A DNA stretch of 64,000 bases from Dehalococcoidia bacterium (GTDB lineage Bacteria > Chloroflexota > Dehalococcoidia > Lucifugimonadales > Lucifugimonadaceae): assembly GCA_965262065.1 (NCBI GenBank), contig OZ253497.1, positions 493,637 through 557,636 of the forward strand, in the 5' to 3' direction. The position numbers and the translations under genes were made by a program. Below are positions 1 through 64,000 of this stretch, piece after piece (position 1 is the first letter of the stretch; every line of letters starts with the position of its first letter). The notes beneath the pieces were generated by a model. The model did not search any database and was not told the origin of the DNA. It saw only the letters and a list, made by a program, of their open reading frames with translations.

Positions 1-200
1 TCCCACCGTTACACCCGGACAGATCACAACATTCCGCAATTACTTAGTCCATCCGGACGAGAAAACACGCTTTAAGTATGAGACACTCCAGGCGAAACTC
101 GGAATGCTTCGCATGGAACCCGAACACCTGCTCCACCAACAACAACAACCCGGCTTGCCAGTTTTCACCTCTTGGGTCAGGGAACTCCAGAGAATCGCAT

Positions 201-1466
201 ATGACTCAACGCGATAGGCGAGGATCGATTCCTCGCATCCATGCGTACGCGGCCAGCTTCGGTGAAGATTTGTCGTCCGACCTTATTCACGAGTATACGG
301 AGGAGGGAAACGTTGTCCTTGATCCGTTTGTCGGAGCGGGGACTGCCGCATTGGAATCAATTTTATCGAACCGGAATGCGATCGGCATCGATGTAGACCC
401 AATAGCGTGCAGAATCAGCCGGGTACTCACGTCACGCTTTAATGCTCCATATTTGGTCGCTGCCACCGAATATCTTCAAGAGAGGTTGCACAGCTTTGAA
501 CTGTTGCTAGCCTCCGAACCTGACGTGTATCACGATCTAGGTCCCGGCAGCACATTCAAGATAGGTCCTTGCGTCTTCCACGTTCCCGGCGAGCCAGCCA
601 TCGCCTACTGGTTCGACCCCAGCCACATGGCAACACTCTCCATTGTTCGAGCAATGGTTGCCGGCGAGCGAGATCCTCTCGTACGGCAGGCCTTTGAGGT
701 CGCGATTTCATCTTCCATCATCCGAAAGTGGCCAAACACGCTCAGCTATGCTAGGGATATTGACCACTCGCGTCCGCATAGGCCTCATAACCCGAGGGCA
801 CAAACCATCGAAGCTCAGTTCGCCCTCTTTCATCGGATACTAGGTCGGATAACAGATACCGTCTTAGGTATCCAAGAGAATCTCGCATTCGTCGAATCCT
901 CGGCGACAATTATTGAAGGTGACTCGGTCAGCCGATTATCTATGATCGACTCGGACTCCATAAATTTCGTTCTGACGTCCCCACCGTATCTAAATGCAAT
1001 TGATTATCCCCGCGCTCACAAGTTCTCTCAGTGGTGGATTTCGCCGGATATAGCACCCTTAGGGCGATCTGAATACTTGGGACTACGCCAGTCTGCTGTT
1101 AACAATTCCGATGGAGACTGTTTGTCGGAGATTCCTACGCTTTCCGAGCCTCTTGCCCCTTTTAGAGACATACCAATCTACAGAACGATCTCACGCTATG
1201 TATTGGATCTCGCCACGGTTATAGACCAACTCCATCGAGTTGTTAAGGCAAGAGCAAAGGTGGTTTTTGTTGTCGCTGACAACGTTATTGCGGGAACTGT
1301 CTTGCCGGTCTCCACAATCATCGAGAATCTTTTGAAGCGCAGCGGCTTCTCTTCTGTTGTCGCAACCGGTCGCAACATAAAGAACACAAGAAGGCGCTAT
1401 CCCTTTGGGGTCAACGGTTTCGCTGGTCCTATGAAGCACGAGTATCTGGTCACCGGAGTCAAATAG
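201..1466 (+). CDS. DNA methyltransferase (N4-cytosine/N6-adenine class), no partner nuclease visible in window
   Basis: ORF track 78..1466. SAM motif I 'VLDPFVGAGTAALES' lies near the N-terminus and catalytic 'VLTSPPY' about 215 aa later. I prefer the ATG at 201 because residues 1-41 of the tracked ORF are low-complexity (NNNN). Confidence 0.8.
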   Translation: MTQRDRRGSIPRIHAYAASFGEDLSSDLIHEYTEEGNVVLDPFVGAGTAALESILSNRNAIGIDVDPIACRISRVLTSRFNAPYLVAATEYLQERLHSFELLLASEPDVYHDLGPGSTFKIGPCVFHVPGEPAIAYWFDPSHMATLSIVRAMVAGERDPLVRQAFEVAISSSIIRKWPNTLSYARDIDHSRPHRPHNPRAQTIEAQFALFHRILGRITDTVLGIQENLAFVESSATIIEGDSVSRLSMIDSDSINFVLTSPPYLNAIDYPRAHKFSQWWISPDIAPLGRSEYLGLRQSAVNNSDGDCLSEIPTLSEPLAPFRDIPIYRTISRYVLDLATVIDQLHRVVKARAKVVFVVADNVIAGTVLPVSTIIENLLKRSGFSSVVATGRNIKNTRRRYPFGVNGFAGPMKHEYLVTGVK

Positions 1467-1554
1467 ATCAAATAGCCAATGCTTGTCAGCCGACTCCCAC
1501 CTCCGACTTCACCGTCTGCTTCGCAAAGAACATCGCGATAGTCTTCACCGGTAA

Positions 1555-1776
1555 GATCACGGCGAAGATCGTGAATCGCAGGGTTTAGGATCCGGTCCAC
1601 CACCAGCCGAGGTTCTGGCCGTTGGAGGAGCCGCAGGATTCCATGCGTTTTGGCTAGCGGCCAAAGGATACGAAGTTCATTTCGATGATCCTGTACAGCG
1701 TCACATTAACACGGCCAAGGAAGTGGCTTCTCAGGGCCGTACGTACGCTAGAGAATATTCTGGACACGTGCTGTAA
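1555..1776 (+). pseudogene. start-less fragment of a class I SAM-dependent methyltransferase
   Basis: Hand translation of a frame not in the ORF track: ..PPPAEVLAVGGAAGFHAFWLAAKGYEVHFDDPVQRHINTAKEVASQGRTYAREYSGHVL*. It shows the Rossmann motif I/II pattern hhxhGxGxG..LAxxGxxVxxxD. The frame opens directly after TAA 1552-1554, has no ATG/GTG/TTG, and stops at TAA 1774-1776. Confidence 0.4.
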
Positions 1777-2318
1777 CGGGCGCCCCCCAGTCACAAATCC
1801 CCGTTCCTCGACGCCTCCGAACCCACCAAACAACCCCTCAACACCCATCCCACCCCGAACACCGCGTACGCCAGAGTGCCCTAGATCAACGAAAGCATGA
1901 TCGTAAACCACACCGGCTCAACATCCGCATTGCTCACACCGTATATGGCGAATGCGACAGACAGACTAACCAGCACGATGATCATCACAAAAACCCCGTT
2001 GATCAGTCTTGGCGACAACAACCCGGCAACAAAGGAAGCCGCCATCGCCACCACGAAAACCAGGATCTGAAGCCAGGTCTCCTTGGATTCAAGCCAGGTG
2101 AAATTCAGCGCGATCCCGAACCTGTCCTATTCCCGTGCAGCTGCGACAGTCGCAAGCCCCCCGCTGAAAACACCCCGGTAAGCTGGCCAGCCTCTCCTTA
2201 CTCGTCTTTCCGGACTTGTTCCGGAACCTAGGGGAGCGGGGCCACGCGAACACCGGAGCCACCTCACCCGTCGCGCAAAACGGTACTACCCCCATCTCCT
2301 CTCCCCGCCACTCCCCCC

Positions 2319-3602
2319 TTGACCCCAACCGCCCACACCCATTACCGTAGAACATATGTTCGCCACAGAACAACAAACCGAACAAACCACCAACCCCTCG
2401 CCGACATCATCCGCGAGGAGACCGACGACGGCCGGCTCGTAATCCGCTTCCTCATCGATGTCATGCAGGGCAAGGTCGATGATTCCAAACCCTGCCACCG
2501 CCTCGACGCCGCGCGGCAACTCCTCAACCTCGGCTTCCGTGGCGCACAAACCGTCATGCAGTCCGCCTCCCAGTCGGCCGGCGTCCGCGCGCCTTCTTCC
2601 ACCTCCGGCAATTCCAGCGTAAATCAGGAACTTGCAGACATCATCAAGTCGGAAACATCCAACGGCAGGGACATCGTCCGATTCCTCGTCGACGTCATGC
2701 AGGGCAACCTGGGCGATTTCAAACCGCACCACCGCATCACAGCCGCTAAAGAGCTGCTCCGACGGGGATTCGACAGCTCCCCCGGTCACACCAACAACGA
2801 GTACGAAGACCATGACGAATCGTTCGACGATGACCCCAGTAGCCCCAATTACGTGGACCCCAACGCTATCCGGCGCAACAAGGAAAACGACCCGTTCGAC
2901 TTCGAAAACTACGACGAAGAGCAATACCGGCGCGACGGACACGGCGGCAGGGCCTTAAGACACATCTACGGCAACTGGGAAACCATGATAGTGGCCATCG
3001 ATGCAGCCAACCATTCCCGGCACGACGCCCACATCCCCGACCGCGATTTCACCCCGACTGAGAACCCCGAGGACGACCCCTACGGCAAAGGTTGCTACGG
3101 ATACAACGCTCTGCGCTTTTATTTCCGTGACAACAAGGCCATCAGAGCCGCCAACGAGGCAGTCGAGGAATACAAGAAGCGAAAGGCCGAACGCCCCGAA
3201 GATGAAACAGCACGCGAAGGACCACCTGTGGATCGCCCGTCCTGTTGCTTCCCAAAACCCACCGCTCCTTCTTCCTCCGAAGAAGACGACACAATGCCTC
3301 CAGATCACTGGTCCCGTAAGTACATGGAACGCATCCGCAATCGCTCCATCGAAACAGACGAACCCTCTAAAGACGCGGCCCCCGATCAGTCCGAACCGAT
3401 CCAACCTCCCGAAAGTCCATACACCAGCGAGTCCGAGCCCGGCCAGTCCAAGTCCCACAAATTATCCGACGCCAAGGACCCGCCCAGGAAAAGACCCGTG
3501 AAAATCTTCGTCGGCCCGCCGGACGAAGACCCGCGCCAATGCAGGGACCCAGGCGACTTCCAAGGCGCGATCGACAGCATCCGGTCAGCTGGCGTTTTCT
3601 GA
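2319..3602 (+). CDS. hypothetical protein with tandemly duplicated ~47-aa module and acidic/Pro-rich tail
   Basis: ORF track 427 aa. Module 1 is 'LADIIREETDDGRLVIRFLIDVMQGKVDDSKPCHRLDAARQLLNLGF' and module 2 is 'LADIIKSETSNGRDIVRFLVDVMQGNLGDFKPHHRITAAKELLRRGF' (28/47 identical by hand). The start is uncertain: the track start is TTG 2319, and there is no in-frame ATG before the first module. Confidence 0.55.
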   Translation: MTPTAHTHYRRTYVRHRTTNRTNHQPLADIIREETDDGRLVIRFLIDVMQGKVDDSKPCHRLDAARQLLNLGFRGAQTVMQSASQSAGVRAPSSTSGNSSVNQELADIIKSETSNGRDIVRFLVDVMQGNLGDFKPHHRITAAKELLRRGFDSSPGHTNNEYEDHDESFDDDPSSPNYVDPNAIRRNKENDPFDFENYDEEQYRRDGHGGRALRHIYGNWETMIVAIDAANHSRHDAHIPDRDFTPTENPEDDPYGKGCYGYNALRFYFRDNKAIRAANEAVEEYKKRKAERPEDETAREGPPVDRPSCCFPKPTAPSSSEEDDTMPPDHWSRKYMERIRNRSIETDEPSKDAAPDQSEPIQPPESPYTSESEPGQSKSHKLSDAKDPPRKRPVKIFVGPPDEDPRQCRDPGDFQGAIDSIRSAGVF

Positions 3603-3839
3603 CCGGTTCATGAATCGGACCGGCGCACGCCCTCGCCCCACTGTCTTTGCAACAAAATGCCTTTGCCACCGTGCCGCGTCGTAGGGGCGTTGGGATCTGG
3701 GCGCCCGTTGGGGAGGGCCATGTTAACCGTCGATCGGAAACGGATCGCGCCCAGTCCGGGTCCTCGATCCGAAACCCAGCGACGCGCGGACGACGGGGTG
3801 ATCCGCGGCGCGGCGGTCGCTCCGGGGACGAGGCCTCCG

Positions 3840-5276
3840 CTAGAGCTTCTCCAGCTGCTCCACGACGGTTTCGGCGGAAACCTGGTGGGTGAAGCTCCTA
3901 CCGATGCTCTGCCAGACAACGGCGCCCGATTTGTCAATCAGGAATACCGACGCCGCTGCAAGGCCATCGCCAAACAGGTCGAAGACCTCGTAACCCGCCG
4001 GGACGGCGCTGTCACCGCCGGTGTAAAGCATGGGGAACTGCGGCCCGACCTGCTGAATCAGGGTCTCCGAACCTTCAAAATTGTCCGTGCTGATCGCAAC
4101 CACCTCGGCATCGAGGCCAGCGATTGAAGCGTAATTGTCGTTCAGCTCGACGAGCTGCTGTCGGCAGAAACCTCACCAGAACGCCCTGTAGAAGACCAGC
4201 ACGACGTTCTTGTTGCCCTCGTAGTCGTCAAGACTCACCTGGCCGCCGTGAGCGTTCGGAAGGTTGAAAGCGAAGGCCTTGTCTTCATCGTCCTCGAACG
4301 TGATAGGCGGGGCCGTCGTTGCGGTCGGTTCCGGTATGGCGGTGGGCGCGCGCGTTGCGATTGGATTGCGCACGGGCGTGGGCGTGGGGGCGGACTTTGA
4401 AGTGGGAGTGTCGGCAGGCGCCTCGGTCGCGCCCGGAGCGGCCGTCGGGGAGGGTTGTCCAGGCGCGGCGGTGGGCGTGTCGTCAGGCGGGGTCGCCGCG
4501 GTCGCCGCCGGGGCGGGTGTATCGGCGGGGGCGGTAGTGGGCGTCGGTACGACTGGCGGGCTCTTCACAAACTCGGGCGGCGGCCCGGACATGAAGTCTC
4601 GCGCCACTTTCAGTATGTCCTCGGCGTCCGGCCTGTCCCCGGCGTGCCTGCCTATATAGGCGGCTACGAGGTGGCCGGCCGGGGCGAAAACGAACATGGA
4701 CGGCGCCGAAACTCCGTCACCGAGCAGGTCGTAGACGTTCCACGAGCGGGCGACGGCGGTGGTGGTGTCGTACAGCACCGGGTAGGTGAGTTCATTCCTC
4801 TTTACCATCTCCTCGGCCTGCGGCCTGCTATCGACGCTGATGGCGATTATCTCGAGGTCGAGGGCCTGGAACTCCCGGTACCTTTCCTGCAGCTCGACGA
4901 GCTGCCCGTGGCAAATCTCTCAGAAATAGCCCCGATAAAAAACGACGACGACCGGTTGCTTGCCGATGTAGTCGGCGCTGTTAAATTCGCCACCGCCGGC
5001 CTTGGGCAATGTGAACTCGGGGAAGCCGGCCGGGTCGTAGCTTTGAACTAGCAGGAGAGTCTTGGGAGGCGTGGGCGTGGACGTAGATTTGACGGCAGGG
5101 GCCTGCGTCGACTCTCCCGGCGCCTGGGTCGGGCTGCTCGTCTGGGAGTCAGAACTGCACGCGACGGCCGCAAAGGCAGCTACCAACATGGTTGCCAAAG
5201 CCGCAAATCCGTGCCTTGGCAAAATTCGAAAACTGCTTCGACTTGTCACTGATATTCCCCGCGCCGCGATAGCCAT
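3840..5276 (-). CDS. exported tandem two-domain peroxiredoxin-like/redoxin (thioredoxin fold) with two in-frame UGA codons, probable selenoprotein (2 x U-x-x-C)
   Basis: Track ORFs 4920..5276, 4173..4808 and 3840..4103 (all minus) share one frame. They are separated only by TGA at 4920-4922 and 4173-4175. The gaps translate without stops: EICHGQLVELQERYREFQALDLEIIAISVDSRPQAEE and GFCRQQLVELNDNYASIAGLDAE. Contexts are 'VVVFYRGYF-U-EIC-HGQLVEL' and 'VLVFYRAFW-U-GFC-RQQLVEL', which match the F-Y-R-G-x-W-C-x-x-C-x-x-Q-L redoxin motif. There is an N-terminal signal peptide with 'FAAVAC' and a ~90-aa Pro/Thr/Ala linker between domains. Confidence 0.8.
4143..4157 (-). promoter_or_regulatory. candidate bacterial SECIS hairpin for UGA-2
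   Basis: The mRNA reads UGA + 15 nt, then CAGCUC-GUC-GAGCUG: a 6-bp stem with the same GUC loop. Sequence and spacing match the hairpin after UGA-1. Confidence 0.5.
4889..4905 (-). promoter_or_regulatory. candidate bacterial SECIS hairpin for UGA-1
   Basis: The mRNA reads UGA + 14 nt, then GCAGCUC-GUC-GAGCUGC: a perfect 7-bp stem with a 3-nt loop starting with G-U. Confidence 0.5.
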
Positions 5277-5300
5277 TTGGCCGCGACTTTACGTAATTAT

Positions 5301-6458
5301 CTACGCCTGCATCAACTTCAAGGTTTCTTCTACGGCCTGGAACGCGTCGTCGATGTCGGCCGGGTCGACCCAGCCCATGTGACCGACCCGGAAGATCTTG
5401 CCCGTGAGCTCCTGCTGGCCGCCACCCAATACTACGTCAAAGTTAGCACGTACACGCGCGACCAGATCCTTGCCGTCTATGTCCTCCGGCAACTTCACCG
5501 CGGTCACGGTGGCGGACGCGTATCGTTCTTCAGGCAGGATCTCCAGGCCGAGGGAACGGGCCCTTTTCCTTGTGTGCTCCGCGATCATGTCGTGCCGGGA
5601 AAAGACGTTTTCGACGCCTTCTGCGACCATCCTGTCGAGCGTTCGCTCCAGCGTGTACATCGCAGGCAGGCAGGGTGTGAACGGCGGCTGGCCGATCTCC
5701 AGGTAGTCGCGATACTGCTCCACGTCGAAGTAGTACCGCGGCATCTTCGCCGTCTCGTGCGCCCGCCACGCCTTTTGGCTGAACGACACCATGCTGATGC
5801 CGGGGGGCGATACCCACGATTTCTGGGAGGCCGTCGCCACGACATCGATGCCCCAGGCGTCGACCGATATGGGGGCGCCGCCCGCGCTGCTGACGGCGTC
5901 GACCAATACGAGGGCATCGGAGTTCTGGTGGACGGCTGTGGCGATTTCCTGCAACGGGTTTGTCGTTCCGGTGGAGCTTTCGTTGTGAGTAAACAGGACC
6001 GCCTTGCAGTCCGGCATGTCCGCAAGGGCCTGCGCGACCTCGTCCGGATCGGCGGCCTTCCCGAGCGGAAACTCGAGGCGCGTTACATCGGCCCCGTACG
6101 CCTCGGCGATCTCGGCGAATCGTTTGCCGAACACGCCAATGACGAGAGACAGCACCTTGTCGCCGGGCGACAGCGTGTTGACCACGGCCGTCTCCATGCT
6201 GCCGGTGCCGGATGAGGTGATGAAATAGACATCGTCGGCAGTGGCGAAGACCGTCTGCAGATTGCGGGTCATGCGGTCGAGCATCGCGGCGTATTCGGGG
6301 CCGCGGTGATTGATCATCTGGGAACCGGCGAGTTCCAGCACGTCATCGGGCAGGGGGACAGGACCGGGGATTCGCAGATTTACCCTCGATCGTTCAGTTG
6401 TGGTCATTGTTGTCTCCGGTTGAACGGGACGTTCGGCATCCGCCGTCCCACGTTTCAA
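5301..6458 (-). CDS. class V aminotransferase (alanine-glyoxylate / serine-pyruvate aminotransferase family)
   Basis: ORF track 385 aa. It has 'RIPGPVPLP' near the N-terminus and the PLP-lysine context 'ATASQKSW'. The start may be the internal MTTTERS (about 6407). It ends 24 nt upstream of the redoxin gene start. Confidence 0.8.
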   Translation of the reverse strand: MKRGTADAERPVQPETTMTTTERSRVNLRIPGPVPLPDDVLELAGSQMINHRGPEYAAMLDRMTRNLQTVFATADDVYFITSSGTGSMETAVVNTLSPGDKVLSLVIGVFGKRFAEIAEAYGADVTRLEFPLGKAADPDEVAQALADMPDCKAVLFTHNESSTGTTNPLQEIATAVHQNSDALVLVDAVSSAGGAPISVDAWGIDVVATASQKSWVSPPGISMVSFSQKAWRAHETAKMPRYYFDVEQYRDYLEIGQPPFTPCLPAMYTLERTLDRMVAEGVENVFSRHDMIAEHTRKRARSLGLEILPEERYASATVTAVKLPEDIDGKDLVARVRANFDVVLGGGQQELTGKIFRVGHMGWVDPADIDDAFQAVEETLKLMQA

Positions 6459-6473
6459 GAATACGCCTTGGGA

Positions 6474-7790
6474 TTACCTGACGCGCATCAGTCGATGGTC
6501 CTTCGAGCCTCGCCTCAAAACGAGCACGCGGCCGTCGATCAGGTCGTCCGTTGTCACAGTCCGCCTCGAGTCGTCGACCCTTACGCCGTTCAGGTACAAC
6601 CCGCCCTGCTGGACCAATCTTCTGGCCTCGCCGGCGGAGGAACACAGTTCCTGGCCGATTGCGACGCTTTGAAGGGTTACCGCGGCGTTATCGATTTCAT
6701 GCTTCGAAATGTACCCGCCGGGCGCGCCATCGAACCCGTCTTCGATCTCCGACGCGGAAAGGTCCCTGACGTCGCCTCCAAACAATGCACGGGTTACGCG
6801 CTCCGCCTGGTCCAGGCCGTTCTGGCCGTGCAGGAGCAGCGTAATGTCCCGCGCCAACTGACGTTGGGCCGCCCTTTTTTGAGGTTCAGCCTTTAAGCCG
6901 TGTTCCAGTTCAGGAAGTTGGTTGGGAGTGACGTCCGTAAAAGTCTTCAGATAGGAGATGACATCGGCGTCGGCCGTGTTCAAAAAGAACTGGTAGAGAC
7001 GATACGGGGAGGTCTCATCGGGATTTATCGACGGTGCGCCGCCTATGCTCTTCCCGAACTTTTCGCCCGAAGCGGTCGTGATGAGCGGGTAGACGAGGGC
7101 GTGCCCTTTGCTTCTGCCGATCCCTGCCTGCGTCGCTTCCACGCCGTGGACCCGCCGTATCAGTTCGACCCCGGCAAGTATGTTGCCCCACTGGTCGCTG
7201 CCGCCCATCTGAAACGTGCAGTTGTAATCTTCGTAGAGCCGCAGGAAGTCATAGGCCTGCAACAGCATGTAACTGAACTCGGTGTACGAGATGCCGCTTT
7301 CCCTGTCGAGCCTGGACTTCACCGACTCCTTGGCCATCATGTAGTTGACGCTGAGATGCTTGCCGATGTCCCGCATGAATTCGACCAACCGAAGTTCCAG
7401 CAGCCAGTCGGCGTTGTTGATCAGTCTCGCCGGATTGCTCTTGGCGTTGAAATCGAGAAACTGCTCTAGTTGCAGACGGATGAGTTCCGTGTTGCGCTCG
7501 ATCTGTTCGATATCAAGAAGCGCGCGTTCTTCCGCCCGTCCCCCGGGATCCCCGATCATGCCCGTGCCACCGCCGACCACCGCGATGGGGGTGTGGCCGT
7601 GGCGCTGCAGGCGTACGAGTCCGAGAATCGGGACCATATTGCCGATATGCAGACTGGTCGCCGTGGGATCGAAGCCGTTGTAGCAGGTAACTTTTTCGTT
7701 TCGCAGCGCATCGGCGGCCCCGGCCGTCATGTCATAGATCGAGCCGCGCCAGTGAAGCTCGTCGTATGCGTTGGCGAATGGACTACTCAT
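6474..7790 (-). CDS. tyrS: tyrosine--tRNA ligase
   Basis: HIGH motif 'SLHIGN', KMSKS-equivalent 'EKFGKS', C-terminal S4 domain 'RRLVQQGGLYLNGVRV'. Confidence 0.95.
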   Translation of the reverse strand: MSSPFANAYDELHWRGSIYDMTAGAADALRNEKVTCYNGFDPTATSLHIGNMVPILGLVRLQRHGHTPIAVVGGGTGMIGDPGGRAEERALLDIEQIERNTELIRLQLEQFLDFNAKSNPARLINNADWLLELRLVEFMRDIGKHLSVNYMMAKESVKSRLDRESGISYTEFSYMLLQAYDFLRLYEDYNCTFQMGGSDQWGNILAGVELIRRVHGVEATQAGIGRSKGHALVYPLITTASGEKFGKSIGGAPSINPDETSPYRLYQFFLNTADADVISYLKTFTDVTPNQLPELEHGLKAEPQKRAAQRQLARDITLLLHGQNGLDQAERVTRALFGGDVRDLSASEIEDGFDGAPGGYISKHEIDNAAVTLQSVAIGQELCSSAGEARRLVQQGGLYLNGVRVDDSRRTVTTDDLIDGRVLVLRRGSKDHRLMRVR

Positions 7791-8716
7791 GGCAGTGCTC
7801 CAAGGAGGGCTCGCGTCTCCTCTACGTCTTTTCTGATCTGATCGGTCAACTCGGGAACGCCGTCAAAGGCGACTTCACCCCTCAGACGACGCACGAACTG
7901 CAAGGTCAGGCGCCGGCCGTATATGGAACCGTCGAAATCTAGGAGATACGCCTCGATAGTCCTGGCGCCCTCGCCGAAAGTGGGCCGCACCCCGATGCTG
8001 GTGGCGGCAAGCCGTTTCGTACCGTCGTCGAGCAAAGCACGGGTGGCGTATATGCCGTCCATCGGTAGTACGGAGTCCTCCGCTACGGACAAGTTCGCGG
8101 TCGGATAACCAAGGACCCTGCCCCGGTGTTCGCCGTGTGTAACCGGCCCCGACAGGCTGAAATCCCGGCCAAGCAAGGTGGCGGCTTTCTCCACCTGCCC
8201 GCTCTCGACGCATTTGCGAATCGACGATGATGAGACGAAGTCTTCTCCGACCTTCGCAGGCGGCGCCTCCACGACTTCGAACCCGTTCTGCCGGCCCATC
8301 GCCACCAGCTCCGCGTTGCCCAGCCTGTCATGGCCCTGGCGGGCGCCCGGGCCGATGACCAACACCTTCAGTCCGACCGCCTCCATCAACGTTTGGATGA
8401 ACTCCGACGCTGTAAGTCGCCGCACGGAATCATCGAAATCCACCGGGGCCACGACATCCAGGCCGACACCCTCCAGCAGTTCGAGCCGTTCCTCGAACGG
8501 GCACAGGTAGCGGGCAGGATGATCGGGGTGAATCACGCTGCGGGGCTGTTGGCGAAACGTGATCGCCACTGACGCAAGAGACCGTTCGGCGGCCGCCGTC
8601 ATTGTGGCGCGCAACAGCGAACGATGGCCAAGATGCACGCCGTCGAACGTACCGACACAGACCGCCGATCCGCGTGCTTGTCCAACGCGGGCGGAAAGTG
8701 CGTCAGACAGTTTCAT
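7787..8716 (-). CDS. ribF: bifunctional riboflavin kinase / FMN adenylyltransferase
   Basis: 'GTFDGVHLGHRSLL' and 'GEHRGRVLGYPTANL'. Its TGA stop overlaps the tyrS ATG (ATGA). Confidence 0.95.
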   Translation of the reverse strand: MKLSDALSARVGQARGSAVCVGTFDGVHLGHRSLLRATMTAAAERSLASVAITFRQQPRSVIHPDHPARYLCPFEERLELLEGVGLDVVAPVDFDDSVRRLTASEFIQTLMEAVGLKVLVIGPGARQGHDRLGNAELVAMGRQNGFEVVEAPPAKVGEDFVSSSSIRKCVESGQVEKAATLLGRDFSLSGPVTHGEHRGRVLGYPTANLSVAEDSVLPMDGIYATRALLDDGTKRLAATSIGVRPTFGEGARTIEAYLLDFDGSIYGRRLTLQFVRRLRGEVAFDGVPELTDQIRKDVEETRALLGALP

Positions 8717-8759
8717 TTCGGTCCAACCCTGCCAGCCGATCCGAAGACCGGCGCCGCTG

Positions 8760-9833
8760 CTACCCCACCAGGGCGCCAGCCTTTGCGCCGAGTCCTTCCC
8801 ACGCTTCCGTCAGCAGGTCTTTCGTGGTGTCCCAGCCGACGCAGGCGTCGGTTATCGACACGCCGTACTTTAGTTGCGACGGGTCGGCAGGGAGCGCCTG
8901 GCTGCCTTCGAAGAGATGGCTTTCGAGCATCATGCCCACAATGTGCCGGTTGCCCGCGGTCCTTTGCTCCATTATGTTTCGGAACGCCACAGGCTGCAGG
9001 TTGTGGTCCTTGTTGCTGTTCGCATGAGAGCAGTCGATTACGACGTTTGGATTTTCGCCTGATGCCCGCAACGCCTCGATCGCGCTGTCGACGGATTCGA
9101 CGTCATAGTTGGGTCCGGTCTTTCCACCCCTGAGCACTATGTGGCCGGCCGGATTACCGGAGGTCTTGACTATGCTGGACCTGCCGTCTCCGTCCACACC
9201 GAAAAATACGTGCTGCGTCCGGGCTGCGAGCAGCGCGTCGACTGCGATCTGGATCGTGCCGCCGGTGCCGTTCTTGAATCCGATCGGCATGCTCAGACCG
9301 CTCGCAAGCTGGCGGTGAGTCTGGCTCTCGACCGTGCGAGCCCCTATCGCTCCCCACGAAACGATGTCGGCCAGGTACTGCGGAGTGATCGGGTCGAGCC
9401 ATTCGGTAGCGGTCGGCATGCCCATGTCCACCACGTCCAGCATGAATTGACGGGCGCGGGCCAGGCCGTGCGAAACATCGAAGGTCCCGTTCATGTGCGG
9501 GTCGTTGATGAAACCCTTCCAACCGATGGTCGTTCGCGGCTTTTCGAAGTAGACGCGCATCACGATGGCGATGCGGTCGTTCAGCCTGTCTGCGAGCTTG
9601 GCGAGCCGCTGCGCGTATTCGATGCCGGCGGTCTCGTCATGAATGGAACACGGCCCGACCAGCATCACCATGCGGTCGTCCTCGCCGTTCAGGATCGCCC
9701 CTATCTCTTCTCTGGATCGGTTGACTGTCTCCGAGATCGCCGGTGTGGCCGGGAGACGCCGCAGAAAAGCGTTGGGCGGCTCGAACGGTGTAATGCTTTC
9801 GATATTCAGGTTTGAGTTCTGGCGCAAGGTCAT
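8760..9833 (-). CDS. aroG: 3-deoxy-7-phosphoheptulonate (DAHP) synthase, class I
   Basis: 'LVGPCSIHD', 'KPRTTIGWKGFINDP', 'IDCSHANS'. Isozyme assignment (G/F/H) is not possible from sequence. Confidence 0.9.
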   Translation of the reverse strand: MTLRQNSNLNIESITPFEPPNAFLRRLPATPAISETVNRSREEIGAILNGEDDRMVMLVGPCSIHDETAGIEYAQRLAKLADRLNDRIAIVMRVYFEKPRTTIGWKGFINDPHMNGTFDVSHGLARARQFMLDVVDMGMPTATEWLDPITPQYLADIVSWGAIGARTVESQTHRQLASGLSMPIGFKNGTGGTIQIAVDALLAARTQHVFFGVDGDGRSSIVKTSGNPAGHIVLRGGKTGPNYDVESVDSAIEALRASGENPNVVIDCSHANSNKDHNLQPVAFRNIMEQRTAGNRHIVGMMLESHLFEGSQALPADPSQLKYGVSITDACVGWDTTKDLLTEAWEGLGAKAGALVG

Positions 9834-10078
9834 TTCGTTCTTCTCAACTTGTCAGGGGATGGAGCCGCGGTCGTCCGCGGGACTGATGACGTTTCGGTTG
9901 CCGCGGCACACTCAGGTTATGGTTCTGTGGAGCCGCGAGGGGCGGGGTAAGGACGATCTTGTGCAGTGTCAACTGCTATAAGAACGCCCAATGCTAAACA
10001 ACGGCGCCAGCCTGCAATACGCGTCGAAAGCGCCCGAGAAGAGTGTCCGGAGTCTGGTTGCGTTTGGGCTGATGGGGT

Positions 10079-10453
10079 TCATTGGGGTGACGGCCTGTCG
10101 CGGGATCGGAGGTCTGCGGCCTCTCCCAAGTATACGTGCTTGATCTCCCGCTGAGTCTTGTCAGTGTTCCAGAGTATCAGAATCCTTATACACCTTACCT
10201 GCCCGTGCGGCGTAGCTATTTCCTGAGCAGACATTAGCGGAACGTAGGTCCATCCAAGGCCCACGCGGGCCGCGGCCGCGGGGTATTCGACCGAAAGATC
10301 GGGGCTGGCAGTGAACAGGACCCCCGCGACGTCTTCCGACTCCACCGAGTTCTCCCTGACCAGCGCGCGCAGCAGTTCTTCGGTTGCGGCCAGTACCGAC
10401 TCGCGGGTGCGTTCCGCGGCGGTTGTTGCCCCTCTTATGCCCCTCATCGGCAT
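10079..10453 (-). CDS. aroH: chorismate mutase, AroH type
   Basis: N-terminal 'MRGIRGATT', 'ASPDL', 'CIRILI', 'HVYL'. The length (124 aa) fits monofunctional AroH. Confidence 0.9.
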   Translation of the reverse strand: MPMRGIRGATTAAERTRESVLAATEELLRALVRENSVESEDVAGVLFTASPDLSVEYPAAAARVGLGWTYVPLMSAQEIATPHGQVRCIRILILWNTDKTQREIKHVYLGEAADLRSRDRPSPQ

Positions 10454-10652
10454 TGAATACGCCCTCTATGCACTCGACTGCCGGTGTGATTCGTTCATAT
10501 TCTGCCGGTCCATCCCCTGAATTTCCGAAAGACGGAAGCACTCAGGCAAGGCATTTGACCATCAGCCGCGGCCGCGCAGATTCTACCCCGTCGGGGGCCT
10601 GCGGGCCATACATCGCCCTGAGAATCGCGCCCGCGTACGGGCGCCGTCGAAT

Positions 10653-11489
10653 TCAAGTTGGTTTCTGCGTCGCGGCTGCGAGGAAACGAACGAAATCGCC
10701 AGCGCGTTCAGGGGCCGATTCCGGAGGACCTGCGTTTATGGCGTCGATGAGCGCGCTGCCGACCACCGCCCCGTCTGCGTAGGAGGCGACCTCCTGCACG
10801 TGTTCCGGAGTGGATATGCCGAATCCCACCGCGACGGGGAGATCCGTGTGCCGCCGCACCATGTCCACGAGATCGCGCACCCTGCTCGACATCTCGGCGC
10901 GGGCGCCGGTCACGCCTAGCACCGAAACGCAGTAGACGAACCCGCCCGCGGATCGGCAGGCCGCCTTTACGCGCCCCTCAGTAGAGGTGAGGGCGACCAT
11001 GGGAACAACGCTCATTCCGGCGGCCGCGGCCGCGGCCGTCAGAGGTCCCGCCTCCTCGGCTGGCAGGTCGGCCGCTATCAGGCCGTTCGCCCCGGCCATG
11101 GCCGACATATCGCAGTACCGCTCGATGCCGAGGGACAACACGGGGTTGTAGTAGCCCATGAAAACCAGGGGGACTTCGACCCCCAGGTCGCGGGCAGCCC
11201 GCGCCGCTTCGATCGACGACCGGACCGTAGCGCCCGCCACCAACGCGTCGTGGCTCGACTTTTGGATCGTCGGTCCCTCGGCGAGTGGATCGCTGAACGG
11301 GACCCCCATCTCGATTACGTCGGCGCCGGCGTCGGCGATCGCCTTCACGATGGCCGGAGTAAGGTCGGATCGTGGATGACCGGCTGTCACGAACGGCACC
11401 AGCGCGATACGCCCTGCCTGTCGCGCGTTTTCAAACGCCTTTCGGATTGGATCGTTCAAATCCTTGCCTCGCTTGCAGTCACTCTTCAT
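10653..11489 (-). CDS. trpA: tryptophan synthase alpha chain
   Basis: 'LVPFVTAGHP', 'IEMGVPFSDPLAEGPTIQ', 'VGFGIS'. Confidence 0.93.
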   Translation of the reverse strand: MKSDCKRGKDLNDPIRKAFENARQAGRIALVPFVTAGHPRSDLTPAIVKAIADAGADVIEMGVPFSDPLAEGPTIQKSSHDALVAGATVRSSIEAARAARDLGVEVPLVFMGYYNPVLSLGIERYCDMSAMAGANGLIAADLPAEEAGPLTAAAAAAGMSVVPMVALTSTEGRVKAACRSAGGFVYCVSVLGVTGARAEMSSRVRDLVDMVRRHTDLPVAVGFGISTPEHVQEVASYADGAVVGSALIDAINAGPPESAPERAGDFVRFLAAATQKPT

Positions 11490-12206
11490 TCAGGTCACTT
11501 TGGCCAGAATCAACGCAGCCGTGTTGTGGAGGCCGTGGATGAAAATACACGGCCAGATAGATCTGGTTTTAAGGTACACCCACCCCAGGGCCAACCCCAG
11601 TATGAAAGTTGGTACCAGTGACGCAATATCGAGGTGGGCCAACGCAAAGAGGGCCGAACTCAGCACCACCGCCATCGCCATGCCGTACCGGTTCGCCAGC
11701 CCGGGCAGAGCAAACCCGCGAAAGAATATCTCCTCGGCAATCGGACCCCAGACCCCGACGAGTACGAACGCAATGAGAACGGAATCACCGGCCTCCTGAA
11801 GCAGATCGCGTGCAGTTTCGGGCGGGACCAGGAAGGACGCGTTGAGCAAGTCGACCAAGTACGTCCACACGAGAACCCCTGCGAGACCGGCAATCCAGGC
11901 GCCGACGGCGAAGAGATAGGGAAAATTTCCTTGCGGCCGCGTGAATCCCAGGGCCGACAGACCGACGCCGTACTTCACCACGGAGAACGTGACGGCAGCG
12001 ATCAGAAACATGCCTTCGAGCAACGCGAAGAGCACGATAGTCGATGGCACGCCGAGCAGTTCCCGGCCCTCGAGGGGCAGGGGCGAATCGTCTCCGCCGG
12101 CCGAGCCTGCGACCGCCAGCAACGCCAACACGGCGACCAGGATCGCGGCGCCGCCGAGCAGGGCTGCGAAAACTACGTCACGAGGATTCCACGGCGCCCG
12201 GATCAT
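11490..12206 (-). CDS. CPBP family intramembrane glutamic endopeptidase (CAAX protease-like)
   Basis: Multi-TM protein with 'EEIFFRG', 'FALAHL' and 'HGLHN' motifs. Confidence 0.8.
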   Translation of the reverse strand: MIRAPWNPRDVVFAALLGGAAILVAVLALLAVAGSAGGDDSPLPLEGRELLGVPSTIVLFALLEGMFLIAAVTFSVVKYGVGLSALGFTRPQGNFPYLFAVGAWIAGLAGVLVWTYLVDLLNASFLVPPETARDLLQEAGDSVLIAFVLVGVWGPIAEEIFFRGFALPGLANRYGMAMAVVLSSALFALAHLDIASLVPTFILGLALGWVYLKTRSIWPCIFIHGLHNTAALILAKVT

Positions 12207-12227
12207 GTGTAGGGGATGTTCGAGAGT

Positions 12228-12899
12228 TCAGGACCCCGACCACGAGACGTCGCCAAAAAGGTCGTCGGGGTGGTCCTTCGACGCGAACTCCGAATACTCG
12301 GCCCTGGATCGTCCTATGGTCGTGAAGTCCCCGTGGCCGGGCAGCACAACCGTCTCATCGTCCAGCGGGTACAGCCTGGAAGTAATCGATTCCACTAACT
12401 GCGTCAGCGCCGCAGGGCTCCTCGACTTGCCAGGCCCGCCCGGAAACAGGGTGTCGCCGGTGAACACGTGCTGTGTCCCGTCCGGGTCGTCGGGATCGGC
12501 CAGCAGATAACAGGTGGAACCGTCGGTATGACCCGGCGTGGCGATTGCGGAGAGCGATATTCCGCACACGCCTACGACGCTGCCGTCCGACACGTCGAGC
12601 GCTCCGCCGGCCGTCTTGCCCGCAATCGCCGGTGCGTCCTGCTCGCCTATGCCCACAGGCACTCGAAATACGTTAAGCACGTTTTCGAATCCCTGAAGGT
12701 GGTCCCAGTGGTTGTGGGTGATGAGCACGCCTCTGACGGTCGTCTGCCGGGCGGCCGTAATCAGTTCGTGCGGCTTGTCCGGAGTATCGATGATGATGCT
12801 GGACCGGTCCGCCCCGGCCGTGATCAGGTAGGCGTTGTTGGAGAAGCCGGAAACGAAACGTTCGATCTTCCAGCGGGCGCCTTCATAAACTATCGACAT
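12228..12899 (-). CDS. MBL-fold metallo-hydrolase (glyoxalase II-like)
   Basis: 'LITHNHWDHLQG' (HxHxDH), later 'TPGHTDGS' and 'GDTLF'. Confidence 0.85.
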   Translation of the reverse strand: MSIVYEGARWKIERFVSGFSNNAYLITAGADRSSIIIDTPDKPHELITAARQTTVRGVLITHNHWDHLQGFENVLNVFRVPVGIGEQDAPAIAGKTAGGALDVSDGSVVGVCGISLSAIATPGHTDGSTCYLLADPDDPDGTQHVFTGDTLFPGGPGKSRSPAALTQLVESITSRLYPLDDETVVLPGHGDFTTIGRSRAEYSEFASKDHPDDLFGDVSWSGS

Positions 12900-13015
12900 G
12901 GCAATTCAACAATCCTTTCGCGGCGGATTCGGAAGCATAGTCCGCGGCTTGATGGCTTTGTCCGGCGCATGATGGTACGGAGCGCGCCCGCTCGCCGAGG
13001 CGAACAGGCGGGATT

Positions 13016-14947
13016 TTAGAGGGTCTGCGGCTCCGGATCGGCGGCCGGCGCCACTGTCCGCTCGTCACCAGCGGTTTCCTCGTCGCCGGCGGGCCCGACC
13101 GGTTCAGGTTGGGGAGGCCTGAGCGAAAGCGGATCTCCGCCTTCGAGCAACACCGTCATCTGGTCCCCGTCAATGGTCTCGTATTCGAGCAGGAACTGCG
13201 CCAACTTGTCGAGCTGATCGGTGTGGTCACTCAATATCTGGTTCGCCGTGTCGCGGCCTTCATCGAGCAGCCTGCTGACCTCGCTGTCGATCAGATTCTC
13301 GGTGCGAATGCTGTAGTCGCGCTCCTCGGAGATTTCCCGGCCGAGGAATATGGCTTCCTGCCGTCTTCCGAACGAGCGCAATCCCAGTTTGGCGCTCATT
13401 CCGTAACGGGTCACCATCTGGCGGGCCATGCGGGTCGCCACCTCGATGTCGTTGCTGGCGCCGGTGGTTACTTCGCCGAACTTGATCACTTCCGCCTGTC
13501 TGCCGCCCATGGCGGTTCCGATCATGGCCAGGAACTGGGTCAATGTCTGTAAATAGCGGTCTTCCTCGGGAAGGTAGCGCGTGTATCCACCCATCTGCCC
13601 GCGGGATACGATCGATATCTTCCAGACCATATCGGCGCCTGGAATGTGGTAGGCGACGAGGGCGTGGCCGGCCTCGTGATAGGCGGTGAGCTCCCGCTCC
13701 TTATCGCTGATTACCCGGCTCTTGCGGGCCGGGCCGGCGATCACGCGGTCGATGGCCTCGGTGAGGTCGTCCAGTTCGATCGATTTCTTGTTCCGCCTGG
13801 CTGCGAGGAGGGCTCCTTCGTTGATGAGGTTCGCAAGGTCGGCCCCGGAAAAGCCCGGCGTCTGCTTGGCGATGGAAGCCAGATCGACCGACTTCTCAAT
13901 CGGTTTGCCCTTGGCGTGCACGTCGAGGATGGCGGTACGGCCTCGAATGTCGGGGTTGTCCAGTATGACGCGCCGGTCGAAGCGGCCGGGTCTGAGAAGC
14001 GCCGGGTCGAGGATGTCGGGCCTGTTGGTGGCGGCGATTACTATGACGTTCGTCACGGTGTCGAAACCGTCCATTTCCACGAGGATCTGGTTGAGCGTTT
14101 GCTCCCGCTCATCGTGACCGCCGCCGAGACCGGCTCCCCGGTGCCTGCCCACGGCGTCGATCTCGTCGACGAAAACTATGCAGGGCGAGTGCCGCTTGGC
14201 CTGTTCGAACAGGTCGCGCACACGCGACGCGCCCACGCCCACGAACATTTCTACGAACTCCGAGCCGCTAATGGAGAAGAACGGCACTCCGGCCTCGCCG
14301 GCCACCGCCCTCGCCAGGAGCGTCTTGCCTGTGCCGGGGGGACCGACCAGCAACACACCGCTCGGAATGCGCGCGCCGAGCGCCTGGAATCGCTCCGGAT
14401 ACTTAAGGAACTCTACGACCTCTTCCAGTTCCTGTTTCGCTTCGGGCACACCCGCAACATCAAAGAACGTAACAGTGGCCTTGGTCCCAACGAACATACG
14501 GGCCCTGCTGCGTCCGAAGCTCATGGTCTGGTTATTGCTGCCCTGCGCCTGCCGCATCATGAACAGCAGAACCCCGCCGAACAGGATGAGGGGCAGGAAA
14601 GTGATGAGCACTTTGAACAGGCTGTCAAGCCCGCTCGATCCCTTGACGTCGACCGAGTAGGCGCCAGGGTCGACGCCTGCCTCGTTCATGAGTTGAACCA
14701 GGCTCGACCCCGCTTCCTTGCGCGACCTGAACACCTTGGCCCCGTCGGTTACGGTCAGCGAGTCGCCGCGCATCTCTATGCGAATGCGATCGGTGCTGGT
14801 GTTGTTGCGCGCCAAGGAGATCACTTCAGTGATCTCGATCTCCTGCGGGCTGCCAAGGGGCTTATTAAAGAACAGGAGGAAGACCGTGACGACTGCCACC
14901 ACGATCAACAAATAGACGATACCGTTACGCGTGCAACGGTGGGTCAT
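13016..14947 (-). CDS. ftsH: ATP-dependent zinc metalloprotease FtsH
   Basis: Walker A '[18 protein letters not shown]', 'DEIDAVG', zinc site 'HEAGHAL', N-terminal TM. Confidence 0.97.
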
Positions 14948-15203
14948 GGCATTACCTGAAACTCTGGGATCCGGAAGGGCGTGGAACTCTCGGCTTCACC
15001 TGAATCGCCAGCCTCGAGCGGCTTGGCGCGGGTCTGGCAAAGTGTCGTCCGCCAGTCCCTCAATCGTACCACAGGGGCAGTTCCCGTTCCCGCGCATACA
15101 GATCCCGGTAATACAAACCTTGCTGCGGTGAAAATGCGAGAAACCCCCGGCGCCGCCAACGGTCGCGCCCGGCTCGTTACTATATAATCCCAACACCGGG
15201 AGA

Positions 15204-15869
15204 ATGTCCCGGAATTCGCCCCGGCAAGCGGCCGCTCAGCAGCGCCTGCGGGAGCGACTTTTCGCAGGAGTCGAAAGAATAGCAAGAGATTACCGGGTCA
15301 ACCGCCGCATTCGCGCCCCCATAGTCAGAGTTATCCGGGGCGAGGATTCCAGCAGTTCGACCGTGATGCCCATACAAGACGCCATTAGGCTGGCAGATGA
15401 GGAAGGCCTCGACCTGGTCGAGGTAGCGCCGAACCAATCGCCGCCAGTTTGCAGGCTGCTTGATTACGGCCGCTTCAAGTTCATACAGGCCAAAAAGGCC
15501 AAGGAGGCCAGGAAGGCCTCCCGTGGAACAAACCAGCAACGTGAAGTCAGGATGCGGCCGCGCATTTCAGACAACGACATTCAGTCAAAGATCAGAACGG
15601 TTAAGGGACTGCTCGCAGAGGGCGCAAAGGTGCGCGTGGCGGTACTCTTGAGAGGACGAGAGAACACACACCCCGAGGTCGCTATGAAAGTCCTGCGGCG
15701 GGTCGCCGAAGGCGTCGCGTCAGAGGCCAGGCTCGAGCGTGCGCCAACCAGAGAGGCGCGCTCCATAGCCATCATGCTGGCGCCGGCAGGCAGTCCCGGC
15801 CAGGCGCCGGCGGCGGTCGCCCCGGCATCGGGAAGAACCGCGAATAGCAGTGGCGGGAACGAAGGCTGA
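15204..15869 (+). CDS. infC: translation initiation factor IF-3 (true start possibly non-canonical ATA at 15279)
   Basis: 'RVNRRIRAPIVRVI', 'EEGLDLVEVAPNQSPPVCRLLDYGRFKF'. GGAG at 15267-15270 lies 8 nt before the in-frame ATA at 15279. Confidence 0.9.
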   Translation: MSRNSPRQAAAQQRLRERLFAGVERIARDYRVNRRIRAPIVRVIRGEDSSSSTVMPIQDAIRLADEEGLDLVEVAPNQSPPVCRLLDYGRFKFIQAKKAKEARKASRGTNQQREVRMRPRISDNDIQSKIRTVKGLLAEGAKVRVAVLLRGRENTHPEVAMKVLRRVAEGVASEARLERAPTREARSIAIMLAPAGSPGQAPAAVAPASGRTANSSGGNEG

Positions 15870-15873
15870 CAAT

Positions 15874-16080
15874 ATGCCGAAAATGAAGACCCACAAAGGC
15901 GCGAAACGCCGATTTCACCTTAGCGGCGGCGGCAAGCTGCTCCGGACGAAGGGCCCTAAGAGTCACTTTCGCCGAAACAAGGCGAAGCGGGTGAAGCGGC
16001 TGTTCGCCCGTAAGGTGGGCCTCGACTCTCCCAAGTTCACCCGAAGCATCAAGCATGCCATTTCCGGCGGCAGTCGCTAG
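15874..16080 (+). CDS. rpmI: 50S ribosomal protein L35
   Basis: 'MPKMKTHKGAKRRF'. The ATG at 15874 lies within track ORF 15850..16080. Confidence 0.93.
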   Translation: MPKMKTHKGAKRRFHLSGGGKLLRTKGPKSHFRRNKAKRVKRLFARKVGLDSPKFTRSIKHAISGGSR

Positions 16081-16258
16081 AGTCGCCCCTCGCCGCGAAC
16101 TCTTACAGCGGGGCCGAGGCACAAAAAGACAACAGGTTATCGAGACAGAAAGCGCGCTCGTCCGCAGACGATCCCGGACCCCGACCGCTTCAGTTGCGGA
16201 AACCACTCCGGCAGGCGCGCCGTATAACAACTGACCGCACGAGCAGCGGGAGAGAAAA

Positions 16259-16618
16259 TTGACCAGGGTAACCAGCGGACCACATACAAGACAGCGGCAC
16301 AAGCGGGTGCTCAAGGCGGTGCGAGGCCATCGCGGATCCAGGAACAAGCGCTACCGGCTCGCCAAGGAATCGCTTCTTCACGCGCTCGCCTACTCGACGA
16401 TCGGCCGAAAGCTCAAAAAACGCGAAAACAGGTCACTGGCGATCATTCGGATCAACGCCGCGGCCCGCGAAAACGGCATGACTTACAACGAGTTGATTCA
16501 CGGCCTGAAGTTGGCCAATGTGAGTCTCGACCGGAAATCGCTTTCGGACCTGGCGGTCAGAGAGCCGTCGGCCTTCTCGGAAGTGGTCCAGACGGCAAAG
16601 ACAGCCGTAGGGGCCTGA
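16259..16618 (+). CDS. rplT: 50S ribosomal protein L20
   Basis: 'TRVTSGPHTRQRHKRVLK..GHRGSRNK', 'INAAARENGMTYNELIHGL'. It uses a TTG start preceded by GGGAGAG. Confidence 0.95.
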   Translation: MTRVTSGPHTRQRHKRVLKAVRGHRGSRNKRYRLAKESLLHALAYSTIGRKLKKRENRSLAIIRINAAARENGMTYNELIHGLKLANVSLDRKSLSDLAVREPSAFSEVVQTAKTAVGA

Positions 16619-16641
16619 GGGCAGGGCCCGGCCCGGCAAGT

Positions 16642-17589
16642 TCAGGCGGCCAGGTGCCGGTCGAAGAATCCGGCCACTCTGTTCACGTACTCCGCTCGCC
16701 TCGTTCGGTAACCCTGAACGTGTCCCGTTCCGGGGATTATCCACACCCTGCGTCCGAGGACAGGCGATTGGGCGTCCGCGCCAATCGCCCGGCCAAGAAT
16801 TCGCGCATGGCGGACCGGCACCATTTCGTCATTCTCACCGTGCACGATGAAGACCGGAGTTTCGGTGGCGGCGATCATTCTGGCCGGTGAGACCTCCTTC
16901 ACGTCCAGTCCGTACATCAACCTCGCCATGATCTCCATTCCCGGGGTGAACAGATAAAGCGGTCTCCTGGACCCGGTCAAACTCTCGCGGACCCTGATAG
17001 TCAGGTCTGCAAACGAACTGTCCGCCACCACTGCGGCCGCTGTGCCGGGGTTGGCGCAGGTCATAAGCGCGACGGCCGCCCCCAGCGACGAGCCGTGTAC
17101 GCCGACGCGCCCGCGGTCGGCGCCGGCCGCGACTAGAAAATCAAGGGCGCCCAACAGGTCGAGGCGCTCGTAGAAGCCGACCGAACCCGAGTCGCCGCCC
17201 GAGTCGCCGCAGCCGCGCAGATCGAACATCAGAAGTCCGAAACCGCGGTCCGACAGGTCCCTAGCCAGTCCCAGGCCTCCGGCGGACGGGTTGGCCCTGT
17301 TCGTGCCGAAACCGTGGACCATGACGATCCAGCGGGACGATGCAGGGTCCGGCGCGCTGTGTTCGCCCTGGGGCGGTATCAGCCAGCCGGACAGTTGCAG
17401 TTCGCCGTCCCGGCTCCTGAACGAGACGTCGCTGAACTCCAGGCCAACCGTGGACGGGTCGTCCTCCGGCCTGATCCTCTCCGCACGGGTCATGCCCGCG
17501 GCCATGCCCGCCGAAACTGCGACATATGCTCCGGCAGCGGCGGCGCCTATTAACGCGATCCTGCTCACCCAGCCCATTGCATACTCCAT
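16642..17589 (-). CDS. alpha/beta hydrolase with N-terminal membrane anchor
   Basis: Nucleophile elbow 'VHGSSLGAA', 'VMVHGFG', C-terminal 'IPGTGH'. Confidence 0.75.
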   Translation of the reverse strand: MEYAMGWVSRIALIGAAAAGAYVAVSAGMAAGMTRAERIRPEDDPSTVGLEFSDVSFRSRDGELQLSGWLIPPQGEHSAPDPASSRWIVMVHGFGTNRANPSAGGLGLARDLSDRGFGLLMFDLRGCGDSGGDSGSVGFYERLDLLGALDFLVAAGADRGRVGVHGSSLGAAVALMTCANPGTAAAVVADSSFADLTIRVRESLTGSRRPLYLFTPGMEIMARLMYGLDVKEVSPARMIAATETPVFIVHGENDEMVPVRHARILGRAIGADAQSPVLGRRVWIIPGTGHVQGYRTRRAEYVNRVAGFFDRHLAA

Positions 17590-17753
17590 CGCTCATCCGA
17601 TGCCGCTGCCAGACGTTTTGATCGCGAACCACGGCGCCGGATTCGTTCAAGAGTAACGGCAATCCCGCCGCAGTGCGATGCGCCGTTCTGTCGACGAGGC
17701 GCGATCGACCCCGGATTCCGAGACACCGCCGACGGCTCCCGGCCGTTCTCCTG

Positions 17754-18728
17754 CTAGACCTGTAACGACGTCCGCAATCGCGGCCTACGGATCAACGCAG
17801 TCAGCGTTATCAGGTCGGCCCACAGCAACGTGCCGATACAGAGATGGAGCACCCTCGTCCACTCGTCGAACGTTGTCCAGGGGTTCGCGGCGCCGGCGAG
17901 TGTCTGTGCCAGGATCAGCCCCAACGCGGCCGCTGCGCCCCACCGGACGAGAACGTCAGCCCCGCGCTCGCGCCATGCCTTTAATGACGCCGCAACGACC
18001 AGGATCGCAGCCGCCAGCGAGACGATGCGGTGGAACATGTGTATCCACGCCAGTTCCGACTGCGGGACAAGCGCCCCTCCGCAGAGCGGCCACGAAGGAC
18101 ACACCGCGCCTGCGCCGCGCCACACGGCGTAGGAACCGGCAAGAATTGCCGCCATCGCTGCAACTGAGGCCCAGACAACCAGTTGTGCAGTGAATTTGTC
18201 CCCTGCTCGCGACCCGGGGCCGGCGGATCGGTCTCCCGGCCGCGCTGCCGCGACGACGGCGAATCCAAGGAGCAAGATCACGGTTTCGGCCATTGCGAGG
18301 TGAAGAGTGCGAATCGCCGGATTCAGATCGCTCAGCACCACGGCGCCTCCGATTCCGCCGACAATCGCAATGAGGGCTAGCGACGCACTCGTGAGCCAGA
18401 CGGCCCGTACGTCGTTTCCGGCTTTTGTCCACGCCCTGACCGTCGCAGCCAAAATCGCCAGCCCGACCAGCACTCCCGCGCTGCGATGCGTCCACTCGAT
18501 CAGGGCGTGCTTGTCGACGGGGGGTATCAGCCGCCCATAGCAAAGCGGCCAATCGGGGCAGCCATCGCCCGACTCTGTCACCCTGACGACACCGCCGAAC
18601 GTTATCTGCAGGATTGCGCCGACCAGTGAAGCGACCAGCAGCCATACGAGCCAACCGTCCCGCATCGCCCGGGCGGTTCCGGGGGCGCCGCCTGGCGTTC
18701 GCGATTCCTCCGGGACCGGTGGAGTCAT
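17754..18728 (-). CDS. ctaA: heme A synthase (COX15/CtaA)
   Basis: 'GGVVRVTESGDGCPDWPLCYG', a second 'CPSWPLCGG', and multiple TM segments with conserved His. Confidence 0.88.
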   Translation of the reverse strand: MTPPVPEESRTPGGAPGTARAMRDGWLVWLLVASLVGAILQITFGGVVRVTESGDGCPDWPLCYGRLIPPVDKHALIEWTHRSAGVLVGLAILAATVRAWTKAGNDVRAVWLTSASLALIAIVGGIGGAVVLSDLNPAIRTLHLAMAETVILLLGFAVVAAARPGDRSAGPGSRAGDKFTAQLVVWASVAAMAAILAGSYAVWRGAGAVCPSWPLCGGALVPQSELAWIHMFHRIVSLAAAILVVAASLKAWRERGADVLVRWGAAAALGLILAQTLAGAANPWTTFDEWTRVLHLCIGTLLWADLITLTALIRRPRLRTSLQV

Positions 18729-18945
18729 CGGGTCGGCTCCGAATCGCGAACCCAGCCGGCGGCCGGATACCTGGTATTTTCGGCAACTCCCGGCCGCATC
18801 ATATGGTCATCACCAATTGGCCTGCTCTGCCGCCGGGCAATTCTCAGGAATCTCAGGCAGCTCCCGGCCGCGCCAAATCTCCGCCGCGGGTCCAGTCTCA
18901 TTTGTTCACAACAGCCAGACACAGGGCGCGAGAATTCCGGGTAGA

Positions 18946-19899
18946 TCAGGCGCGTTTGACCGCGATCAACTCGGCGTGGACCAGAATCCGCCGGTCATAG
19001 ACATTCGGCGGCCAGCACGTGACGAGAATAATGCTGGAGTTCGGCGTGTTGGTTATCGCCAGGTCGTCCTGGTGGAGTTGTTCCGTCGCGACCACCCGAT
19101 AGAGATACTCCGCGTCCTCCGTCACGAGCACCACGTCGACGGGGTCCTGTCGTATGAGGTCCGCTATGTCCGGCAGGCGCCTGAACACGTCGCCTTCACC
19201 CTGCAGAATGCTCCGCAGATGCCCGAAGTACCATCCCTGAGCCATCTCGCCGGGGCGCGCCGTATCCGGTATGTGGCCGACGGTGTTGTCCGGCGTCTCG
19301 TACGAGAGTTGGTCCTCGATGTTCACGAGGCCAAGCTCCGCAACGCTCGAATCGAGGTTAACCGCCGGAATCTGAATTCGGACGGCGTTGCTCCTCGCCG
19401 CCTCCGCAACGTTCGTATCACGCGACGACACCGGCTCAAACCCCTCGGGCAGACTCGGTCCGCCGAACGGCGCGGCGCCGGCCCAGTACGGCTCGGCCCA
19501 GTACTTGGGATTGGTCAGGTTGGCCGGATAGACCGAGGCGAGATCGAGTACGTCCTGGCGCGGCAAATCGCCTGTCGCGGGACCGGCGCCGGTCGTCGCG
19601 TATTCATCCTCCGGCTCCAGTACCTCGGTGGTTTCCGGTCGCGCCGCACCGGTGGATCGAAGCGCCGGATCCTTGACAGGGTCGACCGGCGCAGCTTGCG
19701 CAAGCAGTTCCGGCAGGTCCGACGGAGGCGCCTTTACCTCGAACCAATCTTTGTCGGAACCGGATCGTGCGCCGGAGTACAGGTAGTATGCGACCAATCC
19801 GAACAAGACCAGACCGACGACGATCAGCCCTATCGACATCGTCGTCAACCAGGCCTGACGGGCCTTGGGCGTTCGGCGCATCTCTGCAATCTCGTTCAT
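18946..19899 (-). CDS. sortase family transpeptidase
   Basis: N-terminal TM, 'GHIPDT..GWYFGHL', catalytic 'LVTCWPP', downstream 'RRILVHAE'. Confidence 0.8.
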   Translation of the reverse strand: MNEIAEMRRTPKARQAWLTTMSIGLIVVGLVLFGLVAYYLYSGARSGSDKDWFEVKAPPSDLPELLAQAAPVDPVKDPALRSTGAARPETTEVLEPEDEYATTGAGPATGDLPRQDVLDLASVYPANLTNPKYWAEPYWAGAAPFGGPSLPEGFEPVSSRDTNVAEAARSNAVRIQIPAVNLDSSVAELGLVNIEDQLSYETPDNTVGHIPDTARPGEMAQGWYFGHLRSILQGEGDVFRRLPDIADLIRQDPVDVVLVTEDAEYLYRVVATEQLHQDDLAITNTPNSSIILVTCWPPNVYDRRILVHAELIAVKRA

Positions 19900-20014
19900 A
19901 CGACGAATGTACGATCGGCCGGTCTGCCGGTCGACGATCTGCCCTCTAGCCGCGCTCCGGGCTCAGTCAGTCGGCCCCGATTGTCAGGGAAAACGTTCCG
20001 GCGGCCTGTTCCTC

Positions 20015-20221
20015 TTAGTGGTACCTCGGACTCGCCCCCTGGATGATCGGCTCGTTGAGGTGGATCTCTCCATTACGGATCTTGATGTTGTACCCGCAGT
20101 CGGGGACGGTGCAGACCCATGCCTTGTAGTGTACGGCCGCCCCCTGACCGCCAAAGTCTGAAAGTGGTACCAGTACTCCTGTTGAACAAGACTGGCACAA
20201 TGGAAGGTCGTGCGATTCCAA
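20015..20221 (-). CDS. small Cys4 zinc-ribbon-like protein
   Basis: 68 aa with 'CQSC' and 'CTVPDC'. It has a TTG start preceded by GGGGAGAGG (hand reverse-complement). Confidence 0.5.
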   Translation of the reverse strand: MESHDLPLCQSCSTGVLVPLSDFGGQGAAVHYKAWVCTVPDCGYNIKIRNGEIHLNEPIIQGASPRYH

Positions 20222-20532
20222 CTTCTACCTCTCCCCTTTTACGATTTAGAGAATCGTATGGATACGTCGCCGGGTTCCGTACCCGGAGTAGTCTAGTTTA
20301 TCGGCTTACTTCCGCCGCCGCTTTGAATTCTCCGGCCGGCGCGTTGGCCAAAACACGCGATCCACAACAAGAATCCAGCCAAAAACACAACACCTGGCTC
20401 ATTTGAACGGTTCTTTCCACTGGCGCGCAAGCCCAAGAGGCTATCCAAAAAGGTACTGCCGGGGCCGAGCGGAGACGTGTGCCACGCGGAGGGTGAACAT
20501 TTGTCAGGAGCGTAAAGGAATGTCATTCTGAG

Positions 20533-20629
20533 AGCCTGTGAATAAATCCCCAGGAACCGTCTAATTGAGACCGTTTTCAAAGTCAAATTGAGACTGAAAA
20601 CCGCAGGTTTCGCAATAAAATCACAAGCT
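20533..20629. mobile_element. 97-nt MITE-like insertion inside a palindromic repeat unit
   Basis: Terminal inverted repeats are agcctgtga (20533-20541) and tcacaagct (20621-20629), 8/9 complementary. It is flanked by direct 'ctgag' at 20528-20532 and 20630-20634. Removing it joins gtcattctgag + cgaagcgaagaatc into one hairpin-forming unit. Confidence 0.35.
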
Positions 20630-20730
20630 CTGAGCGAAGCGAAGAATCTAACGTCTCCCGGGCACCGCGGTCCACCCATCTGACCCCAGACCCTTCGACT
20701 TCGCTCAGGGTGACACCTAGGGGACTCAGA

Positions 20731-20868
20731 ATGACATCTTGGGACCGAGGGCCATACGGGCGGGGTCAAGAAAAAGATGACATCTTGGGACCGAGGGCCA
20801 TACGGGCGGGGTCAAGAAAAAGATGACATCTTGGGACTCAGGGCCACACGGGCGGGGTCAAGAAAAAA
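20731..20868. repeat. 3 x 46-nt perfect/near-perfect tandem repeat
   Basis: The unit atgacatcttgggaccgagggccatacgggcggggtcaagaaaaag occurs at 20731, 20777 and 20823. The third copy has 3 substitutions. Confidence 0.9.
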
Positions 20869-20954
20869 GGGGGTTGCGGAATATGAGGGAGTACTCAGGG
20901 ACGTAGTTGGTAGGCAATTCATTGACAATATTTGGGTCAGCCAAAAAACCAAAA

Positions 20955-22010
20955 ATGAAGATCCTTGGGATAGAGACGTCTTGCGACGAGACGGCGGCGG
21001 GTCTGGTGGACCAGGACGGCCGTCTGTTGGCGAACGTCGTGGCGTCTCAATCTGAACTGCACGCCCGGTTCGGCGGAGTGGTCCCTGAAGTCGCGTCGAG
21101 GCAACACCTGTTGTCGATACAAGGCGTTCTTCGAAGAGCGCTCGACGAGTCCGGGACCGGCTGGGAAGAGATCGACGCCGTCGCCGTAACGAACGGGCCG
21201 GGACTCGCCGGCGCGCTGATCGTAGGCGTAAACGTCGCCAAGGGTCTCGCGGCTTCGCTGGGAGTGCCACTCGTCGGCGTCAATCACCTCGCAGGCCACG
21301 TCTACGCGGCGTGGATCGACAGCGGCGCCGGCCCCGCCGTGGAGGACGACCGACTCCCCTCGACGGGGCATGGCCCAGTTACCCCGCGCATGTGCCTGAT
21401 CGTGTCCGGAGGCCACACGGAGTTGGTGCTAATGGACGATGAGGGGCGTTTCCGGATGATCGGCGAGACGCGTGATGACGCCGCGGGTGAGGCCTTCGAC
21501 AAGGTCGCCAGGGTGCTGGGCCTGAGGTATCCGGGCGGCCCCGAGATTCAAAGGGCGGCCAGGGACGGGGGACGTACCGGGCCGCTTCCCCGCGCATGGC
21601 TGAGAGGCACGCATGACTTCAGCTTCAGCGGCCTAAAGACGGCGGTGATTCGGCGGGCGCGGCAGGATGGGATCTATCCGCCGCCGCCGGACGGGCCTCC
21701 CTGGGAAAATGTAGCCGCGCTGGCGCGGGAGTTTCAGAATTCGGTGGTGGACGTTCTTGTCAAAAAGACCGTCGACGCGTCCGCAAGATACGGGTGCGGC
21801 GAGGTGGTGTTGGCCGGCGGGGTAGCGGCAAACTCGGCGCTCAGGGAAACCTTGGCCCGCGCCTCGGACGTGCCCGTTGCCGTGCCTCCCGTGGCGCTGT
21901 GCACAGACAACGGCGCCATGATCGCCATGGCGGGGCTGGTGGAGTTGGAACGGGGCAGGACTTCCGGATGGGACCTGGACGTGATCCCCGGGCTGCGGCT
22001 CGCCGCCTGA
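20955..22010 (+). CDS. tsaD: tRNA N6-adenosine threonylcarbamoyltransferase
   Basis: 'MKILGIETSCDETAAG', 'GGVVPEVASRQH', 'VNHLAGH'. The ATG at 20955 lies within track ORF 20907..22010. Confidence 0.93.
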   Translation: MKILGIETSCDETAAGLVDQDGRLLANVVASQSELHARFGGVVPEVASRQHLLSIQGVLRRALDESGTGWEEIDAVAVTNGPGLAGALIVGVNVAKGLAASLGVPLVGVNHLAGHVYAAWIDSGAGPAVEDDRLPSTGHGPVTPRMCLIVSGGHTELVLMDDEGRFRMIGETRDDAAGEAFDKVARVLGLRYPGGPEIQRAARDGGRTGPLPRAWLRGTHDFSFSGLKTAVIRRARQDGIYPPPPDGPPWENVAALAREFQNSVVDVLVKKTVDASARYGCGEVVLAGGVAANSALRETLARASDVPVAVPPVALCTDNGAMIAMAGLVELERGRTSGWDLDVIPGLRLAA

Positions 22011-22098
22011 ACTGACCCGCGCCGGCCTCGAAAGCGCAAGCAAACTGCGAAACATGATCAGGGCCTGCGGCTTGTCGGCTGAAACGTCCTGTGCAGTC

Positions 22099-22674
22099 CT
22101 AAAGTAGAGGATTCCTCACGGCCCCGAACGGACGGGAAGGCGGACCCGGCCTCGTCCTCCAGGTCAATTCGGCACGCTGGCGTTCGAACTTCGCCGCAAA
22201 AGCCTGCGCGGCCCCGGCATCTGCGTGCTCCACCTGCCCTCCCAACGGGCCGCCCGGCGTCAGGAACGTCAACATGATCCCCGGCCGCCTGAGCCAGTAG
22301 TCGGCCAGCAGCGCAATCGAGACAACGCCAACTACGCCAGCCGCGATCGCGCCGACGGACTCGCTCCTGGTCACCTGCCATACAGCGATCGCGGCGAGAA
22401 GGCCTATGACACCCCATACTGCGCTGCGCCTGTCCCTCGACCTGCGTTCGAGCCTCACCGCTGCCACGTCCGTGAGACGAGCTGATTCAGCGATGATCCG
22501 GTCCTCACTGCCGCCGGCGTAGAGGACCCGTCGGTCCGTAAGAACGAACAGTGCGCCGCCCGCGCCGGGGGCTTCTGCAATCCATTCTTCGCCGGGGAGC
22601 AGCGCCAGCGGCCCGCTCTCGCTCCCCGGAGCCTCGTCCGCCGGGATGCCGGCGTATCGTGGTTCAACAGCCAT
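22099..22674 (-). CDS. hypothetical membrane protein (PH-like N-terminal region plus 2 TM)
   Basis: 'LFVLTDRRVLYAGGSEDRII' followed by hydrophobic 'VWGVIGLLAAIAVWQV' and 'AGVVGVVSIALLA'. Confidence 0.5.
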   Translation of the reverse strand: MAVEPRYAGIPADEAPGSESGPLALLPGEEWIAEAPGAGGALFVLTDRRVLYAGGSEDRIIAESARLTDVAAVRLERRSRDRRSAVWGVIGLLAAIAVWQVTRSESVGAIAAGVVGVVSIALLADYWLRRPGIMLTFLTPGGPLGGQVEHADAGAAQAFAAKFERQRAELTWRTRPGPPSRPFGAVRNPLL

Positions 22675-22704
22675 TACTGAGGTCCTGCCGGGGGTCGCAA
22701 CGAC

Positions 22705-24252
22705 TCATCGCATGGATCGCAGACGCGCCGCGCCAAGGGGCAACTGCCGCGTCATGTCGATGGGAGTGGTCAATGATCGATAGAGGTAGATCAAACCCTG
22801 CTGTTCCCTTGCGCCGTACGCCGAAGCACGTTTCGCCGGTCCCAGGGCGAACATCAACTTCGCCTCGCGGGTTATGGAGTTTTCCGGAAGGGCCGGAAAA
22901 CTACGGTATAGATCGACTACGACGGACTCCAGCGTGCTGTCGTCCTGCAGGCGCGCCGCAGCGCACAACCCAGGCAGTACTGCGTTAACGACTATTTCCG
23001 CCGCCCTCCCGCGCCCGATCAGCGAACGCCTTCCACCTTCTCCCGGCGCCTCGAACGCGCGAATGACGTCACGGGGTTTCCTGGACCCAAGCACGATCGC
23101 AGTCATGGTACGCGCCGGCCCGCCGCCTTCGCTCCAGCGCGCCGCCAGCCGCGCCGCGCCCCTGATCCGGCGTTCCGGCGCATTGTCCGGCCTTCCCGCC
23201 GGACGGGTCCAGACCGGGGCCGTCCCGTTCAGCCGGCCTGCGCCGGTCGGTTTGCCGGCAAATCCGCCTGCCCAAAGCAGCAGGTCCTCCATTGGGGAGA
23301 CGTCTCCGGTAGCCACCCGGGAAACCAACGAGGCCCATGGCAGCCTGCGGGCCAACTCCCTGAACTGGCGCTTGTTGCGCGGATAGCCCATGCACTCCAT
23401 TACGGCCAAATACAGCGCCTGGTCAACTCCCTCGTGACGCATCGCCAACTCCGCCCCGCTGACCCTGGCCGCGAAACGCTCCTCGCCCGCGGTGGACAGA
23501 TCGAGCGGCAACGGCAGCGGCTCTACGACCGGGACATCCAGACCGGCAGCGCTTTCCGAACGGCTGCCAACGCGCCTTTTTCCGCCGAGCAACGGACCCA
23601 GCCGCAGTTCCCGCACATCGCGATTGGCCGACGATACGGTGCCTGCCTCACCTGCGTTTTCCAGGAAAGCGTGGAAGGTCACGCCGTTGTAACGCGGGTC
23701 CTTGTCGTGCCCATGGGCGCGCCAGCCGTTTCGTCTCACGTGAATCTCGACGTCGCCCGTGACCCTCGCGCCGTCGTCCCTCATCAGGACCGCGTCGACG
23801 AAGTCGGGGCCGTAGCTGCCGCCACGTCTGCCGGAATACACAACCTGATACCAACGCCCGTCGCTGGCCTTCAGCGAGATATCGCGAGCCGCCGAGCGCC
23901 GCCATGCGTCCTGGAGGGTCTTCTCCGGTGTGCCGCGCGGCGATTTCCGGGGGATTACGGGAGCCGGCCGGGTGCGGCCGCTATCCGCCGCAACGACAAA
24001 AGCGGTCCGTTTGTGAACGGAGCGTTCGGCGACCCGCACGCGCCGTGTCGGGCCCGGATCGGCGGCGGAACGCAGAAGTAACCGGCCGACGCCAAAACCG
24101 GTCGCATAAACGGCGTTTCCCGTAACTCGACAGTTGCGCCCATCTACGCAATAGTGCGCCGAATCCTCGCGAACAAGCTGCGACATACGCGTGGCGCGTC
24201 GTTCGCCGGGCTCTGCGCGTTCGCCTTGAGGCCGACCGATTGCGACAGTCAT
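22705..24252 (-). CDS. DUF2851-like protein
   Basis: 'GPDFVDAVLMRDDGARVTGDVEIHVRRNGWRAHGHDKDPRYNGVTFHAFL' matches my memory of the DUF2851 signature (GPDF..VEIHv..s.W..HgH..Dp.Y..V.LHvv). Confidence 0.55.
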   Translation of the reverse strand: MTVAIGRPQGERAEPGERRATRMSQLVREDSAHYCVDGRNCRVTGNAVYATGFGVGRLLLRSAADPGPTRRVRVAERSVHKRTAFVVAADSGRTRPAPVIPRKSPRGTPEKTLQDAWRRSAARDISLKASDGRWYQVVYSGRRGGSYGPDFVDAVLMRDDGARVTGDVEIHVRRNGWRAHGHDKDPRYNGVTFHAFLENAGEAGTVSSANRDVRELRLGPLLGGKRRVGSRSESAAGLDVPVVEPLPLPLDLSTAGEERFAARVSGAELAMRHEGVDQALYLAVMECMGYPRNKRQFRELARRLPWASLVSRVATGDVSPMEDLLLWAGGFAGKPTGAGRLNGTAPVWTRPAGRPDNAPERRIRGAARLAARWSEGGGPARTMTAIVLGSRKPRDVIRAFEAPGEGGRRSLIGRGRAAEIVVNAVLPGLCAAARLQDDSTLESVVVDLYRSFPALPENSITREAKLMFALGPAKRASAYGAREQQGLIYLYRSLTTPIDMTRQLPLGAARLRSMR

Positions 24253-24258
24253 TGTTGA

Positions 24259-25050
24259 CTAGCCGCCGAATGCGTTATCGCGATTAGAGTTCACGAACGC
24301 CCTTGCGTTGTCGAACATCAAGTCAGTGATCGCGAGTGTTACGGAGTAGTCGGAAGCCAGACTCTTGCCGGAAGCGCGGGTCTTGCTGACGACATCCTGC
24401 CACGCCTCCAACGCCGCCGGATGATCCGGTTCGCCGGGGTGGCCCAACGAAGCGGCGAAATCGTGGGGTCCGGCGGTTATTCCGGTCAGCCCGGGAACCG
24501 TCAGAATCTCCTCGAGGTTTTCCCAGGCGACCTTCGATTCGATTTGGCCGAACACCAGCATGTTTGCGTTGGACCACTTCGCGAAACCCAGTTTGCCGCC
24601 CATGGCATCCAGTTTCTCGGTGTCTCCGAACTCGGTCCCCCGGCCTCCGCCCCAGGACCTCTGCCCGTCCGGTGGAAACAGGCATGCGTCGGCCAGCATT
24701 TGGGCTTGATCGAGGGTGTCGATGTGCGGCCCGACGATGCCCTGAACCCCGCGGTCGAGAAACAGGTTGATGGTGTCCGAGTTGATGTTCGGGACTCGCG
24801 CGGTGACGGACATCCCGTACCCGTTAGCGACCCGGCAGATCTCGTCCACCGACTCGGGGGTGAAATGACCGTGCTCTCCGTCGACATTGATGGAGTCGAA
24901 CCCGCACTGCGCCGCGATCTCGACAAGTTGCATCGAGGGGAATATTAGGCCGAATCCGACGGCCTTCTTGCCCGCCCGATTTCTACGCATTATGGAATTC
25001 TCAATCATTGTTTTGTTTGACTCCTTTTTTGGCTGACCTGCTAGCCACAT
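24259..25050 (-). CDS. HpcH/HpaI family 2-keto-3-deoxy-acid aldolase
   Basis: 'FDSINVDGEHGHF', 'VTARVPN', 'VFGQIES', 'GPHDFAASLG'. Confidence 0.8.
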   Translation of the reverse strand: MWLAGQPKKESNKTMIENSIMRRNRAGKKAVGFGLIFPSMQLVEIAAQCGFDSINVDGEHGHFTPESVDEICRVANGYGMSVTARVPNINSDTINLFLDRGVQGIVGPHIDTLDQAQMLADACLFPPDGQRSWGGGRGTEFGDTEKLDAMGGKLGFAKWSNANMLVFGQIESKVAWENLEEILTVPGLTGITAGPHDFAASLGHPGEPDHPAALEAWQDVVSKTRASGKSLASDYSVTLAITDLMFDNARAFVNSNRDNAFGG

Positions 25051-25237
25051 TATTCGGTATTCAAGACTTTACTTGCCCTGCCTAAGTATCGGAATTGTGG
25101 GCCGGATTTCGGCTGATCTCCTGGTCATCGTGTTCGGGTCCAAGACGGTGTCCAATGATACCGATTCGTTTCGATTACGCCGTCACTACGCGTGCGGATT
25201 CGTCCCCAACGTGGTCGAGAGTCAGCCCGTTCGCACC

Positions 25238-26395
25238 TTAAATCCCGCGGATCGATCCTCCCGCGGAGGTTGTTCGTTCCATCGGAGGATGCCGCGCTAT
25301 TTCGTCTTCGACAAATTCCAGGCCCAGTCCCGGCGCGTCGGATAACTTCACGTAGCCGTCCTCCTGGCGTGGGAAACCGGCCGTCACGTCGAAGTAGTGC
25401 GGATCGTAGAACTCTGCGTGGTACTCCTGGATGAGGAAGTTCCATACCGCCGCGTCGAGGTGCATCTCCGCCATCGCTCCCACCGGGGAGCAGACGTTGT
25501 GCGGCGCCATCGTTGCGTGCTCCGCCTCGGCGAGCGTGGCGATCTTCCTGAGCTCCGTGATGCCGCCCGCGTTGGCTATGTCCGGCTGCAGCACGTCGAC
25601 CGCCCTCGCCTTCAACAGCTGGTTGAACGGGAAAATCGTGTACAGCCGCTCGCCCGTGGCGATCGGGATATCGACGCGGTCTCTAACCTCCGCCATCTCG
25701 TGCACGTTCTCCGGCGAGACCGGTTCTTCATAGAAGAGCGGCCGGTACTCCTCCATCCGCTTGCCGAGTTGAATGGCAGTGACAACGTTGAACTTGGCAT
25801 GCGCCTCTACGAGGATGTCGACCTCCGGCCCGACCGCGTTGCTCACTGCGGCCACCCGGTCCTGCGCAAGTTGCGCCTCGCGCAGCGAGATGGTGTAGTA
25901 GTTTGTCTGGCCGAACGGGTCGAACTTGAGGGCCGTGTATCCCATGTCCACCACGACCTTCGCCTCGTCGGCGTTCTGCGCGGGCGTGCCGGGGTTCGTA
26001 TACCAGCCGTTGGCGTACACCCTGATTCGGGTGCGATGCGCGCCGCCGAGCAGCCGGTAGACCGGCTGGTCAAGGATCTTGCCCTTGAGGTCCCACAGCG
26101 CCATGTCGATCCCGGACAACGCGGTCGTCGCAATGCGTCCGCCGCGCGCTTGTTGGTCCATGTACAGCACGTTGTGCAGCACGCCGGAGTCGAGCGGGTC
26201 TTTTCCCACGAGGTAACGCGCCGTCAGTTCTTCGACGAACGACATCACCTCGGCGTCGTTCTGCATGGGGCTGGCGTCCCCGAGGCCGCTGAGCCCGGGC
26301 TGATCGGTGTTCAGCTTGACCATCAGCCAATTGCGGCTCGCGTTGTGGTGCCTCGCCGAGAATCGCCTGAACTCTACGCCCGTTATCGCTGGCAT
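25238..26395 (-). CDS. enolase-superfamily dehydratase (mandelate racemase/muconate lactonizing family), paralogue 1
   Basis: Start at 'MPAITGVEF' (ATG 26393-26395, AAGGA upstream). Motifs: 'ALWDLKGK', 'LKFDPFG', 'VEAHAKF', 'FYEEP', 'IATGERL', 'VLQPD'. The tracked extension to 26824 overlaps the next gene and looks non-coding. Confidence 0.88.
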   Translation of the reverse strand: MPAITGVEFRRFSARHHNASRNWLMVKLNTDQPGLSGLGDASPMQNDAEVMSFVEELTARYLVGKDPLDSGVLHNVLYMDQQARGGRIATTALSGIDMALWDLKGKILDQPVYRLLGGAHRTRIRVYANGWYTNPGTPAQNADEAKVVVDMGYTALKFDPFGQTNYYTISLREAQLAQDRVAAVSNAVGPEVDILVEAHAKFNVVTAIQLGKRMEEYRPLFYEEPVSPENVHEMAEVRDRVDIPIATGERLYTIFPFNQLLKARAVDVLQPDIANAGGITELRKIATLAEAEHATMAPHNVCSPVGAMAEMHLDAAVWNFLIQEYHAEFYDPHYFDVTAGFPRQEDGYVKLSDAPGLGLEFVEDEIARHPPMERTTSAGGSIRGI

Positions 26396-26638
26396 CGTGT
26401 TTCCTTGCCAACCCGCTGTATTCACGGGCCCGTTGTCGTCCGCACCCCTGCCGATGAAAGGGAACCCACGATCCCGCCGCCGTCGGCTAGTCGTCGCAGT
26501 GTAACGGCCCTGACAAAATCGCGGCGGCGCCAGCCGTTCCAGTGGATGTACCGCGGGCCGCTTTAACGGCCTCCAACGCCGGGCGCGCCCACCCTTTGCG
26601 TACAATCCAGCCAGAACCGGCGCCGGAGAAGGAGAAAC

Positions 26639-27748
26639 ATGTCCAGGCCGATCATCATCATCTGCATAGACGGGTTCGACCCCGATTATCTCGAGGCGGC
26701 CGAAATGCCCAACCTGCGGGAAATCGGCCGCAAGGGCTTCATGACCACGGGCCGGTCGATGATGCCGTCGGTGACCAACGTGAACAACGTCTCGATCGTC
26801 ACCGCCAGCTATCCCGCCGAGCACGGAATATGCTCGAACTACCGATGGGACAGGGAGACGGGCGAAGGGTTCTACATGGAGTCGGCCGAGAACATCCGCT
26901 CCCGGACGATGTTCCGGCGCGCCGGTGAACTTGGAATGACGTCGATCGTGGTCACCGCCAAAGACAAGCTTCGTACGCTCGTGGGCGTCGACGCCACGAC
27001 ACCGGTCTCCTCCGAGCGGGCGCCCGATTGGATCACCGCCGCCGTAGGCGACCCGCCGGAGGTCTACTCCCTGGAGGTGAACGGGTGGGTGATTGACGTC
27101 GGCAACTTCCTAATGAAGCAGCGGCCGGTGGATATCGCCTATCTCACGACCACGGACTTTGCGATGCACATGAACCCGCCCGACCATCCGGAGGCCCTCC
27201 GCCACATGGCCATCCTCGACGACGCCATAGGCCGCATCGCCGCCGACCACCCAGACGCGACGATCCTAATCACGGCCGACCATGGGATGAACCAAAAAAC
27301 CGAAATGGTCGATCTCAAGGCCATTCTTTCTGGGCGGGGCATCCAGTCCAACCCCGTCGCGATCATCAAGGACCGCTATGTCTTGCACCACTCGAACCTC
27401 GGTGGGTGCATGTACATCTACCTCGATCCGGCGAACGTCCGCGAGGCCATCGAAATCCTCCGCGACACGCCCGGAGTCGACGGCGCGATGACGAGAGAGG
27501 CGGCAGCGGAACGATTCGATCTCAGGCCGGACGCTATCGGCGATATCGTGGTGACGGCCTCTCGGTCTGTCGTTTTCGGGGACGCGGCAGAGGTCTCCAT
27601 TCCCGATGGCCTGCGGTCCCACGGCTCCGTGCACGAGCGCGACATACCGATCGTCGGGTACAAAGGCGATTTCGACGGCTTCGAGTTTCGTGAGAACCGC
27701 GACGTAGGCCGATACGTGTTCGAACGCGTGCTCGGGCGATCCGATTGA
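26639..27748 (+). CDS. alkaline-phosphatase-superfamily hydrolase, phosphonoacetate hydrolase (PhnA)-like
   Basis: 'IIICIDGFDPDYL', 'MPSVTNVNNVSIVTASYPAEHGI', 'VTAKDKLRTL', 'TTDFAMH', 'ITADHGMNQKT', 'LRSHGS'. These resemble PhnA as I remember it. Confidence 0.6.
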   Translation: MSRPIIIICIDGFDPDYLEAAEMPNLREIGRKGFMTTGRSMMPSVTNVNNVSIVTASYPAEHGICSNYRWDRETGEGFYMESAENIRSRTMFRRAGELGMTSIVVTAKDKLRTLVGVDATTPVSSERAPDWITAAVGDPPEVYSLEVNGWVIDVGNFLMKQRPVDIAYLTTTDFAMHMNPPDHPEALRHMAILDDAIGRIAADHPDATILITADHGMNQKTEMVDLKAILSGRGIQSNPVAIIKDRYVLHHSNLGGCMYIYLDPANVREAIEILRDTPGVDGAMTREAAAERFDLRPDAIGDIVVTASRSVVFGDAAEVSIPDGLRSHGSVHERDIPIVGYKGDFDGFEFRENRDVGRYVFERVLGRSD

Positions 27749-27828
27749 GGCCTCAGCCACTAAAGATTTCGTATGCTGGCGCCACGTGACGTCCCCGCCC
27801 CACCCAAGCGCCACGAAATGGAGCGAAC

Positions 27829-28848
27829 TTGCTTAGAATAGCCGCCCGCATCGGCCCCGATTGGCTTGAACGGCCCGACGACCTCGCACTGCTAAAGCAG
27901 ATCGGCATCGACTTCGTGGACACGACGATCGACGCGTTCGCCGAATACCGGTCGAACGGCCGCAGATTGAACCGCGACGATGTCTCGAGGACCCTCGGGA
28001 TTCTCGAAAGCGCGGGGCTGCGAATGGAGCGTTGCCAGGTCACTCACGACGATCTGCGAAATGCGTTCCTGTGCCAACCCGGCGGGCAGGCGGAGATCGA
28101 CGACCTGTCCGCCAACACGGCGATTCTCGGGGAGTTCGACATCCCTGTCCTAGGCATACAGGTCTTCCATTCCAGGCAGGTGGTCGGCTGGAACGACACG
28201 ATCTCATGGCCGGAAGGCCGGGGCGGATCGACCCACCTGCGGCAGGACCTGAACGCCGCGCTCGACCGCCCCACCCGGCCGGACGCGCCAAGTAGAGAGC
28301 AGCTATGGGATGGCACGCTCGACGTCTATCGGCAGGTCCTGCCGGTCGCCGAGGACTCCGGCGTCCTGGTGGCGACCCACGGCGTCGACCCGCCGGTACC
28401 GTCGGTGCACGGCGTTCCGCAGATCCTCTACAACTTCGCCGACTTCGACCGACTGTTCGACGAACTGCCATCGCCCAACAATGGGATGACCTACTGCATT
28501 GGCACCCGCTACGAGTCCGGTGAAGACGTGCTTGCGGGGATAGAAAAGTACGGTCGGCAGGACCGCCTGTTTCACGTGCACTTCCGGAACGTAGTGGGCA
28601 CGATCCCCGACGGCGGGGTGTACGACGAGGTGGCTCCCGACGAGGGCCACATGGACATGTTCAGGGTCGCCCAGGCGCTCGACGAGGTTGGTTACAAGGG
28701 AGTGCTCGACTACGACCACCCGAACGCGGTGAACCTGACCGGCGACGACCCGCAGCACAGGATCTACGTCGCCTATCTCACCGGTTACAACCGGGCCATT
28801 TCACAGGCCGTCGCCAGCGCGGCCGGCCAAAAAGTACAACTCAGCTGA
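27829..28848 (+). CDS. UxuA-like (mannonate dehydratase family) TIM-barrel protein
   Basis: TTG start. 'LFHVHFRNVVG' resembles the UxuA family HxRNV signature. The size (339 aa) fits. Confidence 0.5.
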   Translation: MLRIAARIGPDWLERPDDLALLKQIGIDFVDTTIDAFAEYRSNGRRLNRDDVSRTLGILESAGLRMERCQVTHDDLRNAFLCQPGGQAEIDDLSANTAILGEFDIPVLGIQVFHSRQVVGWNDTISWPEGRGGSTHLRQDLNAALDRPTRPDAPSREQLWDGTLDVYRQVLPVAEDSGVLVATHGVDPPVPSVHGVPQILYNFADFDRLFDELPSPNNGMTYCIGTRYESGEDVLAGIEKYGRQDRLFHVHFRNVVGTIPDGGVYDEVAPDEGHMDMFRVAQALDEVGYKGVLDYDHPNAVNLTGDDPQHRIYVAYLTGYNRAISQAVASAAGQKVQLS

Positions 28849-28911
28849 ACGGATTTTTGCAAGACCGCGATGTGGGGCGGATTTGAATCCCGCCCCACAT
28901 CGCGACAGTTC

Positions 28912-30054
28912 TTACTGGTCTATGACCGATCCGTCGGCGTGCAGCCTCGTATTGATCTCGCGGGGCGTGAAGGGAACCTTCTCTCGCGCGTCGGGCTTTA
29001 GCTCGACACCGATTCCCGGCTCGTCGGAGATAATCAGGTAGCCGTTGCCATCGTGCACCGGCGTGCCGGTGACCATGTCGCTCTTCGGCGGCACGTCCTC
29101 GCCCGTCGGGTACTCCTGCAGTGAGAAGTTCGGCACGGAGGCGGCAATCTGCAAGCAGGCCGCAGTGCTGACCGGACTGAGCGGGTTGTGCGGCACGACG
29201 CCCACGTGTCTGGCCTCTGCGGCTGCGGCGATCTTCTTCGTTGCAGAGATGCCGCCCACGATGCACACGTCAGGCCGGACGTACTGGACCGCGTTCCTGC
29301 TGAGCGCCATCTCGAAGTCCCAGAGCGAGGTGAACCGCTCACCGGTGGCTATGGGGATGTTTATCTTGTCGGCCACGTACGCCATCTCATCGATGTTGTC
29401 CGGCGTCACGGGGTCTTCGTAGAAATAGGGGTGGAACTTCTCGATGCCCAGGCCGAGCTGGACCGCTTCGGTGGGCGTGAGCCTCCGGTGTATCTCGATG
29501 CACAGATCGACGTCGCGGCCTACCGCCGCACGGTAGTCGGCCACTGTGTCGATGGCGTCTTCGATCTTCGCCACGTGGGTCTTGAAGTACGGCAGGTCGT
29601 GCGATTCGTCCAGGAACGGCGTCAGGTGCCCCACGGCAGTGAAACCCAATTCCTTTGCGGCCTTGACGCCGTTGACGAGCTTCTCGCGGGTGTTTCCGAA
29701 CACGTGGTAGTAGACACGCGCCTTGTCCCTGACCTTGCCGCCGAGCAATTGATGCACGGGGACGTCGAAGTGCTTGCCGGCTATATCCCAGAGCGCGATG
29801 TCGATCGCGCTGATAGCGCCCATAATGGCCGAGCCGCGGAAGTGGGATGAGCGGTACATGAACTGCCAGTGGTGCTCGATCCGGAGAGGGTCCTTCCCCA
29901 TGAGGTAGCGGCCGTATTTTTCGATTGCGACGGCAGACGATTCGAGGTAGCCCCACGCGCCCGACTCACCCAGGCCGGTAATGCCTGCGTCCGTCTCGAT
30001 CTCTACCAGCAGGTACCTGTCCAGAAAGATCGGTTCAACTTTAGTTATCTTCAA
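28912..30054 (-). CDS. enolase-superfamily dehydratase, D-galactonate dehydratase (DgoD)-like, paralogue 2
   Basis: TTG start with AGGAGAG upstream. Motifs: 'MKITKVEP..LLVEIETDAGITGLGES', 'ALWDIAGK', 'IEIHRRL', 'FYEDP', 'IATGERF', 'YVRPD'. Confidence 0.88.
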   Translation of the reverse strand: MKITKVEPIFLDRYLLVEIETDAGITGLGESGAWGYLESSAVAIEKYGRYLMGKDPLRIEHHWQFMYRSSHFRGSAIMGAISAIDIALWDIAGKHFDVPVHQLLGGKVRDKARVYYHVFGNTREKLVNGVKAAKELGFTAVGHLTPFLDESHDLPYFKTHVAKIEDAIDTVADYRAAVGRDVDLCIEIHRRLTPTEAVQLGLGIEKFHPYFYEDPVTPDNIDEMAYVADKINIPIATGERFTSLWDFEMALSRNAVQYVRPDVCIVGGISATKKIAAAAEARHVGVVPHNPLSPVSTAACLQIAASVPNFSLQEYPTGEDVPPKSDMVTGTPVHDGNGYLIISDEPGIGVELKPDAREKVPFTPREINTRLHADGSVIDQ

Positions 30055-30156
30055 TTCGTTTCTCTCCTGAATCGACTCGCGCTCATCCGTGATCGCCTCC
30101 CGGCGCGTCAGCGAATGTTATCCCGCCGCGCCCGTCATTGAAACCGTCCCTTTACG

Positions 30157-31704
30157 TCAGCCCCGGTCCCTGATCACGGAGTGGGCAGCGTTATGCCCGG
30201 GCGCGCCCGACACCTCCCCGCCGGGGTGCATTCCGGAGCCGCACATGTACAGACCCGGCAGCGGAGTCCGGTACGGCGCGCAGCCGGGCAGGGAGCGGTT
30301 GGCGAACATCTGGACCGGCACAATGTCGAGGTGGCGGATGTTGCCGTCGGTCATGCCGACCCGCTCGCCGATGTCCGCCGGCGTGAACAGGTCCCACTGT
30401 TCGATGCAGTCGCGTATGTCGGGCAGATAACTCTCGAGTTGGTCGAGGAGGGCATTGCCGACATCCTGTTTAATCTCTGCCCATGAGCCGGCGCGGGGAT
30501 GAGCCGGCTCGAAGGTAACCCAGATCGACATCACGTGCTTGCCGGGAGGGGCGAGGGTCGGATCGAAGACGCTTGGGATCTGCAGTTGCATGATCGGGTA
30601 GCGAGTCGGAACCCCATTCATCGCGTCGCGCCAACTCGCTTCGAGATAGTCGGCCGAAGGCATGATGCGGACCATGGCGGCCACGGTTTCGGCGTCGCCG
30701 GCGCGAAGGTACTTTGAAAAGTCGGGCAAACAGCTTAGGGCAGCGTGCAGTTTCAAAGACGCCGAGCGGGTCGAAAGGCCCTGCACTTTTTTGGCAAACC
30801 CCTGGAACCCGGCAGGCAGCGAACACGCGTCGATCAGCTTTGTAAACGTCGACTTGGGGTCGGCGTTCGAGACGACGATTTCCGCCCCTATCTCTTCGCC
30901 CGTCTCCAGCCGCACACCGACGGCGCGCCCGTCACGGACAATGATCGAGCCAACGGGAGCGCTCGTCCGGACCTCCACCCCCGCCTCCTGCGCGGCATTT
31001 GCCATCGCCTGCGTCACTCCGCCCATTCCGCCGCGGACGATCCCCAGATCCTCGTCATGCGTCAGCAGGCTCATCTTGAAGTAGGCTTGAGCCAGCGCGC
31101 TGCCCGGCTCCGATATCGCCCCGTAGTCGCCCGAGCCGATGGCCGCCGCGACGATCCGTTGGTCTTCAAAATAGTCCTCGGCCATCGTCCGGACAGGGAT
31201 ATTCAGCAACCGTTCCCAGATCGCCTCGTACTTTGTTCCGGCCACGTCGTTCGTAATTTCATCAAACGTAGGCGGCTCCGAGAGGAAGTACCGTTGCAAA
31301 AGCCGCGCCGCCGCCTCCCAAAACTCCATCCATCTCGGCCAGGCGCTCCGGTCGCGAGGGGAAATGAGCGCTATCTCTTCGTCGGTCCGTTCGTGATCGT
31401 GCCAAAATCTCAGGGTGTCGCCGTCGGGATACACGATCAGGGCCGCCGGGTCGAGTGGGTAGATGTGCAGGCCGTGGCGGCGCAGTTCCATGTCGTCGAT
31501 GACACGGCGCTGCAGCATGTGGCAGACGTATGCGCAGGTCCCGATTCGATAACCTGGGAACAGTTCGTCGGTGACCGCCCCGCCGCCAACCCGTTCCGCG
31601 CGTTCCAGCACGGTCACGTCGATACCGGCCCGCGCGAGATAATATGCGGCGACCAGCCCGTTGTGGCCTGCGCCTACTATGATGCAACTATCTGACTGCG
31701 CCAT
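30157..31704 (-). CDS. FAD-dependent oxidoreductase (phytoene desaturase-related family)
   Basis: N-terminal dinucleotide fold 'IIVGAGHNGLVAAYYLARAGIDVTVLE'; 515 aa. Confidence 0.8.
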   Translation of the reverse strand: MAQSDSCIIVGAGHNGLVAAYYLARAGIDVTVLERAERVGGGAVTDELFPGYRIGTCAYVCHMLQRRVIDDMELRRHGLHIYPLDPAALIVYPDGDTLRFWHDHERTDEEIALISPRDRSAWPRWMEFWEAAARLLQRYFLSEPPTFDEITNDVAGTKYEAIWERLLNIPVRTMAEDYFEDQRIVAAAIGSGDYGAISEPGSALAQAYFKMSLLTHDEDLGIVRGGMGGVTQAMANAAQEAGVEVRTSAPVGSIIVRDGRAVGVRLETGEEIGAEIVVSNADPKSTFTKLIDACSLPAGFQGFAKKVQGLSTRSASLKLHAALSCLPDFSKYLRAGDAETVAAMVRIMPSADYLEASWRDAMNGVPTRYPIMQLQIPSVFDPTLAPPGKHVMSIWVTFEPAHPRAGSWAEIKQDVGNALLDQLESYLPDIRDCIEQWDLFTPADIGERVGMTDGNIRHLDIVPVQMFANRSLPGCAPYRTPLPGLYMCGSGMHPGGEVSGAPGHNAAHSVIRDRG

Positions 31705-31977
31705 ACTCGAACCCGCCTTGCGGGCCGTCGAAGTCCCGCGCCGGTCTTGTGGGGGAAACAGGGAGCAACACGTTGGTTGACCGACGCAGTCCTGAAAGAT
31801 CGAACTGCGTCGGCGATTCTCTTTGCTCCGCAGACCCGGCGTGGAATACTACTACCCCGCGGAGCGCCCGCCTCGCCAATTGCCGAGATATTCGGGCCCG
31901 GGACCAACTATCGACTAGAGGACGGCCGAACGCGTAGAGTCGGCCACGCATATCGCCGCGAATTCGGAGGAAAAAAG

Positions 31978-33108
31978 ATGAACGGACCAGACATATACGA
32001 CCGGCTCGGCGTCACAAAGGTGATCAACGCCCGCAGCTGGGTAACCGCCCTCGGCGGATCGATCATGCGGCCGGAAGTATTTGCGGCCATGGAAGAGGCG
32101 GGGCGGCACTTCGTCGACATGGACGAGTTGATGGCTGCCGGCGGCAAGGTCGTGGCGCGGGCGTGCGGCGCTGAGGCGGGCATGGTCTGCGCCGGAGCGG
32201 CGGCCGGAAACCTGCTCATGGCGGCCGCCGCCATCACCGGGACCGACAGGTCCAAGGTCGACCGCCTCCCCGATACGACCGGCATGAAGAACGAAATCGT
32301 CATCTTCAAGTCGCAACGAAATTCATACGACCGGACGTTCGAGACCGCGGGCGGCAAGCTCGTGGAGATAGGCATGCCGAAGACGGTGACGGCATACCAG
32401 CTTGAAGCCGCCATCGGAGACGCGACGGCAGGAGTGGTCTACACGCTTGCGCCGTTCCTTCCGCGCCCGCTCTCCCTCGAAGAGACCATAGAGATCGCCC
32501 ACGCATGTGGCGCGCCCGTCCTGGTCGACGCCTCGGCGGAGGTGCCGCCGGCCGACAATCTGACAAAACCGATGAGAGCCGGCGCCGACATGGTGACCTA
32601 CTCAGGCGGCAAGGGCATCTGCGGCCCGCAAAACTCCGGTCTGCTGGCCGGCCGGGCAGATTTGATTGAAGCGGCGTTCATGAACTACCTGCCCGCAGGC
32701 GCGCCGCGCGCCGGCATCGCGCGCCCGGCGAAGGTGTCCAAGGAGACCATCGTCGGCCTGGTCACGGCGATCGAGCTGTTCCTCGACTCCGATCACGAGT
32801 CGGTGTGGGCAGGCTGGCGGCAGAAGTGCGAGCACGTCGTCGAAAAGGTCAGAGGAATCCCCGGCCTGCGGGTGGTGATAGAGGACAACGAGAACCGGCA
32901 GGGGCCGCAGCCGGTGATTTACCTCGAACCCGAGTGGAGCGGTCCGCCCGCGGACGAAATACGCAGGCGTCTCGCCGAGGGCAACCCACCGATAATGATC
33001 GGCTCAGGCGGTTACGGGGACGAGCTGAACGTGGTGATGGTCAACGTGCGGCCTGGCGAAGAGAAGATCATCGCCGATCGCCTGCACGCAATCCTCACCT
33101 CCGAGTGA
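31978..33108 (+). CDS. SelA-fold PLP-dependent enzyme (DgaE-like), copy 1
   Basis: ATG 31978 preceded by GGAGG. Motifs: 'VINARSWVTALGGSIMRPEV' and PLP-Lys context 'YSGGKGICGPQNSGLLAG'. At 376 aa it lacks the N-terminal extension of true SelA. Confidence 0.75.
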   Translation: MNGPDIYDRLGVTKVINARSWVTALGGSIMRPEVFAAMEEAGRHFVDMDELMAAGGKVVARACGAEAGMVCAGAAAGNLLMAAAAITGTDRSKVDRLPDTTGMKNEIVIFKSQRNSYDRTFETAGGKLVEIGMPKTVTAYQLEAAIGDATAGVVYTLAPFLPRPLSLEETIEIAHACGAPVLVDASAEVPPADNLTKPMRAGADMVTYSGGKGICGPQNSGLLAGRADLIEAAFMNYLPAGAPRAGIARPAKVSKETIVGLVTAIELFLDSDHESVWAGWRQKCEHVVEKVRGIPGLRVVIEDNENRQGPQPVIYLEPEWSGPPADEIRRRLAEGNPPIMIGSGGYGDELNVVMVNVRPGEEKIIADRLHAILTSE

Positions 33109-33124
33109 CCGGGACGCGATCGCG

Positions 33125-34270
33125 ATGCCGATGCCGCTCCGAACCCCCGAACCGTACGCCAGGCTGGGCGTAAAGCCGGTCATCAACGCCCAAAGCTGGG
33201 TGACGGCGCTCGGCGGCAGCCTCATGCGGCCCGAAGTATTGAGCGCCATGAACGAGGCGGCGGCGTGCTTCGTCGACATGGTCGAACTCAACCGGGCGGC
33301 GGGCAAGGTAGTGGCGCGGGCATGCGGGGCCGAATCGGGCATGGTCACCGCGGGAGCGTCGGCGGCCGGGACCATCGCCGTCGCGGCCTGTATGACCGGC
33401 GTCGATCGAGCAAGGGCGGAGCACCTGCCCGACCCGACGGGAATGAAGAACGAGGTGGTCGTCTTCTGGGGAGAGCGCAACCGCTACGACATGTCGTTCG
33501 AGTTGCCGGGGGCGCGGATCGTCGAATGGGGCGTGCCGGGCGCCGGGGCGGCCTACCAGCTCGACGCTGCGATCACCGAACGCACCTGCGCCGTCGCGGC
33601 CGTATTCCAGCCGCTGTTGAAACGCGGCCTGCCGGTGAGCGAAATGTGCGAGGTCGCCCACGCCCGCAACGTGCCGGTGATCGTGGACGCCGCCGCCGAG
33701 GTCCCGCCGCTGGCCAACCTCACGCGCTTTATTCAGGATGGCGCCGACCTGGCGTTCTTTTCCGGCGGCAAGGGCATCGGGGGGCCGCAGAACGCCGGCC
33801 TGCTAGCCGGCAGCAGCGACCTGATGGAGGCTGCGTACGTCAACGCGCTCAACCTTGACGCGCCGCGGGCTGGAGTGGCTCGGGGGATGAAGGCGTCCAA
33901 GGAGTCGATCGTGGGAATGGTCACGGCGCTCGAACTCCTGGTCGAAACGGGGGAGGACGCCCTGTACGGAGGATGGATGGCCAAGGCGCGGCATATTCAC
34001 GGCCGCCTGGAGCACGTCGAAGGGCTGCGAGTCGTCATCGAAGAGACGGGGCCCGACCGTCACGGGCCGCAGCCGGTGGTCTACTTCGAACCTGGGTGGC
34101 GCGGGCCCTCGCCAGCCGAGATCCGCCAACGCCTGCTCGACGGCGACCCGCCAATACACGTCGGCATGGGCCACTACGCCGATGAGATCAACCTCGTCAT
34201 GGTGTGCCTCCAAGACGGCGAAGAAGAGATCGTCGCCGAGCGGTTGTTGGAGATTCTCGACACGGCCTAA
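33125..34270 (+). CDS. SelA-fold PLP-dependent enzyme (DgaE-like), copy 2
   Basis: 'VINAQSWVTALGGSLMRPEV', 'FSGGKGIGGPQNAGLLAG'. It is a clear paralogue of the upstream gene. Confidence 0.75.
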   Translation: MPMPLRTPEPYARLGVKPVINAQSWVTALGGSLMRPEVLSAMNEAAACFVDMVELNRAAGKVVARACGAESGMVTAGASAAGTIAVAACMTGVDRARAEHLPDPTGMKNEVVVFWGERNRYDMSFELPGARIVEWGVPGAGAAYQLDAAITERTCAVAAVFQPLLKRGLPVSEMCEVAHARNVPVIVDAAAEVPPLANLTRFIQDGADLAFFSGGKGIGGPQNAGLLAGSSDLMEAAYVNALNLDAPRAGVARGMKASKESIVGMVTALELLVETGEDALYGGWMAKARHIHGRLEHVEGLRVVIEETGPDRHGPQPVVYFEPGWRGPSPAEIRQRLLDGDPPIHVGMGHYADEINLVMVCLQDGEEEIVAERLLEILDTA

Positions 34271-34299
34271 GCTCGGGTTCGTGCGGTCGACCCGCTGCC

Positions 34300-34380
34300 C
34301 TAATCTCCCCGCGGGGGTAAGACGCCGGCCTTGTGGAAATCCCGTTCGTCTTCGACTGTCCTGAGGGACCGGGGCGCGTG
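34300..34380 (-). pseudogene. orphan copy of the 3' end of the enolase gene at 35869..37050 (direct-repeat copy A)
   Basis: 70/81 nt are identical by hand alignment to 35869-35949. It encodes HAPRSLRTVEDERDFHKAGVLPPRGD* versus HAPRPLRTVEDERNFHKAGVSPPRGD* at the true gene end. Confidence 0.75.
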
Positions 34381-34547
34381 AAACTGCCACAAGGTCGCTT
34401 GTACATGTGCCATACGGCGCAGGCGCTGAATAAAGCTCGGGCACCGTCCAGCATCGGGTACTTTATATTGAGTTCGGCGACTATCCTTCGCGGGTGGCCC
34501 GAAAGAGGACGCAGGGCAACGCGCGAACATCAAGACCCCTCTAAATC

Positions 34548-35570
34548 ATGGCGCTCGAAATACATCAGTTGGAACCAGAGCAAATTGACCAGGCAGGAAG
34601 AGTCCTGGTGCACGAGACGGATATCGACAAATGGTCGCAATCCGCCCGCGTGATCAATACGTGGCGTGCCTCTCACGCCGGTCCGCTGAATACATTTAGG
34701 ATGAATCTTCGCAGGCGAGTCCGAGGTCGCGACTTCGTCGCGCAGCGCCTCAAGCGTTTGCCCTCGATCGTTTCGAAAGTGGAAAGACTACCGCGGATCC
34801 GTTTGTCGCAAATGCAAGACATTGGCGGTTGCCGTGCCGTGTTACGCACATCGGACCATGCATATGACCTGGCCCTGGATTTCGCATCCAGCAGGATCCG
34901 GCACAAGCTGATTCGGTACAAGGACTATATTGAGAATCCGAGGCGATCAGGTTACCGCAGTCTGCACATGGTGTATGCCTACGACAGTGATCGATCCATG
35001 CAATGGAATGGCCTAAACATCGAAATTCAAATCCGTTCCCTTCTCCAACACCAATGGGCGACAGCCGTCGAAACTGTCGGCACGTTTACGCGGAACGACC
35101 TCAAGTCAAACCACGGCAATGCGATCTGGCTACGCTTCTTCGCGCTTATGAGTACTGTGATCGCACAGACTGAAGGAATGCCCGGCATCCCCAACACTCC
35201 AACAAGCCGAAGCAAACTCCTGCGCGAGATCAGGGAATGCGACCAACTACTTGGAATCTCTGAACAATTGGCTGCGTTTCAAGACCTTACGCCCATGCTC
35301 CCGGGTCTTTCGACGAGAAACAAGTGGATCGGTCTGGAACTGGACCTGGCGAACCAAACGGTGATTGGGTCCGTCTTTAATCCAGGGGACCTGGAGGCTG
35401 CAACCAACTGGTATGTGGAGAGGGAAGTTGAGAGCCGGGGGGATTCGCAAGTAGAGGTAGTTTTGGTCTCAACTGCATCGTTGTCAGCGCTCAGAAGGGC
35501 CTATCCGAACTACCTCGCGGACTTGGGCGATTTCAGGCGCCTGGTTCAGGAGACGATTGCGATTCCATGA
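34548..35570 (+). CDS. RelA/SpoT-domain protein (small alarmone synthetase / toxSAS-like nucleotide pyrophosphokinase) with ~140-aa C-terminal domain
   Basis: 'RLKRLPSIVSKVER', 'MQDIGGCRAVL', 'ENPRRSGYRSLHMVYAY', 'IEIQIRSLLQHQWATAVE'. This is the synthetase-domain motif set. There is no HD hydrolase domain. Confidence 0.8.
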   Translation: MALEIHQLEPEQIDQAGRVLVHETDIDKWSQSARVINTWRASHAGPLNTFRMNLRRRVRGRDFVAQRLKRLPSIVSKVERLPRIRLSQMQDIGGCRAVLRTSDHAYDLALDFASSRIRHKLIRYKDYIENPRRSGYRSLHMVYAYDSDRSMQWNGLNIEIQIRSLLQHQWATAVETVGTFTRNDLKSNHGNAIWLRFFALMSTVIAQTEGMPGIPNTPTSRSKLLREIRECDQLLGISEQLAAFQDLTPMLPGLSTRNKWIGLELDLANQTVIGSVFNPGDLEAATNWYVEREVESRGDSQVEVVLVSTASLSALRRAYPNYLADLGDFRRLVQETIAIP

Positions 35571-35703
35571 CGGCCATTTCGCGGAACCGCTTCTCCCGTC
35601 TCACGATGGCTCTGCGATCGCGGGCAAGGACTCTTTGCATAACCCGTTCGAATCTCTGGGCCGGCGTTTCGACCGGTCGAGCGTTCTTCCTCTTGCCAGC
35701 CAT
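35533..35703 (-). CDS. possible 56-aa basic helical protein, convergent with and overlapping the RelA/SpoT gene end
   Basis: Hand translation (below the track cut-off): MAGKRKNARPVETPAQRFERVMQRVLARDRRAIVRREKRFREMAVMESQSSPEPGA*. ATG at 35701-35703, TGA at 35533-35535. No clear RBS was seen. Confidence 0.25.
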   Translation of the reverse strand: MAGKRKNARPVETPAQRFERVMQRVLARDRRAIVRREKRFREMAVMESQSSPEPGA

Positions 35704-35868
35704 AATTTATGTCCCCTGAGCCGACACGGCCCACTGTAATCGAATCACTACACACTGGACAATTGTCGCATATGCCTCAGGTGGTCAAGCAAGAGTAGAA
35801 AGGCAGCCGCCAGCCCGATAGACGCGGCATGAATGTCGCAATGGAACTTGATCCGGCTACTCGCGGCC

Positions 35869-37050
35869 CTAGTCCCCGCGCGGGGGTGAGACGCCTGCTT
35901 TGTGGAAGTTTCGTTCGTCTTCGACGGTCCTGAGGGGCCGGGGCGCGTGTCGGTCGTATGTGTACTCTTTCAGAGCCGCCTCGTTGATTTCGATGCCGAT
36001 CCCCGGCTCGGTGGGCAACTCGACGTAGCCCTGGTCCGGCACGAGCGGCTTCACCATCAGCTTGTTGCACACGTCCTGCAGGCCGTGGGGGTACTCGTAC
36101 ATCAGGAAGTTCGGTATGACGGCGGACGCCTGCACGCCGGCCGCGAACGAGATCGCCGCGCTATTGGCGCCGTGGGGCGAAATGCCCATGTCGTACGCCT
36201 CGGCCATGGCGGCGATCTGCACGATCTCCAGTATCCCGCCCGTGTTCGAGATGTCTGGGTTGAGGTAGTCGGCCGCACGGCGCTCGAATACCTCGACGAA
36301 GCCGCGCCGCCCGTAGATCGCCTCGCCGATCGTTACCGGAATGTTGAGGGCGTTCTTGACCTCGGCGATGCCCCGGATGTTCTCCGGCGGACACGGCTCC
36401 TCGAACCAGTAGGGCCGGTACTTCTCGATCATGCGGCCGACCATGATCGCCTCGATGGGCGATAGACGCCGGTGGACCTCGATGAGTATCTCGACGCGCG
36501 GTCCGACCGCCTCTCGCACCGCTCCGACCTTGGCGGCCGCCAGTTCAAGGTCGGCGTGATCCACGAACGAACGCCACGGCCCGGGGAACGGGTCGAACTT
36601 CAGGGCGTCGTACCCCAGTTTCACTGACTTCAGCGCGCTGTTTGCGCACTCCTCCGGCGTGTCGCCCGCCGCTCCGCCGCCGTAGACCCTGAGCGCCGGG
36701 CGAACGGCGCCTCCCAGCAGGTTGTAGACCGGCTGGTCGAGGGCCTTGCCGGTGATGTCCCACATGGCGATCTCCAACCCGCTCACTGCGCTGTAGACGT
36801 CCATGGAGCCGCGCTTGAGAAACATGTCCTCGTAGGCCCAGTGACGGAAGTGGCCGATCTGCATCGGATCGCGGCCGATGAGGTAACGCTTCATCTCGTC
36901 GATATGCGCCGTGATCGCCGTGTCACGGTCGAGTTGCGTGTACGCCTCGCCCCAGCCGACGATTCCGTTGTCGGTGGTTATCTTGACGAACACCCAGTTC
37001 TTGGTCTGTGGCGGATGCACTATGAAGGTTTCGATGTCCTGGATTTTCAC
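35869..37050 (-). CDS. enolase-superfamily dehydratase, paralogue 3
   Basis: GTG 37048-37050 is preceded by AGGAG (7-nt spacer) and gives 'VKIQDIETFIVHPP'. Motifs: 'AMWDITGK', 'IEVHRRL', 'WFEEP', 'VTIGEAI', 'YLNPD'. The track ORF extends to 37224; ATG 37122 is an alternative start. Confidence 0.88.
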   Translation of the reverse strand: MKIQDIETFIVHPPQTKNWVFVKITTDNGIVGWGEAYTQLDRDTAITAHIDEMKRYLIGRDPMQIGHFRHWAYEDMFLKRGSMDVYSAVSGLEIAMWDITGKALDQPVYNLLGGAVRPALRVYGGGAAGDTPEECANSALKSVKLGYDALKFDPFPGPWRSFVDHADLELAAAKVGAVREAVGPRVEILIEVHRRLSPIEAIMVGRMIEKYRPYWFEEPCPPENIRGIAEVKNALNIPVTIGEAIYGRRGFVEVFERRAADYLNPDISNTGGILEIVQIAAMAEAYDMGISPHGANSAAISFAAGVQASAVIPNFLMYEYPHGLQDVCNKLMVKPLVPDQGYVELPTEPGIGIEINEAALKEYTYDRHAPRPLRTVEDERNFHKAGVSPPRGD

Positions 37051-37239
37051 TTCGCCGCTCCTCTTGTCTGCGAGGTCATGATGGCCCGGCCACTTAGTCG
37101 GGCCGTGAGTTGCTGGGAACATGTTACGGCCGACCCGCCCGGCGTAGAGCATGGCCGGGGGTAATCGCGCGATACTGTCCGTTTGAATGTGCACGCAGCG
37201 CGGCATGACAGCCGGACGCCGCAAAATCAGGGATAGGCA

Positions 37240-38190
37240 ATGATCTACCGGACCCTTGGCCGAACCGGCCAGAAAGTATCGCTCCTAAGCTACGGCACGG
37301 GCGGGCCGAGCGGGTTTGGCGCGCGCACCGGCGTCGACCGTTCGGGCCGTCGCCGCCTGATCCGCCGGGCGCTGGATATCGGCGTGAATCTCATCGACAC
37401 CGCAGAGGGTTACGGGAACTCCGAGGAATGGCTGGGCGATGCCTTACAGGGCACGACCCGCGATTCGTACCTCATCGCCACCAAGTGGAGTCCTCCGTGC
37501 ACGTTTCGCGTTAACGACGAAAAAAAGTTCACAGGGCTGGCCGATTCGTTCGAACGCAGTCTCAAGCGGTTGCGCACCGGCTATATCGACATCATGCAGT
37601 TCCACGGGGTGACCATGGCTACGTACAGCGCCGTCGTGGACCGCTATTACCCGATTCTGAAGGCGCTGCAGGAACAGGGAAAGCTCCGGTTTATCGGCGC
37701 GACGTTCCAGTTGAAGGCCGAGCCGCGGCACGAGACCGCAGTCCTCGCCCTGCGCAACGATCCCGGGCTCTGGGACACGATCATGCTCAAGTACGGCTTC
37801 CTGAACCAATGGGCGGCCAAAGAGGTGTTCCCGCTGGCCATCGAACACGGAGTGGGCATACTCAACATGGCGGCCGTGCGGCTGTCGCTGTCCCGTCCGC
37901 AACGCTCACGCGAGGTCGTCGCACGGTGGAAGGAAGAGGGCTTGATCGCGCCCGACGATTTGCCGGACGATGGACCTTTCGACTGGCTATTGGGCGAGGA
38001 CGTGGACTCGGTCATCTCCGCCGGCTACAAGTTCGGCGCGGACCACGCGGCTGTTTCGACAGTGATCACGGGCACATCGAGCATCGAGCATCTCGAGGCC
38101 AACGCAAGATCGCTCGAAAAACCCGCGCTGCCGAGCCATAACCACGAGCGTCTTGTCCGGCTGTTCGAGGATTCCGCCGAGCCGGATTGA
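37240..38190 (+). CDS. aldo/keto reductase
   Basis: 'MIYRTLGRTGQKVSLLSYGTG', 'IDTAEGYGNSEEWLG', 'IDIMQFH'. Confidence 0.88.
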   Translation: MIYRTLGRTGQKVSLLSYGTGGPSGFGARTGVDRSGRRRLIRRALDIGVNLIDTAEGYGNSEEWLGDALQGTTRDSYLIATKWSPPCTFRVNDEKKFTGLADSFERSLKRLRTGYIDIMQFHGVTMATYSAVVDRYYPILKALQEQGKLRFIGATFQLKAEPRHETAVLALRNDPGLWDTIMLKYGFLNQWAAKEVFPLAIEHGVGILNMAAVRLSLSRPQRSREVVARWKEEGLIAPDDLPDDGPFDWLLGEDVDSVISAGYKFGADHAAVSTVITGTSSIEHLEANARSLEKPALPSHNHERLVRLFEDSAEPD

Positions 38191-38800
38191 TCCGCGTGTC
38201 GCCCATGTTTCGCCGACAACCGGGTATTAGGGCAATCCTGCCTATAGAAGAACCCGACGGCGGGTTTGAAGAGCCTGTTTCAAAAGTCTCCTCTCAAGAA
38301 TTAGGCCGCACATGGCGAGACGATTTACGACATCAACCCTCCCATCACTACGTAATACGGCCCCAAATCCCGTCATTCCCGTGAAAACGGGAATCTAGAG
38401 GTGGGGGGTCTCCGTAGGATTCGAGTTAGTGAAACACCCTCTTGAAACCCGCCGCTACGACTCGAAAAGACGAGGCCACCGATACGAAATTGCGCTTGTC
38501 GTTGCTCACTATGCTAGGTGGGGCATTGGAGCCGTGAAACTGACATTGGACCTGGGCAATCGCCCTGTGCCTGACTGATCATAGTGCACAGGCATTCGGT
38601 TATCGTGACCCATGAGGAAGCGGGCGAGCTTAGACTTCCGCTGCGAACATTAGGAAGATGACGGCTTAGGCTTGTTTTCGAAAGAGTGTAAAACTGATAA
38701 TAAGATTCTGAGCAATTCTCACTTGCGCTAATAAGTAACGGTATGGCATCTGCGTCTGAGCCAAAACGCCGGCCTCATGGCCGTCATTAGGTTGAGCATC
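38191..38800. mobile_element. ~610-bp AT-rich non-coding insert between the AKR gene and its displaced 3' fragment
   Basis: There are no ORFs of 60 aa or more. A hand count of 38641-38740 gave about 39 % G+C. It contains an inverted-repeat element and a GTCAYYC-type hairpin. Confidence 0.4.
38258..38454. repeat. inverted-repeat element with central perfect hairpin
   Basis: The arms cggcgggtttgaagagcctgtttca (38258-38282) and tgaaacaccctcttgaaacccgccg (38430-38454) are complementary at 21/25 positions. An internal hairpin attcccgt-gaaa-acgggaat lies at 38375-38394. Confidence 0.6.
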
Positions 38801-38887
38801 TGGACTCGGTCATCTCCGCCGTTTCAAGTTCGGCGCGGACCACCCGGCGATTGCCACGGTGATCAAAACAGACGAGACGATCAACTA
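38801..38887 (+). pseudogene. frameshifted fragment duplicating part of the AKR gene 3' region
   Basis: 38801-38866 aligns to 38003-38069 (tggactcggtcatctccgcc.. and ttcggcgcggaccac identical) with a 1-nt deletion. It reads ..KFGADHPAIATVIKTDETIN* versus ..KFGADHAAVSTVITGTSS.. in the intact gene. Confidence 0.65.
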
Positions 38888-38910
38888 GGTATGGCGAGTG
38901 TCGTCCACCG

Positions 38911-39777
38911 CTAGGCTATGTGGCTCATGGCCTGGTCTACGATGTCCATGCCGGCACGCTCCGACCAGGCCGCCAGGATCTGTTTCGTAATCGGCCCGGG
39001 CGGGTCGTTCCGCAGCGGGCTGTCGTTGATCTTGCCGACCGGCAGCGCGCAGTAGCTCGTGGTCGTCAGAAACGCATCGTACGGCGTGAGGGGCTCTTCG
39101 GCGGTCGGAATATCGAGGTCGTCGGCCAGTTCGAGCACGGTCATGCGACTGACACCCGCAAGCACGTTGCGCGCCGGGGCGGTGCGGACCACTCCATTGG
39201 TGACCACGAAGAAGTTGCCGCCAGTGTTCTCGGAGAGGTTCCCGTCGACATCGAGGAGCACGGCGTAGGCCTCCGGGTCGACCAGCTTCGCCTCGATTTC
39301 GGCCATCACCAGGTTCATGCGGCTAATCGTCTTGAGCCTGGCGTCGAGGGCCTGTACAGGGTCTCTGCGAGTGGTCGGAATTACAACGTGCGCGCCCTCG
39401 TCGTAGAATCTGGCGTACGAAGTGAAAGGTATCGGCCTCATCCTGATCACAACCGTCGCCTGTTCCGGCTCCAGCACCGAATAGACCGCGCCGCGCTAGA
39501 TCATCTGCGTTACGGAATAGTCGCCGTTCGGCGCCCGCATCCGGTCGTTGCGGCGGGCCAGCTCTTCCGTGACTTCCTGCATCTCGTCGATCGACATGCC
39601 GGGATCGATGCGGACCATGTGAAGGGTCCTGTACAGCCGCTCCAGGTGTTCCCTCAGGCGGAATACCTTGCCACCGAACGTGCGCTCCGTGTCCATGCCT
39701 GCAACGCGATAGCAACGGAAAACTGCGGTACTCGTGGGTAGTTGACCTGAATTCGGCCGAAACCGGATAGGCAACAA
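38911..39777 (-). pseudogene. class IV (fold type IV) aminotransferase pseudogene, paralogue of 42069..42980
   Basis: Track ORFs 38911..39477 and 39496..39777 are colinear with the intact copy but are split by an in-frame TAG ('TQMI*' versus 'TQMISRGSG'). The fragment lacks the first ~38 codons and the 'YNADE' block ('PYDAFLTTT' versus 'PYDAYNADEAFLTTT'). Confidence 0.85.
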
Positions 39778-39792
39778 GTAGGGGGTTAGGTG

Positions 39793-41400
39793 CTAACTCG
39801 GCGTGTATGTGTCCGGGGGAGTTAGATCATGAAATATGGAATACTGCGAAATAAGGACGTCTTCTCCGCTGACGGTGCCCCACACCAAGAGTGTGTAGAC
39901 CCCCTTGCCGTGCTCGCCCAGCACGTCCCATAAGTCGGCAGCGATAGAGAATTCTGTGCCCCTGGCCGTCCACTCCAGCGCGGTGTTCCACGGGACCTCG
40001 ATTGTCCGCGGCTCCAGCCCCAGGTGCTCAGATTGAACCCACTCCCAAAGCAGGCGGGCCTCGTCGTATGAGGAAGGGTGTTCAGCGTCCGCGGGAACGT
40101 CGTAGGGATTGAGGGATGGGGTGTACGTATAGGTAAATTGGTGGTCTTTGTAAAATTGATTCGCCGTGCGGATCGGCGGTCTCAGCGCAACCACCAAAAG
40201 CCCATTGTCGTAGGAGTAGGCTCTCGCGACCTGTCCCGCGGTAAGCCTGTGCGGCGGCGGATCGAAAGTGAGCAGCACACCGAGGTCGAGTTCGTCGACA
40301 AAAACCGCGCCGTTCTTCGTCGACCCAGACATACTAAGAACACCTCTGTTAATGACCGGTAGTTGAGCGTATTCAACGTAGTCGCCCTCGAAGTGCTGGA
40401 CAACTTGGAGGGAGTAGTCGTCCCATGCAAGTCCGATGTTGACCCGCTTGCGCCACGGATCCAGGATGTTGTCCCGGTGGCCCGGGCTTCCCATCAACCT
40501 CTCCATCGCCAGACTTATTTCCGGCTCGACGCTACCAATTACACGAAATCCTTCCGAAGCTTTGACGCAATAGGGAAGGCCGCTTAGGTTCTCCCCATTG
40601 GACTGAAAGCCCCCGGCAAGGCTGTATCTCATGTAGGGTTTCAGGCCGTCCATGCCCCAATGAGACCCGAAGCAATTCTCCACCTCCGCCTCAGCGTGCA
40701 GTTGAGCGGCTACGTTGTCGCCGAGAACAACGGGGTCCAGACCAACTTTCACACGCTCGTCATTGATGAGTTCGAGCATGTATAGCTTTTCCTCGATGTG
40801 ACGTAGTGGGGGTGGGGGAGCGGGCGAAGGCGTTGATACCACCGATGGCAACAGGGGGGCGAGCGTTGGAGGAGGCGTCGATACAGGAGCAAGCGTGGGC
40901 AAAGGGGCCAGTGTCGGCGGAGGCGTCGGCACAGGAGCAAGCGTGGGCAGAGGCGCCAGTGTCGGAGGAGGCGTCGGCAAAGGAACAAGCGTGGGCAGAG
41001 GCACAAGTGTCGGCGGCGGCGTCGATACAGCAGTCGGCACGGGCAGGGGGGCGAGAGTTGGGGGAGGCGTCGGCACAGCAGTCGGCGCGGGCAGGGGCGC
41101 CAGTGTCGGACGAGGGGTTGGCAGGGCAGCCAGCGTGGGCAGGGGCGCCAGTGTCGGAGGAGGCGTCGGCAGGGCAGCCAGCGTGGGCAGGGGCGCCAGT
41201 GTCGGAGGAGGCGTCGGCAGAGCAGCCAGCGTGGGCAAGGGCGCCAGCGTCGGCGGCTCAGCTTCCCGCGATGACTCTTCTACACGCAACAGGTCAGATA
41301 TGCGTCGAGGTAGCACGTCCTCAACATAGGCATAGTAAGCCACGCTCACCAGGACACCGACGACAAAGCCGAGTACCAACCTCTTTGTGGCCCGACTCAT
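39793..41400 (-). CDS. membrane-anchored secreted protein: Pro-rich repeat stalk + CAP/SCP (PR-1-like) domain + unassigned C-terminal domain
   Basis: N-terminal TM 'LVLGFVVGVLVSVAYYAYV', about 9 x 16-aa 'PPTLAPLPTLAALPTP' repeats, then 'LELINDERVKVGLDPVVLGDNVAAQLHAEA..CFGSHWG..GENLSG', typical of CAP/YkwD-like domains. Confidence 0.75.
   Translation of the reverse strand: MSRATKRLVLGFVVGVLVSVAYYAYVEDVLPRRISDLLRVEESSREAEPPTLAPLPTLAALPTPPPTLAPLPTLAALPTPPPTLAPLPTLAALPTPRPTLAPLPAPTAVPTPPPTLAPLPVPTAVSTPPPTLVPLPTLVPLPTPPPTLAPLPTLAPVPTPPPTLAPLPTLAPVSTPPPTLAPLLPSVVSTPSPAPPPPLRHIEEKLYMLELINDERVKVGLDPVVLGDNVAAQLHAEAEVENCFGSHWGMDGLKPYMRYSLAGGFQSNGENLSGLPYCVKASEGFRVIGSVEPEISLAMERLMGSPGHRDNILDPWRKRVNIGLAWDDYSLQVVQHFEGDYVEYAQLPVINRGVLSMSGSTKNGAVFVDELDLGVLLTFDPPPHRLTAGQVARAYSYDNGLLVVALRPPIRTANQFYKDHQFTYTYTPSLNPYDVPADAEHPSSYDEARLLWEWVQSEHLGLEPRTIEVPWNTALEWTARGTEFSIAADLWDVLGEHGKGVYTLLVWGTVSGEDVLISQYSIFHDLTPPDTYTPS
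40825..41256 (-). repeat. 48-nt periodic coding tandem repeat (16-aa PPTLAPLPTLAALPTP x ~9)
   Basis: Residues 49-192 of the CAP-domain protein. The first three units are identical at protein level and later units diverge progressively. Confidence 0.9.
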
Positions 41401-41606
41401 TCAATCCACCTCACCTCGTCCATTATATCGCGGGCTTCCAAGTAAACGCAGAATCCCTAGAAATCCACGGGCTGCGGTCAAGGCCCGCCCCCACTGACAA
41501 GTTGGAGATAGTCAGTGGGACGGCGGACGGGCAGTCTACACGCCCCCGGAATTAAACACTTTAGGTAGGAGTCTCACAATTCGTAGAACCGGGCAGCGCG
41601 GGGATT

Positions 41607-41951
41607 CTACCAGACCTTCCACCAGGACCGCGGCGACTGCGGCGGAAATGAGCCCTGCCGAAACGCGTCGATCAATGCTCCCTCGCGGTCTTGAGCCAGT
41701 CGCAATTGTTCTCGCAGCACGTCGGTCAGCCCTTCGAGTGCGCGGATGCGCTCGCGGGCCGCGGCGATCTCCCCGTCAGCCACCGGCGCGGCGAGTCCGG
41801 GGTTGTCCAGGATTTCGAGCTTCCCGCGTCCGCCATTTGTCGAACTGCCCGTCCGCAACTCACCGGTTCGGATGCGCCGGTCAACAGTCCTAAGTGAGAC
41901 ACCAAGCCACCGCGCAGCGTCGACCTTGGTCAAGGAAATCGTACTCGCCAT
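41607..41951 (-). CDS. excisionase/MerR-like helix-turn-helix DNA-binding protein with coiled-coil tail
   Basis: 'LTKVDAARWLGVSLRTVDRRIRTGEL' is typical of excisionase-family HTH domains; 114 aa. Confidence 0.6.
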   Translation of the reverse strand: MASTISLTKVDAARWLGVSLRTVDRRIRTGELRTGSSTNGGRGKLEILDNPGLAAPVADGEIAAARERIRALEGLTDVLREQLRLAQDREGALIDAFRQGSFPPQSPRSWWKVW

Positions 41952-42068
41952 GTGCCCCCTTGCGCCTAACGAGATAGCCGGGAATGTTTGTAGTCCAAAA
42001 CCGGCCTGATCAGATGGAAGTCGAGAGAGGCGAGGCGATAAACGCGAAATGACGTTTATCGTAGATCG

Positions 42069-42980
42069 CTAACTCACGTGGCTCATCGCCTGGTCTACGA
42101 TGTCCATGCCGGCACGCTCCGACCAAGCCGCCAAAATCTGCTTCGTTACCGGTCCGGGTGTGTCGGCCCGCAACGGGTTGCCATTGATCTTGCACACCGG
42201 CAACGCGCAGTAGCTCGTGGTCGTCAGAAACGCCTCGTCGGCGTTGTAGGCGTCATACGGTGTGAGGGTCTCCTCCGCCGTCGGAATATCGAGGTCCCGC
42301 GCCAGTTCCAGCACGGTTTGGCGGCTGATTCCGGCCAGAACGTTTCGCGCCGGGGCCGTCCGAATCACGCCGTCGGTCACCACGAAAAAGTTACCGCCGG
42401 TGTTCTCGGACAGGTTTCCATCGACATCCAGAAGCACAGCGTAGGCGGCCGGGTCGATCTGCTTCGCCTCGATCTCGGCCATCACCAGATTCATACGGCT
42501 TATCGTCTTCAGCCTGGCGTCAAGGGCCTGCGGAGGGTCTCTGCGCGTAGTTGGGAAGACGACGTGCGCGCCCGTGTCGTACAACTTGGCGTACGAAGCG
42601 AAAACGATCGGCGTCATCTTGACCACCACGGTCGCCCGCTCCGGCTCCAGCAAAGATGTCCCCGACCCGCGCGAGATCATCTGCGTTACCCAATAGTCGT
42701 CGTTCGGTTGGCGCATCCGGTCGTTGCGGCGCGCCAACTCCTCGGTGATCGACTGCAGTTCCTCTATCGATATGCCCGGATCGATGCGCACCATGTGAAG
42801 GGCCTTGTACAGCCGCTCCAGGTGTTCCCTCAACCGGAACACCTTGCCCGCGAATGTCCGCTCTGTGTCGAAAACCGCATCGCCGACCGAAAGGGCGCGG
42901 TCCAACACCGATATCTTCGCCTGAGAGGTCGGCACGAACTCGCCGTTCACGTATTGGATCAACTCTTGCATTGGAATCAC
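42069..42980 (-). CDS. class IV aminotransferase (branched-chain/D-amino-acid aminotransferase family), intact copy
   Basis: 303 aa. Motifs: 'ERTFAGKVFRLREHLERL', 'LKTISRMNLVMAE', 'ADEAFLTTT'. Confidence 0.85.
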   Translation of the reverse strand: MIPMQELIQYVNGEFVPTSQAKISVLDRALSVGDAVFDTERTFAGKVFRLREHLERLYKALHMVRIDPGISIEELQSITEELARRNDRMRQPNDDYWVTQMISRGSGTSLLEPERATVVVKMTPIVFASYAKLYDTGAHVVFPTTRRDPPQALDARLKTISRMNLVMAEIEAKQIDPAAYAVLLDVDGNLSENTGGNFFVVTDGVIRTAPARNVLAGISRQTVLELARDLDIPTAEETLTPYDAYNADEAFLTTTSYCALPVCKINGNPLRADTPGPVTKQILAAWSERAGMDIVDQAMSHVS

Positions 42981-43051
42981 CCCGCTGTACTAGTGCGTAC
43001 GGATTAAGCGGATTTTAGGCCATTCGGCAGCCCGGGGCGCAAGGCCGGCAA

Positions 43052-44239
43052 CTATTCCGTCGCATTCTTTAGCGCCCCCGCCAAATCGCCACGCGGCTCT
43101 ACTGCCGTGTGCCGCAGACCGAGCCACTCCGCCATCGACGCCAGTTCCCGCGCCAGCGCCGCCGATACGTCGCCGGCGTCGCGGCCTTCCTCAAGGTACG
43201 CGGCCTGAACCAGCAAGACGCCTGCGGAACGGTCTGCCTTCAGATCGACCCGCGCGACTAGTTCGCCGGCGTGAAGAAACGGGTAGACATAGTAGCCGTA
43301 CCGTCTCTTGGGCTTCGGAACATATATTTCGATGCGATACAAGAAGTCGAAGAGTCGTTCCGTCCGATCCCGAAACCAGACCAGGGAGTCGAACGGGCTT
43401 ACGATCGCCGTCGCGCCGGACCGACGCGGCAGCCGGGCGTCCTTGTGCATGTAAGCGGGCTGAGGCCAACCTTCAACGCTTGCCTCGTTCAGCACTCCCT
43501 CTTCGACCAGCTCCTGCACTCGGGGCCGCGCTTCAGGAACCTTGATCCGGTAGTAGTCCGCCAGGTCGGCGAGCGTCCCAATCCCGAGGGCCTCGGCGCC
43601 GAGCTTGAGCATCTCGCGTTGCGCGTCTGGACGAGACAGCGGAGACATTTTTAGAAACTTGGGCGGAATCACCCTTTCGGCCAGATCGTAGACGCGGGTG
43701 AAGTTCCCGCGCCTAGTCGCGGCCAGCGAGCCGTTGTGAAACAACCACTCCAGCGCTATCTTGCCCTTGCTCAGGCCCCACCACGGGCCGTTTCGTTCTC
43801 CCGCCTCGTGCAGGTCGGAAACTGTCAAAGGGCCGCGGGCGGCAACCTGTTCCCGCACCGACTCGATATAGCCTCGCTGCTCCTCTATGAGGCCCTCCAA
43901 CCGTGGCCATGGGCGCGCCGATTCCATGCGATGCCGAAGCAGCGAATAGTGGTCCATCGGCATGAGCGATGCCATGTGGCCCCAGCCCTCGAAGAGCCTC
44001 GATTTGCGGTAGGCGAAGTCGTCCAGCTGCTCACGGGGATAGGGTCCGAGCCGCGAAAACGCCGGCATGTAGTGCGTACGCACAGCCACGTTCACCGAGT
44101 CGAGTTGCAGCAGCTTTACGTGCCGGAACAGCCGGTCGTAGTGCCGGACGTCGACCCGCCCAGACGGCCGCTTCCCTGTGAATCCCTGGGCAGCGAGGGC
44201 GATGCGGCGGGCTTCGGCTCGGCTAAGCGTGACTTTCAT
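43052..44239 (-). CDS. winged-helix DNA-binding protein, YcaQ/AlkZ-like (DUF1006) putative crosslink-repair glycosylase
   Basis: 'LSRAEARRIALAAQGF', 'LLQLDSVNVAVRTHYMPAFSRLGPY'. ATG at 44237-44239 lies within track ORF 43052..44293. Confidence 0.65.
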   Translation of the reverse strand: MKVTLSRAEARRIALAAQGFTGKRPSGRVDVRHYDRLFRHVKLLQLDSVNVAVRTHYMPAFSRLGPYPREQLDDFAYRKSRLFEGWGHMASLMPMDHYSLLRHRMESARPWPRLEGLIEEQRGYIESVREQVAARGPLTVSDLHEAGERNGPWWGLSKGKIALEWLFHNGSLAATRRGNFTRVYDLAERVIPPKFLKMSPLSRPDAQREMLKLGAEALGIGTLADLADYYRIKVPEARPRVQELVEEGVLNEASVEGWPQPAYMHKDARLPRRSGATAIVSPFDSLVWFRDRTERLFDFLYRIEIYVPKPKRRYGYYVYPFLHAGELVARVDLKADRSAGVLLVQAAYLEEGRDAGDVSAALARELASMAEWLGLRHTAVEPRGDLAGALKNATE

Positions 44240-44318
44240 AGTCGGACGATTGATGAAGTACGACTCGGCTGACCGGACTGCTAAGGCGGGCAACTACGCA
44301 ACTTCATGCTCAAGGGGA

Positions 44319-45611
44319 TCACGGTCTTACAATGCTGCCATCGGCTCGCCGGACCTCGTTCCACGCTCCCCCGAACCCCCATTCGCTATGCGGAAACTTC
44401 GCAGCAAGTTCCTCGTCGATGTCGATGCCCAGGCCGGGCTTGCCGTTTGACCACATGTGGCCGTCCCTGACTTCGGGGCATCCCGGGAAGACCTCTTTCG
44501 TGCGTTCGCCGAAGATGGCGTATTCCTGCACACCGAAGTTCCAGCTATTCAGGTCCATCATCAGGTTTGCGGCGTGGCCGACTGGAGACGTGTCCCCCGG
44601 CCCGTGCCACGCCGTTCGCACCCCGAACATCTCCCCCATCGCAGCCAACTTGCGGCATGGCGTGATCCCGCCCATCTGCGAAACGTGGATCCGTATGAAG
44701 TCGATCAGCCGGTCCTTGACCATGGGAACCACCTCGTGCGGGTTGTTCCAAAGTTCGCCCATCGCCAGAGGTGTGGCGCACAGGCGACGGACCATCCGGA
44801 AGTAGTCCTGGTCCTCCGGCGAAAACAGGTCTTCGAGGAAAAACAGGCGGTACTGCTCGACCTCTTTGGCGAACCAAACGCCGTCGATCGCCGGGATGCG
44901 CTCGTGGACATCGTGCAGCATCTCGAAGTCCCAGCCGCACTGTGAACGAACGAGTTCGAACAGCCGCAGGGCGCTATTCATGTATGGCTTCGGCTCGAAT
45001 ATGCCGGGTGGGTGCGCGTACCGCTTGTCGGGCGAAAGTTCTTTGTTCCAGGTGGTTACCTGGCGGGGAGCGCCTCCGGCCACACCTGCGGTTTCGGCCT
45101 TTTTCTCCAGGCCCTTTGTGCCGTAAGTCGCGTATCCGGGCGTGTCGACCTGGACGCGGATGTGATGGAATCCCTGGTCCATGAAGGCGCTAACTTTGTC
45201 TGCCACCTCGGCCGGTTCTCGGCCGCTCGCGTGCACATAGACCGCGGCGGCCTCCCTCGCACGGCCTCCCAACAGGTCATACACCGGCATACCGGCCATT
45301 TTGCCCTTGATGTCCCACAGGGCCTGGTCCACCCCGCTCAGCGCGTTGTTGAGGACGCCGCCGTTGCGCCAGTACGAACTGACGTAACTCGATTGCCAGA
45401 TGTCCTCGATGTCCGCCACGTTCCACCCGATCAAAAACGGGCGCAGATAATTCTCCACCGCCACCTTGACCGGCAGCGGTCGCTGCGTGAAGGTGGCGCA
45501 TCCGACCCCGTAGAGGCCCGGCTCGCTTGTCTCCACCTTGACGATGACCAGACGTATGCCGTCCGGCTCGGTCAGGATGACTTTTATGTCTCTGATAGTG
45601 ACGTTGCTCAC
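44319..45611 (-). CDS. enolase-superfamily dehydratase, D-mannonate dehydratase (ManD) subgroup-like, paralogue 4
   Basis: 'IEDIWQSSYVSSYWRNGGVLNNALSGVDQALWDIKGK', 'HDVHERI', 'FLEDLF', 'LAMGELW', 'IRIHVS'. Confidence 0.88.
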   Translation of the reverse strand: MSNVTIRDIKVILTEPDGIRLVIVKVETSEPGLYGVGCATFTQRPLPVKVAVENYLRPFLIGWNVADIEDIWQSSYVSSYWRNGGVLNNALSGVDQALWDIKGKMAGMPVYDLLGGRAREAAAVYVHASGREPAEVADKVSAFMDQGFHHIRVQVDTPGYATYGTKGLEKKAETAGVAGGAPRQVTTWNKELSPDKRYAHPPGIFEPKPYMNSALRLFELVRSQCGWDFEMLHDVHERIPAIDGVWFAKEVEQYRLFFLEDLFSPEDQDYFRMVRRLCATPLAMGELWNNPHEVVPMVKDRLIDFIRIHVSQMGGITPCRKLAAMGEMFGVRTAWHGPGDTSPVGHAANLMMDLNSWNFGVQEYAIFGERTKEVFPGCPEVRDGHMWSNGKPGLGIDIDEELAAKFPHSEWGFGGAWNEVRRADGSIVRP

Positions 45612-45671
45612 GTGAATCTCCTCGTCCGGGCGCGTTCTGCATTCGAACCGGTGTCGTTGCCTCGTAAGGAT

Positions 45672-46919
45672 TTATGGTCGGACAATCGCGCCGTCGGCCC
45701 GGCGAACGAGCTCCCTGAACATATCCCGTTCCGGTATCGGATATTTAGCCGCCAACTTCTCGTCGATGTCGATGCCGAGTCCGGGCTCGCCGTTGGGCCA
45801 CATGTGGCCATCCCGCACCTCGGGGCAACCGGGGAAGACCTCGCGGGTCCGTTCGGGAAACACAGCCCACTCGTGGACGCCGAAATTCCACGTGTTCAAC
45901 TCCAGCATCAGGTTGGCCGAGTGGCCGACCGGCGAAGTGCCGCCCGGCCCGTGCCACACTGTGCGCACGCCGAACATCTCGCTCAGCGCGGCGTACTTGC
46001 GGCACGGCGTCAGGCCGCCCACACGCGAGACGTGAATCCTAATGAAGTCGACGAGGCGGTCCTTGACCATCGGGATGATCTCGTGCGGGTTCGACCAAAG
46101 TTCCCCCATGGCTATAGGAGTCGTGCAGATCTGGCGCACCTGGCGGAAGTAGTCCTGGTCCTCGGGCGTGAACAGGTCTTCGAGGAAGAAGAGGCGGTAC
46201 TGCTCCACCTCTTTGGCGAGCCATACCCCGTCGATCGCAGGGATGCGTTCGTGGACGTCGTGCAGCATCTCGAAGTCCCAACCGACCTTGCTGCGAAGGT
46301 GATCGAACAGGCTGAGGGCCGAGTTCATGTAGGGCTTCGGTTCGAAGATGCCCCCGCGCCATGACGTCACGGCCCTTGGCCCGCCCATCGTTCCGGCGCG
46401 CCCATCCACCTCGCCGCCGCCGTGTGCGCCGTAGGTCTGGTAACCCGGCGTTTCGACCTGAACCCGCAGGTAGTGGAAACCCTGTTCGATATAGTCCCGG
46501 ACCTGGTCCTCGACGGCCTCGTTGTCCGGTCCGCTGGGGTGCACGTAGACGGCGGCGGCTTCCCTGGCGCGGCCGCCAAGCAGGTCGTACACCGGCATGT
46601 TGGCCAGCTTTCCCTTGATATCCCACAGTGCTTGATCGACACCGCTGAGAGCGTTTCCCAGTATCGTGCCGTTGCGCCAGTAAGAACTGACGTTGGCGGA
46701 TTGCCATATGTCTTCTATGTCGGAGACGCTGCGGCCAATGAGAAACGGACGCAGATAGTCATCCACCGCAGACTTGACCGTGAACGGTTGCCGGTCGTAC
46801 GTCGCGCAGCCGAGGCCGTACAGGCCGGGCTCCGTGGTTTCGACCTTGACGACTGCGAGGGCGTTGTTGTCCGGCTGGGTCAGGATCGTCCGGATGTCGC
46901 GGATTTTCGGGTCGCTCAA
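45672..46919 (-). CDS. enolase-superfamily dehydratase, ManD subgroup-like, paralogue 5 (tandem to paralogue 4)
   Basis: It has the same motif set as 44319..45611, for example 'FEMLHDVHERIPAIDGVWLAKEVEQYRLFFLEDLF'. It differs mainly in the loop after 'QVETPGY'. Confidence 0.88.
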   Translation of the reverse strand: MSDPKIRDIRTILTQPDNNALAVVKVETTEPGLYGLGCATYDRQPFTVKSAVDDYLRPFLIGRSVSDIEDIWQSANVSSYWRNGTILGNALSGVDQALWDIKGKLANMPVYDLLGGRAREAAAVYVHPSGPDNEAVEDQVRDYIEQGFHYLRVQVETPGYQTYGAHGGGEVDGRAGTMGGPRAVTSWRGGIFEPKPYMNSALSLFDHLRSKVGWDFEMLHDVHERIPAIDGVWLAKEVEQYRLFFLEDLFTPEDQDYFRQVRQICTTPIAMGELWSNPHEIIPMVKDRLVDFIRIHVSRVGGLTPCRKYAALSEMFGVRTVWHGPGGTSPVGHSANLMLELNTWNFGVHEWAVFPERTREVFPGCPEVRDGHMWPNGEPGLGIDIDEKLAAKYPIPERDMFRELVRRADGAIVRP

Positions 46920-47096
46920 AAGGTGTCCTCCAATGCCCCGCCTATTGTCGGGCTGGCACGGCGGATTTTAGCGTCCGCGTTCCCGTCGCGAAACGACCGG
47001 CACCGGAGCCGAGCGAATCCGGGTCTGGCTCAGGCCCGGCTATGGACGCATAGGGCCGGGCTCACGCGTCCGGCACAACGCGACGAGCGGTTGGGA

Positions 47097-47300
47097 TCAG
47101 CCCCCGCCCACGGGCCGGACTATCTCAACCTGGTCACCGTCGCAGATCGTGACATCGGCAAATTGTCCCCGCGGTAATACGTCGCCGTTGATAGCAACAG
47201 CCAGGGATCGGTTGGCGAGACCCCGATCCTCGAGATAGTCGACTACGCGTGTTGGGCCGTCGAGTTCGTATAGCTTGCCGTTAATTGTTATGGAGATCAT
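47097..47300 (-). CDS. thiS: sulfur carrier protein ThiS
   Basis: 67 aa with 'ITINGK' and a C-terminal 'VGGG'. The start overlaps the thiE stop. Confidence 0.9.
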   Translation of the reverse strand: MISITINGKLYELDGPTRVVDYLEDRGLANRSLAVAINGDVLPRGQFADVTICDGDQVEIVRPVGGG

Positions 47301-47962
47301 TGGGTGTCATCATTCGACCCGCGCTGATCGATGTGTTCTGCGATTGCGGCCGCCGCAAGACGCGGGTCTTTTGCGGCAAGTATCGCGCTAATGCAGGCCA
47401 CGCCGCGCGCGCCAGCGCCCATCACGCGGGCCGCGTTCGACGCGTCTATACCGCCTATGCCTATGACTGGCAGGTCAACCATTCCGACGATGCTCCGGAT
47501 GATGGCGGTTCCGCTTGCCGTTCCGCCGGGGTGGGATGGAGATGGGTACACGGTACCGGCAATCAGGTAGTCGGCGCCCTGCCCCGCGGCCGACGCTGCC
47601 GCGGCCGTGCTATGCACCGAACGACCAACGAGAGCTCCGGGCCCTGCGATTTGCCGGGCCGTCAAAACGGGCATCGCCGATTCCGGCAGGTGCACACCGT
47701 CCGCGCCCGTCTGCGCCGTCAACTCGGGGTCCCCGTTCACTACGAACACCGCTCGATCCCTGGTTATTTCCCGAACGTCCATGGCCAAATAGGTTCTCGC
47801 CCGCCCGGTCGACGCGCGGTCGCGCAACTGGACCATGTTGACGCCGCCCTGAATCGCCGCGCCGATGGCGTCAATCAACTCCCGGGGCGGCATATGCGGA
47901 CCCGGCCCGGCGACGAGGCACAGGACGCGATCCGGTACAAGCAGGGTCGACTTTGGGCCCAT
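47297..47962 (-). CDS. thiE: thiamine-phosphate synthase
   Basis: 'VQLRDR', 'VNGDPELTAQTGADGVHL', 'DYLIAGTVYPS', 'PVIGIGGI'. Confidence 0.88.
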   Translation of the reverse strand: MGPKSTLLVPDRVLCLVAGPGPHMPPRELIDAIGAAIQGGVNMVQLRDRASTGRARTYLAMDVREITRDRAVFVVNGDPELTAQTGADGVHLPESAMPVLTARQIAGPGALVGRSVHSTAAAASAAGQGADYLIAGTVYPSPSHPGGTASGTAIIRSIVGMVDLPVIGIGGIDASNAARVMGAGARGVACISAILAAKDPRLAAAAIAEHIDQRGSNDDTQ

Positions 47963-47996
47963 ACGGACGCGATCGCCTCACACCGGCAGGATGCGG

Positions 47997-48788
47997 TCAG
48001 CCGCTCCGCCCGGCGGCCACCGCCACGCCGGCGGTCGGGCTGCTTGGGGAGGCCTGTTCCCGTATGGGGATGCGGCCAGCCTGGTATGCCATCCTGCCGG
48101 CCTCGACACCCAGCTTGAACGCCTCGCCCATGGCGCCCGGGTCGCCTGCCTGCGCGATCGCCGTATTCACCAACACGCAGTCCGCGCCCATCTCCATGAC
48201 CAGGGACGCATCCGACGGGACACCCAGCCCGGCGTCGACGACGACCGGAACGCTGGACTGTTCGATGATTATCTGGATTTCCTCGGAGGTCAGCACACCG
48301 CGGCCTGACCCTATCGGCGACCCCAACGGCATGACCGTGGCGCATCCGATGTCTTCGAGCCGCATGGCCAGGACCGGATCGGCATGGATGTACGGCAGCA
48401 CCACGAAACCTTCGGCAATAAGCCGCTTCGAAGCCTCGTACGTGCCTACAGGGTCCGGCAACAGGTACTTCGCATCCGGAATCACCTCCACCTTGACCCA
48501 GTTCGACCCCGTCACCTCTCGCGCCATGCGCGCCGTGAATACAGCTTCTTCGGCGGTCTTCGATCCGGCCGTGTTGGGAAGAATCCGGTAGCGGTCCCAG
48601 TCGAGGTGGTCGAGCAGCGTTTCCTGGTTCGGATCGTCGAGGTTGAGCCTTCGGATCGCTACGGTAATCATCTCCGTGCCGGAGCGCTGGACGGAATCGA
48701 GAAGGTCTTGCTTTGAGCGGTGCTTGCCAGTACCGGTTATCAGGCGTGACTTGAAAGTGACGCCCGCAATTACTAAATCATCATTCAT
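47997..48788 (-). CDS. thiG: thiazole synthase
   Basis: 'SRLITGTGK', 'VKVEVIPD', '[13 protein letters not shown]'. Confidence 0.95.
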
Positions 48789-48859
48789 GGTGTTATCTCC
48801 GTACTCTCAGGAATGGAGCATGCGCGGGGCGCGTCCTCACCCTCAGGGCGAGGACTCTT

Positions 48860-48894
48860 AAGCAAAGAGACACCGCGTATCTCAGCGGTGTCTG
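48860..48894 (-). terminator. riboswitch expression-platform hairpin / putative attenuator
   Basis: The minus-strand RNA reads AGACACCGC-UGAGAUAC-GCGGUGUCU (9-bp stem) followed by CUUUGCUU. It lies between the TPP aptamer and the thiG RBS. Confidence 0.5.
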
Positions 48895-48903
48895 CGGATG
48901 TTT

Positions 48904-49000
48904 CCATGTACTCCCTCCGCTGGCATTACCCAGATCAGGTGGTGGGGTCGGCGCAATTTCCCGCGCCCTCTCAGCCCGAATTCTCGAGCTCCCCCGCACC
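48904..49000 (-). promoter_or_regulatory. TPP (THI-box) riboswitch
   Basis: The minus strand reads GGUGCGGGGGAGC..GGGCUGAGAGGGCGCGGGAAAUUGCGCCGACCCCACCACCUGAUCUGGGUAAUGCCAGCGGAGGGA. It contains the conserved CUGAGA and ACCUGAUCUGG(A/G)UAAUGCCAGCG boxes, upstream of thiG-thiE-thiS. Confidence 0.9.
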
Positions 49001-49034
49001 CCCGCCGTTAACAGGGGTGAATCATTACAAGCGT

Positions 49035-49063
49035 AGCGTAGATTGGGATCAACGGCGCGTCAA
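49035..49063 (-). promoter_or_regulatory. candidate promoter for the thi leader
   Basis: On the minus strand, TTGACG (49063-49058), a 17-nt spacer and TACGCT (49040-49035) sit about 30 nt upstream of the aptamer. Confidence 0.3.
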
Positions 49064-49194
49064 TTCCGGTTAACTTGCGGTTTTGGGTAGGTGTGGCGGA
49101 TTCCGCCGATGGGAAATTCCGACTATGCGCGAACGTGCGAAAATGCCACGATAGGCAGGCGTCAGGAACGCAGGTCTGAATTTGGAGACGAAAA

Positions 49195-50175
49195 ATGGGA
49201 AGCAGGGTCATTTATTGGGGAGCAATCGCGGATCCGCGAACAGTGCGGGCGCGGGCATTGGTCCCTCAGGACCTGGACGTTACCTTTGTCGATCCCGCGT
49301 ACGGAGACGTCAATCGTGACCGTCAACTGGCCGACTGCGAATTCCTGATCGTGGGGGTCGGCGGTATCGGCGAGGAGACCATGCGCTTCATGCCTCGTCT
49401 CAGGACGCTGCAGATCCTGAGCGCCGGATTCGACAAAATCGACGTGATCGGCCTGCGCGAGAGGGGCGTGGAGGTCTGCAACAACTCCGCCGCCATCGCC
49501 AACTCGGTCGCAGAACACGCCATCATGCTCATGCTGGCCGTCTACAAACGCGTCTCGCGGTCCATCGAGGGCGCCCGCGACGGCAGGTGGCAGGCGCCGG
49601 CAAAGACCGGCCGTTACGGGCAACTTTTTGAACTCACGCACAAGACCGTAGGTATCGTCGGAGTCGGCCACATCGGCTCGCTTGTTGCCCGGCGGCTGCG
49701 GGGTTTCGAGACCACGACCCTATATCACGACGTTCGGGCGCTACCGCCCGATATCGAGCGCGAACTGGAGATCACCCGCGTACCATTGGACGAACTGCTG
49801 GAGCGGTCCGACATAGTCACTGCGCACATGCCCCTCAACTCGGCGACCCGCGGGATGTTCAGTTCCCGCGAGTTCAATTTGATGCGACCACAGGCGATTT
49901 TCATCAATACGTGCCGGGGCCCGGTGCACGATGAAGACGCCCTTATTGCAGCGCTGAGTAACGGGGACATTCGGGCCGCAGGGCTCGATGTGACGGAGGT
50001 CGAGCCGACACCGGCGGACAACCCGCTGCTGAACATGGAAAACGTAATCGTCACGCCGCATATAGCGGGTTCGACCGAGGAACGCGTCGATCGGGCCCTC
50101 GAATTTTCGTACGGCAACGCGCGGCGGGTTCTGAACGGCGACAAGCCGCTGAGCCCGGTGGTTGTCCAGGACTGA
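49195..50175 (+). CDS. D-isomer-specific 2-hydroxyacid dehydrogenase (NAD-binding)
   Basis: 'VGIVGVGHIGSLVARRL', 'INTCRG', 'VTPHIAGST'. Confidence 0.85.
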   Translation: MGSRVIYWGAIADPRTVRARALVPQDLDVTFVDPAYGDVNRDRQLADCEFLIVGVGGIGEETMRFMPRLRTLQILSAGFDKIDVIGLRERGVEVCNNSAAIANSVAEHAIMLMLAVYKRVSRSIEGARDGRWQAPAKTGRYGQLFELTHKTVGIVGVGHIGSLVARRLRGFETTTLYHDVRALPPDIERELEITRVPLDELLERSDIVTAHMPLNSATRGMFSSREFNLMRPQAIFINTCRGPVHDEDALIAALSNGDIRAAGLDVTEVEPTPADNPLLNMENVIVTPHIAGSTEERVDRALEFSYGNARRVLNGDKPLSPVVVQD

Positions 50176-50926
50176 GCCAGCCGCGTCCGTGTTCAAGCCA
50201 TCCGGCATTTTGATTGATCTCGACGGTACGTTGATCGACACGGACGACCGGTGCTCCCCGGTCGTTGCGAGGGCGGTGAGGCGGGCCGCGAAACGAATAC
50301 CTGTGGCCATCGCATCCGGTCGGGAACCGGACGAAGTCTCCCACTTCGCACGGATGCTCGGGCTCCAACTGCCGCAGGTTTGCGACAACGGAGCACGCCT
50401 CGTAGATCCCTTGACCGGCCGGTCCCTGCAAGATAGTCCAATGCCCGAGCCTGTGGCCCGTGGATTGATCGATTCGATCTGCGCCGCCGGCCTGGGTTTC
50501 TACGCCGTCGAAAATGGCCGGATGGTGAAAACAAAAGACGGCTTCAGGGAATGGGCCGTCACGATCATCGCTGCCAACGCCGGTGACGAAAGCACAGCCA
50601 GATCTTTGGCTCACAAGTTGGCATCGGACGAGACCACCACGGAACTATCTACCAACCCCGACGGCACGTTCTGGTACGTGAACTTCGTGCGCCCCGGCAT
50701 AGACAAGGCCCACGGGGTCCGGCAATTTGCAGAAACCCAGGGGCTTGATCCACGGGAACTGATGGCGGTTGGCGACGGCCTCAACGACGTGTCGATGTTC
50801 AATTTGGTGGGCCTGCCCGTAGCCATGGGAAACGCGTCGGAAGAGGTCAAACGGTACGCCGGATTCGTTGCCCGAAGCCTGGCAGACGACGGTCTGGCCG
50901 AAGCCATCGAACGCTTCGTGCTCTAG
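50162..50926 (+). CDS. HAD-IIB (Cof-type) phosphatase
   Basis: 'ILIDLDGTLIDTD', 'AVGDGLNDVSMF'. A TTG start overlaps the upstream gene by 14 nt; the start is uncertain. Confidence 0.8.
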   Translation: MSRTEPAASVFKPSGILIDLDGTLIDTDDRCSPVVARAVRRAAKRIPVAIASGREPDEVSHFARMLGLQLPQVCDNGARLVDPLTGRSLQDSPMPEPVARGLIDSICAAGLGFYAVENGRMVKTKDGFREWAVTIIAANAGDESTARSLAHKLASDETTTELSTNPDGTFWYVNFVRPGIDKAHGVRQFAETQGLDPRELMAVGDGLNDVSMFNLVGLPVAMGNASEEVKRYAGFVARSLADDGLAEAIERFVL

Positions 50927-52743
50927 CCTCGTTCGCCGGTGTCGAGGATGTCGGTGTCATCCCCCCGCAGGGCACTTACACTCGCCGCCAGTGCCGCCTG
51001 CCAGACTCGTAGCTCGCGGCGCACGGCAGACCGGAAGCGGCTCCCATACTCCCCAACGTTTCGGTACTTCTTCTGCCGCCTCCGCACGAGAGTTCGTCGC
51101 CGCTTGTCCCGCAGCTCTATGAGCGCCCGCATGAGGCTCCGCTTAAGCAGCCGAGCAGCCTCGTCCGGTGAGCCGTCAACCGGTTCAGGCACGACCAGGT
51201 CCACGATGCCCATATTCAGGCAGTCCACAGACGTGAGTTTCAGGGCCCTCGCCAGTTCTTCTGCGCGGGCGGCGTCGCTCAACTCGGTCTCGGCGCCCTC
51301 TTCCGGCGCAATAGGGGTGTAGATGGCGTTTTGCTGCATCAAGACGATGTCGGCCACGCCGAGGGCCAACGCAGCCTCGCTGCCTCCCTCACCTATTAGC
51401 ACGGAAACTGTTGGGACCTCCACGTTGGACATGGCGTCTATCGTTCCGGCAATTGCGGCCGCTATGCCGTGCCGCTCTGAGTCGAGTCCGATCCTGGGAC
51501 CCGGAGTGTCCACGAGTGTGATCACGGGGAGGGTGAAACGTTCGGCCAGCTTGATGGCGCGTGTCGCCTTACGGAATCCCTCGCTGGTGATGCGGCCCTC
51601 TGTCTCCCAGCCATGGTCGCCGTCCGGCTTTGCCTGGCCGGATTGCTTCTGCTGGCCTATTACGACCACCGATTCTCCGGCCAGCCTGGCAAGTCCGACC
51701 ACGATCGACGGATCATCGCCGCGCAGCCGATCGCCGTGGAGTTCGATGAAATTTGCGAACACCCGGTCGATGTAGTCCCGCGCCTTCGGCCGATTGGGGC
51801 GCCGGGCATTTTGTACCATCTCCCACGGCTCAAGGGGCGCAATGCTGGTCTCGACGGGCTTCATGCGCCGAGACGTAGCCAGTTTGAATTCCGGGGTGAT
51901 GAGGTCCAGGACGGACGCAATCTCGTGCTTCAGGCGCTGCCGGCTGACCACCCGGTCTATGTGGCCATGGGCCTGGAAGAATTCGGCCGTGTAGTCGTGT
52001 TGGGCGCGCCTGGGTCCATTTCCGCCCTGCTCGGCTCTGAACGGCGCGAACCCCATCTGAGCGCCCGGCTCTGCGAATATGACGTCGGCAAGGGAGGCGA
52101 AACTGGCGAGAACCTGGCCAGTACATGGATTTCCCAGAACGGCGATCAACGGCATGCCCTTGCTGTGCAAGGAGTTGAGCGCCACCACCGTCTTCGCCAT
52201 CTGCATCAGCGAAAGCACGCCTTCCTGAATACGCGCGCCCCCGCTGGTGACGACGGCCACGACCGGCAACTTCTGTCGGGCCGCAAGTTCTAGCGCCAAA
52301 GACACCTTTTCGCCCACCACGAGGCCCATGCTGCCGCCGAGGAAACCGAAATCAAGGACGATGACTACTGCATGAGTGCCGCCGATGTGGCAGGTGCCCG
52401 TGACCGCGGCCTCGGCCAGGCCCGTGCGGGTCTGGTCCTCGAGCAGCCTGACTCGATAGGAAATTCTGGGTGAGAACTCGAGCGGGTCAAGCGACTGAAT
52501 CCACTGGCTGGTCTCCTTGAAGCTTCCTTCGTCGGCGAGCATGGCGATTTTCCGACGCGCCGAGGTAGTGTAGTGGAACTTGCATCTTGGGCAGACGCGC
52601 AGTCGCCGGTAGAGCCGGGACTCGGTAAGGCCGACGCCGCACGCAAGGCAGTTTGGCCTGGGACGTTCGAGATCAAGGACCGGCCGGTCTGTCAGTTCCT
52701 GTTCAGGCCGCTCCTCCGGAAAGAGGGGCGTGACGTTGCTCAT
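50923..52743 (-). CDS. accD/accA: acetyl-CoA carboxylase carboxyltransferase, fused beta (AccD) + alpha (AccA) subunits
   Basis: N-terminal Zn-ribbon 'CLACGV..CPRCKFHY' and an AccD body, then the AccA-like 'PWEMVQNARRPNRPKARDYIDRVFANFIELHGDRLRGDDPSIVVGLARL'. Total 606 aa. Confidence 0.85.
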   Translation of the reverse strand: MSNVTPLFPEERPEQELTDRPVLDLERPRPNCLACGVGLTESRLYRRLRVCPRCKFHYTTSARRKIAMLADEGSFKETSQWIQSLDPLEFSPRISYRVRLLEDQTRTGLAEAAVTGTCHIGGTHAVVIVLDFGFLGGSMGLVVGEKVSLALELAARQKLPVVAVVTSGGARIQEGVLSLMQMAKTVVALNSLHSKGMPLIAVLGNPCTGQVLASFASLADVIFAEPGAQMGFAPFRAEQGGNGPRRAQHDYTAEFFQAHGHIDRVVSRQRLKHEIASVLDLITPEFKLATSRRMKPVETSIAPLEPWEMVQNARRPNRPKARDYIDRVFANFIELHGDRLRGDDPSIVVGLARLAGESVVVIGQQKQSGQAKPDGDHGWETEGRITSEGFRKATRAIKLAERFTLPVITLVDTPGPRIGLDSERHGIAAAIAGTIDAMSNVEVPTVSVLIGEGGSEAALALGVADIVLMQQNAIYTPIAPEEGAETELSDAARAEELARALKLTSVDCLNMGIVDLVVPEPVDGSPDEAARLLKRSLMRALIELRDKRRRTLVRRRQKKYRNVGEYGSRFRSAVRRELRVWQAALAASVSALRGDDTDILDTGERG

Positions 52744-52948
52744 TTGGGGCCCTTCCGCATTTGCAGTTGTGAGAGAACAGGTACTTAATTCAAGTCTTGC
52801 ACATAATCCAGCGCCCGGAATCCATACACGCGGGCAAGTTTTCCCACATCGGCAATTCTTCCGCGCCTTCGCATCCGTTCCCTTGCGGCCAAATCAGGTG
52901 GACGGGATGGGGTTTGACGGCCATGCGGCCGTGGATGTACCGGTTTCG

Positions 52949-55198
52949 TTACAGGACCTGTCGCGGTTTGCCCGCCTCGCCCGGACCCACCACACCTTCG
53001 TCTTCCAGCTCATCCATCAGCCGGGCTGCCCGGGGGTAGCCGATCCGCAGTCTGCGTTGCAACAACGAAGTGGATAACGTGCGTTGAGACTTAGCCAACG
53101 AAACGGCGTTGTCGAAGAGGGAGTCGCCTCCGCTGGGCGCAATGTCGACCGAACCTGACTCCTCATCGAAGTTGACCTCCAGCATGGGCATTTCAGGACG
53201 GTCCGCTTTTCGCCAGTAGTCGACCACCGCCTCCACTTCGTCGTCGCCGAGAAACGCTCCCTGTACTCTGAGCGGTCTTGCCCTGTCGACCGGCAGGAAC
53301 AGCATGTCGCCCTTGCCCAGCAGTTTCTCTGCGCCGGGGCTGTCGAGAATGGTGCGGGAATCGATCTGGGACATTACGGAGAAGCTGATTCGGCTTGGGA
53401 AGTTGGCCTTGATCAGCCCCGTCACAACGTCCACGGACGGCCGTTGTGTAGCCACGACCAGGTGAACGCCCGTCGCCCGGCCAAGCTGTGCAAGGCGCAC
53501 GAGCAGCCGTTCCACGTCGTTGGCGCCGGTGAGCATGAGGTCTGCCAGTTCGTCTACCAGGATCAGCAAGAACGGCATCTTCACGGACGATTTTGCGTTG
53601 AACGCGGCGATGTTCCTGACGCCGGCCGATTCCAATAGCCGAAACCGCTCCATCATCTCCTGGACGAGAGAGCGCAAAATCACGATCGCCCGCTCCGGCT
53701 CTACGACGGGCTCCGTATACAGATGAGGAATCCCGGCGTACGGCGTGAGTTCAACCCGCTTGGGGTCGATCATTACCATGCGTACCTGCTCCGGAGTGCG
53801 GTTCATTAGTAGTCCCACTATCAGGGCGTTGATGCACACGCTCTTGCCCGATCCGGTCGCGCCTGCGACGAGAAGGTGAGGCATTCGCGTCAGGTCGGCG
53901 ATCGCCGGCTGGCCGCCGGAGTCGAGTCCCAGGGGCACGGGCAGCCCCATTTTCGGATGTGCGGACTTGTACGAGTCGACGTCCATTACCGACTTGACCG
54001 TGACCGGCGCCGGGTTCGTGTTCGGCACCTCGATACCGACAACCGATTCGCCCGGCACCGGCGCTTCGAATCGGAGGTTAGGAGAAGCCAGGGCAAGCGC
54101 CAGGTCTTTTTCGCGGTTGAGGATCGTGTCTACCCTGACCCGCTGTGTGCCTGATTTCTCACCGCCCTCACCCTTCCAACCGGGCTTCAGTCCGTACATC
54201 GTCACGGTAGGCCCAACCCGGACCTGGTCCACGGAGACATTGATTGTGTGTTGCCTCAGGGTTTCGACGATCAGTTCTCCTGTCGCCGTCAGTTCGGACC
54301 TCGAAACTCCTCCACCGGAAGCGGACTTGAGCATTGATAGTGGTGGGAGCTTCCAGGGGAACGGAGGAATTCCCAGCGCGGCCGCACCGGGGGACGGAGC
54401 CGCCGGGACCGGTCCTTCTTGAACGCCGTCCAACTCGTCCAATTCGGTAACTTCGTTCACCTCGACGAGGTCCGGCACGTCCACGTCGCCGAATCCGTTG
54501 ATATCCGATGAAATGCCCGGATCAACCGCCAACTCGATTGAGTCTTCGACCAATTCGGCGCCGACAATGTTCATCTCGTGGGCCATGGCGGGAACGGCCT
54601 CGATCTTTTCCTGCCGGCGGGCAGCGCGCGCTTCGCGCCATTCGCCGAATTTAGCCGTACTCCACGCCGCCGACGCCATCAGCGCAGATGCGACATAACC
54701 CGCGCCGACCCATGCGCCCCGGCCTGCCACGACGGCGCCGTGAGGCGATATGACCGCCCCGGCCAACAAGACGAGGACTCCCACCCGTAAGCCGGCGAGG
54801 GCATACTGGCCGGTTGTAACCCCGTAGGCGTCCCACTCAGAGGGCCAGCGCGACAGCAACTCGCCCACGCGCCCGCCGAGAGACTCGTCGGCGTAGAACG
54901 CTCCCGGCGCGGCAACTATGCCGAGCGCGGCCGATGCCGCCAACGCAATCAGCAGTCCGGCGGTCAGACCGCGGTACCACCCCAGGATTAGTCGAGGCCG
55001 GCCGTTGGCAAGATAAAGGAGTACTGCGAGCCAACCAAGAAGCGGCGCTGCGCTCCAACCAAGCCAGGAAACAAACTGTTCCCGAACGACAAATGCGACA
55101 ACCAGACCGGCCACGACAATCAGCGCAAGGAACCTGCCGTGCTGCGTCATGAGCAACCTGAATGTATTGCCAGCGATTTTCCCAAGCTTTGATTTCAC
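52949..55198 (-). CDS. ftsK: DNA translocase FtsK
   Basis: N-terminal TMs, Walker A 'GATGSGKSVCINALI', 'LVVATQRPSVDV', gamma domain 'LQRRLRIGYPRAARLMDELEDEGVVGP'. Confidence 0.95.
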   Translation of the reverse strand: MKSKLGKIAGNTFRLLMTQHGRFLALIVVAGLVVAFVVREQFVSWLGWSAAPLLGWLAVLLYLANGRPRLILGWYRGLTAGLLIALAASAALGIVAAPGAFYADESLGGRVGELLSRWPSEWDAYGVTTGQYALAGLRVGVLVLLAGAVISPHGAVVAGRGAWVGAGYVASALMASAAWSTAKFGEWREARAARRQEKIEAVPAMAHEMNIVGAELVEDSIELAVDPGISSDINGFGDVDVPDLVEVNEVTELDELDGVQEGPVPAAPSPGAAALGIPPFPWKLPPLSMLKSASGGGVSRSELTATGELIVETLRQHTINVSVDQVRVGPTVTMYGLKPGWKGEGGEKSGTQRVRVDTILNREKDLALALASPNLRFEAPVPGESVVGIEVPNTNPAPVTVKSVMDVDSYKSAHPKMGLPVPLGLDSGGQPAIADLTRMPHLLVAGATGSGKSVCINALIVGLLMNRTPEQVRMVMIDPKRVELTPYAGIPHLYTEPVVEPERAIVILRSLVQEMMERFRLLESAGVRNIAAFNAKSSVKMPFLLILVDELADLMLTGANDVERLLVRLAQLGRATGVHLVVATQRPSVDVVTGLIKANFPSRISFSVMSQIDSRTILDSPGAEKLLGKGDMLFLPVDRARPLRVQGAFLGDDEVEAVVDYWRKADRPEMPMLEVNFDEESGSVDIAPSGGDSLFDNAVSLAKSQRTLSTSLLQRRLRIGYPRAARLMDELEDEGVVGPGEAGKPRQVL

Positions 55199-55309
55199 TA
55201 GATAAATCCCAAGCAGGAGTTAGTCGGCCAGCCTGGCCGGGCTCACGGCGTTATTGGTCGCCGGCAGGCTGCCTGGGCAGAGTCGTTCCGCGGCCCGAAA
55301 CGAACCGCC

Positions 55310-57055
55310 CTAGACGTCTACGGGAACCAGAATAATAAGTGGGCGGCGACGGGTTCGTTTTCCCAGGAACCGGCCGGCCGCCACCCTGAGTTGCTGTTCA
55401 ATCTGCGTCCACTTTATTGATTCGCTTCTCGCCCGGTCAAGGATGGGAGAAAGCGCGTCTTTGGTGTCTTTGAAAAGGACATCGGACTGATCGGAGTGAA
55501 CGAACCCGGCTGAGACGAATTTCGGTTCGCCTTTTATTCGACCATCGCGCCCTCGGGCCAGAGAAACGACCACGATTCCGTCTCGGGCGAGGGAGCGCCT
55601 TTCGACCACGACGTTTCCGGATTCGTCCCACATACCGAGACCGTGGACGAACACGTGCCCCGCCGGGAGCCGGTCGATGATCTCACCCCCCGTTGCGGAA
55701 AGCTCGAGATGGTCGCCGTCGGTGAGGACAAAGACATTCTCTTCGGCCACGCCATGATTCATTGCCAGTTCTGCATGGGCTTTTAGCATCCGGTACTCGC
55801 CATGGACAGGGACGAAATAGCGGGGTTGAGTGAGGTTGATAATCGTCCGAAGCTCCTCGCGGCGTGCATGCCCCTGCACGTGAGTTACTTGCTGCCGATT
55901 CGTAATGACCCGTGCGCCCAATCTGACCAGGTCGTCTATCGACTCGTTTACAGACACTTCGTTGCCAGGTATCGCGTTCGCCGAGATGACGATCGTGTCC
56001 CCCTCCCTGGCATCCACATCCCTGTGTTCCCCGCGTGACATCCTGACCAGGACCGAAGAGGCTTCGCCCTGGCTGCCTGTCGTCATGTACAGGACCCTGT
56101 GGTCGGGCAGACTTGCCGCCTCGGCGGGTTTCACCATCAGTTCCTGGGGAATGTCGAGGTGGCCGAGGTCCCGAGCTATACGAATGTTGTTGATCATGCT
56201 TCTGCCGAGCACCGCCAGTTTCCGGCCGGTGGCCCGAGCCGCGTCCGCAGCTATCTGCACACGTGCGATTTGCGAAGCGAAACTGGCGACGAACACTCGA
56301 CCCTCAGCCTCTCCGATTACTTTGAACAGCCCTTCGGCCGCGATGCGGTCCGACCCCGAGTAGCCTTCATCCTCGGCGTAGGTCGAGTCGGAAAGAAGCA
56401 GGAAAACGCCATCCCTGGAAATTCGCGCCAGGTCGGTAAAGTCGGTCGGATCGCCTACTACCGGATCGTGGTCGATCTTGAAGTCACCGGTGTGAATCAC
56501 GGCGCCCAACGGCGTGTGGACCGCGATGCCGTGCGCGTCCGGGATGCTGTGGCACACAGGGAACCACTCGGCAGTTAGCTCGCCTGCCCGAACGGTCTGG
56601 CCGGGCCTTGCGATACGCAGGTCCGTCGAATCAAGACGGCGGGACTCGCGTAGTTTGTTTCGCAGCAGCTCGACGGCCATCGGCGGCGCGTATACAGGCG
56701 CAGATACGTGGTCGACCAAATAAGGCACAGCGCCGATGTGGTCTTCGTGGCCGTGGGTGATCAGGATCGCCCGGACCCTGTCGGAGTTTTCCGACAAATA
56801 ATCGAGGTTGGGGATGACGACTTCGACGCCCGGCATGTCGAACTCCGGAAAGAGCACGCCGGCATCGATGACGACAATGTCCTCGTCTACTTCGAGGACC
56901 ATCATGTTCTTGCCGATCTCCCCAAGGCCGCCGAGTGGCAGCAACTTGAGAGTGGGCCGTTTTCCCGGTCCTAGCGGCATTTGTTTGGGAGCTTCATGTA
57001 TGTATGTGGCAGGAGATACCTCCAATTGCGGAGTTGATTCGCGTCGATGGCCCAT
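55310..57055 (-). CDS. rnj: ribonuclease J
   Basis: Metallo-beta-lactamase 'ILITHGHEDHIGAVPYL' followed by beta-CASP and C-terminal domains. The start may be an internal Met. Confidence 0.9.
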   Translation of the reverse strand: MGHRRESTPQLEVSPATYIHEAPKQMPLGPGKRPTLKLLPLGGLGEIGKNMMVLEVDEDIVVIDAGVLFPEFDMPGVEVVIPNLDYLSENSDRVRAILITHGHEDHIGAVPYLVDHVSAPVYAPPMAVELLRNKLRESRRLDSTDLRIARPGQTVRAGELTAEWFPVCHSIPDAHGIAVHTPLGAVIHTGDFKIDHDPVVGDPTDFTDLARISRDGVFLLLSDSTYAEDEGYSGSDRIAAEGLFKVIGEAEGRVFVASFASQIARVQIAADAARATGRKLAVLGRSMINNIRIARDLGHLDIPQELMVKPAEAASLPDHRVLYMTTGSQGEASSVLVRMSRGEHRDVDAREGDTIVISANAIPGNEVSVNESIDDLVRLGARVITNRQQVTHVQGHARREELRTIINLTQPRYFVPVHGEYRMLKAHAELAMNHGVAEENVFVLTDGDHLELSATGGEIIDRLPAGHVFVHGLGMWDESGNVVVERRSLARDGIVVVSLARGRDGRIKGEPKFVSAGFVHSDQSDVLFKDTKDALSPILDRARSESIKWTQIEQQLRVAAGRFLGKRTRRRPLIILVPVDV

Positions 57056-57073
57056 TGCTGGAGACTATCGCGG

Positions 57074-57796
57074 TCAAAACATAGTCATTTGTTCGTTTTC
57101 GTCTTCGACGTCCGAATAGCCTGTGGTATCAGTCGATTGATCCGTCGTACCTGGCTTTTCAGTCGGTTGGTCCGCGTGCTGTCGTGCGCGGTCGTTCGGC
57201 GTCGCTGATTCCACGGGAGTTAGAGCTGCGAGAATCGCCTGTGGGAGCCGCTTGAAGTCCTCAACAGTGGCCTCCATGACTTGCGTCGATCTCAACGCCG
57301 CGGCCGGGTGATACAGGGGGTATATGACCCGGCCTTGCCAACGCTTTATCGTGCCGTGGTCCCGCGAAATTCGTGCGTCCGGAACGAAGCGCAAAAGGGA
57401 GTGCCTGCCAAGCGTCGCGATCACTCTTGGGTTGAGCAATTCGATTTGTGCTTTCAGGTAACCGCTACAGGCGGCTACCTCGTCCGGCAGCGGGTCCCGA
57501 TTGTCCGGCGGGCGGCACTTGACGATGTTCGTGATGAACACATCCTCTCGCCTGATGGGCACGGAACCAAGGAGGTCATCAAGCAACTTCCCCGCCCTCC
57601 CTACAAACGGCCGACCCTGTTGGTCCTCGTTGAATCCTGGCCCCTCGCCTATGAACATCACGGCCGCCGCGGTCGAACCCTCGCCGGGAACGGCCTGCGT
57701 CCGTGTTTCGGCCAGCCGGCAGAGTGTGCAAGCAATTACGTCGTTGGAAACGGACTCGAGTGAATCCCAGGATTGCAGACCGGCAGGCGGGGGCAT
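57074..57796 (-). CDS. uracil-DNA glycosylase, family 4
   Basis: 'CTLCRL', 'FIGEGPGFNEDQQGRPFVGRAGKLLD', 'LYHPAAALR'. ATG at 57794-57796 lies within track ORF 57074..57880. Confidence 0.88.
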   Translation of the reverse strand: MPPPAGLQSWDSLESVSNDVIACTLCRLAETRTQAVPGEGSTAAAVMFIGEGPGFNEDQQGRPFVGRAGKLLDDLLGSVPIRREDVFITNIVKCRPPDNRDPLPDEVAACSGYLKAQIELLNPRVIATLGRHSLLRFVPDARISRDHGTIKRWQGRVIYPLYHPAAALRSTQVMEATVEDFKRLPQAILAALTPVESATPNDRARQHADQPTEKPGTTDQSTDTTGYSDVEDENEQMTMF

Positions 57797-58015
57797 TTTC
57801 GTGAACGGAATAAGAGCGCGAAAGGAAGGGGTAGAAATACAATTCCAAGTTATCACAAACGCCCGGGCGCGCCTGAACAATCTGGAAGACTTCAGTACGT
57901 CCCAAGGATGTCCCCGCCGATTTGCCGGCGCGACGGGGAATCGGTCAAGCAGACCGGTAGAGAGCTATCGGCCTTTTCGCGAAGTGCCGTCTTGCCCTTC
58001 GGCGACGGCGGAGCG

Positions 58016-58273
58016 CTAGCTGCTTATGCCGCGCTCGCTGAGGTACGTGACGGCGTCGTTGACCGTCCTGATGTTCTCAGCGTCTTCGTCGGAGATCTCA
58101 AGGGGCTGTTCGTCGCTGCCGAACTCTTCCTCGATGGCCATTATCAGTTCGACGACGTCCAGGGAGTCGGCGTTCAGGTCTTCGGTGAATGATGACTCGG
58201 CGGTTATCTCGTCCGTGTCCACGCTAAGTTTGTCTGCTGTGATGTCGCGCACCCGCTCGAACACGGTGGCCAT
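58016..58273 (-). CDS. acpP: acyl carrier protein
   Basis: '[21 protein letters not shown]' (the phosphopantetheine Ser is in DSLD). Confidence 0.95.
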
Positions 58274-58376
58274 GTGCCTCTACCTCCGCGATTTCCTTGT
58301 TACGGCCACATTTGGCCCAAAATCGGTCAATTCGTGTTTTAGTGCGTGATCTAAAAAACAGATCGACGCAGTCCAA

Positions 58377-58907
58377 TTATCGTAGCAGAGCGCCAAGGAC
58401 ACCGTTAACGAATTTCCCGGATGATTCTGAGCCGAACAAACCGGCGACCTCTACCGCCTCGTTTATGATCACCGCCACGGGAAGGTCCGGAAAGGCGCGG
58501 AACTCCGCCAAAGCCACCCGTAGAACGCTTCGGTCAATCGTCGCCATCTGGCCGGTCGGAAATTCGTCAGCGCTCTCGCTTATCTGTCTGTCGAGATGGA
58601 GGCGGTCCGGCTCAACCCGTTCGACAAGACTCGAGGCGAACTCCAGCAGGCGTTTACTTAGTCCCTGCTCCTCGGCCAGACGATGGAGGGCGGCTTGGGC
58701 CGGACGGCCGTTCAGATCGGTCTCGTAGAGGGCCTGCACCACCAACGCCCGGGCCCTGCGTCTACCATCCGGCAGGGGAGGTGAGACTTCACTCACCGGA
58801 TCGCCTTCGACCAGATCCGTAAGGCGGTCGTTCAGGGCTTCACTGTCGGATTCGCCCGCGTCCGAGGTCGAAATCGCGGCGGCAGGCATCATATCGGGCG
58901 CCGTCAA
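58377..58907 (-). CDS. nusB: transcription antitermination factor NusB (N-terminally extended ORF)
   Basis: 'RRRARALVVQALYETDL', 'NEAVEVAGLFGSESSGKFVNGVLG'. Confidence 0.85.
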   Translation of the reverse strand: MTAPDMMPAAAISTSDAGESDSEALNDRLTDLVEGDPVSEVSPPLPDGRRRARALVVQALYETDLNGRPAQAALHRLAEEQGLSKRLLEFASSLVERVEPDRLHLDRQISESADEFPTGQMATIDRSVLRVALAEFRAFPDLPVAVIINEAVEVAGLFGSESSGKFVNGVLGALLR

Positions 58908-58929
58908 AGTTGGTTATCGCGGTATGCGG

Positions 58930-59868
58930 CTAGGCCGCTGCGTAGGCGCAAGCGCCCGCGTAATCTCCAATGCTCGTTACCGAAACCTTACGGTCGATCC
59001 GCTTTATCAGGCCACCCAAGACCCGTCCCGGACCGAGTTCGACGTAATGTCTCACGCCACTGTCGAGCATGAAGCCCATCGTGCGGTTCCACTGCACGCA
59101 TGACATCAGTTGGAGCCGCAGCTCTTCCTTTATTTCACCAGCGGTGTTCAACGCTTTCGCCTCGACATTGCCGACGATCGGGATCACGGGGTCGTTGAAT
59201 TTGAGAGATTCGATCAATTCGTTGAGTTCATGTTGAGCAGGCGCCATGAGACCGGAGTGAAATGCGCCGGCGACCGAGAGCGGAATGGCCTTGCGGGCGC
59301 CTCTTGCGGCCGCAAGGTCGATGGCTCTGGCGAGCTCCATGTGACTGCCACTGATAATTATCTGCCCGGGAGCGTTGATGTTGGACGTGTAGGCGCCGGT
59401 TTCGCGGCACACCTCTGCCGCCGTAACCTCATCTATCCCAATGAGCGCCGCCATTCCACCGGGCCGATCGTCACACGCGCCCTGCATGAACCGGCCTCGC
59501 TGGGCCACCAAACGGACTACGTCTGAAATAGAGAGAACACCGGCAACGGCCAGGGCCGTGTATTCGCCGAGGCTGTGGCCAGCCGCCATATCGGGGGCCT
59601 GCGGACTGCCCGTTACCTCTTCAAGAGTCTTCCAGACGGCCAACGACACCGCCGCAATAGCCGGCTGAGCGTTTTCGGTACGGGTCAGGACGTCGGCCGG
59701 ACCTTCAAACATGATCGAACTGAGTTTCAGGCCAAGGGCGTCGTCTACCTCGTCGAATACCGCCCTCGAAGCGGGGGAAGCAGAGTAGAGTTTCTTACCC
59801 ATTCCCACCGCCTGCGATCCCTGACCAGGAAACAGGTACGCAATTTTGTCACCGCTTGGAACTGGCAT
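58930..59868 (-). CDS. fabD: malonyl-CoA:ACP transacylase
   Basis: 'AYLFPGQGSQAVGMG', 'AGHSLGEYTAL', 'VAGAFHS'. Confidence 0.95.
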   Translation of the reverse strand: MPVPSGDKIAYLFPGQGSQAVGMGKKLYSASPASRAVFDEVDDALGLKLSSIMFEGPADVLTRTENAQPAIAAVSLAVWKTLEEVTGSPQAPDMAAGHSLGEYTALAVAGVLSISDVVRLVAQRGRFMQGACDDRPGGMAALIGIDEVTAAEVCRETGAYTSNINAPGQIIISGSHMELARAIDLAAARGARKAIPLSVAGAFHSGLMAPAQHELNELIESLKFNDPVIPIVGNVEAKALNTAGEIKEELRLQLMSCVQWNRTMGFMLDSGVRHYVELGPGRVLGGLIKRIDRKVSVTSIGDYAGACAYAAA

Positions 59869-59908
59869 TCTCAGAAATACTCCCCGGGCATGCTATCGCT
59901 GACGGCGA

Positions 59909-60124
59909 TTATCGCTCGGTCTCTTCTGTGGCGGCATTTTCGCCGCCCTGGTCAGCCGTGATATAGCGGCCATTGTAATATCCGCACTCGCCGCATGCCC
60001 GGTGAGGCAACCGCGTAGCGCCGCACGCGGAACACGTGGAGAGGGTCACACGCGTTAAGCCGTGATGCGCCGCCCTACCGCCTTTTCGGGCGCGGGAGTG
60101 CTTTTTCTTGGGTAGTGGTGGCAT
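59909..60124 (-). CDS. rpmF: 50S ribosomal protein L32
   Basis: 'PKKKHSRARKGGRAAH', 'CSACGATRLPHRACGECGYY'. Confidence 0.93.
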   Translation of the reverse strand: MPPLPKKKHSRARKGGRAAHHGLTRVTLSTCSACGATRLPHRACGECGYYNGRYITADQGGENAATEETER

Positions 60125-60160
60125 CGCTTCTCTGGTTTCAGTTGGTGTAGTACATGCTGG

Positions 60161-60742
60161 TCAACCGGCAGGGCCCTTCAGACCAAGGCCGATCTCCGCC
60201 AATGCGCTCCACTGTGGGTTTTCAATCGTTTCTTCGCATTCGCAGGCTTCGGAATCGAGCCGGACTGAGCACCAGGCGCAATGTCCCTCGCAATCATCAC
60301 GGCACAATGGGGCCATGGGAATTGCACTTGTCAGCGATTGCCGGACCGCTTCGCCAAGATCGACAAAGTTCCGTTCGTCGATCCGAAAGACCTGTTCTTC
60401 AGGGTCGATCGGGAACGGATCTATGTCCATTAAGCCGGCGTTTACCGGAAAGTACTCCTGCTCGATTGTGGTCCTGAGTTCAATGAGGGCGGGATCGAGG
60501 CAGCGTGCACACCTACTCGTCGTGTGCCCACTGACTTCCGCAGTCGCCAAGATGGTCCGGCCAGTGTGAAGTAGTTGCACCTGACCCGAAATATCCCGGA
60601 ATTCTTCGTACTCGGTTTCGAGAAACTCACCATCCAGGTCAAAATATCGAGTGGCGCCCGTCGGCCCCATCATCAGTCCGGATACGTTGAATATCATCGT
60701 GCCGAATTCGACCAGAAGCCGCGCGCGTGCCCATCCGGGCAC
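60161..60742 (-). CDS. yceD: YceD/DUF177 family protein
   Basis: It sits in the conserved position upstream of rpmF. Motifs: 'CARCLDP' and 'CRDDCEGHCAWC'. Confidence 0.8.
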   Translation of the reverse strand: MPGWARARLLVEFGTMIFNVSGLMMGPTGATRYFDLDGEFLETEYEEFRDISGQVQLLHTGRTILATAEVSGHTTSRCARCLDPALIELRTTIEQEYFPVNAGLMDIDPFPIDPEEQVFRIDERNFVDLGEAVRQSLTSAIPMAPLCRDDCEGHCAWCSVRLDSEACECEETIENPQWSALAEIGLGLKGPAG

Positions 60743-60888
60743 AAAGCGGAATACTATTCCCGGCGGTCGAATGTGTCAATATTCACAAAGTCCACAGAGC
60801 GGTATCGTAACCTGCCGGCAACATGTGTAGACGCCCGCGGGAGAGCTTCTCGCGGCGTGACGGCCCGTTGACGACGCCCCGGGCGCCG

Positions 60889-62091
60889 TCAGTCCGAGGA
60901 ATTCCCCAACAGCGCCCGAGAGATAACGATTCGCTGAATCTCGGACGTTCCCTCGTATATCTCTGTAACCCGTTGGTCGCGGTAGATTCGTTCGACTGCG
61001 CTGGGCCGGAAGTATCCGGCGCCGCCGTGGATCTGCAGCGCTTTGGACGCGATACGCCCAGCGGCCTCCGATGCAAACAGCTTGGCCATCGCCGCTTCGG
61101 CGCCATGAGGCAAACCGGCGTCGTAAAGGCTGGCCGCGCGAAATGTGAGCAGGCGCGCCGCATCGAGTTCGGTCGCCATGTCAGCAAGCATGAACTGTAT
61201 GGCCTGACGGGAGGCGATCGGCCGTCCAAACGATTCCCGATGCCGTGCGTATTCGATAGCCGCCTCAAGAGCGCCTCGTCCAAGTCCGACACACTGCGCC
61301 CCGATCATGATGCGGCTCGAATTCAGGATCGCCAGCGCGGTCCGATAGCCTGAGCCCTCTTCACCGAGCAAATTGGCTCTCGGCACCCGGCAGTTCTCGA
61401 ACACGAGTTCGGCCGTGCCGGATCCTCGCATCCCCATGTTCCCGTGCTGCGGATTGGCGGTGAACCCCGGCGTGCCCTTTTCGACCACGATGGCGTTGAT
61501 CCCGCGATATCCGGCTGAACGGTCCTGATTCGCAAATACAACGAAGACATCGGCAACAGCGCCATTGGTGCAAAAGACCTTGTTGCCATTCAGGACAAAG
61601 TCGTCACCGTCGGGAATGGCGGTCGTGACGAGTCCGAGGGCGTCGCTGCCGGACTGCGGTTCTGTGAGCGCGAACGCGGCCACGCGTTTCCCTGACGCCA
61701 GGTCGGGTATCCAACGGCGCTTCTGGGCTTCATTGCCCATTTGATTGATCGGCTGTGAGCCAAGAGAAACGTGGGTGATGAAGACTGTGCTCGTCGATCC
61801 GCATGCCGCCGCGACTTCTTCAACCACAACCATCATGTCTCTGTAGCCGCCGCCCGCCCCTCCGTACGCCTCGTCAAGCGTCAGGCCCGTAACGCCCAGC
61901 CCGGCCAGCCCTGCCAACTGGGTGAATGGGAATTCTCCCGATTCGTCTACGTTTGATGCATACGGCGCCAACTCGGCCGCGGCGAACTCCGAGACCGCGC
62001 CAAGAAGCATGTTCTGCTGTTCTGAGTAAAGAGGCTTCAACGACTTTGCCAAACCGCGGGGATACTTGACCGGACTCGCAATACGATACAT
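60889..62091 (-). CDS. acyl-CoA dehydrogenase
   Basis: 'AFALTEPQSGSDA', 'QIHGGAGY', 'YEGTSEIQR'. Confidence 0.9.
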   Translation of the reverse strand: MYRIASPVKYPRGLAKSLKPLYSEQQNMLLGAVSEFAAAELAPYASNVDESGEFPFTQLAGLAGLGVTGLTLDEAYGGAGGGYRDMMVVVEEVAAACGSTSTVFITHVSLGSQPINQMGNEAQKRRWIPDLASGKRVAAFALTEPQSGSDALGLVTTAIPDGDDFVLNGNKVFCTNGAVADVFVVFANQDRSAGYRGINAIVVEKGTPGFTANPQHGNMGMRGSGTAELVFENCRVPRANLLGEEGSGYRTALAILNSSRIMIGAQCVGLGRGALEAAIEYARHRESFGRPIASRQAIQFMLADMATELDAARLLTFRAASLYDAGLPHGAEAAMAKLFASEAAGRIASKALQIHGGAGYFRPSAVERIYRDQRVTEIYEGTSEIQRIVISRALLGNSSD

Positions 62092-62204
62092 ACAATGGAC
62101 GAGGCAAAGACCATGCCGCGGCTACCGATCAGGACCGATTGGACGTCCGAACAGCCGACTGACGGATGTCGCCGGACTGTCCTCCGCCTGCACTAACGCA
62201 GGCT

Positions 62205-62762
62205 TCAGATCCGTCTGGAAAATACCCTCACTGACGACGTCTCAAACTCACATGCCATCAGGAAGGCCGCGTCGCGAGCGTCTTCGGCCCTTAGGACCGA
62301 ATATATCCGCTCGAGTCCTTGTGCCCGGCAGTAATCCACCAAAGCGTCTATGAGCCGACGGCCCACACCGCGGCGCTGCATCTCCGGGGTGACCGTCAAG
62401 GCGACAATGCGCGCGCCGGGCGGCAATCCGTAGCCCGACGACTGCTTTTCCGAGATCAGGAATCCAGCCAACTCCCCATCTTGCTCCGCCACGAAACAGC
62501 CCCACGGCGGGTGTGGAAGCACATCGAGTTCGCTTACTGCAAGGAATCTCTCGAGGTAAGTAGCCCACGTCTGTGAACGCTCGGAGCCCAGGATGCGTTT
62601 GTCCAGCTCGCGGACCATTTCCGAGTCCGATTGCATTAGTTGACGGATCTGCAAGTACGACCTCCGTAAGTTTCGAATCTCATCACCATCGTAGAGTATT
62701 CTCGCGTCGAAGGGCCCTAGGGTATTCGGAACATCGCTACATGACGTGTCGGGCGCGCCCAT
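62205..62762 (-). CDS. GNAT family N-acetyltransferase
   Basis: Acetyl-CoA site 'LTVTPEMQRRGVGRRLIDAL'. Confidence 0.8.
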   Translation of the reverse strand: MGAPDTSCSDVPNTLGPFDARILYDGDEIRNLRRSYLQIRQLMQSDSEMVRELDKRILGSERSQTWATYLERFLAVSELDVLPHPPWGCFVAEQDGELAGFLISEKQSSGYGLPPGARIVALTVTPEMQRRGVGRRLIDALVDYCRAQGLERIYSVLRAEDARDAAFLMACEFETSSVRVFSRRI

Positions 62763-62838
62763 GATGGGAACTCCGTAGAATCACGTTACGGCGCCGCTGC
62801 AGGAAACCAGACTAATTTCGACGGCGCGGGAGTGCAAC

Positions 62839-63393
62839 GTGCGTGTTCTCGGCATCGATCCCGGCTTAGGCAACACCGGATACGGCGTTATCGACACCAC
62901 GGGCCGAGATTACTCTGCCGTCGAGGGTGGCGTGATAACCACGCGCGCCGCCTCGCCGCTCGAGGAGCGCCTCCTGACGATCTTCCAGGACATTCGAGGT
63001 GTGATCAGCGCCAACAAACCCGATGTCATGGCGGTTGAGGACCTACACTCGCGATACGTCAATCTCAAGACCGCGATAGTGATGGGGCACGCGCGCGGGG
63101 TTGTGTGCATGGCCGCGGCGGAGGCCGGTATTCCGGTTTTCAACTATCAGCCGACAAGAGCTAAAAACGCCGTGACCGGGTACGGACGGGCCAGCAAGGA
63201 GCAGATCAGGAGCGCGGTCGCAGCACATCTCGACGAGCCGGACGCGGCCCGCAACGAACATGTGGCCGACGCTTTTGCGATTGCGATTTGCCACGCAATC
63301 ATGGCCGATAGCAAGGCGGTAGCGGCGATAGCGGCGGCGGGAAGCGGCGCTGGACGCGGCCGAAGGAAAAAAACAGCGGCCATTAAGGCATGA
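62839..63393 (+). CDS. ruvC: crossover junction endodeoxyribonuclease RuvC
   Basis: GTG start. Motifs: 'RVLGIDPGLGNTGYGVI', 'MAVEDLH', 'DAFAIAICH'. Confidence 0.93.
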   Translation: MRVLGIDPGLGNTGYGVIDTTGRDYSAVEGGVITTRAASPLEERLLTIFQDIRGVISANKPDVMAVEDLHSRYVNLKTAIVMGHARGVVCMAAAEAGIPVFNYQPTRAKNAVTGYGRASKEQIRSAVAAHLDEPDAARNEHVADAFAIAICHAIMADSKAVAAIAAAGSGAGRGRRKKTAAIKA

Positions 63394-63457
63394 TCCGGGT
63401 CTGCGGGGTCTACACGCCAAGTCGTAAGGTGATGCAAAACGGCGGACGGGCGATACC

Positions 63458-64000
63458 ATGATCACCTATCTCAATGGACGAATAAGGACCCTGAATCGCG
63501 ATCCAGCCCGCGCGGTGGTCGTCTGCGGGGGGGTAGGGTATGAGGTCACCCTGCCTGTATTTGTCCAGCAGTCACTGACAGATGCGGGGTTGAACGTGGG
63601 CGACGAAGTCGAATTGGAAATCTACTACCACGTCACGGACCGTCAGCCAAAACCGTTGCTTGTGGGGTTCAGGCTTCCCGACGAGCGCGAGTTTTTCGAG
63701 CAGCTTGTGCAGGTCGAGGGGATCGGCCCTGTTCGTGCCGCCGCGGCTCTCGTCTTCCCTGTGTCGGTAATCGCACGCGCCATCGAATCCGAGGACACCT
63801 CAGTCCTGACACAGCTTCCCGGCGTCGGTGCAAGGGCGGCACAGAAAATGATCGCCACTCTGCGCGGAAAAGTTACTGCGACCGCATTACTACGGGACGA
63901 AGGGATTCCAGAGTCACGGTCGGCCACCCCGGTTGCCGATCCCCGCGTCGAGGCCGTCGACGTGCTGGTAAGTCTGGGCTACCGGCCCATCGAAGCGCGT
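63458..64000 (+). CDS. ruvA: Holliday junction DNA helicase RuvA (3' end cut by window edge)
   Basis: Hand translation from ATG 63458 is open to 64000 (181 codons): 'MITYLNGRI..GGVGYEV', 'FEQLVQVEGIGPVRA', 'LTQLPGVGARAAQKMI'. It is not in the ORF track because no stop lies within the window. Confidence 0.9.
   Translation, partial: MITYLNGRIRTLNRDPARAVVVCGGVGYEVTLPVFVQQSLTDAGLNVGDEVELEIYYHVTDRQPKPLLVGFRLPDEREFFEQLVQVEGIGPVRAAAALVFPVSVIARAIESEDTSVLTQLPGVGARAAQKMIATLRGKVTATALLRDEGIPESRSATPVADPRVEAVDVLVSLGYRPIEAR

Follow-up and report, generated by a model that had tools for sequence, protein, structure and literature searches.

The 64-kb window (the whole stretch of DNA analysed here) carries on its minus strand one continuous frame that, per direct translation, runs for 478 sense-or-UGA codons before a TAG. 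The only internal stops are two TGA triplets, set in the sequences FYRGYF--EIC and FYRAFW--GFC, and the mechanical ORF list cuts the frame into three pieces of 118 aa (4920..5276), 211 aa (4173..4808, starting at an ATG within the frame) and 87 aa (3840..4103, starting at a GTG). The initial annotation had proposed that these three ORFs are one gene, and this is borne out by its orthologues, which keep the frame and both TGAs out to a dS of about 2, with purifying selection continuing past each UGA. The features of the gene are collected in Table 1.

Table 1. Features of the two-UGA redoxin gene (window coordinates).
Feature	Position	Strand	Remarks
Complete coding sequence, 478 codons including two UGA	3840..5276	-	TAG stop at 3840-3842
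Lipoprotein-type signal peptide, residues 1-40	5157..5276	-	positively charged n-region, hydrophobic core GFAALATMLVAAFAAVA, putative lipobox Cys40 (codon 5157-5159)
Redoxin domain 1, residues ~85-222, motif FYRGYF-U-EIC	4611..5024	-	Pfam AhpC-TSA 85-204, Redoxin 85-222
UGA codon 119, predicted selenocysteine 1	4920..4922	-	TGA in every orthologue
SECIS-like hairpin 1, GCAGCUC-GUC-GAGCUGC	4889..4905	-	starts 14 nt after the UGA; -11.5 kcal/mol
Pro/Thr/Ala-rich linker, residues ~237-325	4302..4568	-	length varies between orthologues
Redoxin domain 2, residues ~331-478, motif FYRAFW-U-GFC	3843..4286	-	second Pfam stretch
UGA codon 368, predicted selenocysteine 2	4173..4175	-	TGA in 71/72 genome loci
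SECIS-like hairpin 2, CAGCUC-GUC-GAGCUG	4143..4157	-	starts 15 nt after the UGA; -8.0 kcal/mol

The precursor opens with a charged n-region and a hydrophobic stretch that runs into AAFAAVA-C40-SS, where the Ala at -3 is a weak lipobox residue. Of 146 gene models of the family, 105 match a simple pattern of a hydrophobic run followed by [AVG][AG]C, and inspection by eye shows it in the majority of the others; this recurrence is compatible with the earlier suggestion of an exported protein with a possible lipobox (AAVAC). Pfam detects two AhpC-TSA/Redoxin domains (whole-protein E = 1.4e-51; AhpC-TSA 174 bits over two stretches), which agrees with the predicted order of signal peptide, redoxin domain, P/T/A linker of about 90 aa and second redoxin domain. 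Sequence matches in the PDB are Bcp, Prx and ResA for domain 1, and AhpE and ResA for domain 2. Both UGAs occupy position 1 of a U-x-x-C motif within an AhpC/TSA-Redoxin domain, that is, the place of the first Cys of the redox motif, as had been claimed. The gene product is a putatively membrane-anchored, exported protein made of two thioredoxin-fold domains, and in each of them UGA very probably encodes selenocysteine.

Homologues were gathered with domain 2 only, since the low-complexity P/T linker swamped the full-length protein query (3 matches among 8000 candidates). A first alignment of related loci (A1) was too diverse for pattern design, and a rebuilt alignment (A2) was used. The family is present in Dehalococcoidia, SAR202 and Chloroflexota MAGs and in Ca. 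Lucifugimonas marina, which is cultured; identity falls as low as about 48%. Of 157 homologous motif sites, taken from 72 loci of other Dehalococcoidia/SAR202 genomes (70+ independent assemblies, long-read circular genomes among them), 156 read TGA; counted by locus, 71 of 72 GTDB-representative loci have it at the predicted-Sec site, the exception (L076) being a 5'-truncated relic. Such conservation is far beyond chance; the initial annotation had already thought two independent nonsense hits unlikely. Alignment against Cys-containing homologues, a check that had been proposed, placed Cys at the U position in 36 full-length distant representatives, and one distant homologue (P0073) is itself a tandem CxxC/CxxC lipoprotein with Cys where the window protein has U. 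Between orthologues, dN/dS after each UGA is 0.09-0.26 with dS up to about 2, while the linker shows indels and raised values (0.23-0.54).

The expectation that gene callers would miss the gene holds for the whole family, as database homologues are nearly all fragments that end at the U or start after it; nine of the fetched representatives end exactly at the U position. Family members appear in public databases as two or three pieces named "redoxin domain-containing protein", "peroxiredoxin", or nothing at all.

A small hairpin lies inside the coding sequence shortly after each UGA. In shuffled sequences, an equally good fold arose in 6 of 200 cases for hairpin 1 and 18 of 200 for hairpin 2. 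Across the family the hairpin (+18..+34, 6-7 bp) forms in 127 of 129 distinct sites, with apical loops such as GUC, AGGUG, AGUUG and CGGGA that nearly always have a G within the first two bases. RNAalifold, run on 108 sequences, returned no consensus structure, and pairs were then counted by explicit columns: stem columns are paired in 87% of cells, as opposed to at most 42% when the partner columns are slid. The pair joining position 3 of a Gln codon to position 1 of a Leu codon covaries through synonymous changes (AU 56, GC 37, GU 14, unpaired 1). Codon choice is likewise constrained, the hairpin Glu codon being GAG in 107 of 107 cases (41% background) and the second hairpin Leu codon ending in G in 95% (33% background). 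Part of this conservation is at the protein level, because the stem coincides with the conserved peptide Q-L-[VG]-[EK]-L. Nevertheless, judged from the alignment, pairing and codon choice together show RNA-level selection on the hairpin after each UGA. An Rfam search of the gene at gathering and permissive thresholds gave no match, and longer folds of 60-73 nt after the UGAs gained no stability over shuffled sequences (z +1.2 to -0.4), so that only the local hairpin stands out.

How the two UGAs are decoded can be weighed on these data. Real termination at each of them would leave three polypeptides, or the first only, with the downstream pieces made by re-initiation at the in-frame ATG and GTG codons that follow the UGAs and that gene callers do use. 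Such pieces would begin or end inside a thioredoxin fold, as had been pointed out for the middle ORF, parting the U from the rest of its active site, and the downstream pieces carry no signal peptides. Moreover, purifying selection still acts on the stretches of 47 and 23 codons that separate the UGAs from their first possible restart codons (dN/dS 0.16-0.45), and the motif codon at the 156 sites is TGA, never TAA or TAG; we consider termination highly improbable. The gene might also be a pseudogene in decay that has acquired two nonsense mutations, or the TGAs might be mistakes of sequencing or assembly. A single base change separates TGC or TGT from TGA, and loss does occur among relatives, given the truncated L076 and a Lucifugimonas paralogue without the redox motif. 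Against this, the same TGA recurs in assembly after assembly, the sequence before and after each UGA has dN/dS well under 1, and frameshifts and other stops are absent from the frame, which leaves decay or error with next to no credibility. Both UGA codons are translated rather than terminating.

TGA terminates 15 of the 31 other family-supported genes in the window, including ribF, trpA and tsaD; as the initial annotation had argued, it is a normal stop here, and global reassignment of UGA is ruled out by this usage. The same count weighs against a suppressor tRNA or context-dependent code variant that would insert a standard amino acid (Trp, Cys or Gly) without involving selenium. This reading could draw on the machinery search, in which ARAGORN was run on the window and all loci and tblastn was run with E. 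coli SelA, SelB and SelD (approximate queries): neither the 64-kb window nor the related loci (76 loci, about 650 kb) yielded selA, selB, selD or tRNA-Sec. Two SelA-like ORFs of the window, among them the one with a Pfam SelA match at 31747-33108, are both DgaE-family enzymes. It could also draw on database entries P0013, P0107 and P0115, which have W at the position in question; in P0013 the W is a gene-calling artefact, since that entry and the L071 gene are the same sequence and L071 has TGA at this codon. On the other side, the UGAs that are recoded are confined to the nucleophilic position in CxxC-type motifs whose homologues have Cys, and the selected hairpin after each UGA, combined with a Cys-aligned position, is the signature of Sec. 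Dehalococcoidia MAGs are in addition published as Sec users: BSepDB lists two marine ones, with 46-49 selenoprotein genes each, among Sec-pathway species, and marine Dehalococcoidia rank among the most selenoprotein-rich bacteria (PMC13326102). Insertion of a standard residue is, in our view, very improbable, and selenocysteine at both UGAs is strongly supported by the comparative sequence evidence. A scan of the window for further split selenoprotein genes was uninformative at its GC content of 62%. The closest complete genome, OZ244715.1 (about 96% DNA identity), has a second redoxin locus (L014) and also a second UxxC selenoprotein family, a DsbA-like lipoprotein with the motif FSDFT-U-GHC.

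Taking the evidence together, the best explanation is very likely a single SAR202-type gene for a two-redoxin lipoprotein, in which both UGAs are read as Sec via hairpin SECIS elements and which serves as a ResA/TlpA-like surface oxidoreductase. Each hairpin would act as a minimal bacterial SECIS, bound by SelB with Sec-tRNA(Sec) to deliver Sec at the preceding UGA. After export and lipidation at the putative Cys40, both domains would lie on the outer face of the cytoplasmic membrane and would serve as selenol/thiol oxidoreductases in which the Sec at the N-terminal end of helix alpha-1 attacks a disulfide, sulfenic acid or peroxide. A selenenylsulfide would then form with the Cys three residues on, to be re-reduced by a CcdA/DsbD-type membrane electron donor or a partner redoxin; no CcdA/DsbD or substrate gene lies adjacent to the gene. 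As a low-pKa nucleophile resistant to overoxidation, Sec would be suited to a surface in oxic seawater.

Function was approached through the AlphaFold model of a SAR202 homologue, P0013 (not the window protein), in which pLDDT for the domain is around 80-96. The PDB structures that match it best are ResA (TM 0.84-0.87 by target), then Bcp/Prx. In the model, the U position (residue 108) directly precedes a predicted helix at 109-120, giving the ResA/TlpA-type arrangement of an exported thioredoxin fold with its redox motif apparently at the N-terminus of helix alpha-1. The window protein has the hallmarks of the Prx-like UxxC type, with PF00578 domains and Sec first in U-E-I-C and U-G-F-C. The PxxxTxxC plus Arg signature of true peroxiredoxins is broken: relative to AhpE, Pro has become Arg, Thr has become Sec and Arg has become Ala, and only the Cys is kept. 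We infer that its mode of action is that of extracytoplasmic reductases of the ResA/TlpA type and not that of a true peroxiredoxin. The same selenoprotein might instead be a surface peroxidase, whose Sec reacts with H2O2 or organic hydroperoxides and whose Cys resolves. The top Pfam family is AhpC-TSA, the kept Cys lines up with the peroxidatic Cys in both AhpE and Bcp, and Prx structures come close behind ResA in the fold search, all of which would fit a peroxidase; the replaced Prx catalytic residues, a motif geometry of CxxC oxidoreductases and the ResA structures at the top of the fold search do not, and we regard this role as possible but rather unlikely.

The initial annotation had recommended looking for the same tandem architecture in relatives, and the two-Sec fusion was found in some ten related genomes; orthologues that preserve the frame and the two TGAs are in L001, L003/L005, L004/L008, L006, L007, L011-L013, L016 and L017. 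One genome (L016) has a version with three domains and three Sec. In most SAR202 the corresponding syntenic site is occupied by single-Sec genes, from one to three in number, and the genes conserved around it are tyrS, a class-V aminotransferase and DUF1015. It seems about evenly balanced whether the whole can be read as an ancient locus (tyrS, aminotransferase, [redoxins], DUF1015) of SAR202, a clade dominant in the deep ocean, for surface-anchored Sec redoxins that became fused to two- and three-Sec chains in one sub-lineage, with a minimal SECIS of its own for each Sec, forming an extracytoplasmic redox relay. Each such SECIS would be a 6-7-bp in-frame element formed by the palindromic codons that encode Q-L-V/G-E-L. 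If true, this would place a Sec-based redox relay on a surface exposed to oxic seawater, and would be among the few bacterial cases of repeated Sec insertion per mRNA.

Because public gene calls fragment every family member, the real protein is invisible in SAR202 genome analyses and metaproteomic databases. The gene suggests that a deep-ocean heterotroph of global abundance depends on selenium, and our literature search found no paper linking SAR202 with selenocysteine. It also offers a compact natural case of two to three Sec insertions per bacterial ORF, each via a very small SECIS within a conserved peptide, which would be useful for defining the minimal requirements of SelB recruitment. 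The prediction is directly testable, since Ca. Lucifugimonas marina JH545 is in culture and carries a single-Sec member (L048).

With respect to known systems, NCBIfam scores fall under the curated cut-offs for all named families. The nearest relatives are the Prx-like thiol:disulfide oxidoreductases (pfam00578; UxxC/UxxU; "Prx-like 1" of the GOS survey), with which the window protein shares PF00578, the U-x-x-C position and a marine setting, and which were predicted by the same logic of U aligned to Cys (PMC2398784 Table 2; PMC9312934; PMC13188914). Unlike the described members, which are single-domain with one Sec or UxxU, it joins two domains (in L016, three) into one putative lipoprotein, every domain having a UGA and a hairpin to itself, and its family forms a conserved syntenic locus across SAR202. 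The earlier statement that Prx-like UxxC selenoproteins are known in marine bacteria is correct, the type being long known (PMC2398784, PMC13188914). Its companion claim, that a tandem, secreted, two-Sec version is unusual, stands for the architecture, which is new, and is to be toned down for the components, as the domain type, selenolipoproteins and proteins with two to three Sec had already been described; with the UxxC type known and marine Dehalococcoidia published as selenoprotein-rich, the novelty is that of an architectural variant only.

The best NCBIfam match is SelL/SelL-related (NF040769), which shares the FYRG-x-W/F-[U/C]-x-x-C type of motif and the Prx-like fold; the score is 101.9 bits over three stretches (best stretch 335-414), below the cut-off of 120. 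SelL proper, which Shchedrina et al. reportedly described in 2007, is said to be a UxxU protein served by one SECIS, and differs from the window protein, which has UxxC once per domain. Similar to ResA/TlpA/DsbE, the window protein is a putatively membrane-anchored, exported thioredoxin-fold protein with its predicted nucleophile at the N-terminus of helix alpha-1. Those proteins, in contrast, are single-domain Cys enzymes (WCxxC) of cytochrome c or Cu-centre maturation, and the window protein is two-domain with Sec; no cytochrome-maturation genes lie adjacent to it, and its scores fall short of the equivalog cut-offs (PRK03147 ResA 79.3 against 170; TlpA 45.9 against 230). The Rcas_1661 family (seleno)lipoprotein (NF041057) provides a Chloroflexota precedent for an exported, lipid-anchored UxxC selenoprotein, and in L003 one member lies at a distance of about 8 kb from the orthologue; it is DsbA-like with one Sec, whereas the window protein belongs to another fold subfamily and has two. 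More than one UGA-Sec per ORF through domain fusion is shared with bacterial proteins of two to three Sec, such as the arsenite methyltransferase/AhpD fusion and MbdU (PMC13188914), but these combine unlike domains or adjacent Sec residues rather than the same redoxin domain in tandem. Finally, the hairpin resembles the minimal SECIS of E. coli fdhF in being an in-coding hairpin soon after the UGA whose small apical loop contains G and U, and its loop starts 20-21 nt after the UGA, a comparable spacing; it differs from fdhF in its shorter stem (6-7 bp), in having no bulged U and in being matched by no Rfam model.

The initial annotation had described three called ORFs as one exported tandem redoxin with UGA codons at two catalytic Cys positions, and this description proved right in all details open to checking. 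Translation, together with Pfam, confirmed a single frame whose sole interruptions are the TGA codons at 4920-4922 (U1, in domain 1) and 4173-4175 (U2, in domain 2); a mechanical ORF list cuts the gene to 118, 211, and 87 aa. With both stops set to Cys, Pfam assigns two AhpC-TSA/Redoxin domains in two stretches (E = 1.4e-51) with a Pro/Thr/Ala-rich stretch between them, and TGA occupies the first residue position of the UxxC in both FYRGYF-U-EIC and FYRAFW-U-GFC (U, predicted selenocysteine, Sec). The N-terminus of the window protein, MAIAARGISVTSRSSFRILPRHGFAALATMLVAAFAAVAC-SS, has a lipoprotein-signal-like appearance, and nearly all family members carry an N-terminal hydrophobic signal closing with [AVG][AG]-C. 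In the signal n-region, an Arg-Arg pair is present in most of the orthologues compared (related loci L001, L003, L004, L006, L007, and L011-13; e.g., TSRRRYRIL, GRRINRIL), and the region of residues 13-17 in the window reads SRSSFRIL. Some of these proteins may use the Tat pathway.

Positions of the features discussed, in the window and in related loci
Feature	Sequence	Position	Strand	Remarks
Tandem redoxin gene	window	3840-5276	minus	one frame, 478 codons, TAG end
Mandelate-racemase/enolase-superfamily paralogues	window	25238-26824, 28912-30054, 35869-37224, 44319-45611, 45672-46919	minus (all)	
DgaE-family PLP enzymes (selA_rel, TIGR01437)	window	31747-33108, 33125-34270	plus	ammonia-lyase-like; weak Pfam SelA match
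TPP riboswitch	window	48895-49005	minus	Rfam RF00059, 62 bits, above gathering score
Fused acetyl-CoA carboxylase carboxyltransferase	window	50923-52743	minus	one 606-aa ORF
DsbA-like lipoprotein, split gene	L003	18619-19452 (TGA 19102-19104)	minus	FSDFT-U-GHC
Extra gene directly after tandem gene	L001	10001-11395		DUF6174, P/T linker, redoxin with third TGA
Extra gene directly after tandem gene	L004	10411-11439		DUF6174, P/T linker, redoxin with third TGA
Three-domain ORF, predicted three-Sec	L016 (OY282385.1)	~3060-5146		693 residues, three in-frame TGAs
AhpC/TSA lipoprotein paralogue	L048 (Ca. Lucifugimonas marina NZ_CP046146.1)	4559-5203		adjoins single-Sec redoxin gene
Redoxin relic	L076	~3900-4290		C-terminal half only, immediately past aminotransferase stop codon

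Three metagenomic contigs are syntenic with the window, namely L001 (~97% DNA identity), L003 (~96%; OZ244715.1, a 3.59-Mb circular MAG labeled 'Dehalococcoidia bacterium'), and L004 (~81%; OZ220681.1), and all of them retain the tandem redoxin gene with both TGAs. When domain 2 was searched against 5.8 billion proteins, nearly all matches were fragments: 86-88 aa proteins starting past U, 190-230 aa proteins stopping at ...FYRAFW, and ~102-aa 'peroxiredoxin' pieces. The redoxin family is thus split everywhere by gene callers. Every one of the 72 loci yielded by scanning one GTDB genome per species belongs to Dehalococcoidia, SAR202 or Chloroflexota; identity goes down to 48%, and the cultured Ca. 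Lucifugimonas marina JH545 is among them. In 71 of these loci U is encoded by TGA, the exception (L076) being a 5'-truncated relic from which the motif is missing altogether. Across all loci, TGA fills 156 of 157 [FY]R[GA]xx-?-xxC sites, and the remaining site, in the distant homologue L002, is an Asp codon. The L048 paralogue has wholly lost the redox motif (…LLFIPSTTDELDISQL…) and has neither Cys nor Sec.

Several readings other than Sec insertion were weighed. That the window gene is a pseudogene is ruled out by dN/dS downstream of both UGAs: in pairwise Nei-Gojobori comparisons with six orthologues, at synonymous divergences of 0.08 to ~2, values were 0.09-0.26 in the domain segments past U1 and past U2. 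In the short segments from each UGA to the first possible restart codon the values were 0.16-0.45, and low dN/dS after the UGAs, these pre-restart segments included, disfavors termination followed by re-initiation. Code reassignment was rejected because TGA, as the initial annotation had held, is an ordinary stop here, ending 15 of the 31 window genes with family matches (TAG 9, TAA 7). Three homologues do read W at the Sec position (P0013, P0107, and P0115; FYRAFW-W-AAC, GHF-W-GIC). P0013 is the SAR202 gene of locus L071, where the codon is TGA; this W is a mistranslation, and some public calls therefore translated such contigs under a UGA=Trp code.

The redoxin family is small, with just 189 related clusters recovered when 1.84 billion cluster representatives were searched exhaustively with HMMER. 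In the full-length representatives fetched, Cys aligns with U in 36 sequences (e.g., VFYRGFF-C-GICRGQLVEL and VFYRAYW-C-SACRRQL), and nine homologues stop precisely at U. P0073, a lipoprotein, carries CxxC in both of its tandem domains; in P0201 and P0209, domain 1 has CxxC and the sequence stops at the domain 2 U. The initial interpretation is supported, and both UGAs very probably encode Sec.

A SECIS-like hairpin, (G)CAGCUC-GUC-GAGCUG(C), lies 14-15 nt downstream of both UGAs. Its sequence encodes the peptide Q-L-V-E-L, which raises the question of whether RNA-level selection acts beyond the peptide constraint, and four results show that it does. In 108 distinct sequences, 87% of the cells of the 7-pair helix are paired, versus 12-42% with the 3' partner slid; the observed covariation score was matched by 0 of 500 shuffles. 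Position 3 of the Gln codon pairs with position 1 of the second Leu codon, each a synonymous site, as A-U in 56, G-C in 37, and G-U in 14 of the 108 sequences, with 1 unpaired (75, 39, 14, and 1, respectively, in 129 sequences). Compared with elsewhere in the same genes, the hairpin Glu codon is GAG in 107/107 (41% elsewhere), the second Leu is G-ending in 95% (33%), and the first Leu is CUA in 44% (10%). The hairpin forms at 127 of 129 sites (mean -7.5 kcal/mol), and its apical loops (GUC, AGGUG, AGUUG, CGGGA, GGUCG) start 20-21 nt past the UGA, nearly all with G within the first two bases. The stem is short; longer folds past the UGAs showed nothing unusual, RNAalifold gave no consensus structure, and Rfam had no match in the gene. 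We take the hairpin to fit the published bacterial SECIS consensus and liken it to the GGUC loop of the E. coli fdhF element.

The window has no tRNA genes, and none of the related loci has tRNA-Sec. In tblastn searches of the window and related loci, SelA, SelB, and SelD gave no match beyond two adjacent enzymes (31747-34270), which were rejected as SelA because they are of the DgaE family. These enzymes are set among sugar-acid genes and might be taken for Sec machinery. Support for Sec use is indirect. The closest complete genome, OZ244715.1, also encodes the DsbA-like FSDFT-U-GHC lipoprotein, which scores best in NCBIfam against NF041057, 'Rcas_1661 family thioredoxin-like (seleno)lipoprotein' (120.7 bits; cut-off 190), and it carries a further redoxin locus, L014. 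BSepDB, which takes in only species with the Sec pathway, has two marine Dehalococcoidia MAGs in its top ten, at 49 and 46 selenoprotein genes (PMC13326102).

The locus order tyrS, class-V aminotransferase, [redoxin genes], DUF1015 is kept from the window lineage to Lucifugimonas. Most SAR202 have three adjacent single-Sec genes, often with 4-nt overlaps, or one gene. The two-Sec fusion, with a 'GIC'-type domain 1, a linker, and a 'GFC'-type domain 2, is found in the window, L001, L003/5, L004/8, L006, L007, L011-13, and L017. As read from its motifs (FYRGNF-U-GIC, FYRAFW-U-GFC, FYRAFW-U-GYC), the L016 product would be a lipoprotein with three selenocysteines; L017 is laid out alike, except that a stop within the second linker cuts off the third domain. 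The extra DUF6174-redoxin gene of L001 and L004 is present in neither the window nor L003. Its redoxin domain and domain 2 have nearly the same DNA sequence, and the window's 3' flank matches that of the extra gene, which suggests that recombination between the two copies of domain 2 removed the extra gene from the window.

The window (G+C 62%) also contains tyrS, ribF, trpA, ftsH, DgaE-like enzymes, and five mandelate-racemase/enolase paralogues, these within 22 kb and alongside UxuA-like, aldo-keto reductase, and amine-oxidase genes. Expansion of such paralogues is typical of SAR202. The fused carboxyltransferase matches AccD at residues 31-284 and AccA at residues 285-566.

No partner or substrate gene adjoins the tandem redoxin gene. 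Among proteins of known structure, those nearest in sequence are M. tuberculosis AhpE, archaeal Bcp, and ResA. For the window protein, the leading functional alternative is a peroxidase role. Aligned with AhpE, the window domain keeps a Cys that matches the peroxidatic Cys. Arg, Sec, and Ala stand in place of the Pro, Thr, and Arg of Prx, so the protein is no canonical peroxiredoxin. AlphaFold modeling was applied to the SAR202 homologue P0013; the model has domain pLDDT of ~80-96, is disordered over its N-terminal 66 residues, and places U immediately ahead of helix alpha-1. Its best match is ResA (TM 0.84-0.87 by target), closely followed by Bcp and Prx. The top NCBIfam match of the window protein is 'SelL-related redox protein' (101.9 bits; cut-off 120). 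From these comparisons we infer a ResA/TlpA-like extracytoplasmic selenol/thiol oxidoreductase.

UxxC 'Prx-like' PF00578 selenoproteins have been predicted from 2004-2008 onward and are plentiful in ocean metagenomes, with 225 GOS sequences for 'Prx-like 1' (PMC2398784), and selenolipoproteins are already described (NF041057; bioRxiv 10.1101/2022.07.06.499078). Our literature search turned up no paper that connects selenocysteine with SAR202, nor any described selenoprotein of tandem redoxins each bearing one Sec, the contents of BSepDB lying outside this comparison. We consider the tandem redoxin moderately noteworthy for the abundance of its clade, its multi-Sec fusion, its very compact SECIS, and its systematic mis-annotation. 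Its domain belongs to a type of selenoprotein already known, and its architecture appears to be new.

Follow-up and report, generated by a model that had tools for sequence, protein, structure and literature searches.

Gene content of the locus

The window, by which we mean the whole 64-kb stretch of Dehalococcoidia DNA that was analysed, carries a short variable region between two convergent core genes. On its left is a plus-strand gene (33125-34270) for a DgaE-family-like PLP-dependent enzyme, recognized by Pfam matches to Aminotran_5/SelA and by NCBIfam TIGR01437, the DgaE family, which it matches at 182 bits, under the cut-off. A tandem DgaE-like paralogue lies at 31975-33108, and the DgaE-like gene is syntenic in all related loci. 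The right flank, on the minus strand (35869-37050), is an enolase-superfamily gene, MR_MLE/galactonate-dehydratase-like, that has a GTG start and encodes 393 amino acids. It matches both Pfam MR_MLE_N and MR_MLE_C, its NCBIfam matches are below the equivalog cut-offs, and orthologues in Dehalococcoidia MAGs are 88-98% identical. An aldo/keto reductase gene assigned by Pfam and synteny (37240-38190, plus strand) forms with MR_MLE a conserved block separating two variable spots.

The DNA that concerns us here (34381-35858) is 1,478 nt long and has a GC content of 54.9%, compared with 64-68% in the flanking genes and 61.6% in the whole window. Its only genes are one of the CapRel family and a 56-aa ORF. 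No Rfam family, promoter consensus or terminator was identified in this island. Searches of the 64-kb window revealed no tRNA or tmRNA gene, and no integrase or transposase was found among its 37 large ORFs and the genes of the locus.

A CapRel-type gene and a convergent small ORF

The CapRel gene (34548-35570, plus strand) encodes a fused toxSAS toxin-antitoxin protein of 340 aa, as judged by Pfam, PADLOC, PDB and AF2 comparisons. The N-terminal RelA/SpoT-type toxSYNTH domain matches Pfam RelA_SpoT (E 6.5e-19), and residues 10-244 align to 7ZTB. The PADLOC family PDC-S33 is matched over its full length (E 7.7e-105, residues 1-337), and the PDB entries 7ZTB/9ERV (CapRel SJ46) are matched at E 8e-36. 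An AF2 model (pLDDT 85) has 7ZTB as its top full-length fold match, with a TM of 0.69 over 349 columns; the model includes strands at 259-309 plus terminal helices. The family alignment has G135, Y319, P320 and N321 as invariant positions, and R67, R96 and Y136 do not vary among 58 homologues; Y319, P320 and N321 belong to a Y319-P-N-Y322 motif that aligns with AYPNY of SJ46. Sequence and model together indicate that a C-terminal antitoxin/sensor, consisting of a pseudo-ZFD and an anchor with the YXXY motif, is fused in the same protein. An exact-sequence look-up of the protein returned no record, and CapRel relatives on viral contigs are at most 42% identical and have no context in common with the window.

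In CapRel SJ46, the N-terminal toxSYNTH domain is autoinhibited by a C-terminal pseudo-zinc-finger domain, a block that is lifted when a phage structural protein binds; once triggered, the enzyme pyrophosphorylates tRNA 3' ends and infection is aborted (Zhang et al. 2022, PMC9712102). By homology, the protein encoded in the window would also be an autoinhibited, phage-triggered and tRNA-pyrophosphorylating defence protein. SJ46 is its best full-length match in both sequence and fold, and the two share the catalytic G-loop Tyr (Y136 versus Y155), the ATP-coordinating Arg residues (R67/R96 versus R79/R116) and the YXXY motif. They differ in that the window protein is only ~28-29% identical to SJ46, and its gene is chromosomal, in a core-gene-flanked Dehalococcoidia hotspot, whereas SJ46 is prophage-borne. 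The window gene is also accompanied by the convergent, conserved 56-aa ORF, which is undescribed for CapRel.

This basic ORF (35533-35703, minus strand) overlaps the last 38 nt of the CapRel gene and is conserved in relatives. Its length is identical in 11 loci and its amino-acid changes are far below the nucleotide-based expectation (P<0.001 in most pairs). It is frameshifted in L011, where CapRel is deleted. There are 3 homologues among 1.8 billion representatives; the ORF has no Pfam, PADLOC or NCBIfam match, and a single-sequence model predicts one long helix. The YejK-like sensor of PANGU toxSAS systems was considered as a counterpart and rejected as unrelated. The spacer between the small ORF and the MR_MLE gene end (35704-35858) is conserved beside MR_MLE in all CapRel-type loci and belongs to the CapRel cargo.

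A direct repeat of the MR_MLE gene end

The island is bracketed by a single repeat family, a 91-nt direct repeat (34290-34380 and 35859-35949; spacing 1569) whose copies align ungapped with 78/91 positions identical (86%). Its 81-nt core is identical at 70/81 positions, leaving 11 differences, and the longest unbroken identity between the copies is only ~14 nt. Self-comparison of the 64-kb window showed no third copy, and a BLAST search of the window with copy A gave copy B at E 6e-26, followed by a match of 13 nt (E 0.17). On both the outer and inner sides, the sequences flanking the two copies are unrelated. Translated on the minus strand, the copies correspond to the last 26 residues and stop of MR_MLE, HAPRSLRTVEDERDFHKAGVLPPRGD and HAPRPLRTVEDERNFHKAGVSPPRGD, and the repeat continues ~10 nt beyond the stop codon. 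Copy B (35859-35949) is the 3' end of the intact gene, with which it is continuous. Copy A (34290-34380, minus strand) is a displaced gene end of 26 codons, stop and ~10 nt, without a gene body. A 29-nt spacer (34271-34299) separates the DgaE stop from the stop codon of this relic and is joined to it only in the window and in the related loci L001 and L007. After the DgaE stop codon the other locus versions have unrelated sequence, and both this stop codon and the spacer set the relic-bearing type apart from them. The spacer would derive from the intergenic DNA of an "empty-site" allele.

These observations agree with much of a preliminary description of the locus, which had reported the 70/81 match (the repeat proves to extend to 91 nt), the coding content of the copies with a gene body only at the second, a RelA/SpoT-domain gene between them and no integrase. 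It had correctly recognized a gene end, but of an enolase paralogue, where the host gene belongs instead to the MR_MLE branch of that superfamily, and its figure of ~52% G+C between the copies was somewhat below the value measured here.

The junction of the relic with the CapRel upstream region (34381-34547) falls at 34380/34381 and is non-homologous, as seen in alignments with L001, L002 and L088. Homology to other CapRel-bearing versions starts near 34425-34440, while the segment 34381-34445 has matches only in L001 and L007. Copy A has the same length in the window, L001 and L007, and is 98.9% identical in the latter two. Among these three genomes copy B is locally more diverged than its flanks, and it differs from the L014 allele at 2/63 positions. 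The 11 nucleotide differences between copies A and B result in only 3 amino-acid changes (P = 0.0014). This excess of synonymous substitutions shows that the copies are alleles rather than products of an in-situ duplication, and supports the view that copy A was once a functional gene end in another lineage. The two-copy structure was also found in independent assemblies of other samples, namely L001 and L007, the latter on a 3.27-Mb contig, and a frameshifted read-through product (P0254) likewise spells the spacer and relic.

The DgaE-like/MR_MLE junction in related genomes

CapRel occupies the junction between the DgaE-like and MR_MLE genes in 10 related Dehalococcoidia loci. In seven of these (L002, L004, L005, L006, L014, L088 and L089), no displaced copy lies next to DgaE. 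Remnants of CapRel lie between the same flanks in L009, L011 and L171/L172, and L173 has a disrupted copy. In L004, McrBC has been added to CapRel, and its sister strain L005 is without McrBC. Beyond the MR_MLE stop, an identical 12-nt stretch precedes both CapRel cargo and McrBC cargo, which start directly after it. Other versions of the junction contain PDC-S42 with a type III R-M-like methylase and helicase (L003/L013), a PDC-S11-like gene (L010, L171/L172), a GNAT gene (L008), glycine-reductase/ABC genes (L009) or an ORF that is Zn-ADH-like, as identified from translation only (L012). Part of the content is metabolic, and an IS110 transposase is encoded at the neighbouring spot in L171. 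Three types of left junction are known at the DgaE side. With its conserved flanks, variable and defence-enriched content and lack of mobile-element markers, the junction is a core-gene-flanked defence hotspot. No recombinase was found in the L004 McrBC insert or in the conserved neighbourhood.

A truly empty DgaE/MR_MLE site was not encountered in the genome, metagenome and encoding-contig collections searched. A scan of GTDB genomes with MR_MLE yielded orthologues only with cargo, and homologues at greater distance (at most 64% identity) have no DgaE neighbour. A scan of JGI metagenomes with DgaE2 yielded no usable locus, and look-ups of the closest DgaE alleles yielded further occupied versions and none empty. 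One apparent MR_MLE with a divergent C-terminus, P0004, proved to be a frameshifted assembly. The preliminary description had predicted a single copy of the repeat at an empty site in relatives lacking the insert. Relatives without CapRel do have one copy of the MR_MLE gene end, but they carry other cargo in place of an empty site.

Divergence along the locus is mosaic, a pattern that shows homologous exchange to be frequent. The window, L001 and L007 are ~8-9% apart in DgaE, and differ by 0-2% across the spacer, the relic and the 5' end of CapRel. Since DgaE is diverged in these three genomes but the junction is nearly identical, ordinary recombination spreads this junction as an allele.

Gene-end relics at this and neighbouring genes

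At least three separate events produced relics of the MR_MLE 3' end, each with its own partner and breakpoint. The relic in the window, L001 and L007 is joined to the CapRel upstream region at -81 relative to the gene end. A second type, in L004, is 141 nt long and is joined to McrBC at about -130; this pair shows 19 nucleotide differences that result in 5 amino-acid changes. The third type, in L171/L172, where the PDC-S11-like gene accompanies a truncated CapRel, is 79 nt long and is joined at -76 to codon ~309 of CapRel. Because this joint lies inside CapRel, it cannot be the product of an att x att reaction; in L172 it shows only ~2 nt of microhomology (GC). The CapRel island and the L004 McrBC insert have no common backbone, and their junctions have no motif in common. 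L009 contains a degenerate internal fragment of MR_MLE.

Similar relics are found at two neighbouring genes. An internal piece of the 3' region of the aldo/keto reductase gene (38801-38865, plus strand) matches 38003-38068 at 86% identity. It lies past a low-GC segment of ~610 nt in which short matches occur to the surroundings of the Fic gene in L002. Longer reductase gene-end relics are present in L007, L089 and L172, distal to LRR/cadherin or Fic cargo, and a partial one in L001 is cut by the contig end; three types of reductase relic can be distinguished. A disrupted, near-full-length relic of a class IV aminotransferase follows (38870-39777, minus strand), with Pfam Aminotran_4 matches on both pieces. 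The intact gene occupies 42069-42980, and between the two copies lies a gene (39793-41400) for a Pro-rich repeat protein of 535 aa. The copies align over 842 nt at 79.6% identity; the relic matches the allele of L089 at 93.5% identity, and the intact copy that of L172 at 96%. Relics range in length from 66 to 842 nt. Relics and their attached copies are 84-92% identical, about as diverged as versions of this locus usually are. Relics of DgaE were never found, in contrast to those of MR_MLE, reductase and aminotransferase, an asymmetry that is not predicted by the origin favoured below.

Certain breakpoints lie almost at the same position: -81 and -76 in MR_MLE are close together, and GTGATCA in the reductase gene was used both in L007/L089 and in the window. 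Random joints would be expected to agree less often, and a sequence-specific process or a hot spot of breakage could be the cause.

Origin of the repeat

The repeat is probably a scar left when an "empty" version of the hotspot recombined with one occupied by CapRel, by homology on one side and illegitimately on the other. One joint is abrupt and non-homologous while homology is continuous on the other side, and such structures have formed repeatedly and independently, at varying breakpoints and beside varying cargo (three relic types at MR_MLE, three at the reductase and one at the aminotransferase). The molecular route and its direction, that is, which version was the donor, we infer to be as follows. 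The hotspot between the convergent DgaE-like and MR_MLE genes would carry CapRel and the 56-aa ORF as a resident two-gene cargo. Incoming DNA of a relative whose hotspot version differed would recombine by homologous crossover at one end and be joined illegitimately at the other, this join falling 81 nt inside the MR_MLE gene of the other version. The product would retain one intact MR_MLE allele, ending in copy B, and the last 81 nt and 29-nt spacer of the "empty-site" allele would be stranded by DgaE as copy A. Such a route would amount to homology-facilitated illegitimate recombination, or sequential displacement, for which an integrase would be unnecessary; such recombination was reportedly described in 2002 by de Vries and Wackernagel and by Prudhomme et al. 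Divergence profiles gave no assignment of donor and recipient, the locus being too mosaic. Points that weigh against this origin are the failure to find an empty site in the collections searched, the near-coincident breakpoints, the common 12 nt ahead of CapRel and McrBC cargo, the ~2 nt of microhomology at the L172 joint and the lack of DgaE relics.

Other explanations of the repeat were considered. Site-specific integration of the icd/e14 type, with an att site copying the MR_MLE 3' end, a tyrosine or serine recombinase lost or acting from elsewhere, and copy A as the displaced, attR-side pseudo-end, is unlikely. The geometry does resemble that of icd/icdC around e14 (PMC13626634): repeats of the target-gene 3' end lie at both ends of the element, the cargo is low in GC, two different inserts begin after the same 12 nt past the MR_MLE stop, and the breakpoints at -81/-76 and GTGATCA nearly coincide. 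However, no recombinase was found in the island, the McrBC insert, the conserved neighbourhood or the 64-kb ORFs checked, the repeat is absent from 7 CapRel loci, and the L172 relic is joined inside CapRel rather than at an att partner. The inserts are without common arms or motifs, and the longest unbroken identity of the copies is just ~14 nt. Nor are the boundaries constant: relic lengths vary from 66 to 842 nt, inner ends are at -81, -76 and about -130, there are three left junctions, and no empty site was found. The preliminary description had proposed a circular element that carried a homologous or att-like gene end. The displaced end from another lineage and the low-GC, horizontally acquired cargo are retained from that proposal, with a homology-dependent origin likeliest, but the 1.5 kb does not behave as a discrete att-carrying unit because seven CapRel loci are repeat-free, the junction spreads like an allele, relics occur beside other inserts and two neighbouring genes bear the same signature.

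A Campbell-type, RecA-dependent crossover, which the preliminary description had named as one possibility, appears quite unlikely. In this case a circularized molecule, consisting of the last 81 nt of MR_MLE, the spacer, the small ORF, CapRel and 167 nt, would have integrated within the 91-nt homology of an empty site. This yields exactly the observed structure and explains the allelic divergence of the copies without need of an integrase, but it relies on illegitimate circularization and on inefficient recombination within just 91 nt of 86% identical sequence. It also predicts hybrid copies and a recipient MR_MLE body, whereas copy B is contiguous with an L014-like allele (2/63 differences), and it leaves unexplained L172, where the relic abuts a truncated CapRel. 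The longer, trimmable relics, such as the near-full-length aminotransferase and the L009 MR_MLE fragment, might suggest that a second, tandem MR_MLE, duplicated or imported, formerly filled 34300-35868 and has since been trimmed by deletion to 81 nt. The preliminary description had named such a gene as contrary to its own reading; two full MR_MLE copies were seen at the junction in 0/18 related loci, the length of copy A does not vary among three genomes whose divergence elsewhere is 8%, and recombination between versions would still be required to make the second copy, so we regard this as very improbable. Finally, the locus is highly polymorphic in the sampled populations, as might favour an assembly artefact from mixed strains, but at least three assemblies, made independently from separate samples, contain the same junction, which in one of them lies on a 3.27-Mb contig. 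The joint at 34380/34381 is non-homologous and offers no common sequence for an assembler to switch paths, so a strain bubble collapsing on shared k-mers could not have made it; an artefact is therefore extremely improbable.

Significance

Recombination between locus versions, as favoured here, would make the scar a recombination product of a known kind, and it is not one that overturns current understanding; core-gene-flanked defence hotspots are likewise already known (PMC10250203). The locus illustrates a phage-defence gene that is maintained and reshuffled in an uncultured lineage whose locus shows no mobile-element machinery. Within a 9-kb stretch, allelic gene-end relics mark three adjacent junctions of core genes; the relics record the versions of the locus that recombined and their rough order, and such readable scars make hotspot loading testable by population genomics of the lineage. 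CapRel-type immunity also appears, on sequence evidence, to extend to Chloroflexota, and a small conserved ORF is flagged as its candidate partner. A broader proposal, which we regard as rather unlikely, is that accessory and defence genes of these Dehalococcoidia populations are loaded beside convergent core-gene 3' ends through a systematic process, integrase-free or trans-acting, with preferred breakpoints (-76/-81 in MR_MLE, GTGATCA in reductase) and allelic relics recording the order of acquisition and, separately, that the 56-aa ORF is an unrecognized partner of this CapRel clade.

Comparison with known systems

Kirchberger et al. (2017, PMC5361080) proposed sequential displacement to account for the orphan 3' ends and immunity genes of T6SS and Rhs loci. 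As in T6SS, Rhs and CDI loci, a conserved gene would anchor new cargo while its old 3' end is pushed out as an orphan, the copies within a genome correspond to alleles of different strains, no integrase is involved and the loci are mosaic. Here, however, the anchors are metabolic housekeeping genes, the cargo consists of defence and accessory genes instead of toxin C-termini with immunity genes, and the relics are non-functional.

The icd/icdC arrangement of e14 and phage 21 in E. coli similarly has a metabolic 3' end on the insert side and a diverged pseudo-3'-end on the far side, with differences between the gene ends that are largely synonymous. The e14 element encodes its own integrase and excises precisely. 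Unlike e14, the island has no recombinase that could be found, its boundaries vary, and most CapRel-bearing relatives are without the repeat.

A further parallel is cDHS1 of P. aeruginosa, a core defence hotspot for which transfer via flanking homology was proposed (Johnson et al. 2023, PMC10250203). Both have constant core flanks, variable, defence-rich content of low GC and no obvious mobile-element affiliation. Hotspots of the type seen in the window are much smaller (0.4-10 kb) and their content is not exclusively defence; and whereas a scar-free transfer is envisaged for cDHS1, exchange at the locus described here has left datable scars.

A CapRel-family gene between repeated MR_MLE gene ends

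A repeat search of the region identified a single two-copy family, at 34290-34380 (copy A) and 35859-35949 (copy B), in which 78 of 91 nt are identical in an ungapped alignment at a spacing of 1,569 nt. The preliminary description had reported an 81-nt core with 70/81 identities, and this core is present as claimed. When copy A was compared by BLAST to the whole window, copy B matched at E 6e-26 and all else was at noise level; self-comparison of the window revealed no third copy. Outside the repeat, the sequences flanking copies A and B are unrelated on both sides. Each copy encodes the last 26 residues and the stop codon of a minus-strand gene whose body continues from copy B only (35869-37050, GTG start, 393 aa), as had been noted. 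The earlier label of enolase paralogue is correct as to superfamily, but the gene encodes an MR_MLE protein of the galactonate-dehydratase type and not enolase itself. Four further MR_MLE-family paralogues lie in the 64 kb (25238-26824, 28912-30054, 44319-45611 and 45672-46919), and the five include a tandem pair 78% identical in nucleotides. On the other flank, a gene for a DgaE-like PLP-dependent enzyme (33125-34270, plus strand) likewise has a tandem paralogue (31975-33108; 65%). A 45-nt direct repeat (93%) is found at 20731-20775 and 20823-20867, just upstream of the TsaD gene.

The 1,478 nt separating copies A and B are 54.9% GC, compared to 64-68% for the flanking genes and 61.6% for the entire window, and contain only two genes. 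The larger (34548-35570, 340 aa) carries the Pfam RelA_SpoT domain predicted for this insert. It matches the PADLOC candidate family PDC-S33 over its whole length (E 7.7e-105), and its closest solved relative is CapRel SJ46 (7ZTB/9ERV, E 8e-36). The G-loop tyrosine Y136 and the ATP-coordinating arginines R67 and R96, equivalent to Y155, R79 and R116 of SJ46, are invariant in 58 homologues, as are Y319, P320 and N321 of the C-terminal YXXY motif (Y319-P-N-Y322). The best full-length match to an AlphaFold model (pLDDT 85) is 7ZTB (TM 0.69). These family, residue and fold matches place the protein in the CapRel family, whose members are fused toxin-antitoxin defence proteins, and by analogy it presumably shares the mechanism described for CapRel (PMC9712102). 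Compared to the related Dehalococcoidia loci L001 and L007, the gene is a mosaic, with blocks of about 15% divergence (34731-35030 and 35131-35330) amid near-identical blocks, which suggests recombination or diversifying selection inside the gene.

The second gene (35533-35703, minus strand) is convergent to CapRel, overlaps its last 38 nt and encodes a basic protein of 56 aa, predicted to form a single helix. Its length is constant across 11 related loci, and amino-acid changes fall far below the number predicted from nucleotide divergence, indicating purifying selection. In L011 CapRel has been deleted and the ORF carries a frameshift; L009, which likewise has no more than a CapRel remnant, retains an intact ORF. 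Three homologues were found among 1.8 billion representatives, with no family assignment.

No Rfam match, promoter consensus or terminator was detected within the island, and the window contains no tRNA or tmRNA genes. Another 37 large ORFs in the 64 kb, scanned with Pfam, revealed no transposase or resolvase and, as the preliminary description had stated, no integrase. At the window edge, an ORF at 78-1466 encodes the C-terminal part of an N6_N4 DNA methylase domain, and the ORF that follows (2319-3602, 427 aa) has no Pfam match; this may be a further restriction-modification or defence locus.

A hotspot flanked by core genes

ENA assemblies and GTDB Dehalococcoidia MAGs contain orthologues of both MR_MLE (88-98% identity) and DgaE. 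The gene order is conserved: UxuA-like, MR_MLE paralogue, FAD oxidase, DgaE1, DgaE2, a variable segment, MR_MLE, aldo/keto reductase, a second variable segment, class IV aminotransferase and AlkZ-like. The DgaE2/MR_MLE gap contains CapRel and the 56-aa ORF in 10 loci (the window, L001, L002, L004, L005, L006, L007, L014, L088 and L089), with McrBC besides in L004; CapRel is disrupted in L173 and a remnant in L011 and L009, the latter with glycine-reductase/ABC genes and a degenerate internal MR_MLE fragment adjoining the remnant. Other loci contain PDC-S42 with a type III R-M-like methylase and helicase (L003/L013), a PDC-S11-like gene (L010, L171/L172), a GNAT gene (L008) or a Zn-ADH-like ORF recognised from its translation only (L012). 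No truly empty site was found in the genomes and metagenomes searched. The CapRel locus is thus a core-gene-flanked hotspot rather than an island.

The second variable spot, downstream of the reductase, encodes large LRR, fibronectin-III and cadherin-domain proteins in L007, L089, L001 and L173, and distant matches include Poribacteria MAGs; together they hint at a sponge-associated habitat. The sole mobile-element gene seen across the loci is an IS110-family transposase directly 3' of the reductase in L171 (6830-7648).

Displaced gene ends

Copy A occurs beside DgaE only in the window, L001 and L007, where it is 98.9% identical; a fourth contig probably carries it, judging from a frameshifted read-through product (P0254). 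In these three loci DgaE ends in TAA, and a 29-nt spacer unique to them separates this stop from the displaced copy A, or relic. In the seven CapRel-bearing loci without copy A, the DgaE stop is TAG and CapRel upstream sequence follows directly; the junction is the same in six of them (CGATTACGCC...), and the seventh, L088, shows some 350 nt of other sequence instead. From this difference in arrangement, relic and spacer resemble the place where DgaE and MR_MLE would converge in a version of the locus with no cargo. The three DgaE genes differ by 5-14 mismatches per 100 nt, whereas from the DgaE stop through the relic to the first 180 nt of CapRel there are only 0-2, so the joint itself has spread recently by homologous exchange.

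Similar scars recur. A 3.5-kb McrBC insert in L004, which has no sequence in common with the CapRel island, lies between copies of a 141-nt MR_MLE-end repeat (85.8% identity; 19 nt differences, 5 amino-acid changes); the insert is missing from the sister strain L005, whose CapRel is identical. In L171/L172, DgaE and then the PDC-S11-like gene precede a 79-nt MR_MLE relic that stops at -76; after it come the final ~95 nt of CapRel, the 56-aa ORF and MR_MLE. The relic directly abuts the truncated CapRel, and a joint inside CapRel cannot come from recombination between two attachment sites. Relics of the reductase 3' end lie beyond the LRR/cadherin cargo in L007 (11962-12096), L089 (14273-14399) and partly L001, distal to Fic in L172 (14065-14275), and, in the window, past ~610 nt of low-GC DNA (38801-38865, matching 38003-38068). 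The window also has a disrupted, near-full-length class IV aminotransferase (38870-39777) and an intact copy (42069-42980; also delimited as 42028-42980), 79.6% identical over 842 nt; the L089 allele is 93.5% identical to the former, that of L172 96% to the latter. Between them is a 535-aa Pro-rich protein (39793-41400) with internal ~96-nt repeats (40823-41257).

Origin of the scars

The 11 nt differences between the 81-nt cores of copies A and B cause only 3 amino-acid changes, compared to a mean of 7.4 under random substitution (P = 0.0014). The copies are therefore alleles: they diverged mostly as functional gene ends in separate lineages, and not after an in-situ duplication. A trimmed tandem copy is improbable. 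Two of 63 positions separate copy B from the L014 allele. When the window, L001 and L007 are compared, copy B varies more than its flanks, with 9-11 mismatches per 100 nt at 35831-35930 and 2-4 on either side. Some copy B variants equal copy A, and gene conversion may have occurred between the two. That the duplication is an assembly artefact is the least probable account, the relic being found in L001 and L007 as well.

The simplest account of all the structures is that divergent hotspot versions recombined, with homologous exchange on one side and an illegitimate join on the other; selection would retain only recombinants with an intact core gene. For the window, an "empty" version would have supplied the DgaE end together with the 29-nt spacer and 81 nt of MR_MLE, and the remainder would derive from a version with CapRel that resembled L088 upstream and L014 in MR_MLE; either could have been the donor. 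A sequence-specific process is a rival, if an unlikely one, because breakpoints nearly coincide (-81 and -76 in MR_MLE; GTGATCA in the reductase gene, a position at which two distinct structures break), the same 12 nt past the MR_MLE stop precede two different inserts, and DgaE is never the source of relics, none being seen in any locus compared. Campbell-type insertion of a circularised fragment would yield the same structure but is harder to reconcile with L172 and with the L014-like continuity of copy B, and we consider it somewhat less probable still. The repeat observation of the preliminary description is thus confirmed, and its integrated mini-island is partly supported.

Recombination between hotspot versions would leave a scar of known type, here with a CapRel-family gene in a core-gene-flanked hotspot; its interest rests mainly on readable scars recurring at three adjacent junctions and on the conserved 56-aa ORF. 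This combination of homologous and illegitimate recombination has been put forward to explain the orphan 3' ends of T6SS, Rhs and CDI loci (PMC5361080). The outcome is also similar to that of icd/icdC around e14, although the window scar has no integrase.

Follow-up and report, generated by a model that had tools for sequence, protein, structure and literature searches.

We analyzed a 64-kb (64,000-nt) stretch of Dehalococcoidia DNA, hereafter the window, in which an earlier note had described three neighboring metabolic genes, each followed by an insert and a dead copy of its own end. A self-BLASTN comparison of the whole window bore this out, returning exactly three gene-end pairs, all of them direct repeats with the intact copy proximal and the truncated, dead copy lying past an insert. 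The repeats measured 91 nt at 86% identity (enolase-family gene), 66 nt at 86% (aldo/keto reductase, AKR, gene), and 842 nt at 80% (class IV aminotransferase gene), and a Pfam search confirmed the families of these anchor genes as MR_MLE, Aldo_ket_red, and Aminotran_4, respectively. The G+C content of the inserts was 0.53–0.58, as against 0.62–0.69 in the flanks, with the exception of the Pro-rich repeat of insert 3. The inserts had also been claimed to be free of recombinases, and Pfam, PHROGs, and PADLOC searches of all insert ORFs indeed detected none; what they do encode is a RelA_SpoT protein, a protein of the CAP family, and one with a weak HTH_17/excisionase-like match. The features are collected in Table 1. 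Tandem paralogues are also abundant in this neighborhood (31747..33108 and 33125..34270 at 65%; 44319..45611 and the next gene at 78%).

Table 1. Genes, relics, and inserts of the locus (window coordinates)
Feature	Position	Strand	Evidence
SelA/class-V-aminotransferase-like gene	33125..34270	+	Pfam Aminotran_5/SelA; collinear in relatives
Enolase-family relic, 3′ end	34290..34380	-	85.7% over 91 nt to 35859-35949
CapRel-like RelA_SpoT protein, cargo of insert 1	34548..35570	+	Pfam RelA_SpoT 6.5e-19
56-aa ORF between enolase gene and CapRel-like gene	35533..35703	-	Start, frame, and stop conserved
Intact enolase-superfamily (MR_MLE) gene	35869..37224	-	Pfam MR_MLE_N + MR_MLE_C; repeat copy 35859-35949
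Intact aldo/keto reductase gene	37240..38190	+	Pfam Aldo_ket_red 3.4e-33; repeated segment 38003-38068
Insert 2, eroded Fic cassette	38191..38800		Similarity to L085, L090, L002; inverted repeats
AKR relic	38801..38865	+	66 nt, internal 3′-region fragment, 1-nt deletion
Aminotransferase relic, allele A (L005-type)	38870..39714	-	79.6% to intact copy
Insert 3	39715..42027	-	CAP-domain protein and HTH_17/excisionase-like protein
CAP-domain secreted protein, 48-nt Pro-rich tandem repeats	39793..41400	-	PF00188 through homologues; repeat array
114-aa HTH_17/excisionase-like protein	41607..41951	-	Weak HTH_17 and excisionase matches
Intact class IV aminotransferase, allele B	42028..42980 incl. 41-nt tail	-	Pfam Aminotran_4; CDS 42069..42980
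AlkZ-like DNA glycosylase gene, conserved right flank	43052..44293	-	Pfam AlkZ-like

At the first site, the SelA-like gene is convergent with the enolase gene and forms the conserved left flank. The enolase relic (E 5e-23 against the intact copy) comprises the last 81 coding nucleotides, the stop codon, and about 10 nt beyond, and lies 19 nt from the stop of the SelA-like gene. A homologue of this relic is present in the related loci L083–L086 and L089 and absent from L005, L003, L004, and L087. The cargo of insert 1 further matched PADLOC PDC-S33 (7.7e-105), phrog_4773 (3e-87), and PDB entries 7ztb/9erv (8e-36), and is a candidate fused toxin–antitoxin-type defense protein. The neighboring 56-aa ORF has no Pfam match; its start, frame, and stop are kept in the alignment with L001, L003, L004, and L005, and it sits in a block of ~350 nt that relatives keep after loss of the CapRel-like gene. 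This scar is old, common to relatives, and eroded in the window.

The second site follows the AKR gene, which shares 94.7% nucleotide identity with that of L085. A copy of this gene is present as claimed (86.4% over 66 nt, 38003-38068 vs 38801-38865, E 9e-14), but it is not the very 3′ end: the matched stretch stops 122 nt before the AKR stop codon. The relic is the cut-down remnant of a 212-nt AKR 3′ relic retained in L085, and this scar, too, is old, shared, and eroded in the window. The displaced AKR and aminotransferase ends were described as adjacent, and they are, the AKR relic ending at 38865 and the tail of the aminotransferase relic starting at 38870. Insert 2 had been taken for plain foreign DNA, which does not hold. 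Its ~38544-38785 portion corresponds to the sequence upstream of a Fic gene plus the first ~43-60 nt of Fic (start at ~38722), with 92% identity to L085 (positions 10864-11105) and 91% to L090, and it resembles the Fic start of L002. The insert also holds spacer with 25-nt inverted repeats (38258-38282/38430-38454) and, in the tail alignment, a fourth relic that had been overlooked, consisting of an aminotransferase 3′ end and tail at ~38440-38530. Pieces of the insert also occur in the L001 and L002 spacers, and it is a gutted Fic cassette together with spacer sequence that relatives possess as well.

The aminotransferase pair aligns at 79.6% over 842 nt (38870-39693 vs 42028-42869, E 0). The relic consists of a downstream tail (38870-38910) and a coding part that extends from codon 38 to the stop, 37 codons being missing. 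It is dead, as the earlier note held, although its lesions are a stop codon in frame (S103) and a deletion of 18 nt, and not a frameshift. The relic is 94–98% identical to L005 and, its tail included, looks single-lineage throughout; the tail does not match the tail type of the window's clade (65%). The intact copy, conversely, is 97–100% identical at the nucleotide level to L085–L090, and it belongs, upstream region included, to a single allele from end to end; no change of allele falls at the duplicate boundary. Just past the stop, its identity to the clade relatives falls from 97–100% to 71% or less. The longest run identical between the two copies is 38 nt (42088-42125), 19 nt before the stop. 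When we looked for a reciprocal hybrid, only a two-site patch within this identical block was found, and apart from it the intact copy resembles the window's clade. The two copies are, by their alignments, different population alleles. The allele of the closest relatives is the one found in the intact copy, and it is not obvious that the relic is the displaced resident copy, as had been supposed. This scar is private to the window, whereas the enolase and AKR scars are common to relatives. Insert 3 is absent from all 16 related loci, and the next-best homologue of its CAP protein is 65% identical.

We compared the window with 16 syntenic loci from related SAR202/Dehalococcoidia assemblies (labeled L001–L090). 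The intergenic spots were hypervariable, with differing cargo at the same positions: a CapRel-like toxin, Fic, McrBC, PADLOC candidates, and surface proteins of the CAP or cadherin-like type. In 12 of the 17 loci, namely the window and 11 of its 16 relatives, inserted DNA lies between direct duplicates of a chromosomal gene-end segment, and the claim of a hot spot is thereby sustained. The borders of the AlkZ-like gene are further cassette sites in L005, L090, and L052. The duplicates vary from 61 to 842 nt, several being only 61–140 nt at 80–92% identity, and cover 3′ ends, 5′ ends, or two gene ends. L052 has a 377-nt duplicate (96.5%) that runs from the 5′ end of AlkZ across the intergenic region into the 3′ end of enolase-2 and surrounds a PDC-M32-like pair; its copies are ~98–99% identical apart from a ragged 25-nt end, which is a different AlkZ allele (GKR vs VNR). 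In L085, a 212-nt AKR end (95.8%) and 28 nt of the aminotransferase end lie around Fic, and the intergenic allele differs between the copies (20 nt vs 178 nt). A 138-nt AKR end surrounds a cadherin/fn3/LRR gene in L086, L088, and L089. In L090, a 130-nt enolase end surrounds McrBC, and the relic is still joined to the older block with the 56-aa ORF, so that McrBC is stacked proximally and the older block distally. The 5′ end of the aminotransferase gene is duplicated in L005 and L090.

With the exception of L001, whose relic is an internal fragment, all duplicates include a gene end or an entire intergenic region. Boundaries differ per event at one gene (AKR, −202, −129, and −39 nt from the stop; enolase, −81 and −130). 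No recombinase was found in the ~10 cassettes; a large serine recombinase, with an rve transposase, occurs at the AKR–aminotransferase site of L083 in a separate, larger element of more than 10 kb. Wherever the DNA retrieved from a relative includes the aminotransferase gene, this gene occurs once, and the AKR and enolase genes are each single at these positions in every related locus. Together, the loci form a series of events from fresh (L052) through stacked to eroded. Within the window, not all three scars stem from fresh events, those at the enolase and AKR genes being old, shared, and eroded. The proposed specificity for 3′ ends likewise fails, given the 5′-end duplicates of L005 and L090 and the two-gene-end duplicates of L052 and L085.

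We propose, with about an even chance of being right, that these are adjacent intergenic cassette sites of a SAR202-type chromosome, scarred by insertion–duplication, in which a non-replicating circle enters by one homologous crossover. A related strain would release DNA in which a cassette (a defense, toxin, or surface-protein gene) is joined to conserved neighboring sequence. End-joining of a trimmed linear fragment, or alternatively looping-out between the intact gene end and the relic in the donor, would yield the circle, and a single RecA-type crossover within the shared stretch would then insert it into the chromosome; the circular intermediate, RecA dependence, and route of DNA entry into the cell are presumed steps. 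The shared stretch would thereby be duplicated on either side of the cassette, with one copy completing the gene and the other decaying as a truncated relic. Survivors would appear to target gene ends because only circles with a gene end or the whole intergenic region in the shared stretch leave all flanking genes intact. Later homologous exchange between lineages may reshuffle the alleles, new cassettes may shift older ones distally, and deletions may erode both cassettes and relics.

The duplication signature is the one that the single-crossover integration suggested earlier would leave, the circle itself being presumed. Duplicates over two gene ends with a cassette between them are the exact product of a circle with one contiguous target segment, and the same architecture recurs in related loci with other cargo and other boundaries. 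The 38-nt identical run near the aminotransferase stop and the drop in clade identity past it also count for a crossover, as do the failure to find a recombinase in the inserts or any ends or motifs in common, and the precedents from E. coli and Rhs loci described below. Against it, the aminotransferase pair contains no demonstrable clean hybrid, although later exchange could erase or create such a pattern; 61–140 nt at 80–92% identity is scant homology, unless the copies were formerly more alike; the internal-fragment relic of L001 requires an extra deletion; and the first joining of the cassette to the target fragment is left without an account.

In a rival reading, homology-facilitated illegitimate recombination (HFIR), linear DNA from a relative would recombine homologously in the conserved gene at one side, while its non-homologous far end would be joined illegitimately within or shortly past the resident copy, whose distal part would be left as the relic. 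This has been invoked for analogous Vibrio T6SS effector and immunity gene arrays (PMC5361080) and would account for the variable relic boundaries and for internal-fragment relics such as that of L001. The window is a recombination mosaic, and the lack of an allele switch at the duplicate boundary of the intact aminotransferase fits as well. We nevertheless consider HFIR rather unlikely here. Its documented result is an insertion with a similar-sized deletion (PMC3240628), whereas the products here are duplications, and the two-gene-end duplicates of L052 and L085 would need donors already bearing a relic. An ancestry argument from L005 and L052 alone has lost its force, allele B being the type of the window's closest relatives.

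It is also conceivable, but unlikely, that the relics, far from being junk, are a cis-acting mobility device of recombinase-free cassette exchange: an intact gene end would recombine with its relic and loop out a circle of the cassette and one repeat, which in another cell would re-enter the corresponding core gene by one crossover. Any core-gene end could in that case act as a portable attachment site, and defense, toxin, and surface-protein cassettes could move through SAR202 populations and form defense islets without a mobile-element enzyme.

We think it decidedly improbable that the cassettes are decayed site-specific integrative elements (of the tyrosine or serine recombinase type), with att sites carrying replacement gene ends and a recombinase that was lost or acts in trans. 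The weak excisionase-like HTH of insert 3, directly beside the intact gene end, the L083 element, the att-like size of the 91-nt enolase duplicate, and the frequent erosion by deletion at this locus would all suit such elements. However, none of the ~10 cassettes has a recombinase, the AKR boundaries vary between events, and duplicates of 377–842 nt or over two genes far exceed known att identity segments. Moreover, comparison of the insert ends and junctions found no shared sequence, conserved core motif, or inverted repeats. The suggestion of an element family directed at gene 3′ ends thus finds neither a recombinase nor shared ends nor a junction motif.

Errors of replication or repair (tandem duplication with filler DNA, template switching, or a staggered break with a very long target-site duplication) are very unlikely to have produced the repeats. 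The near-identity of the L052 copies, the most recent event, is what in situ duplication would give, but the ragged end of L052 is a different AlkZ allele, the L085 copies carry different intergenic alleles, and the window's aminotransferase copies are different population alleles. That an assembler merged strain variants in tandem seems highly improbable. In favor of it, the sequences of the window and of every relative come from metagenome assemblies, with coverage in some cases of only 4-15x to judge from contig names, and the aminotransferase scar is private to the window assembly. Yet the contigs are megabase-scale long-read assemblies, the relics are truncated with stops and deletions, unlike intact alternative alleles, and the enolase relic (L083–L086, L089), the AKR relic (L085), and the 138-nt AKR relic (L086, L088, L089) recur in independent assemblies of different samples. 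Decay of one of two tandem paralogues with unrelated insertions between them, a refuting option named in the earlier note, is scarcely credible even in a neighborhood rich in tandem paralogues (65% and 78% pairs), as the anchor genes are single in relatives (the aminotransferase wherever the DNA covers it), the window's copies are distinct alleles closer to orthologues elsewhere (97–100% and 94–98%) than to each other (80%), and the duplicates begin mid-gene, one spanning two genes.

How small defense and toxin genes build up at hot spots without mobile-element machinery is so far poorly explained. The locus and its relatives provide a natural series of events, from fresh through stacked to eroded, in a marine lineage that is abundant and uncultured. 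The series suggests that cassettes are captured by plain homologous recombination drawing on portable homology, and it generalizes the 3′-end displacement of Rhs/T6SS toxin loci to ordinary genes. If confirmed with reads, the combination of intact gene, cassette, and diverged gene-end relic would be a simple, searchable signature by which cassette sites could be located, and their acquisitions dated, among metagenome-assembled genomes.

Rhs C-terminal displacement, CDI orphan modules, and T6SS arrays likewise combine an intact gene, incoming DNA, and same-orientation 3′ fragments of variable length, with newcomers proximal, older ones moved distally (as in L090), and no recombinase dedicated to the process. 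Both mechanisms weighed above are under debate for these systems as well: for Rhs tip displacement, Jackson et al. (2009, PMC2935791) put forward a circular intermediate with a single crossover, and HFIR was invoked for the effector–immunity arrays of Vibrio (Kirchberger et al. 2017, PMC5361080). In those systems, however, it is the variable 3′ tip that forms the payload (a toxin domain and its immunity gene), and the core is one toxin family. Here, metabolic or repair genes unrelated to one another serve as anchors, the payload is encoded separately, the replacement end is allelic to the relic, and duplication extends to 5′ ends and two-gene segments. In the window, none of the exchanged 3′ tips encodes a polymorphic toxin domain paired with its own immunity gene; the anchor genes belong to the MR_MLE, Aldo_ket_red, and Aminotran_4 families.

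In Campbell-type insertion–duplication, too, a variable direct duplication flanks foreign DNA, and genes remain intact only if the segment includes a gene end. In Escherichia coli, trimmed and recircularized linear DNA gave duplications of 109–950 bp by single crossover in 56 of 60 clones, while one-sided illegitimate recombination gave an insertion plus a deletion (PMC3240628). That was laboratory work with plasmid-derived DNA; the present events are natural and recurrent, lie at cassette hot spots of an uncultured lineage, and involve a presumed circle. HFIR, as known from naturally transformable bacteria (de Vries & Wackernagel 2002; Prudhomme et al. 2002, as cited in PMC5361080 and PMC3240628), shares the one-sided homologous anchor that captures unrelated DNA from relatives with no need of a mobile-element enzyme; its typical product, as related in those citing papers, is an insertion with a deletion and 3–10 bp of microhomology. 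Here, by contrast, the product is a duplication.

Phage 21 and e14 insert into the 3′ end of icd by means of an integrase and bring a replacement end, as do streptococcal integrative and cis-mobilizable elements at protein-gene 3′ ends. The resulting order of intact gene, element, and displaced, diverged 3′ end is the same as ours, but these elements carry or borrow a site-specific recombinase and use a fixed att core, neither of which was found here, where boundaries vary. Defense-island hot spots between conserved core genes are known from Pseudomonas and E. coli, as are integron cassette arrays. Like the present sites, such hot spots are fixed chromosomal positions with interchangeable small defense or toxin genes that differ among close relatives; accounts of them are not known to build on duplicated ends of core genes, and integrons rely on an integrase together with attC sites. 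The 3′-end displacement itself is of a kind already known (Rhs-type), whereas its setting is new.

Self-comparison of the window recovered all three of the displaced gene ends that an earlier note had described, one pair each for the enolase-superfamily gene (hereafter the enolase gene), the aldo/keto reductase (AKR) gene and the class IV aminotransferase gene (see the table). In every pair, a complete gene is followed by an insert and then by a fragment of that gene, always as a direct repeat, and the remaining long self-matches of the window were tandem paralogues and internal repeats of one gene, nothing else. The AKR fragment differs somewhat from its description as a gene 3′ end, as it comes from inside the gene and its match ends 122 nt before the gene does. 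The aminotransferase fragment begins at codon 38 and contains an in-frame stop and an 18-nt deletion; such truncated, dead copies are called relics below. The G+C content of the inserts is below that of their flanks in the window, and none of them encodes a recombinase, as had been noted. The finding is real, and more general than the earlier note could see.

Genes, repeats and smaller features of the window and of related loci (L-numbers)
Feature	Locus	Position	Strand	Remarks
Enolase-superfamily (MR_MLE) gene, intact	window	35869..37224	-	Pfam
AKR gene, intact	window	37240..38190	+	Pfam
Class IV aminotransferase gene, intact	window	42069..42980	-	Pfam
Enolase pair	window	34290-34380 / 35859-35949		91 nt, 85.7%
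AKR pair	window	38003-38068 / 38801-38865		66 nt, 86.4%
Aminotransferase pair	window	38870-39693 / 42028-42869		842 nt, 79.6%
Insert 2	window	38191..38800
Insert 3	window	39715..42027	-
56-aa basic ORF	window	35533-35703	-
Inverted repeats, spacer 3′ of AKR gene	window	38258-38282 / 38430-38454		25 nt, 88% complementary, 147 nt apart
Intergenic region with similar sequence	L083	821-1007		itself palindromic
48-nt repeat array in CAP-domain gene	window	40852-41253		8.4 copies
SelA/aminotransferase-like tandem paralogues, left of region	window	31747-33108 / 33125-34270		65% nt identity; kept as a pair in relatives
Enolase-superfamily tandem paralogues, right of region	window	44319-45611 / next gene (to ~46900)		73-78%; kept as a pair in relatives
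Enolase-family gene	window	28912..30054		single
Counterpart of 28912..30054	L002	455-1674 / 1802-3013		tandem duplicate, 85%
Counterpart of 28912..30054	L004	565-1733 / 1910-3078		tandem duplicate, 85%
Intergenic near-perfect palindrome	window	28866-28904		39 nt
Same palindrome	L005	1781-1819
Short direct repeats	window	20731-20775 / 20823-20867		45 nt, 93%
Short direct repeats	window	2397-2512 / 2631-2746		116 nt, 71%
ORF with N6_N4 DNA methylase domain, left edge	window	78-1466	+	low GC3 (0.55); may be another acquired defence or restriction-modification gene
McrBC cassette	L090	11711-14622
Mobile element	L083	13108-17293		>10 kb
Repeats flanking DUF4143-like ATPase gene	L007	9085-9236 / 10509-10635		two 44-nt direct repeats (100%, 95%) in swapped order

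Sixteen related loci were compared with the window. A search with the AKR protein, covering one genome for each species, found eight syntenic loci in Dehalococcoidia/SAR202 assemblies, several of them chromosome-scale, and eight further loci (L083–L090) were obtained by AKR and aminotransferase protein searches followed by context look-ups. The window backbone is visibly mosaic, with 94–95% identity to L085–L090, ~92% to L005 and 82–88% to the others. Self-comparisons revealed at least one gene-end duplicate in 12 of the 17 loci, the window counted; a direct-repeat scan across all 80 distant loci was too noisy to read. A 377-nt duplicate in L052 (96.5% identity, ~98–99% without its ragged end) covers the 5′ end of AlkZ, the intergenic region and the 3′ end of the next gene, and flanks a 1,065-nt insert. 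In L085, a 212-nt AKR 3′ end (95.8%) plus 28 nt of the aminotransferase 3′ end flanks a Fic gene, the two copies carrying different intergenic alleles (20 nt versus 178 nt). AKR ends of 138 nt surround a cadherin-like gene in L086, L088 and L089, and enolase ends of 130 nt surround McrBC in L090, where the relic is still joined to the older downstream block, indicating sequential displacement. Enolase ends of 76–103 nt were detected in L083–L086 and L089, aminotransferase 5′-end duplicates of 120 and 61 nt in L005 and L090, respectively, and an internal fragment of the enolase gene in L001. All duplicates but that of L001 include either a gene end or an entire intergenic region, and the boundaries vary among events at the same gene (for AKR, ~-202, -129 and -39 nt from the stop).

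The same intervals between conserved genes hold differing small cargo among the relatives and are hypervariable cassette sites. The site 3′ of the enolase gene contains a CapRel-like gene in the window, L005, L003 and L087, PDC-S42 (E 1e-106) in L007, PDC-S11/DUF4268-like genes in L001, L002, L083, L085 and L089, GNAT in L052, alcohol dehydrogenase in L006, and McrBC (an McrC-like gene and an AAA_5/McrB_lid gene between the enolase 3′-end repeats) in L090. The AKR–aminotransferase site has no cargo (15 nt) in L052, a Fic gene in L002, L085, L087 and L090, a DUF4143-like ATPase in L007, a cadherin/fn3/LRR protein in L086, L088 and L089, and insert 3 in the window only. In L083, it is occupied by an element encoding an rve-family transposase, a 544-aa large serine recombinase (Resolvase, Recombinase and Zn_ribbon_recom domains) and HTH_3 regulators, so that bona fide mobile elements use this spot too. 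More cassette sites lie on both sides of the AlkZ-like gene, toward the aminotransferase or the second enolase-family gene (L005, L090, L052). The region is a hot spot at which cassettes, many of them defence- or toxin-related, are captured along with neighbouring core sequence, leaving gene-end relics.

Insert 1, between the enolase relic and the enolase gene, encodes a RelA_SpoT protein with a full-length match to the PADLOC defence candidate PDC-S33 (E 8e-105). It also matches phrog_4773, a family of phage proteins, and 7ztb/9erv, a RelA/SpoT family protein of solved structure, which we take to be CapRel. CapRel homologues on viral contigs are 34–42% identical and uninformative on the window locus. 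The 56-aa ORF beside this gene (MAGKRKNARPVETPAQRFERV...) keeps its start, frame and stop in L001, L003, L004 and L005, the block holding it also matches in L083 and L085, and it survives even where the adjoining CapRel-like gene is deleted; a Pfam search with it returned no match. It could be a partner or regulator of the CapRel-like toxin, or an independent small gene. Insert 2 contains no sizeable ORF. Sequence like the inverted repeats in the spacer 3′ of AKR occurs in the L001 spacer and an unrelated L083 intergenic region, and the terminator-like hairpin GGCGGGTTTCAA in the aminotransferase tail makes up one arm; these repeats may be a small repeated palindromic element. Insert 3 encodes a 114-aa protein weakly similar to HTH_17/excisionase and a CAP-domain protein, whose gene includes a Pro-rich array of 48-nt repeats. 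The array has strong GC and AT skew and encodes a TLAPLPT(L/P)-type Pro-rich linker, and the CAP family is very large in SAR202 (1,379 matches), the nearest non-self match being only 65% identical. Over 34000–43200, Rfam gave no RNA family; a promoter and terminator scan gave results at or below shuffle expectation. Among low-GC3 ORFs checked elsewhere in the window, a non-exhaustive set, Pfam gave no integrase or transposase.

Two of the three scars in the window, those of enolase and AKR, are old and eroded. The order at the enolase site is enolase gene, 56-aa ORF, CapRel-like gene and relic. A ~350-nt block beside the enolase gene, comprising the conserved ORF and the last ~25 codons of the CapRel-like gene, is kept in L083, L085, L004 and L001, the rest of the CapRel-like gene being gone. 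In L083 and L085, the relic directly follows this block, marking them as deletion derivatives of the intact arrangement in the window. A 6-nt difference in the relic boundary between the window and these two loci had been considered as a sign of independent events, a reading dropped once the alignment revealed the remaining CapRel-like codons. The ~150-nt piece holding the enolase relic is absent from L005, L003, L004 and L087. At the AKR site, window 38544–38785 matches the L085 spacer and the initial ~43 nt of Fic in that locus at 92% identity, the AKR relic of 66 nt is the counterpart of the start of the 212-nt L085 relic, and insert 2 holds one more relic, from the 3′ end and tail of the aminotransferase, which the earlier note did not list (~38440–38530; ~85% to the L087 and L090 tails). 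These matches identify insert 2 as a gutted Fic cassette, which lost Fic by one deletion and the rest of the AKR relic and the spacer by another. Among the three scars, only that of the aminotransferase, with insert 3, is private to the window.

The aminotransferase is single-copy in every relative whose fetched DNA includes the gene. The intact window copy (allele B) is 97–100% identical to L085–L090 in 100-nt bins, and its protein is 97.4% identical to that of L052; the relic (allele A) is 94–98% identical to L005, and the two copies are only ~80% alike. The copies are thus two population alleles joined by inter-lineage recombination, and in-genome duplication and decay are excluded. A first model, built on L005 and L052 only, had allele B and insert 3 imported into an A-type genome by one-sided recombination (homology-facilitated illegitimate recombination, HFIR). 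It was dropped because allele B is the type of the window's closest relatives, L085–L090, because the block near the 3′ end that had looked A-like is for the most part characteristic of that clade, and because HFIR is documented to yield deletions, not duplications (PMC3240628). The longest identical run between the copies is 38 nt (42088–42125), 19 nt before the stop; within it, the intact copy agrees at two sites with the relic and not with its clade relatives, and just past the stop its identity to these relatives falls to 71% or less. The patch and the drop would fit a crossover there. The relic tail is unlike the clade tail type (65%), so the prediction of reciprocal hybrids is not cleanly borne out, and subsequent exchange may have obscured the traces. 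No donor of insert 3 was among the sequences found. Exact-protein look-ups with window proteins and a scan of viral contigs with the aminotransferase gave no match, and no usable result came from metagenome searches, whether by exact 31-mer over the junction of insert 3 and relic or protein-based with the SelA-like gene.

Classically, when a circle carrying a homologous segment joins a chromosome by a single crossover, the target ends up duplicated on both sides of the insert. We infer such a mechanism from the arrangement of the repeats: a circle carrying a cassette and a homologous core segment would enter the chromosome by one crossover, duplicating the segment on both sides, and a circle with one contiguous target segment would produce duplicates spanning two gene ends with the cassette between them, as in L052 and L085. 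Gene ends would appear to be targeted without any site specificity because both genes survive only if the segment includes a gene end. In an E. coli experiment, most linear DNA homologous on one side had been trimmed and closed into a circle before integrating by a single crossover, with duplications of 109–950 bp in 56/60 clones (PMC3240628). Insertion-duplication, the first of the two alternatives in the earlier note, is therefore the reading we favour, at about even probability. HFIR, with a homologous anchor on one side and an illegitimate far joint, ranks second and seems unlikely, since its documented product, found in 4/60 of those clones, is an insertion plus a deletion (PMC3240628).

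Decayed integrase-driven elements and errors of replication or repair rank lower. An assembly artefact merging strains also ranks lower: the relics are not intact alternative alleles but truncated, mutated copies, those of enolase and AKR reappear in assemblies made independently from different samples, and the contigs are megabase-scale and built from long reads. The aminotransferase scar is seen in this one assembly only. Paralogue decay, which the earlier note had set against its own proposal, ranks low and is contradicted by the single copy in relatives and the two distinct alleles in the window. The other suggestion of the earlier note, an unrecognised element family, finds no support: the inserts lack a recombinase, shared ends and a junction motif (sought by eye and in a short BLAST of 13 inserts, all against all), their boundaries vary and their cargo is unrelated.

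Architecture of this kind has precedents in Rhs, CDI and T6SS loci and in laboratory insertion-duplication. A circular-intermediate model has been proposed for Rhs C-terminal displacement (PMC2935791), and HFIR for analogous T6SS arrays (PMC5361080). In contrast to those loci, ordinary genes serve as the anchors here, and this use, together with the association with defence cassettes in SAR202, is what is new.
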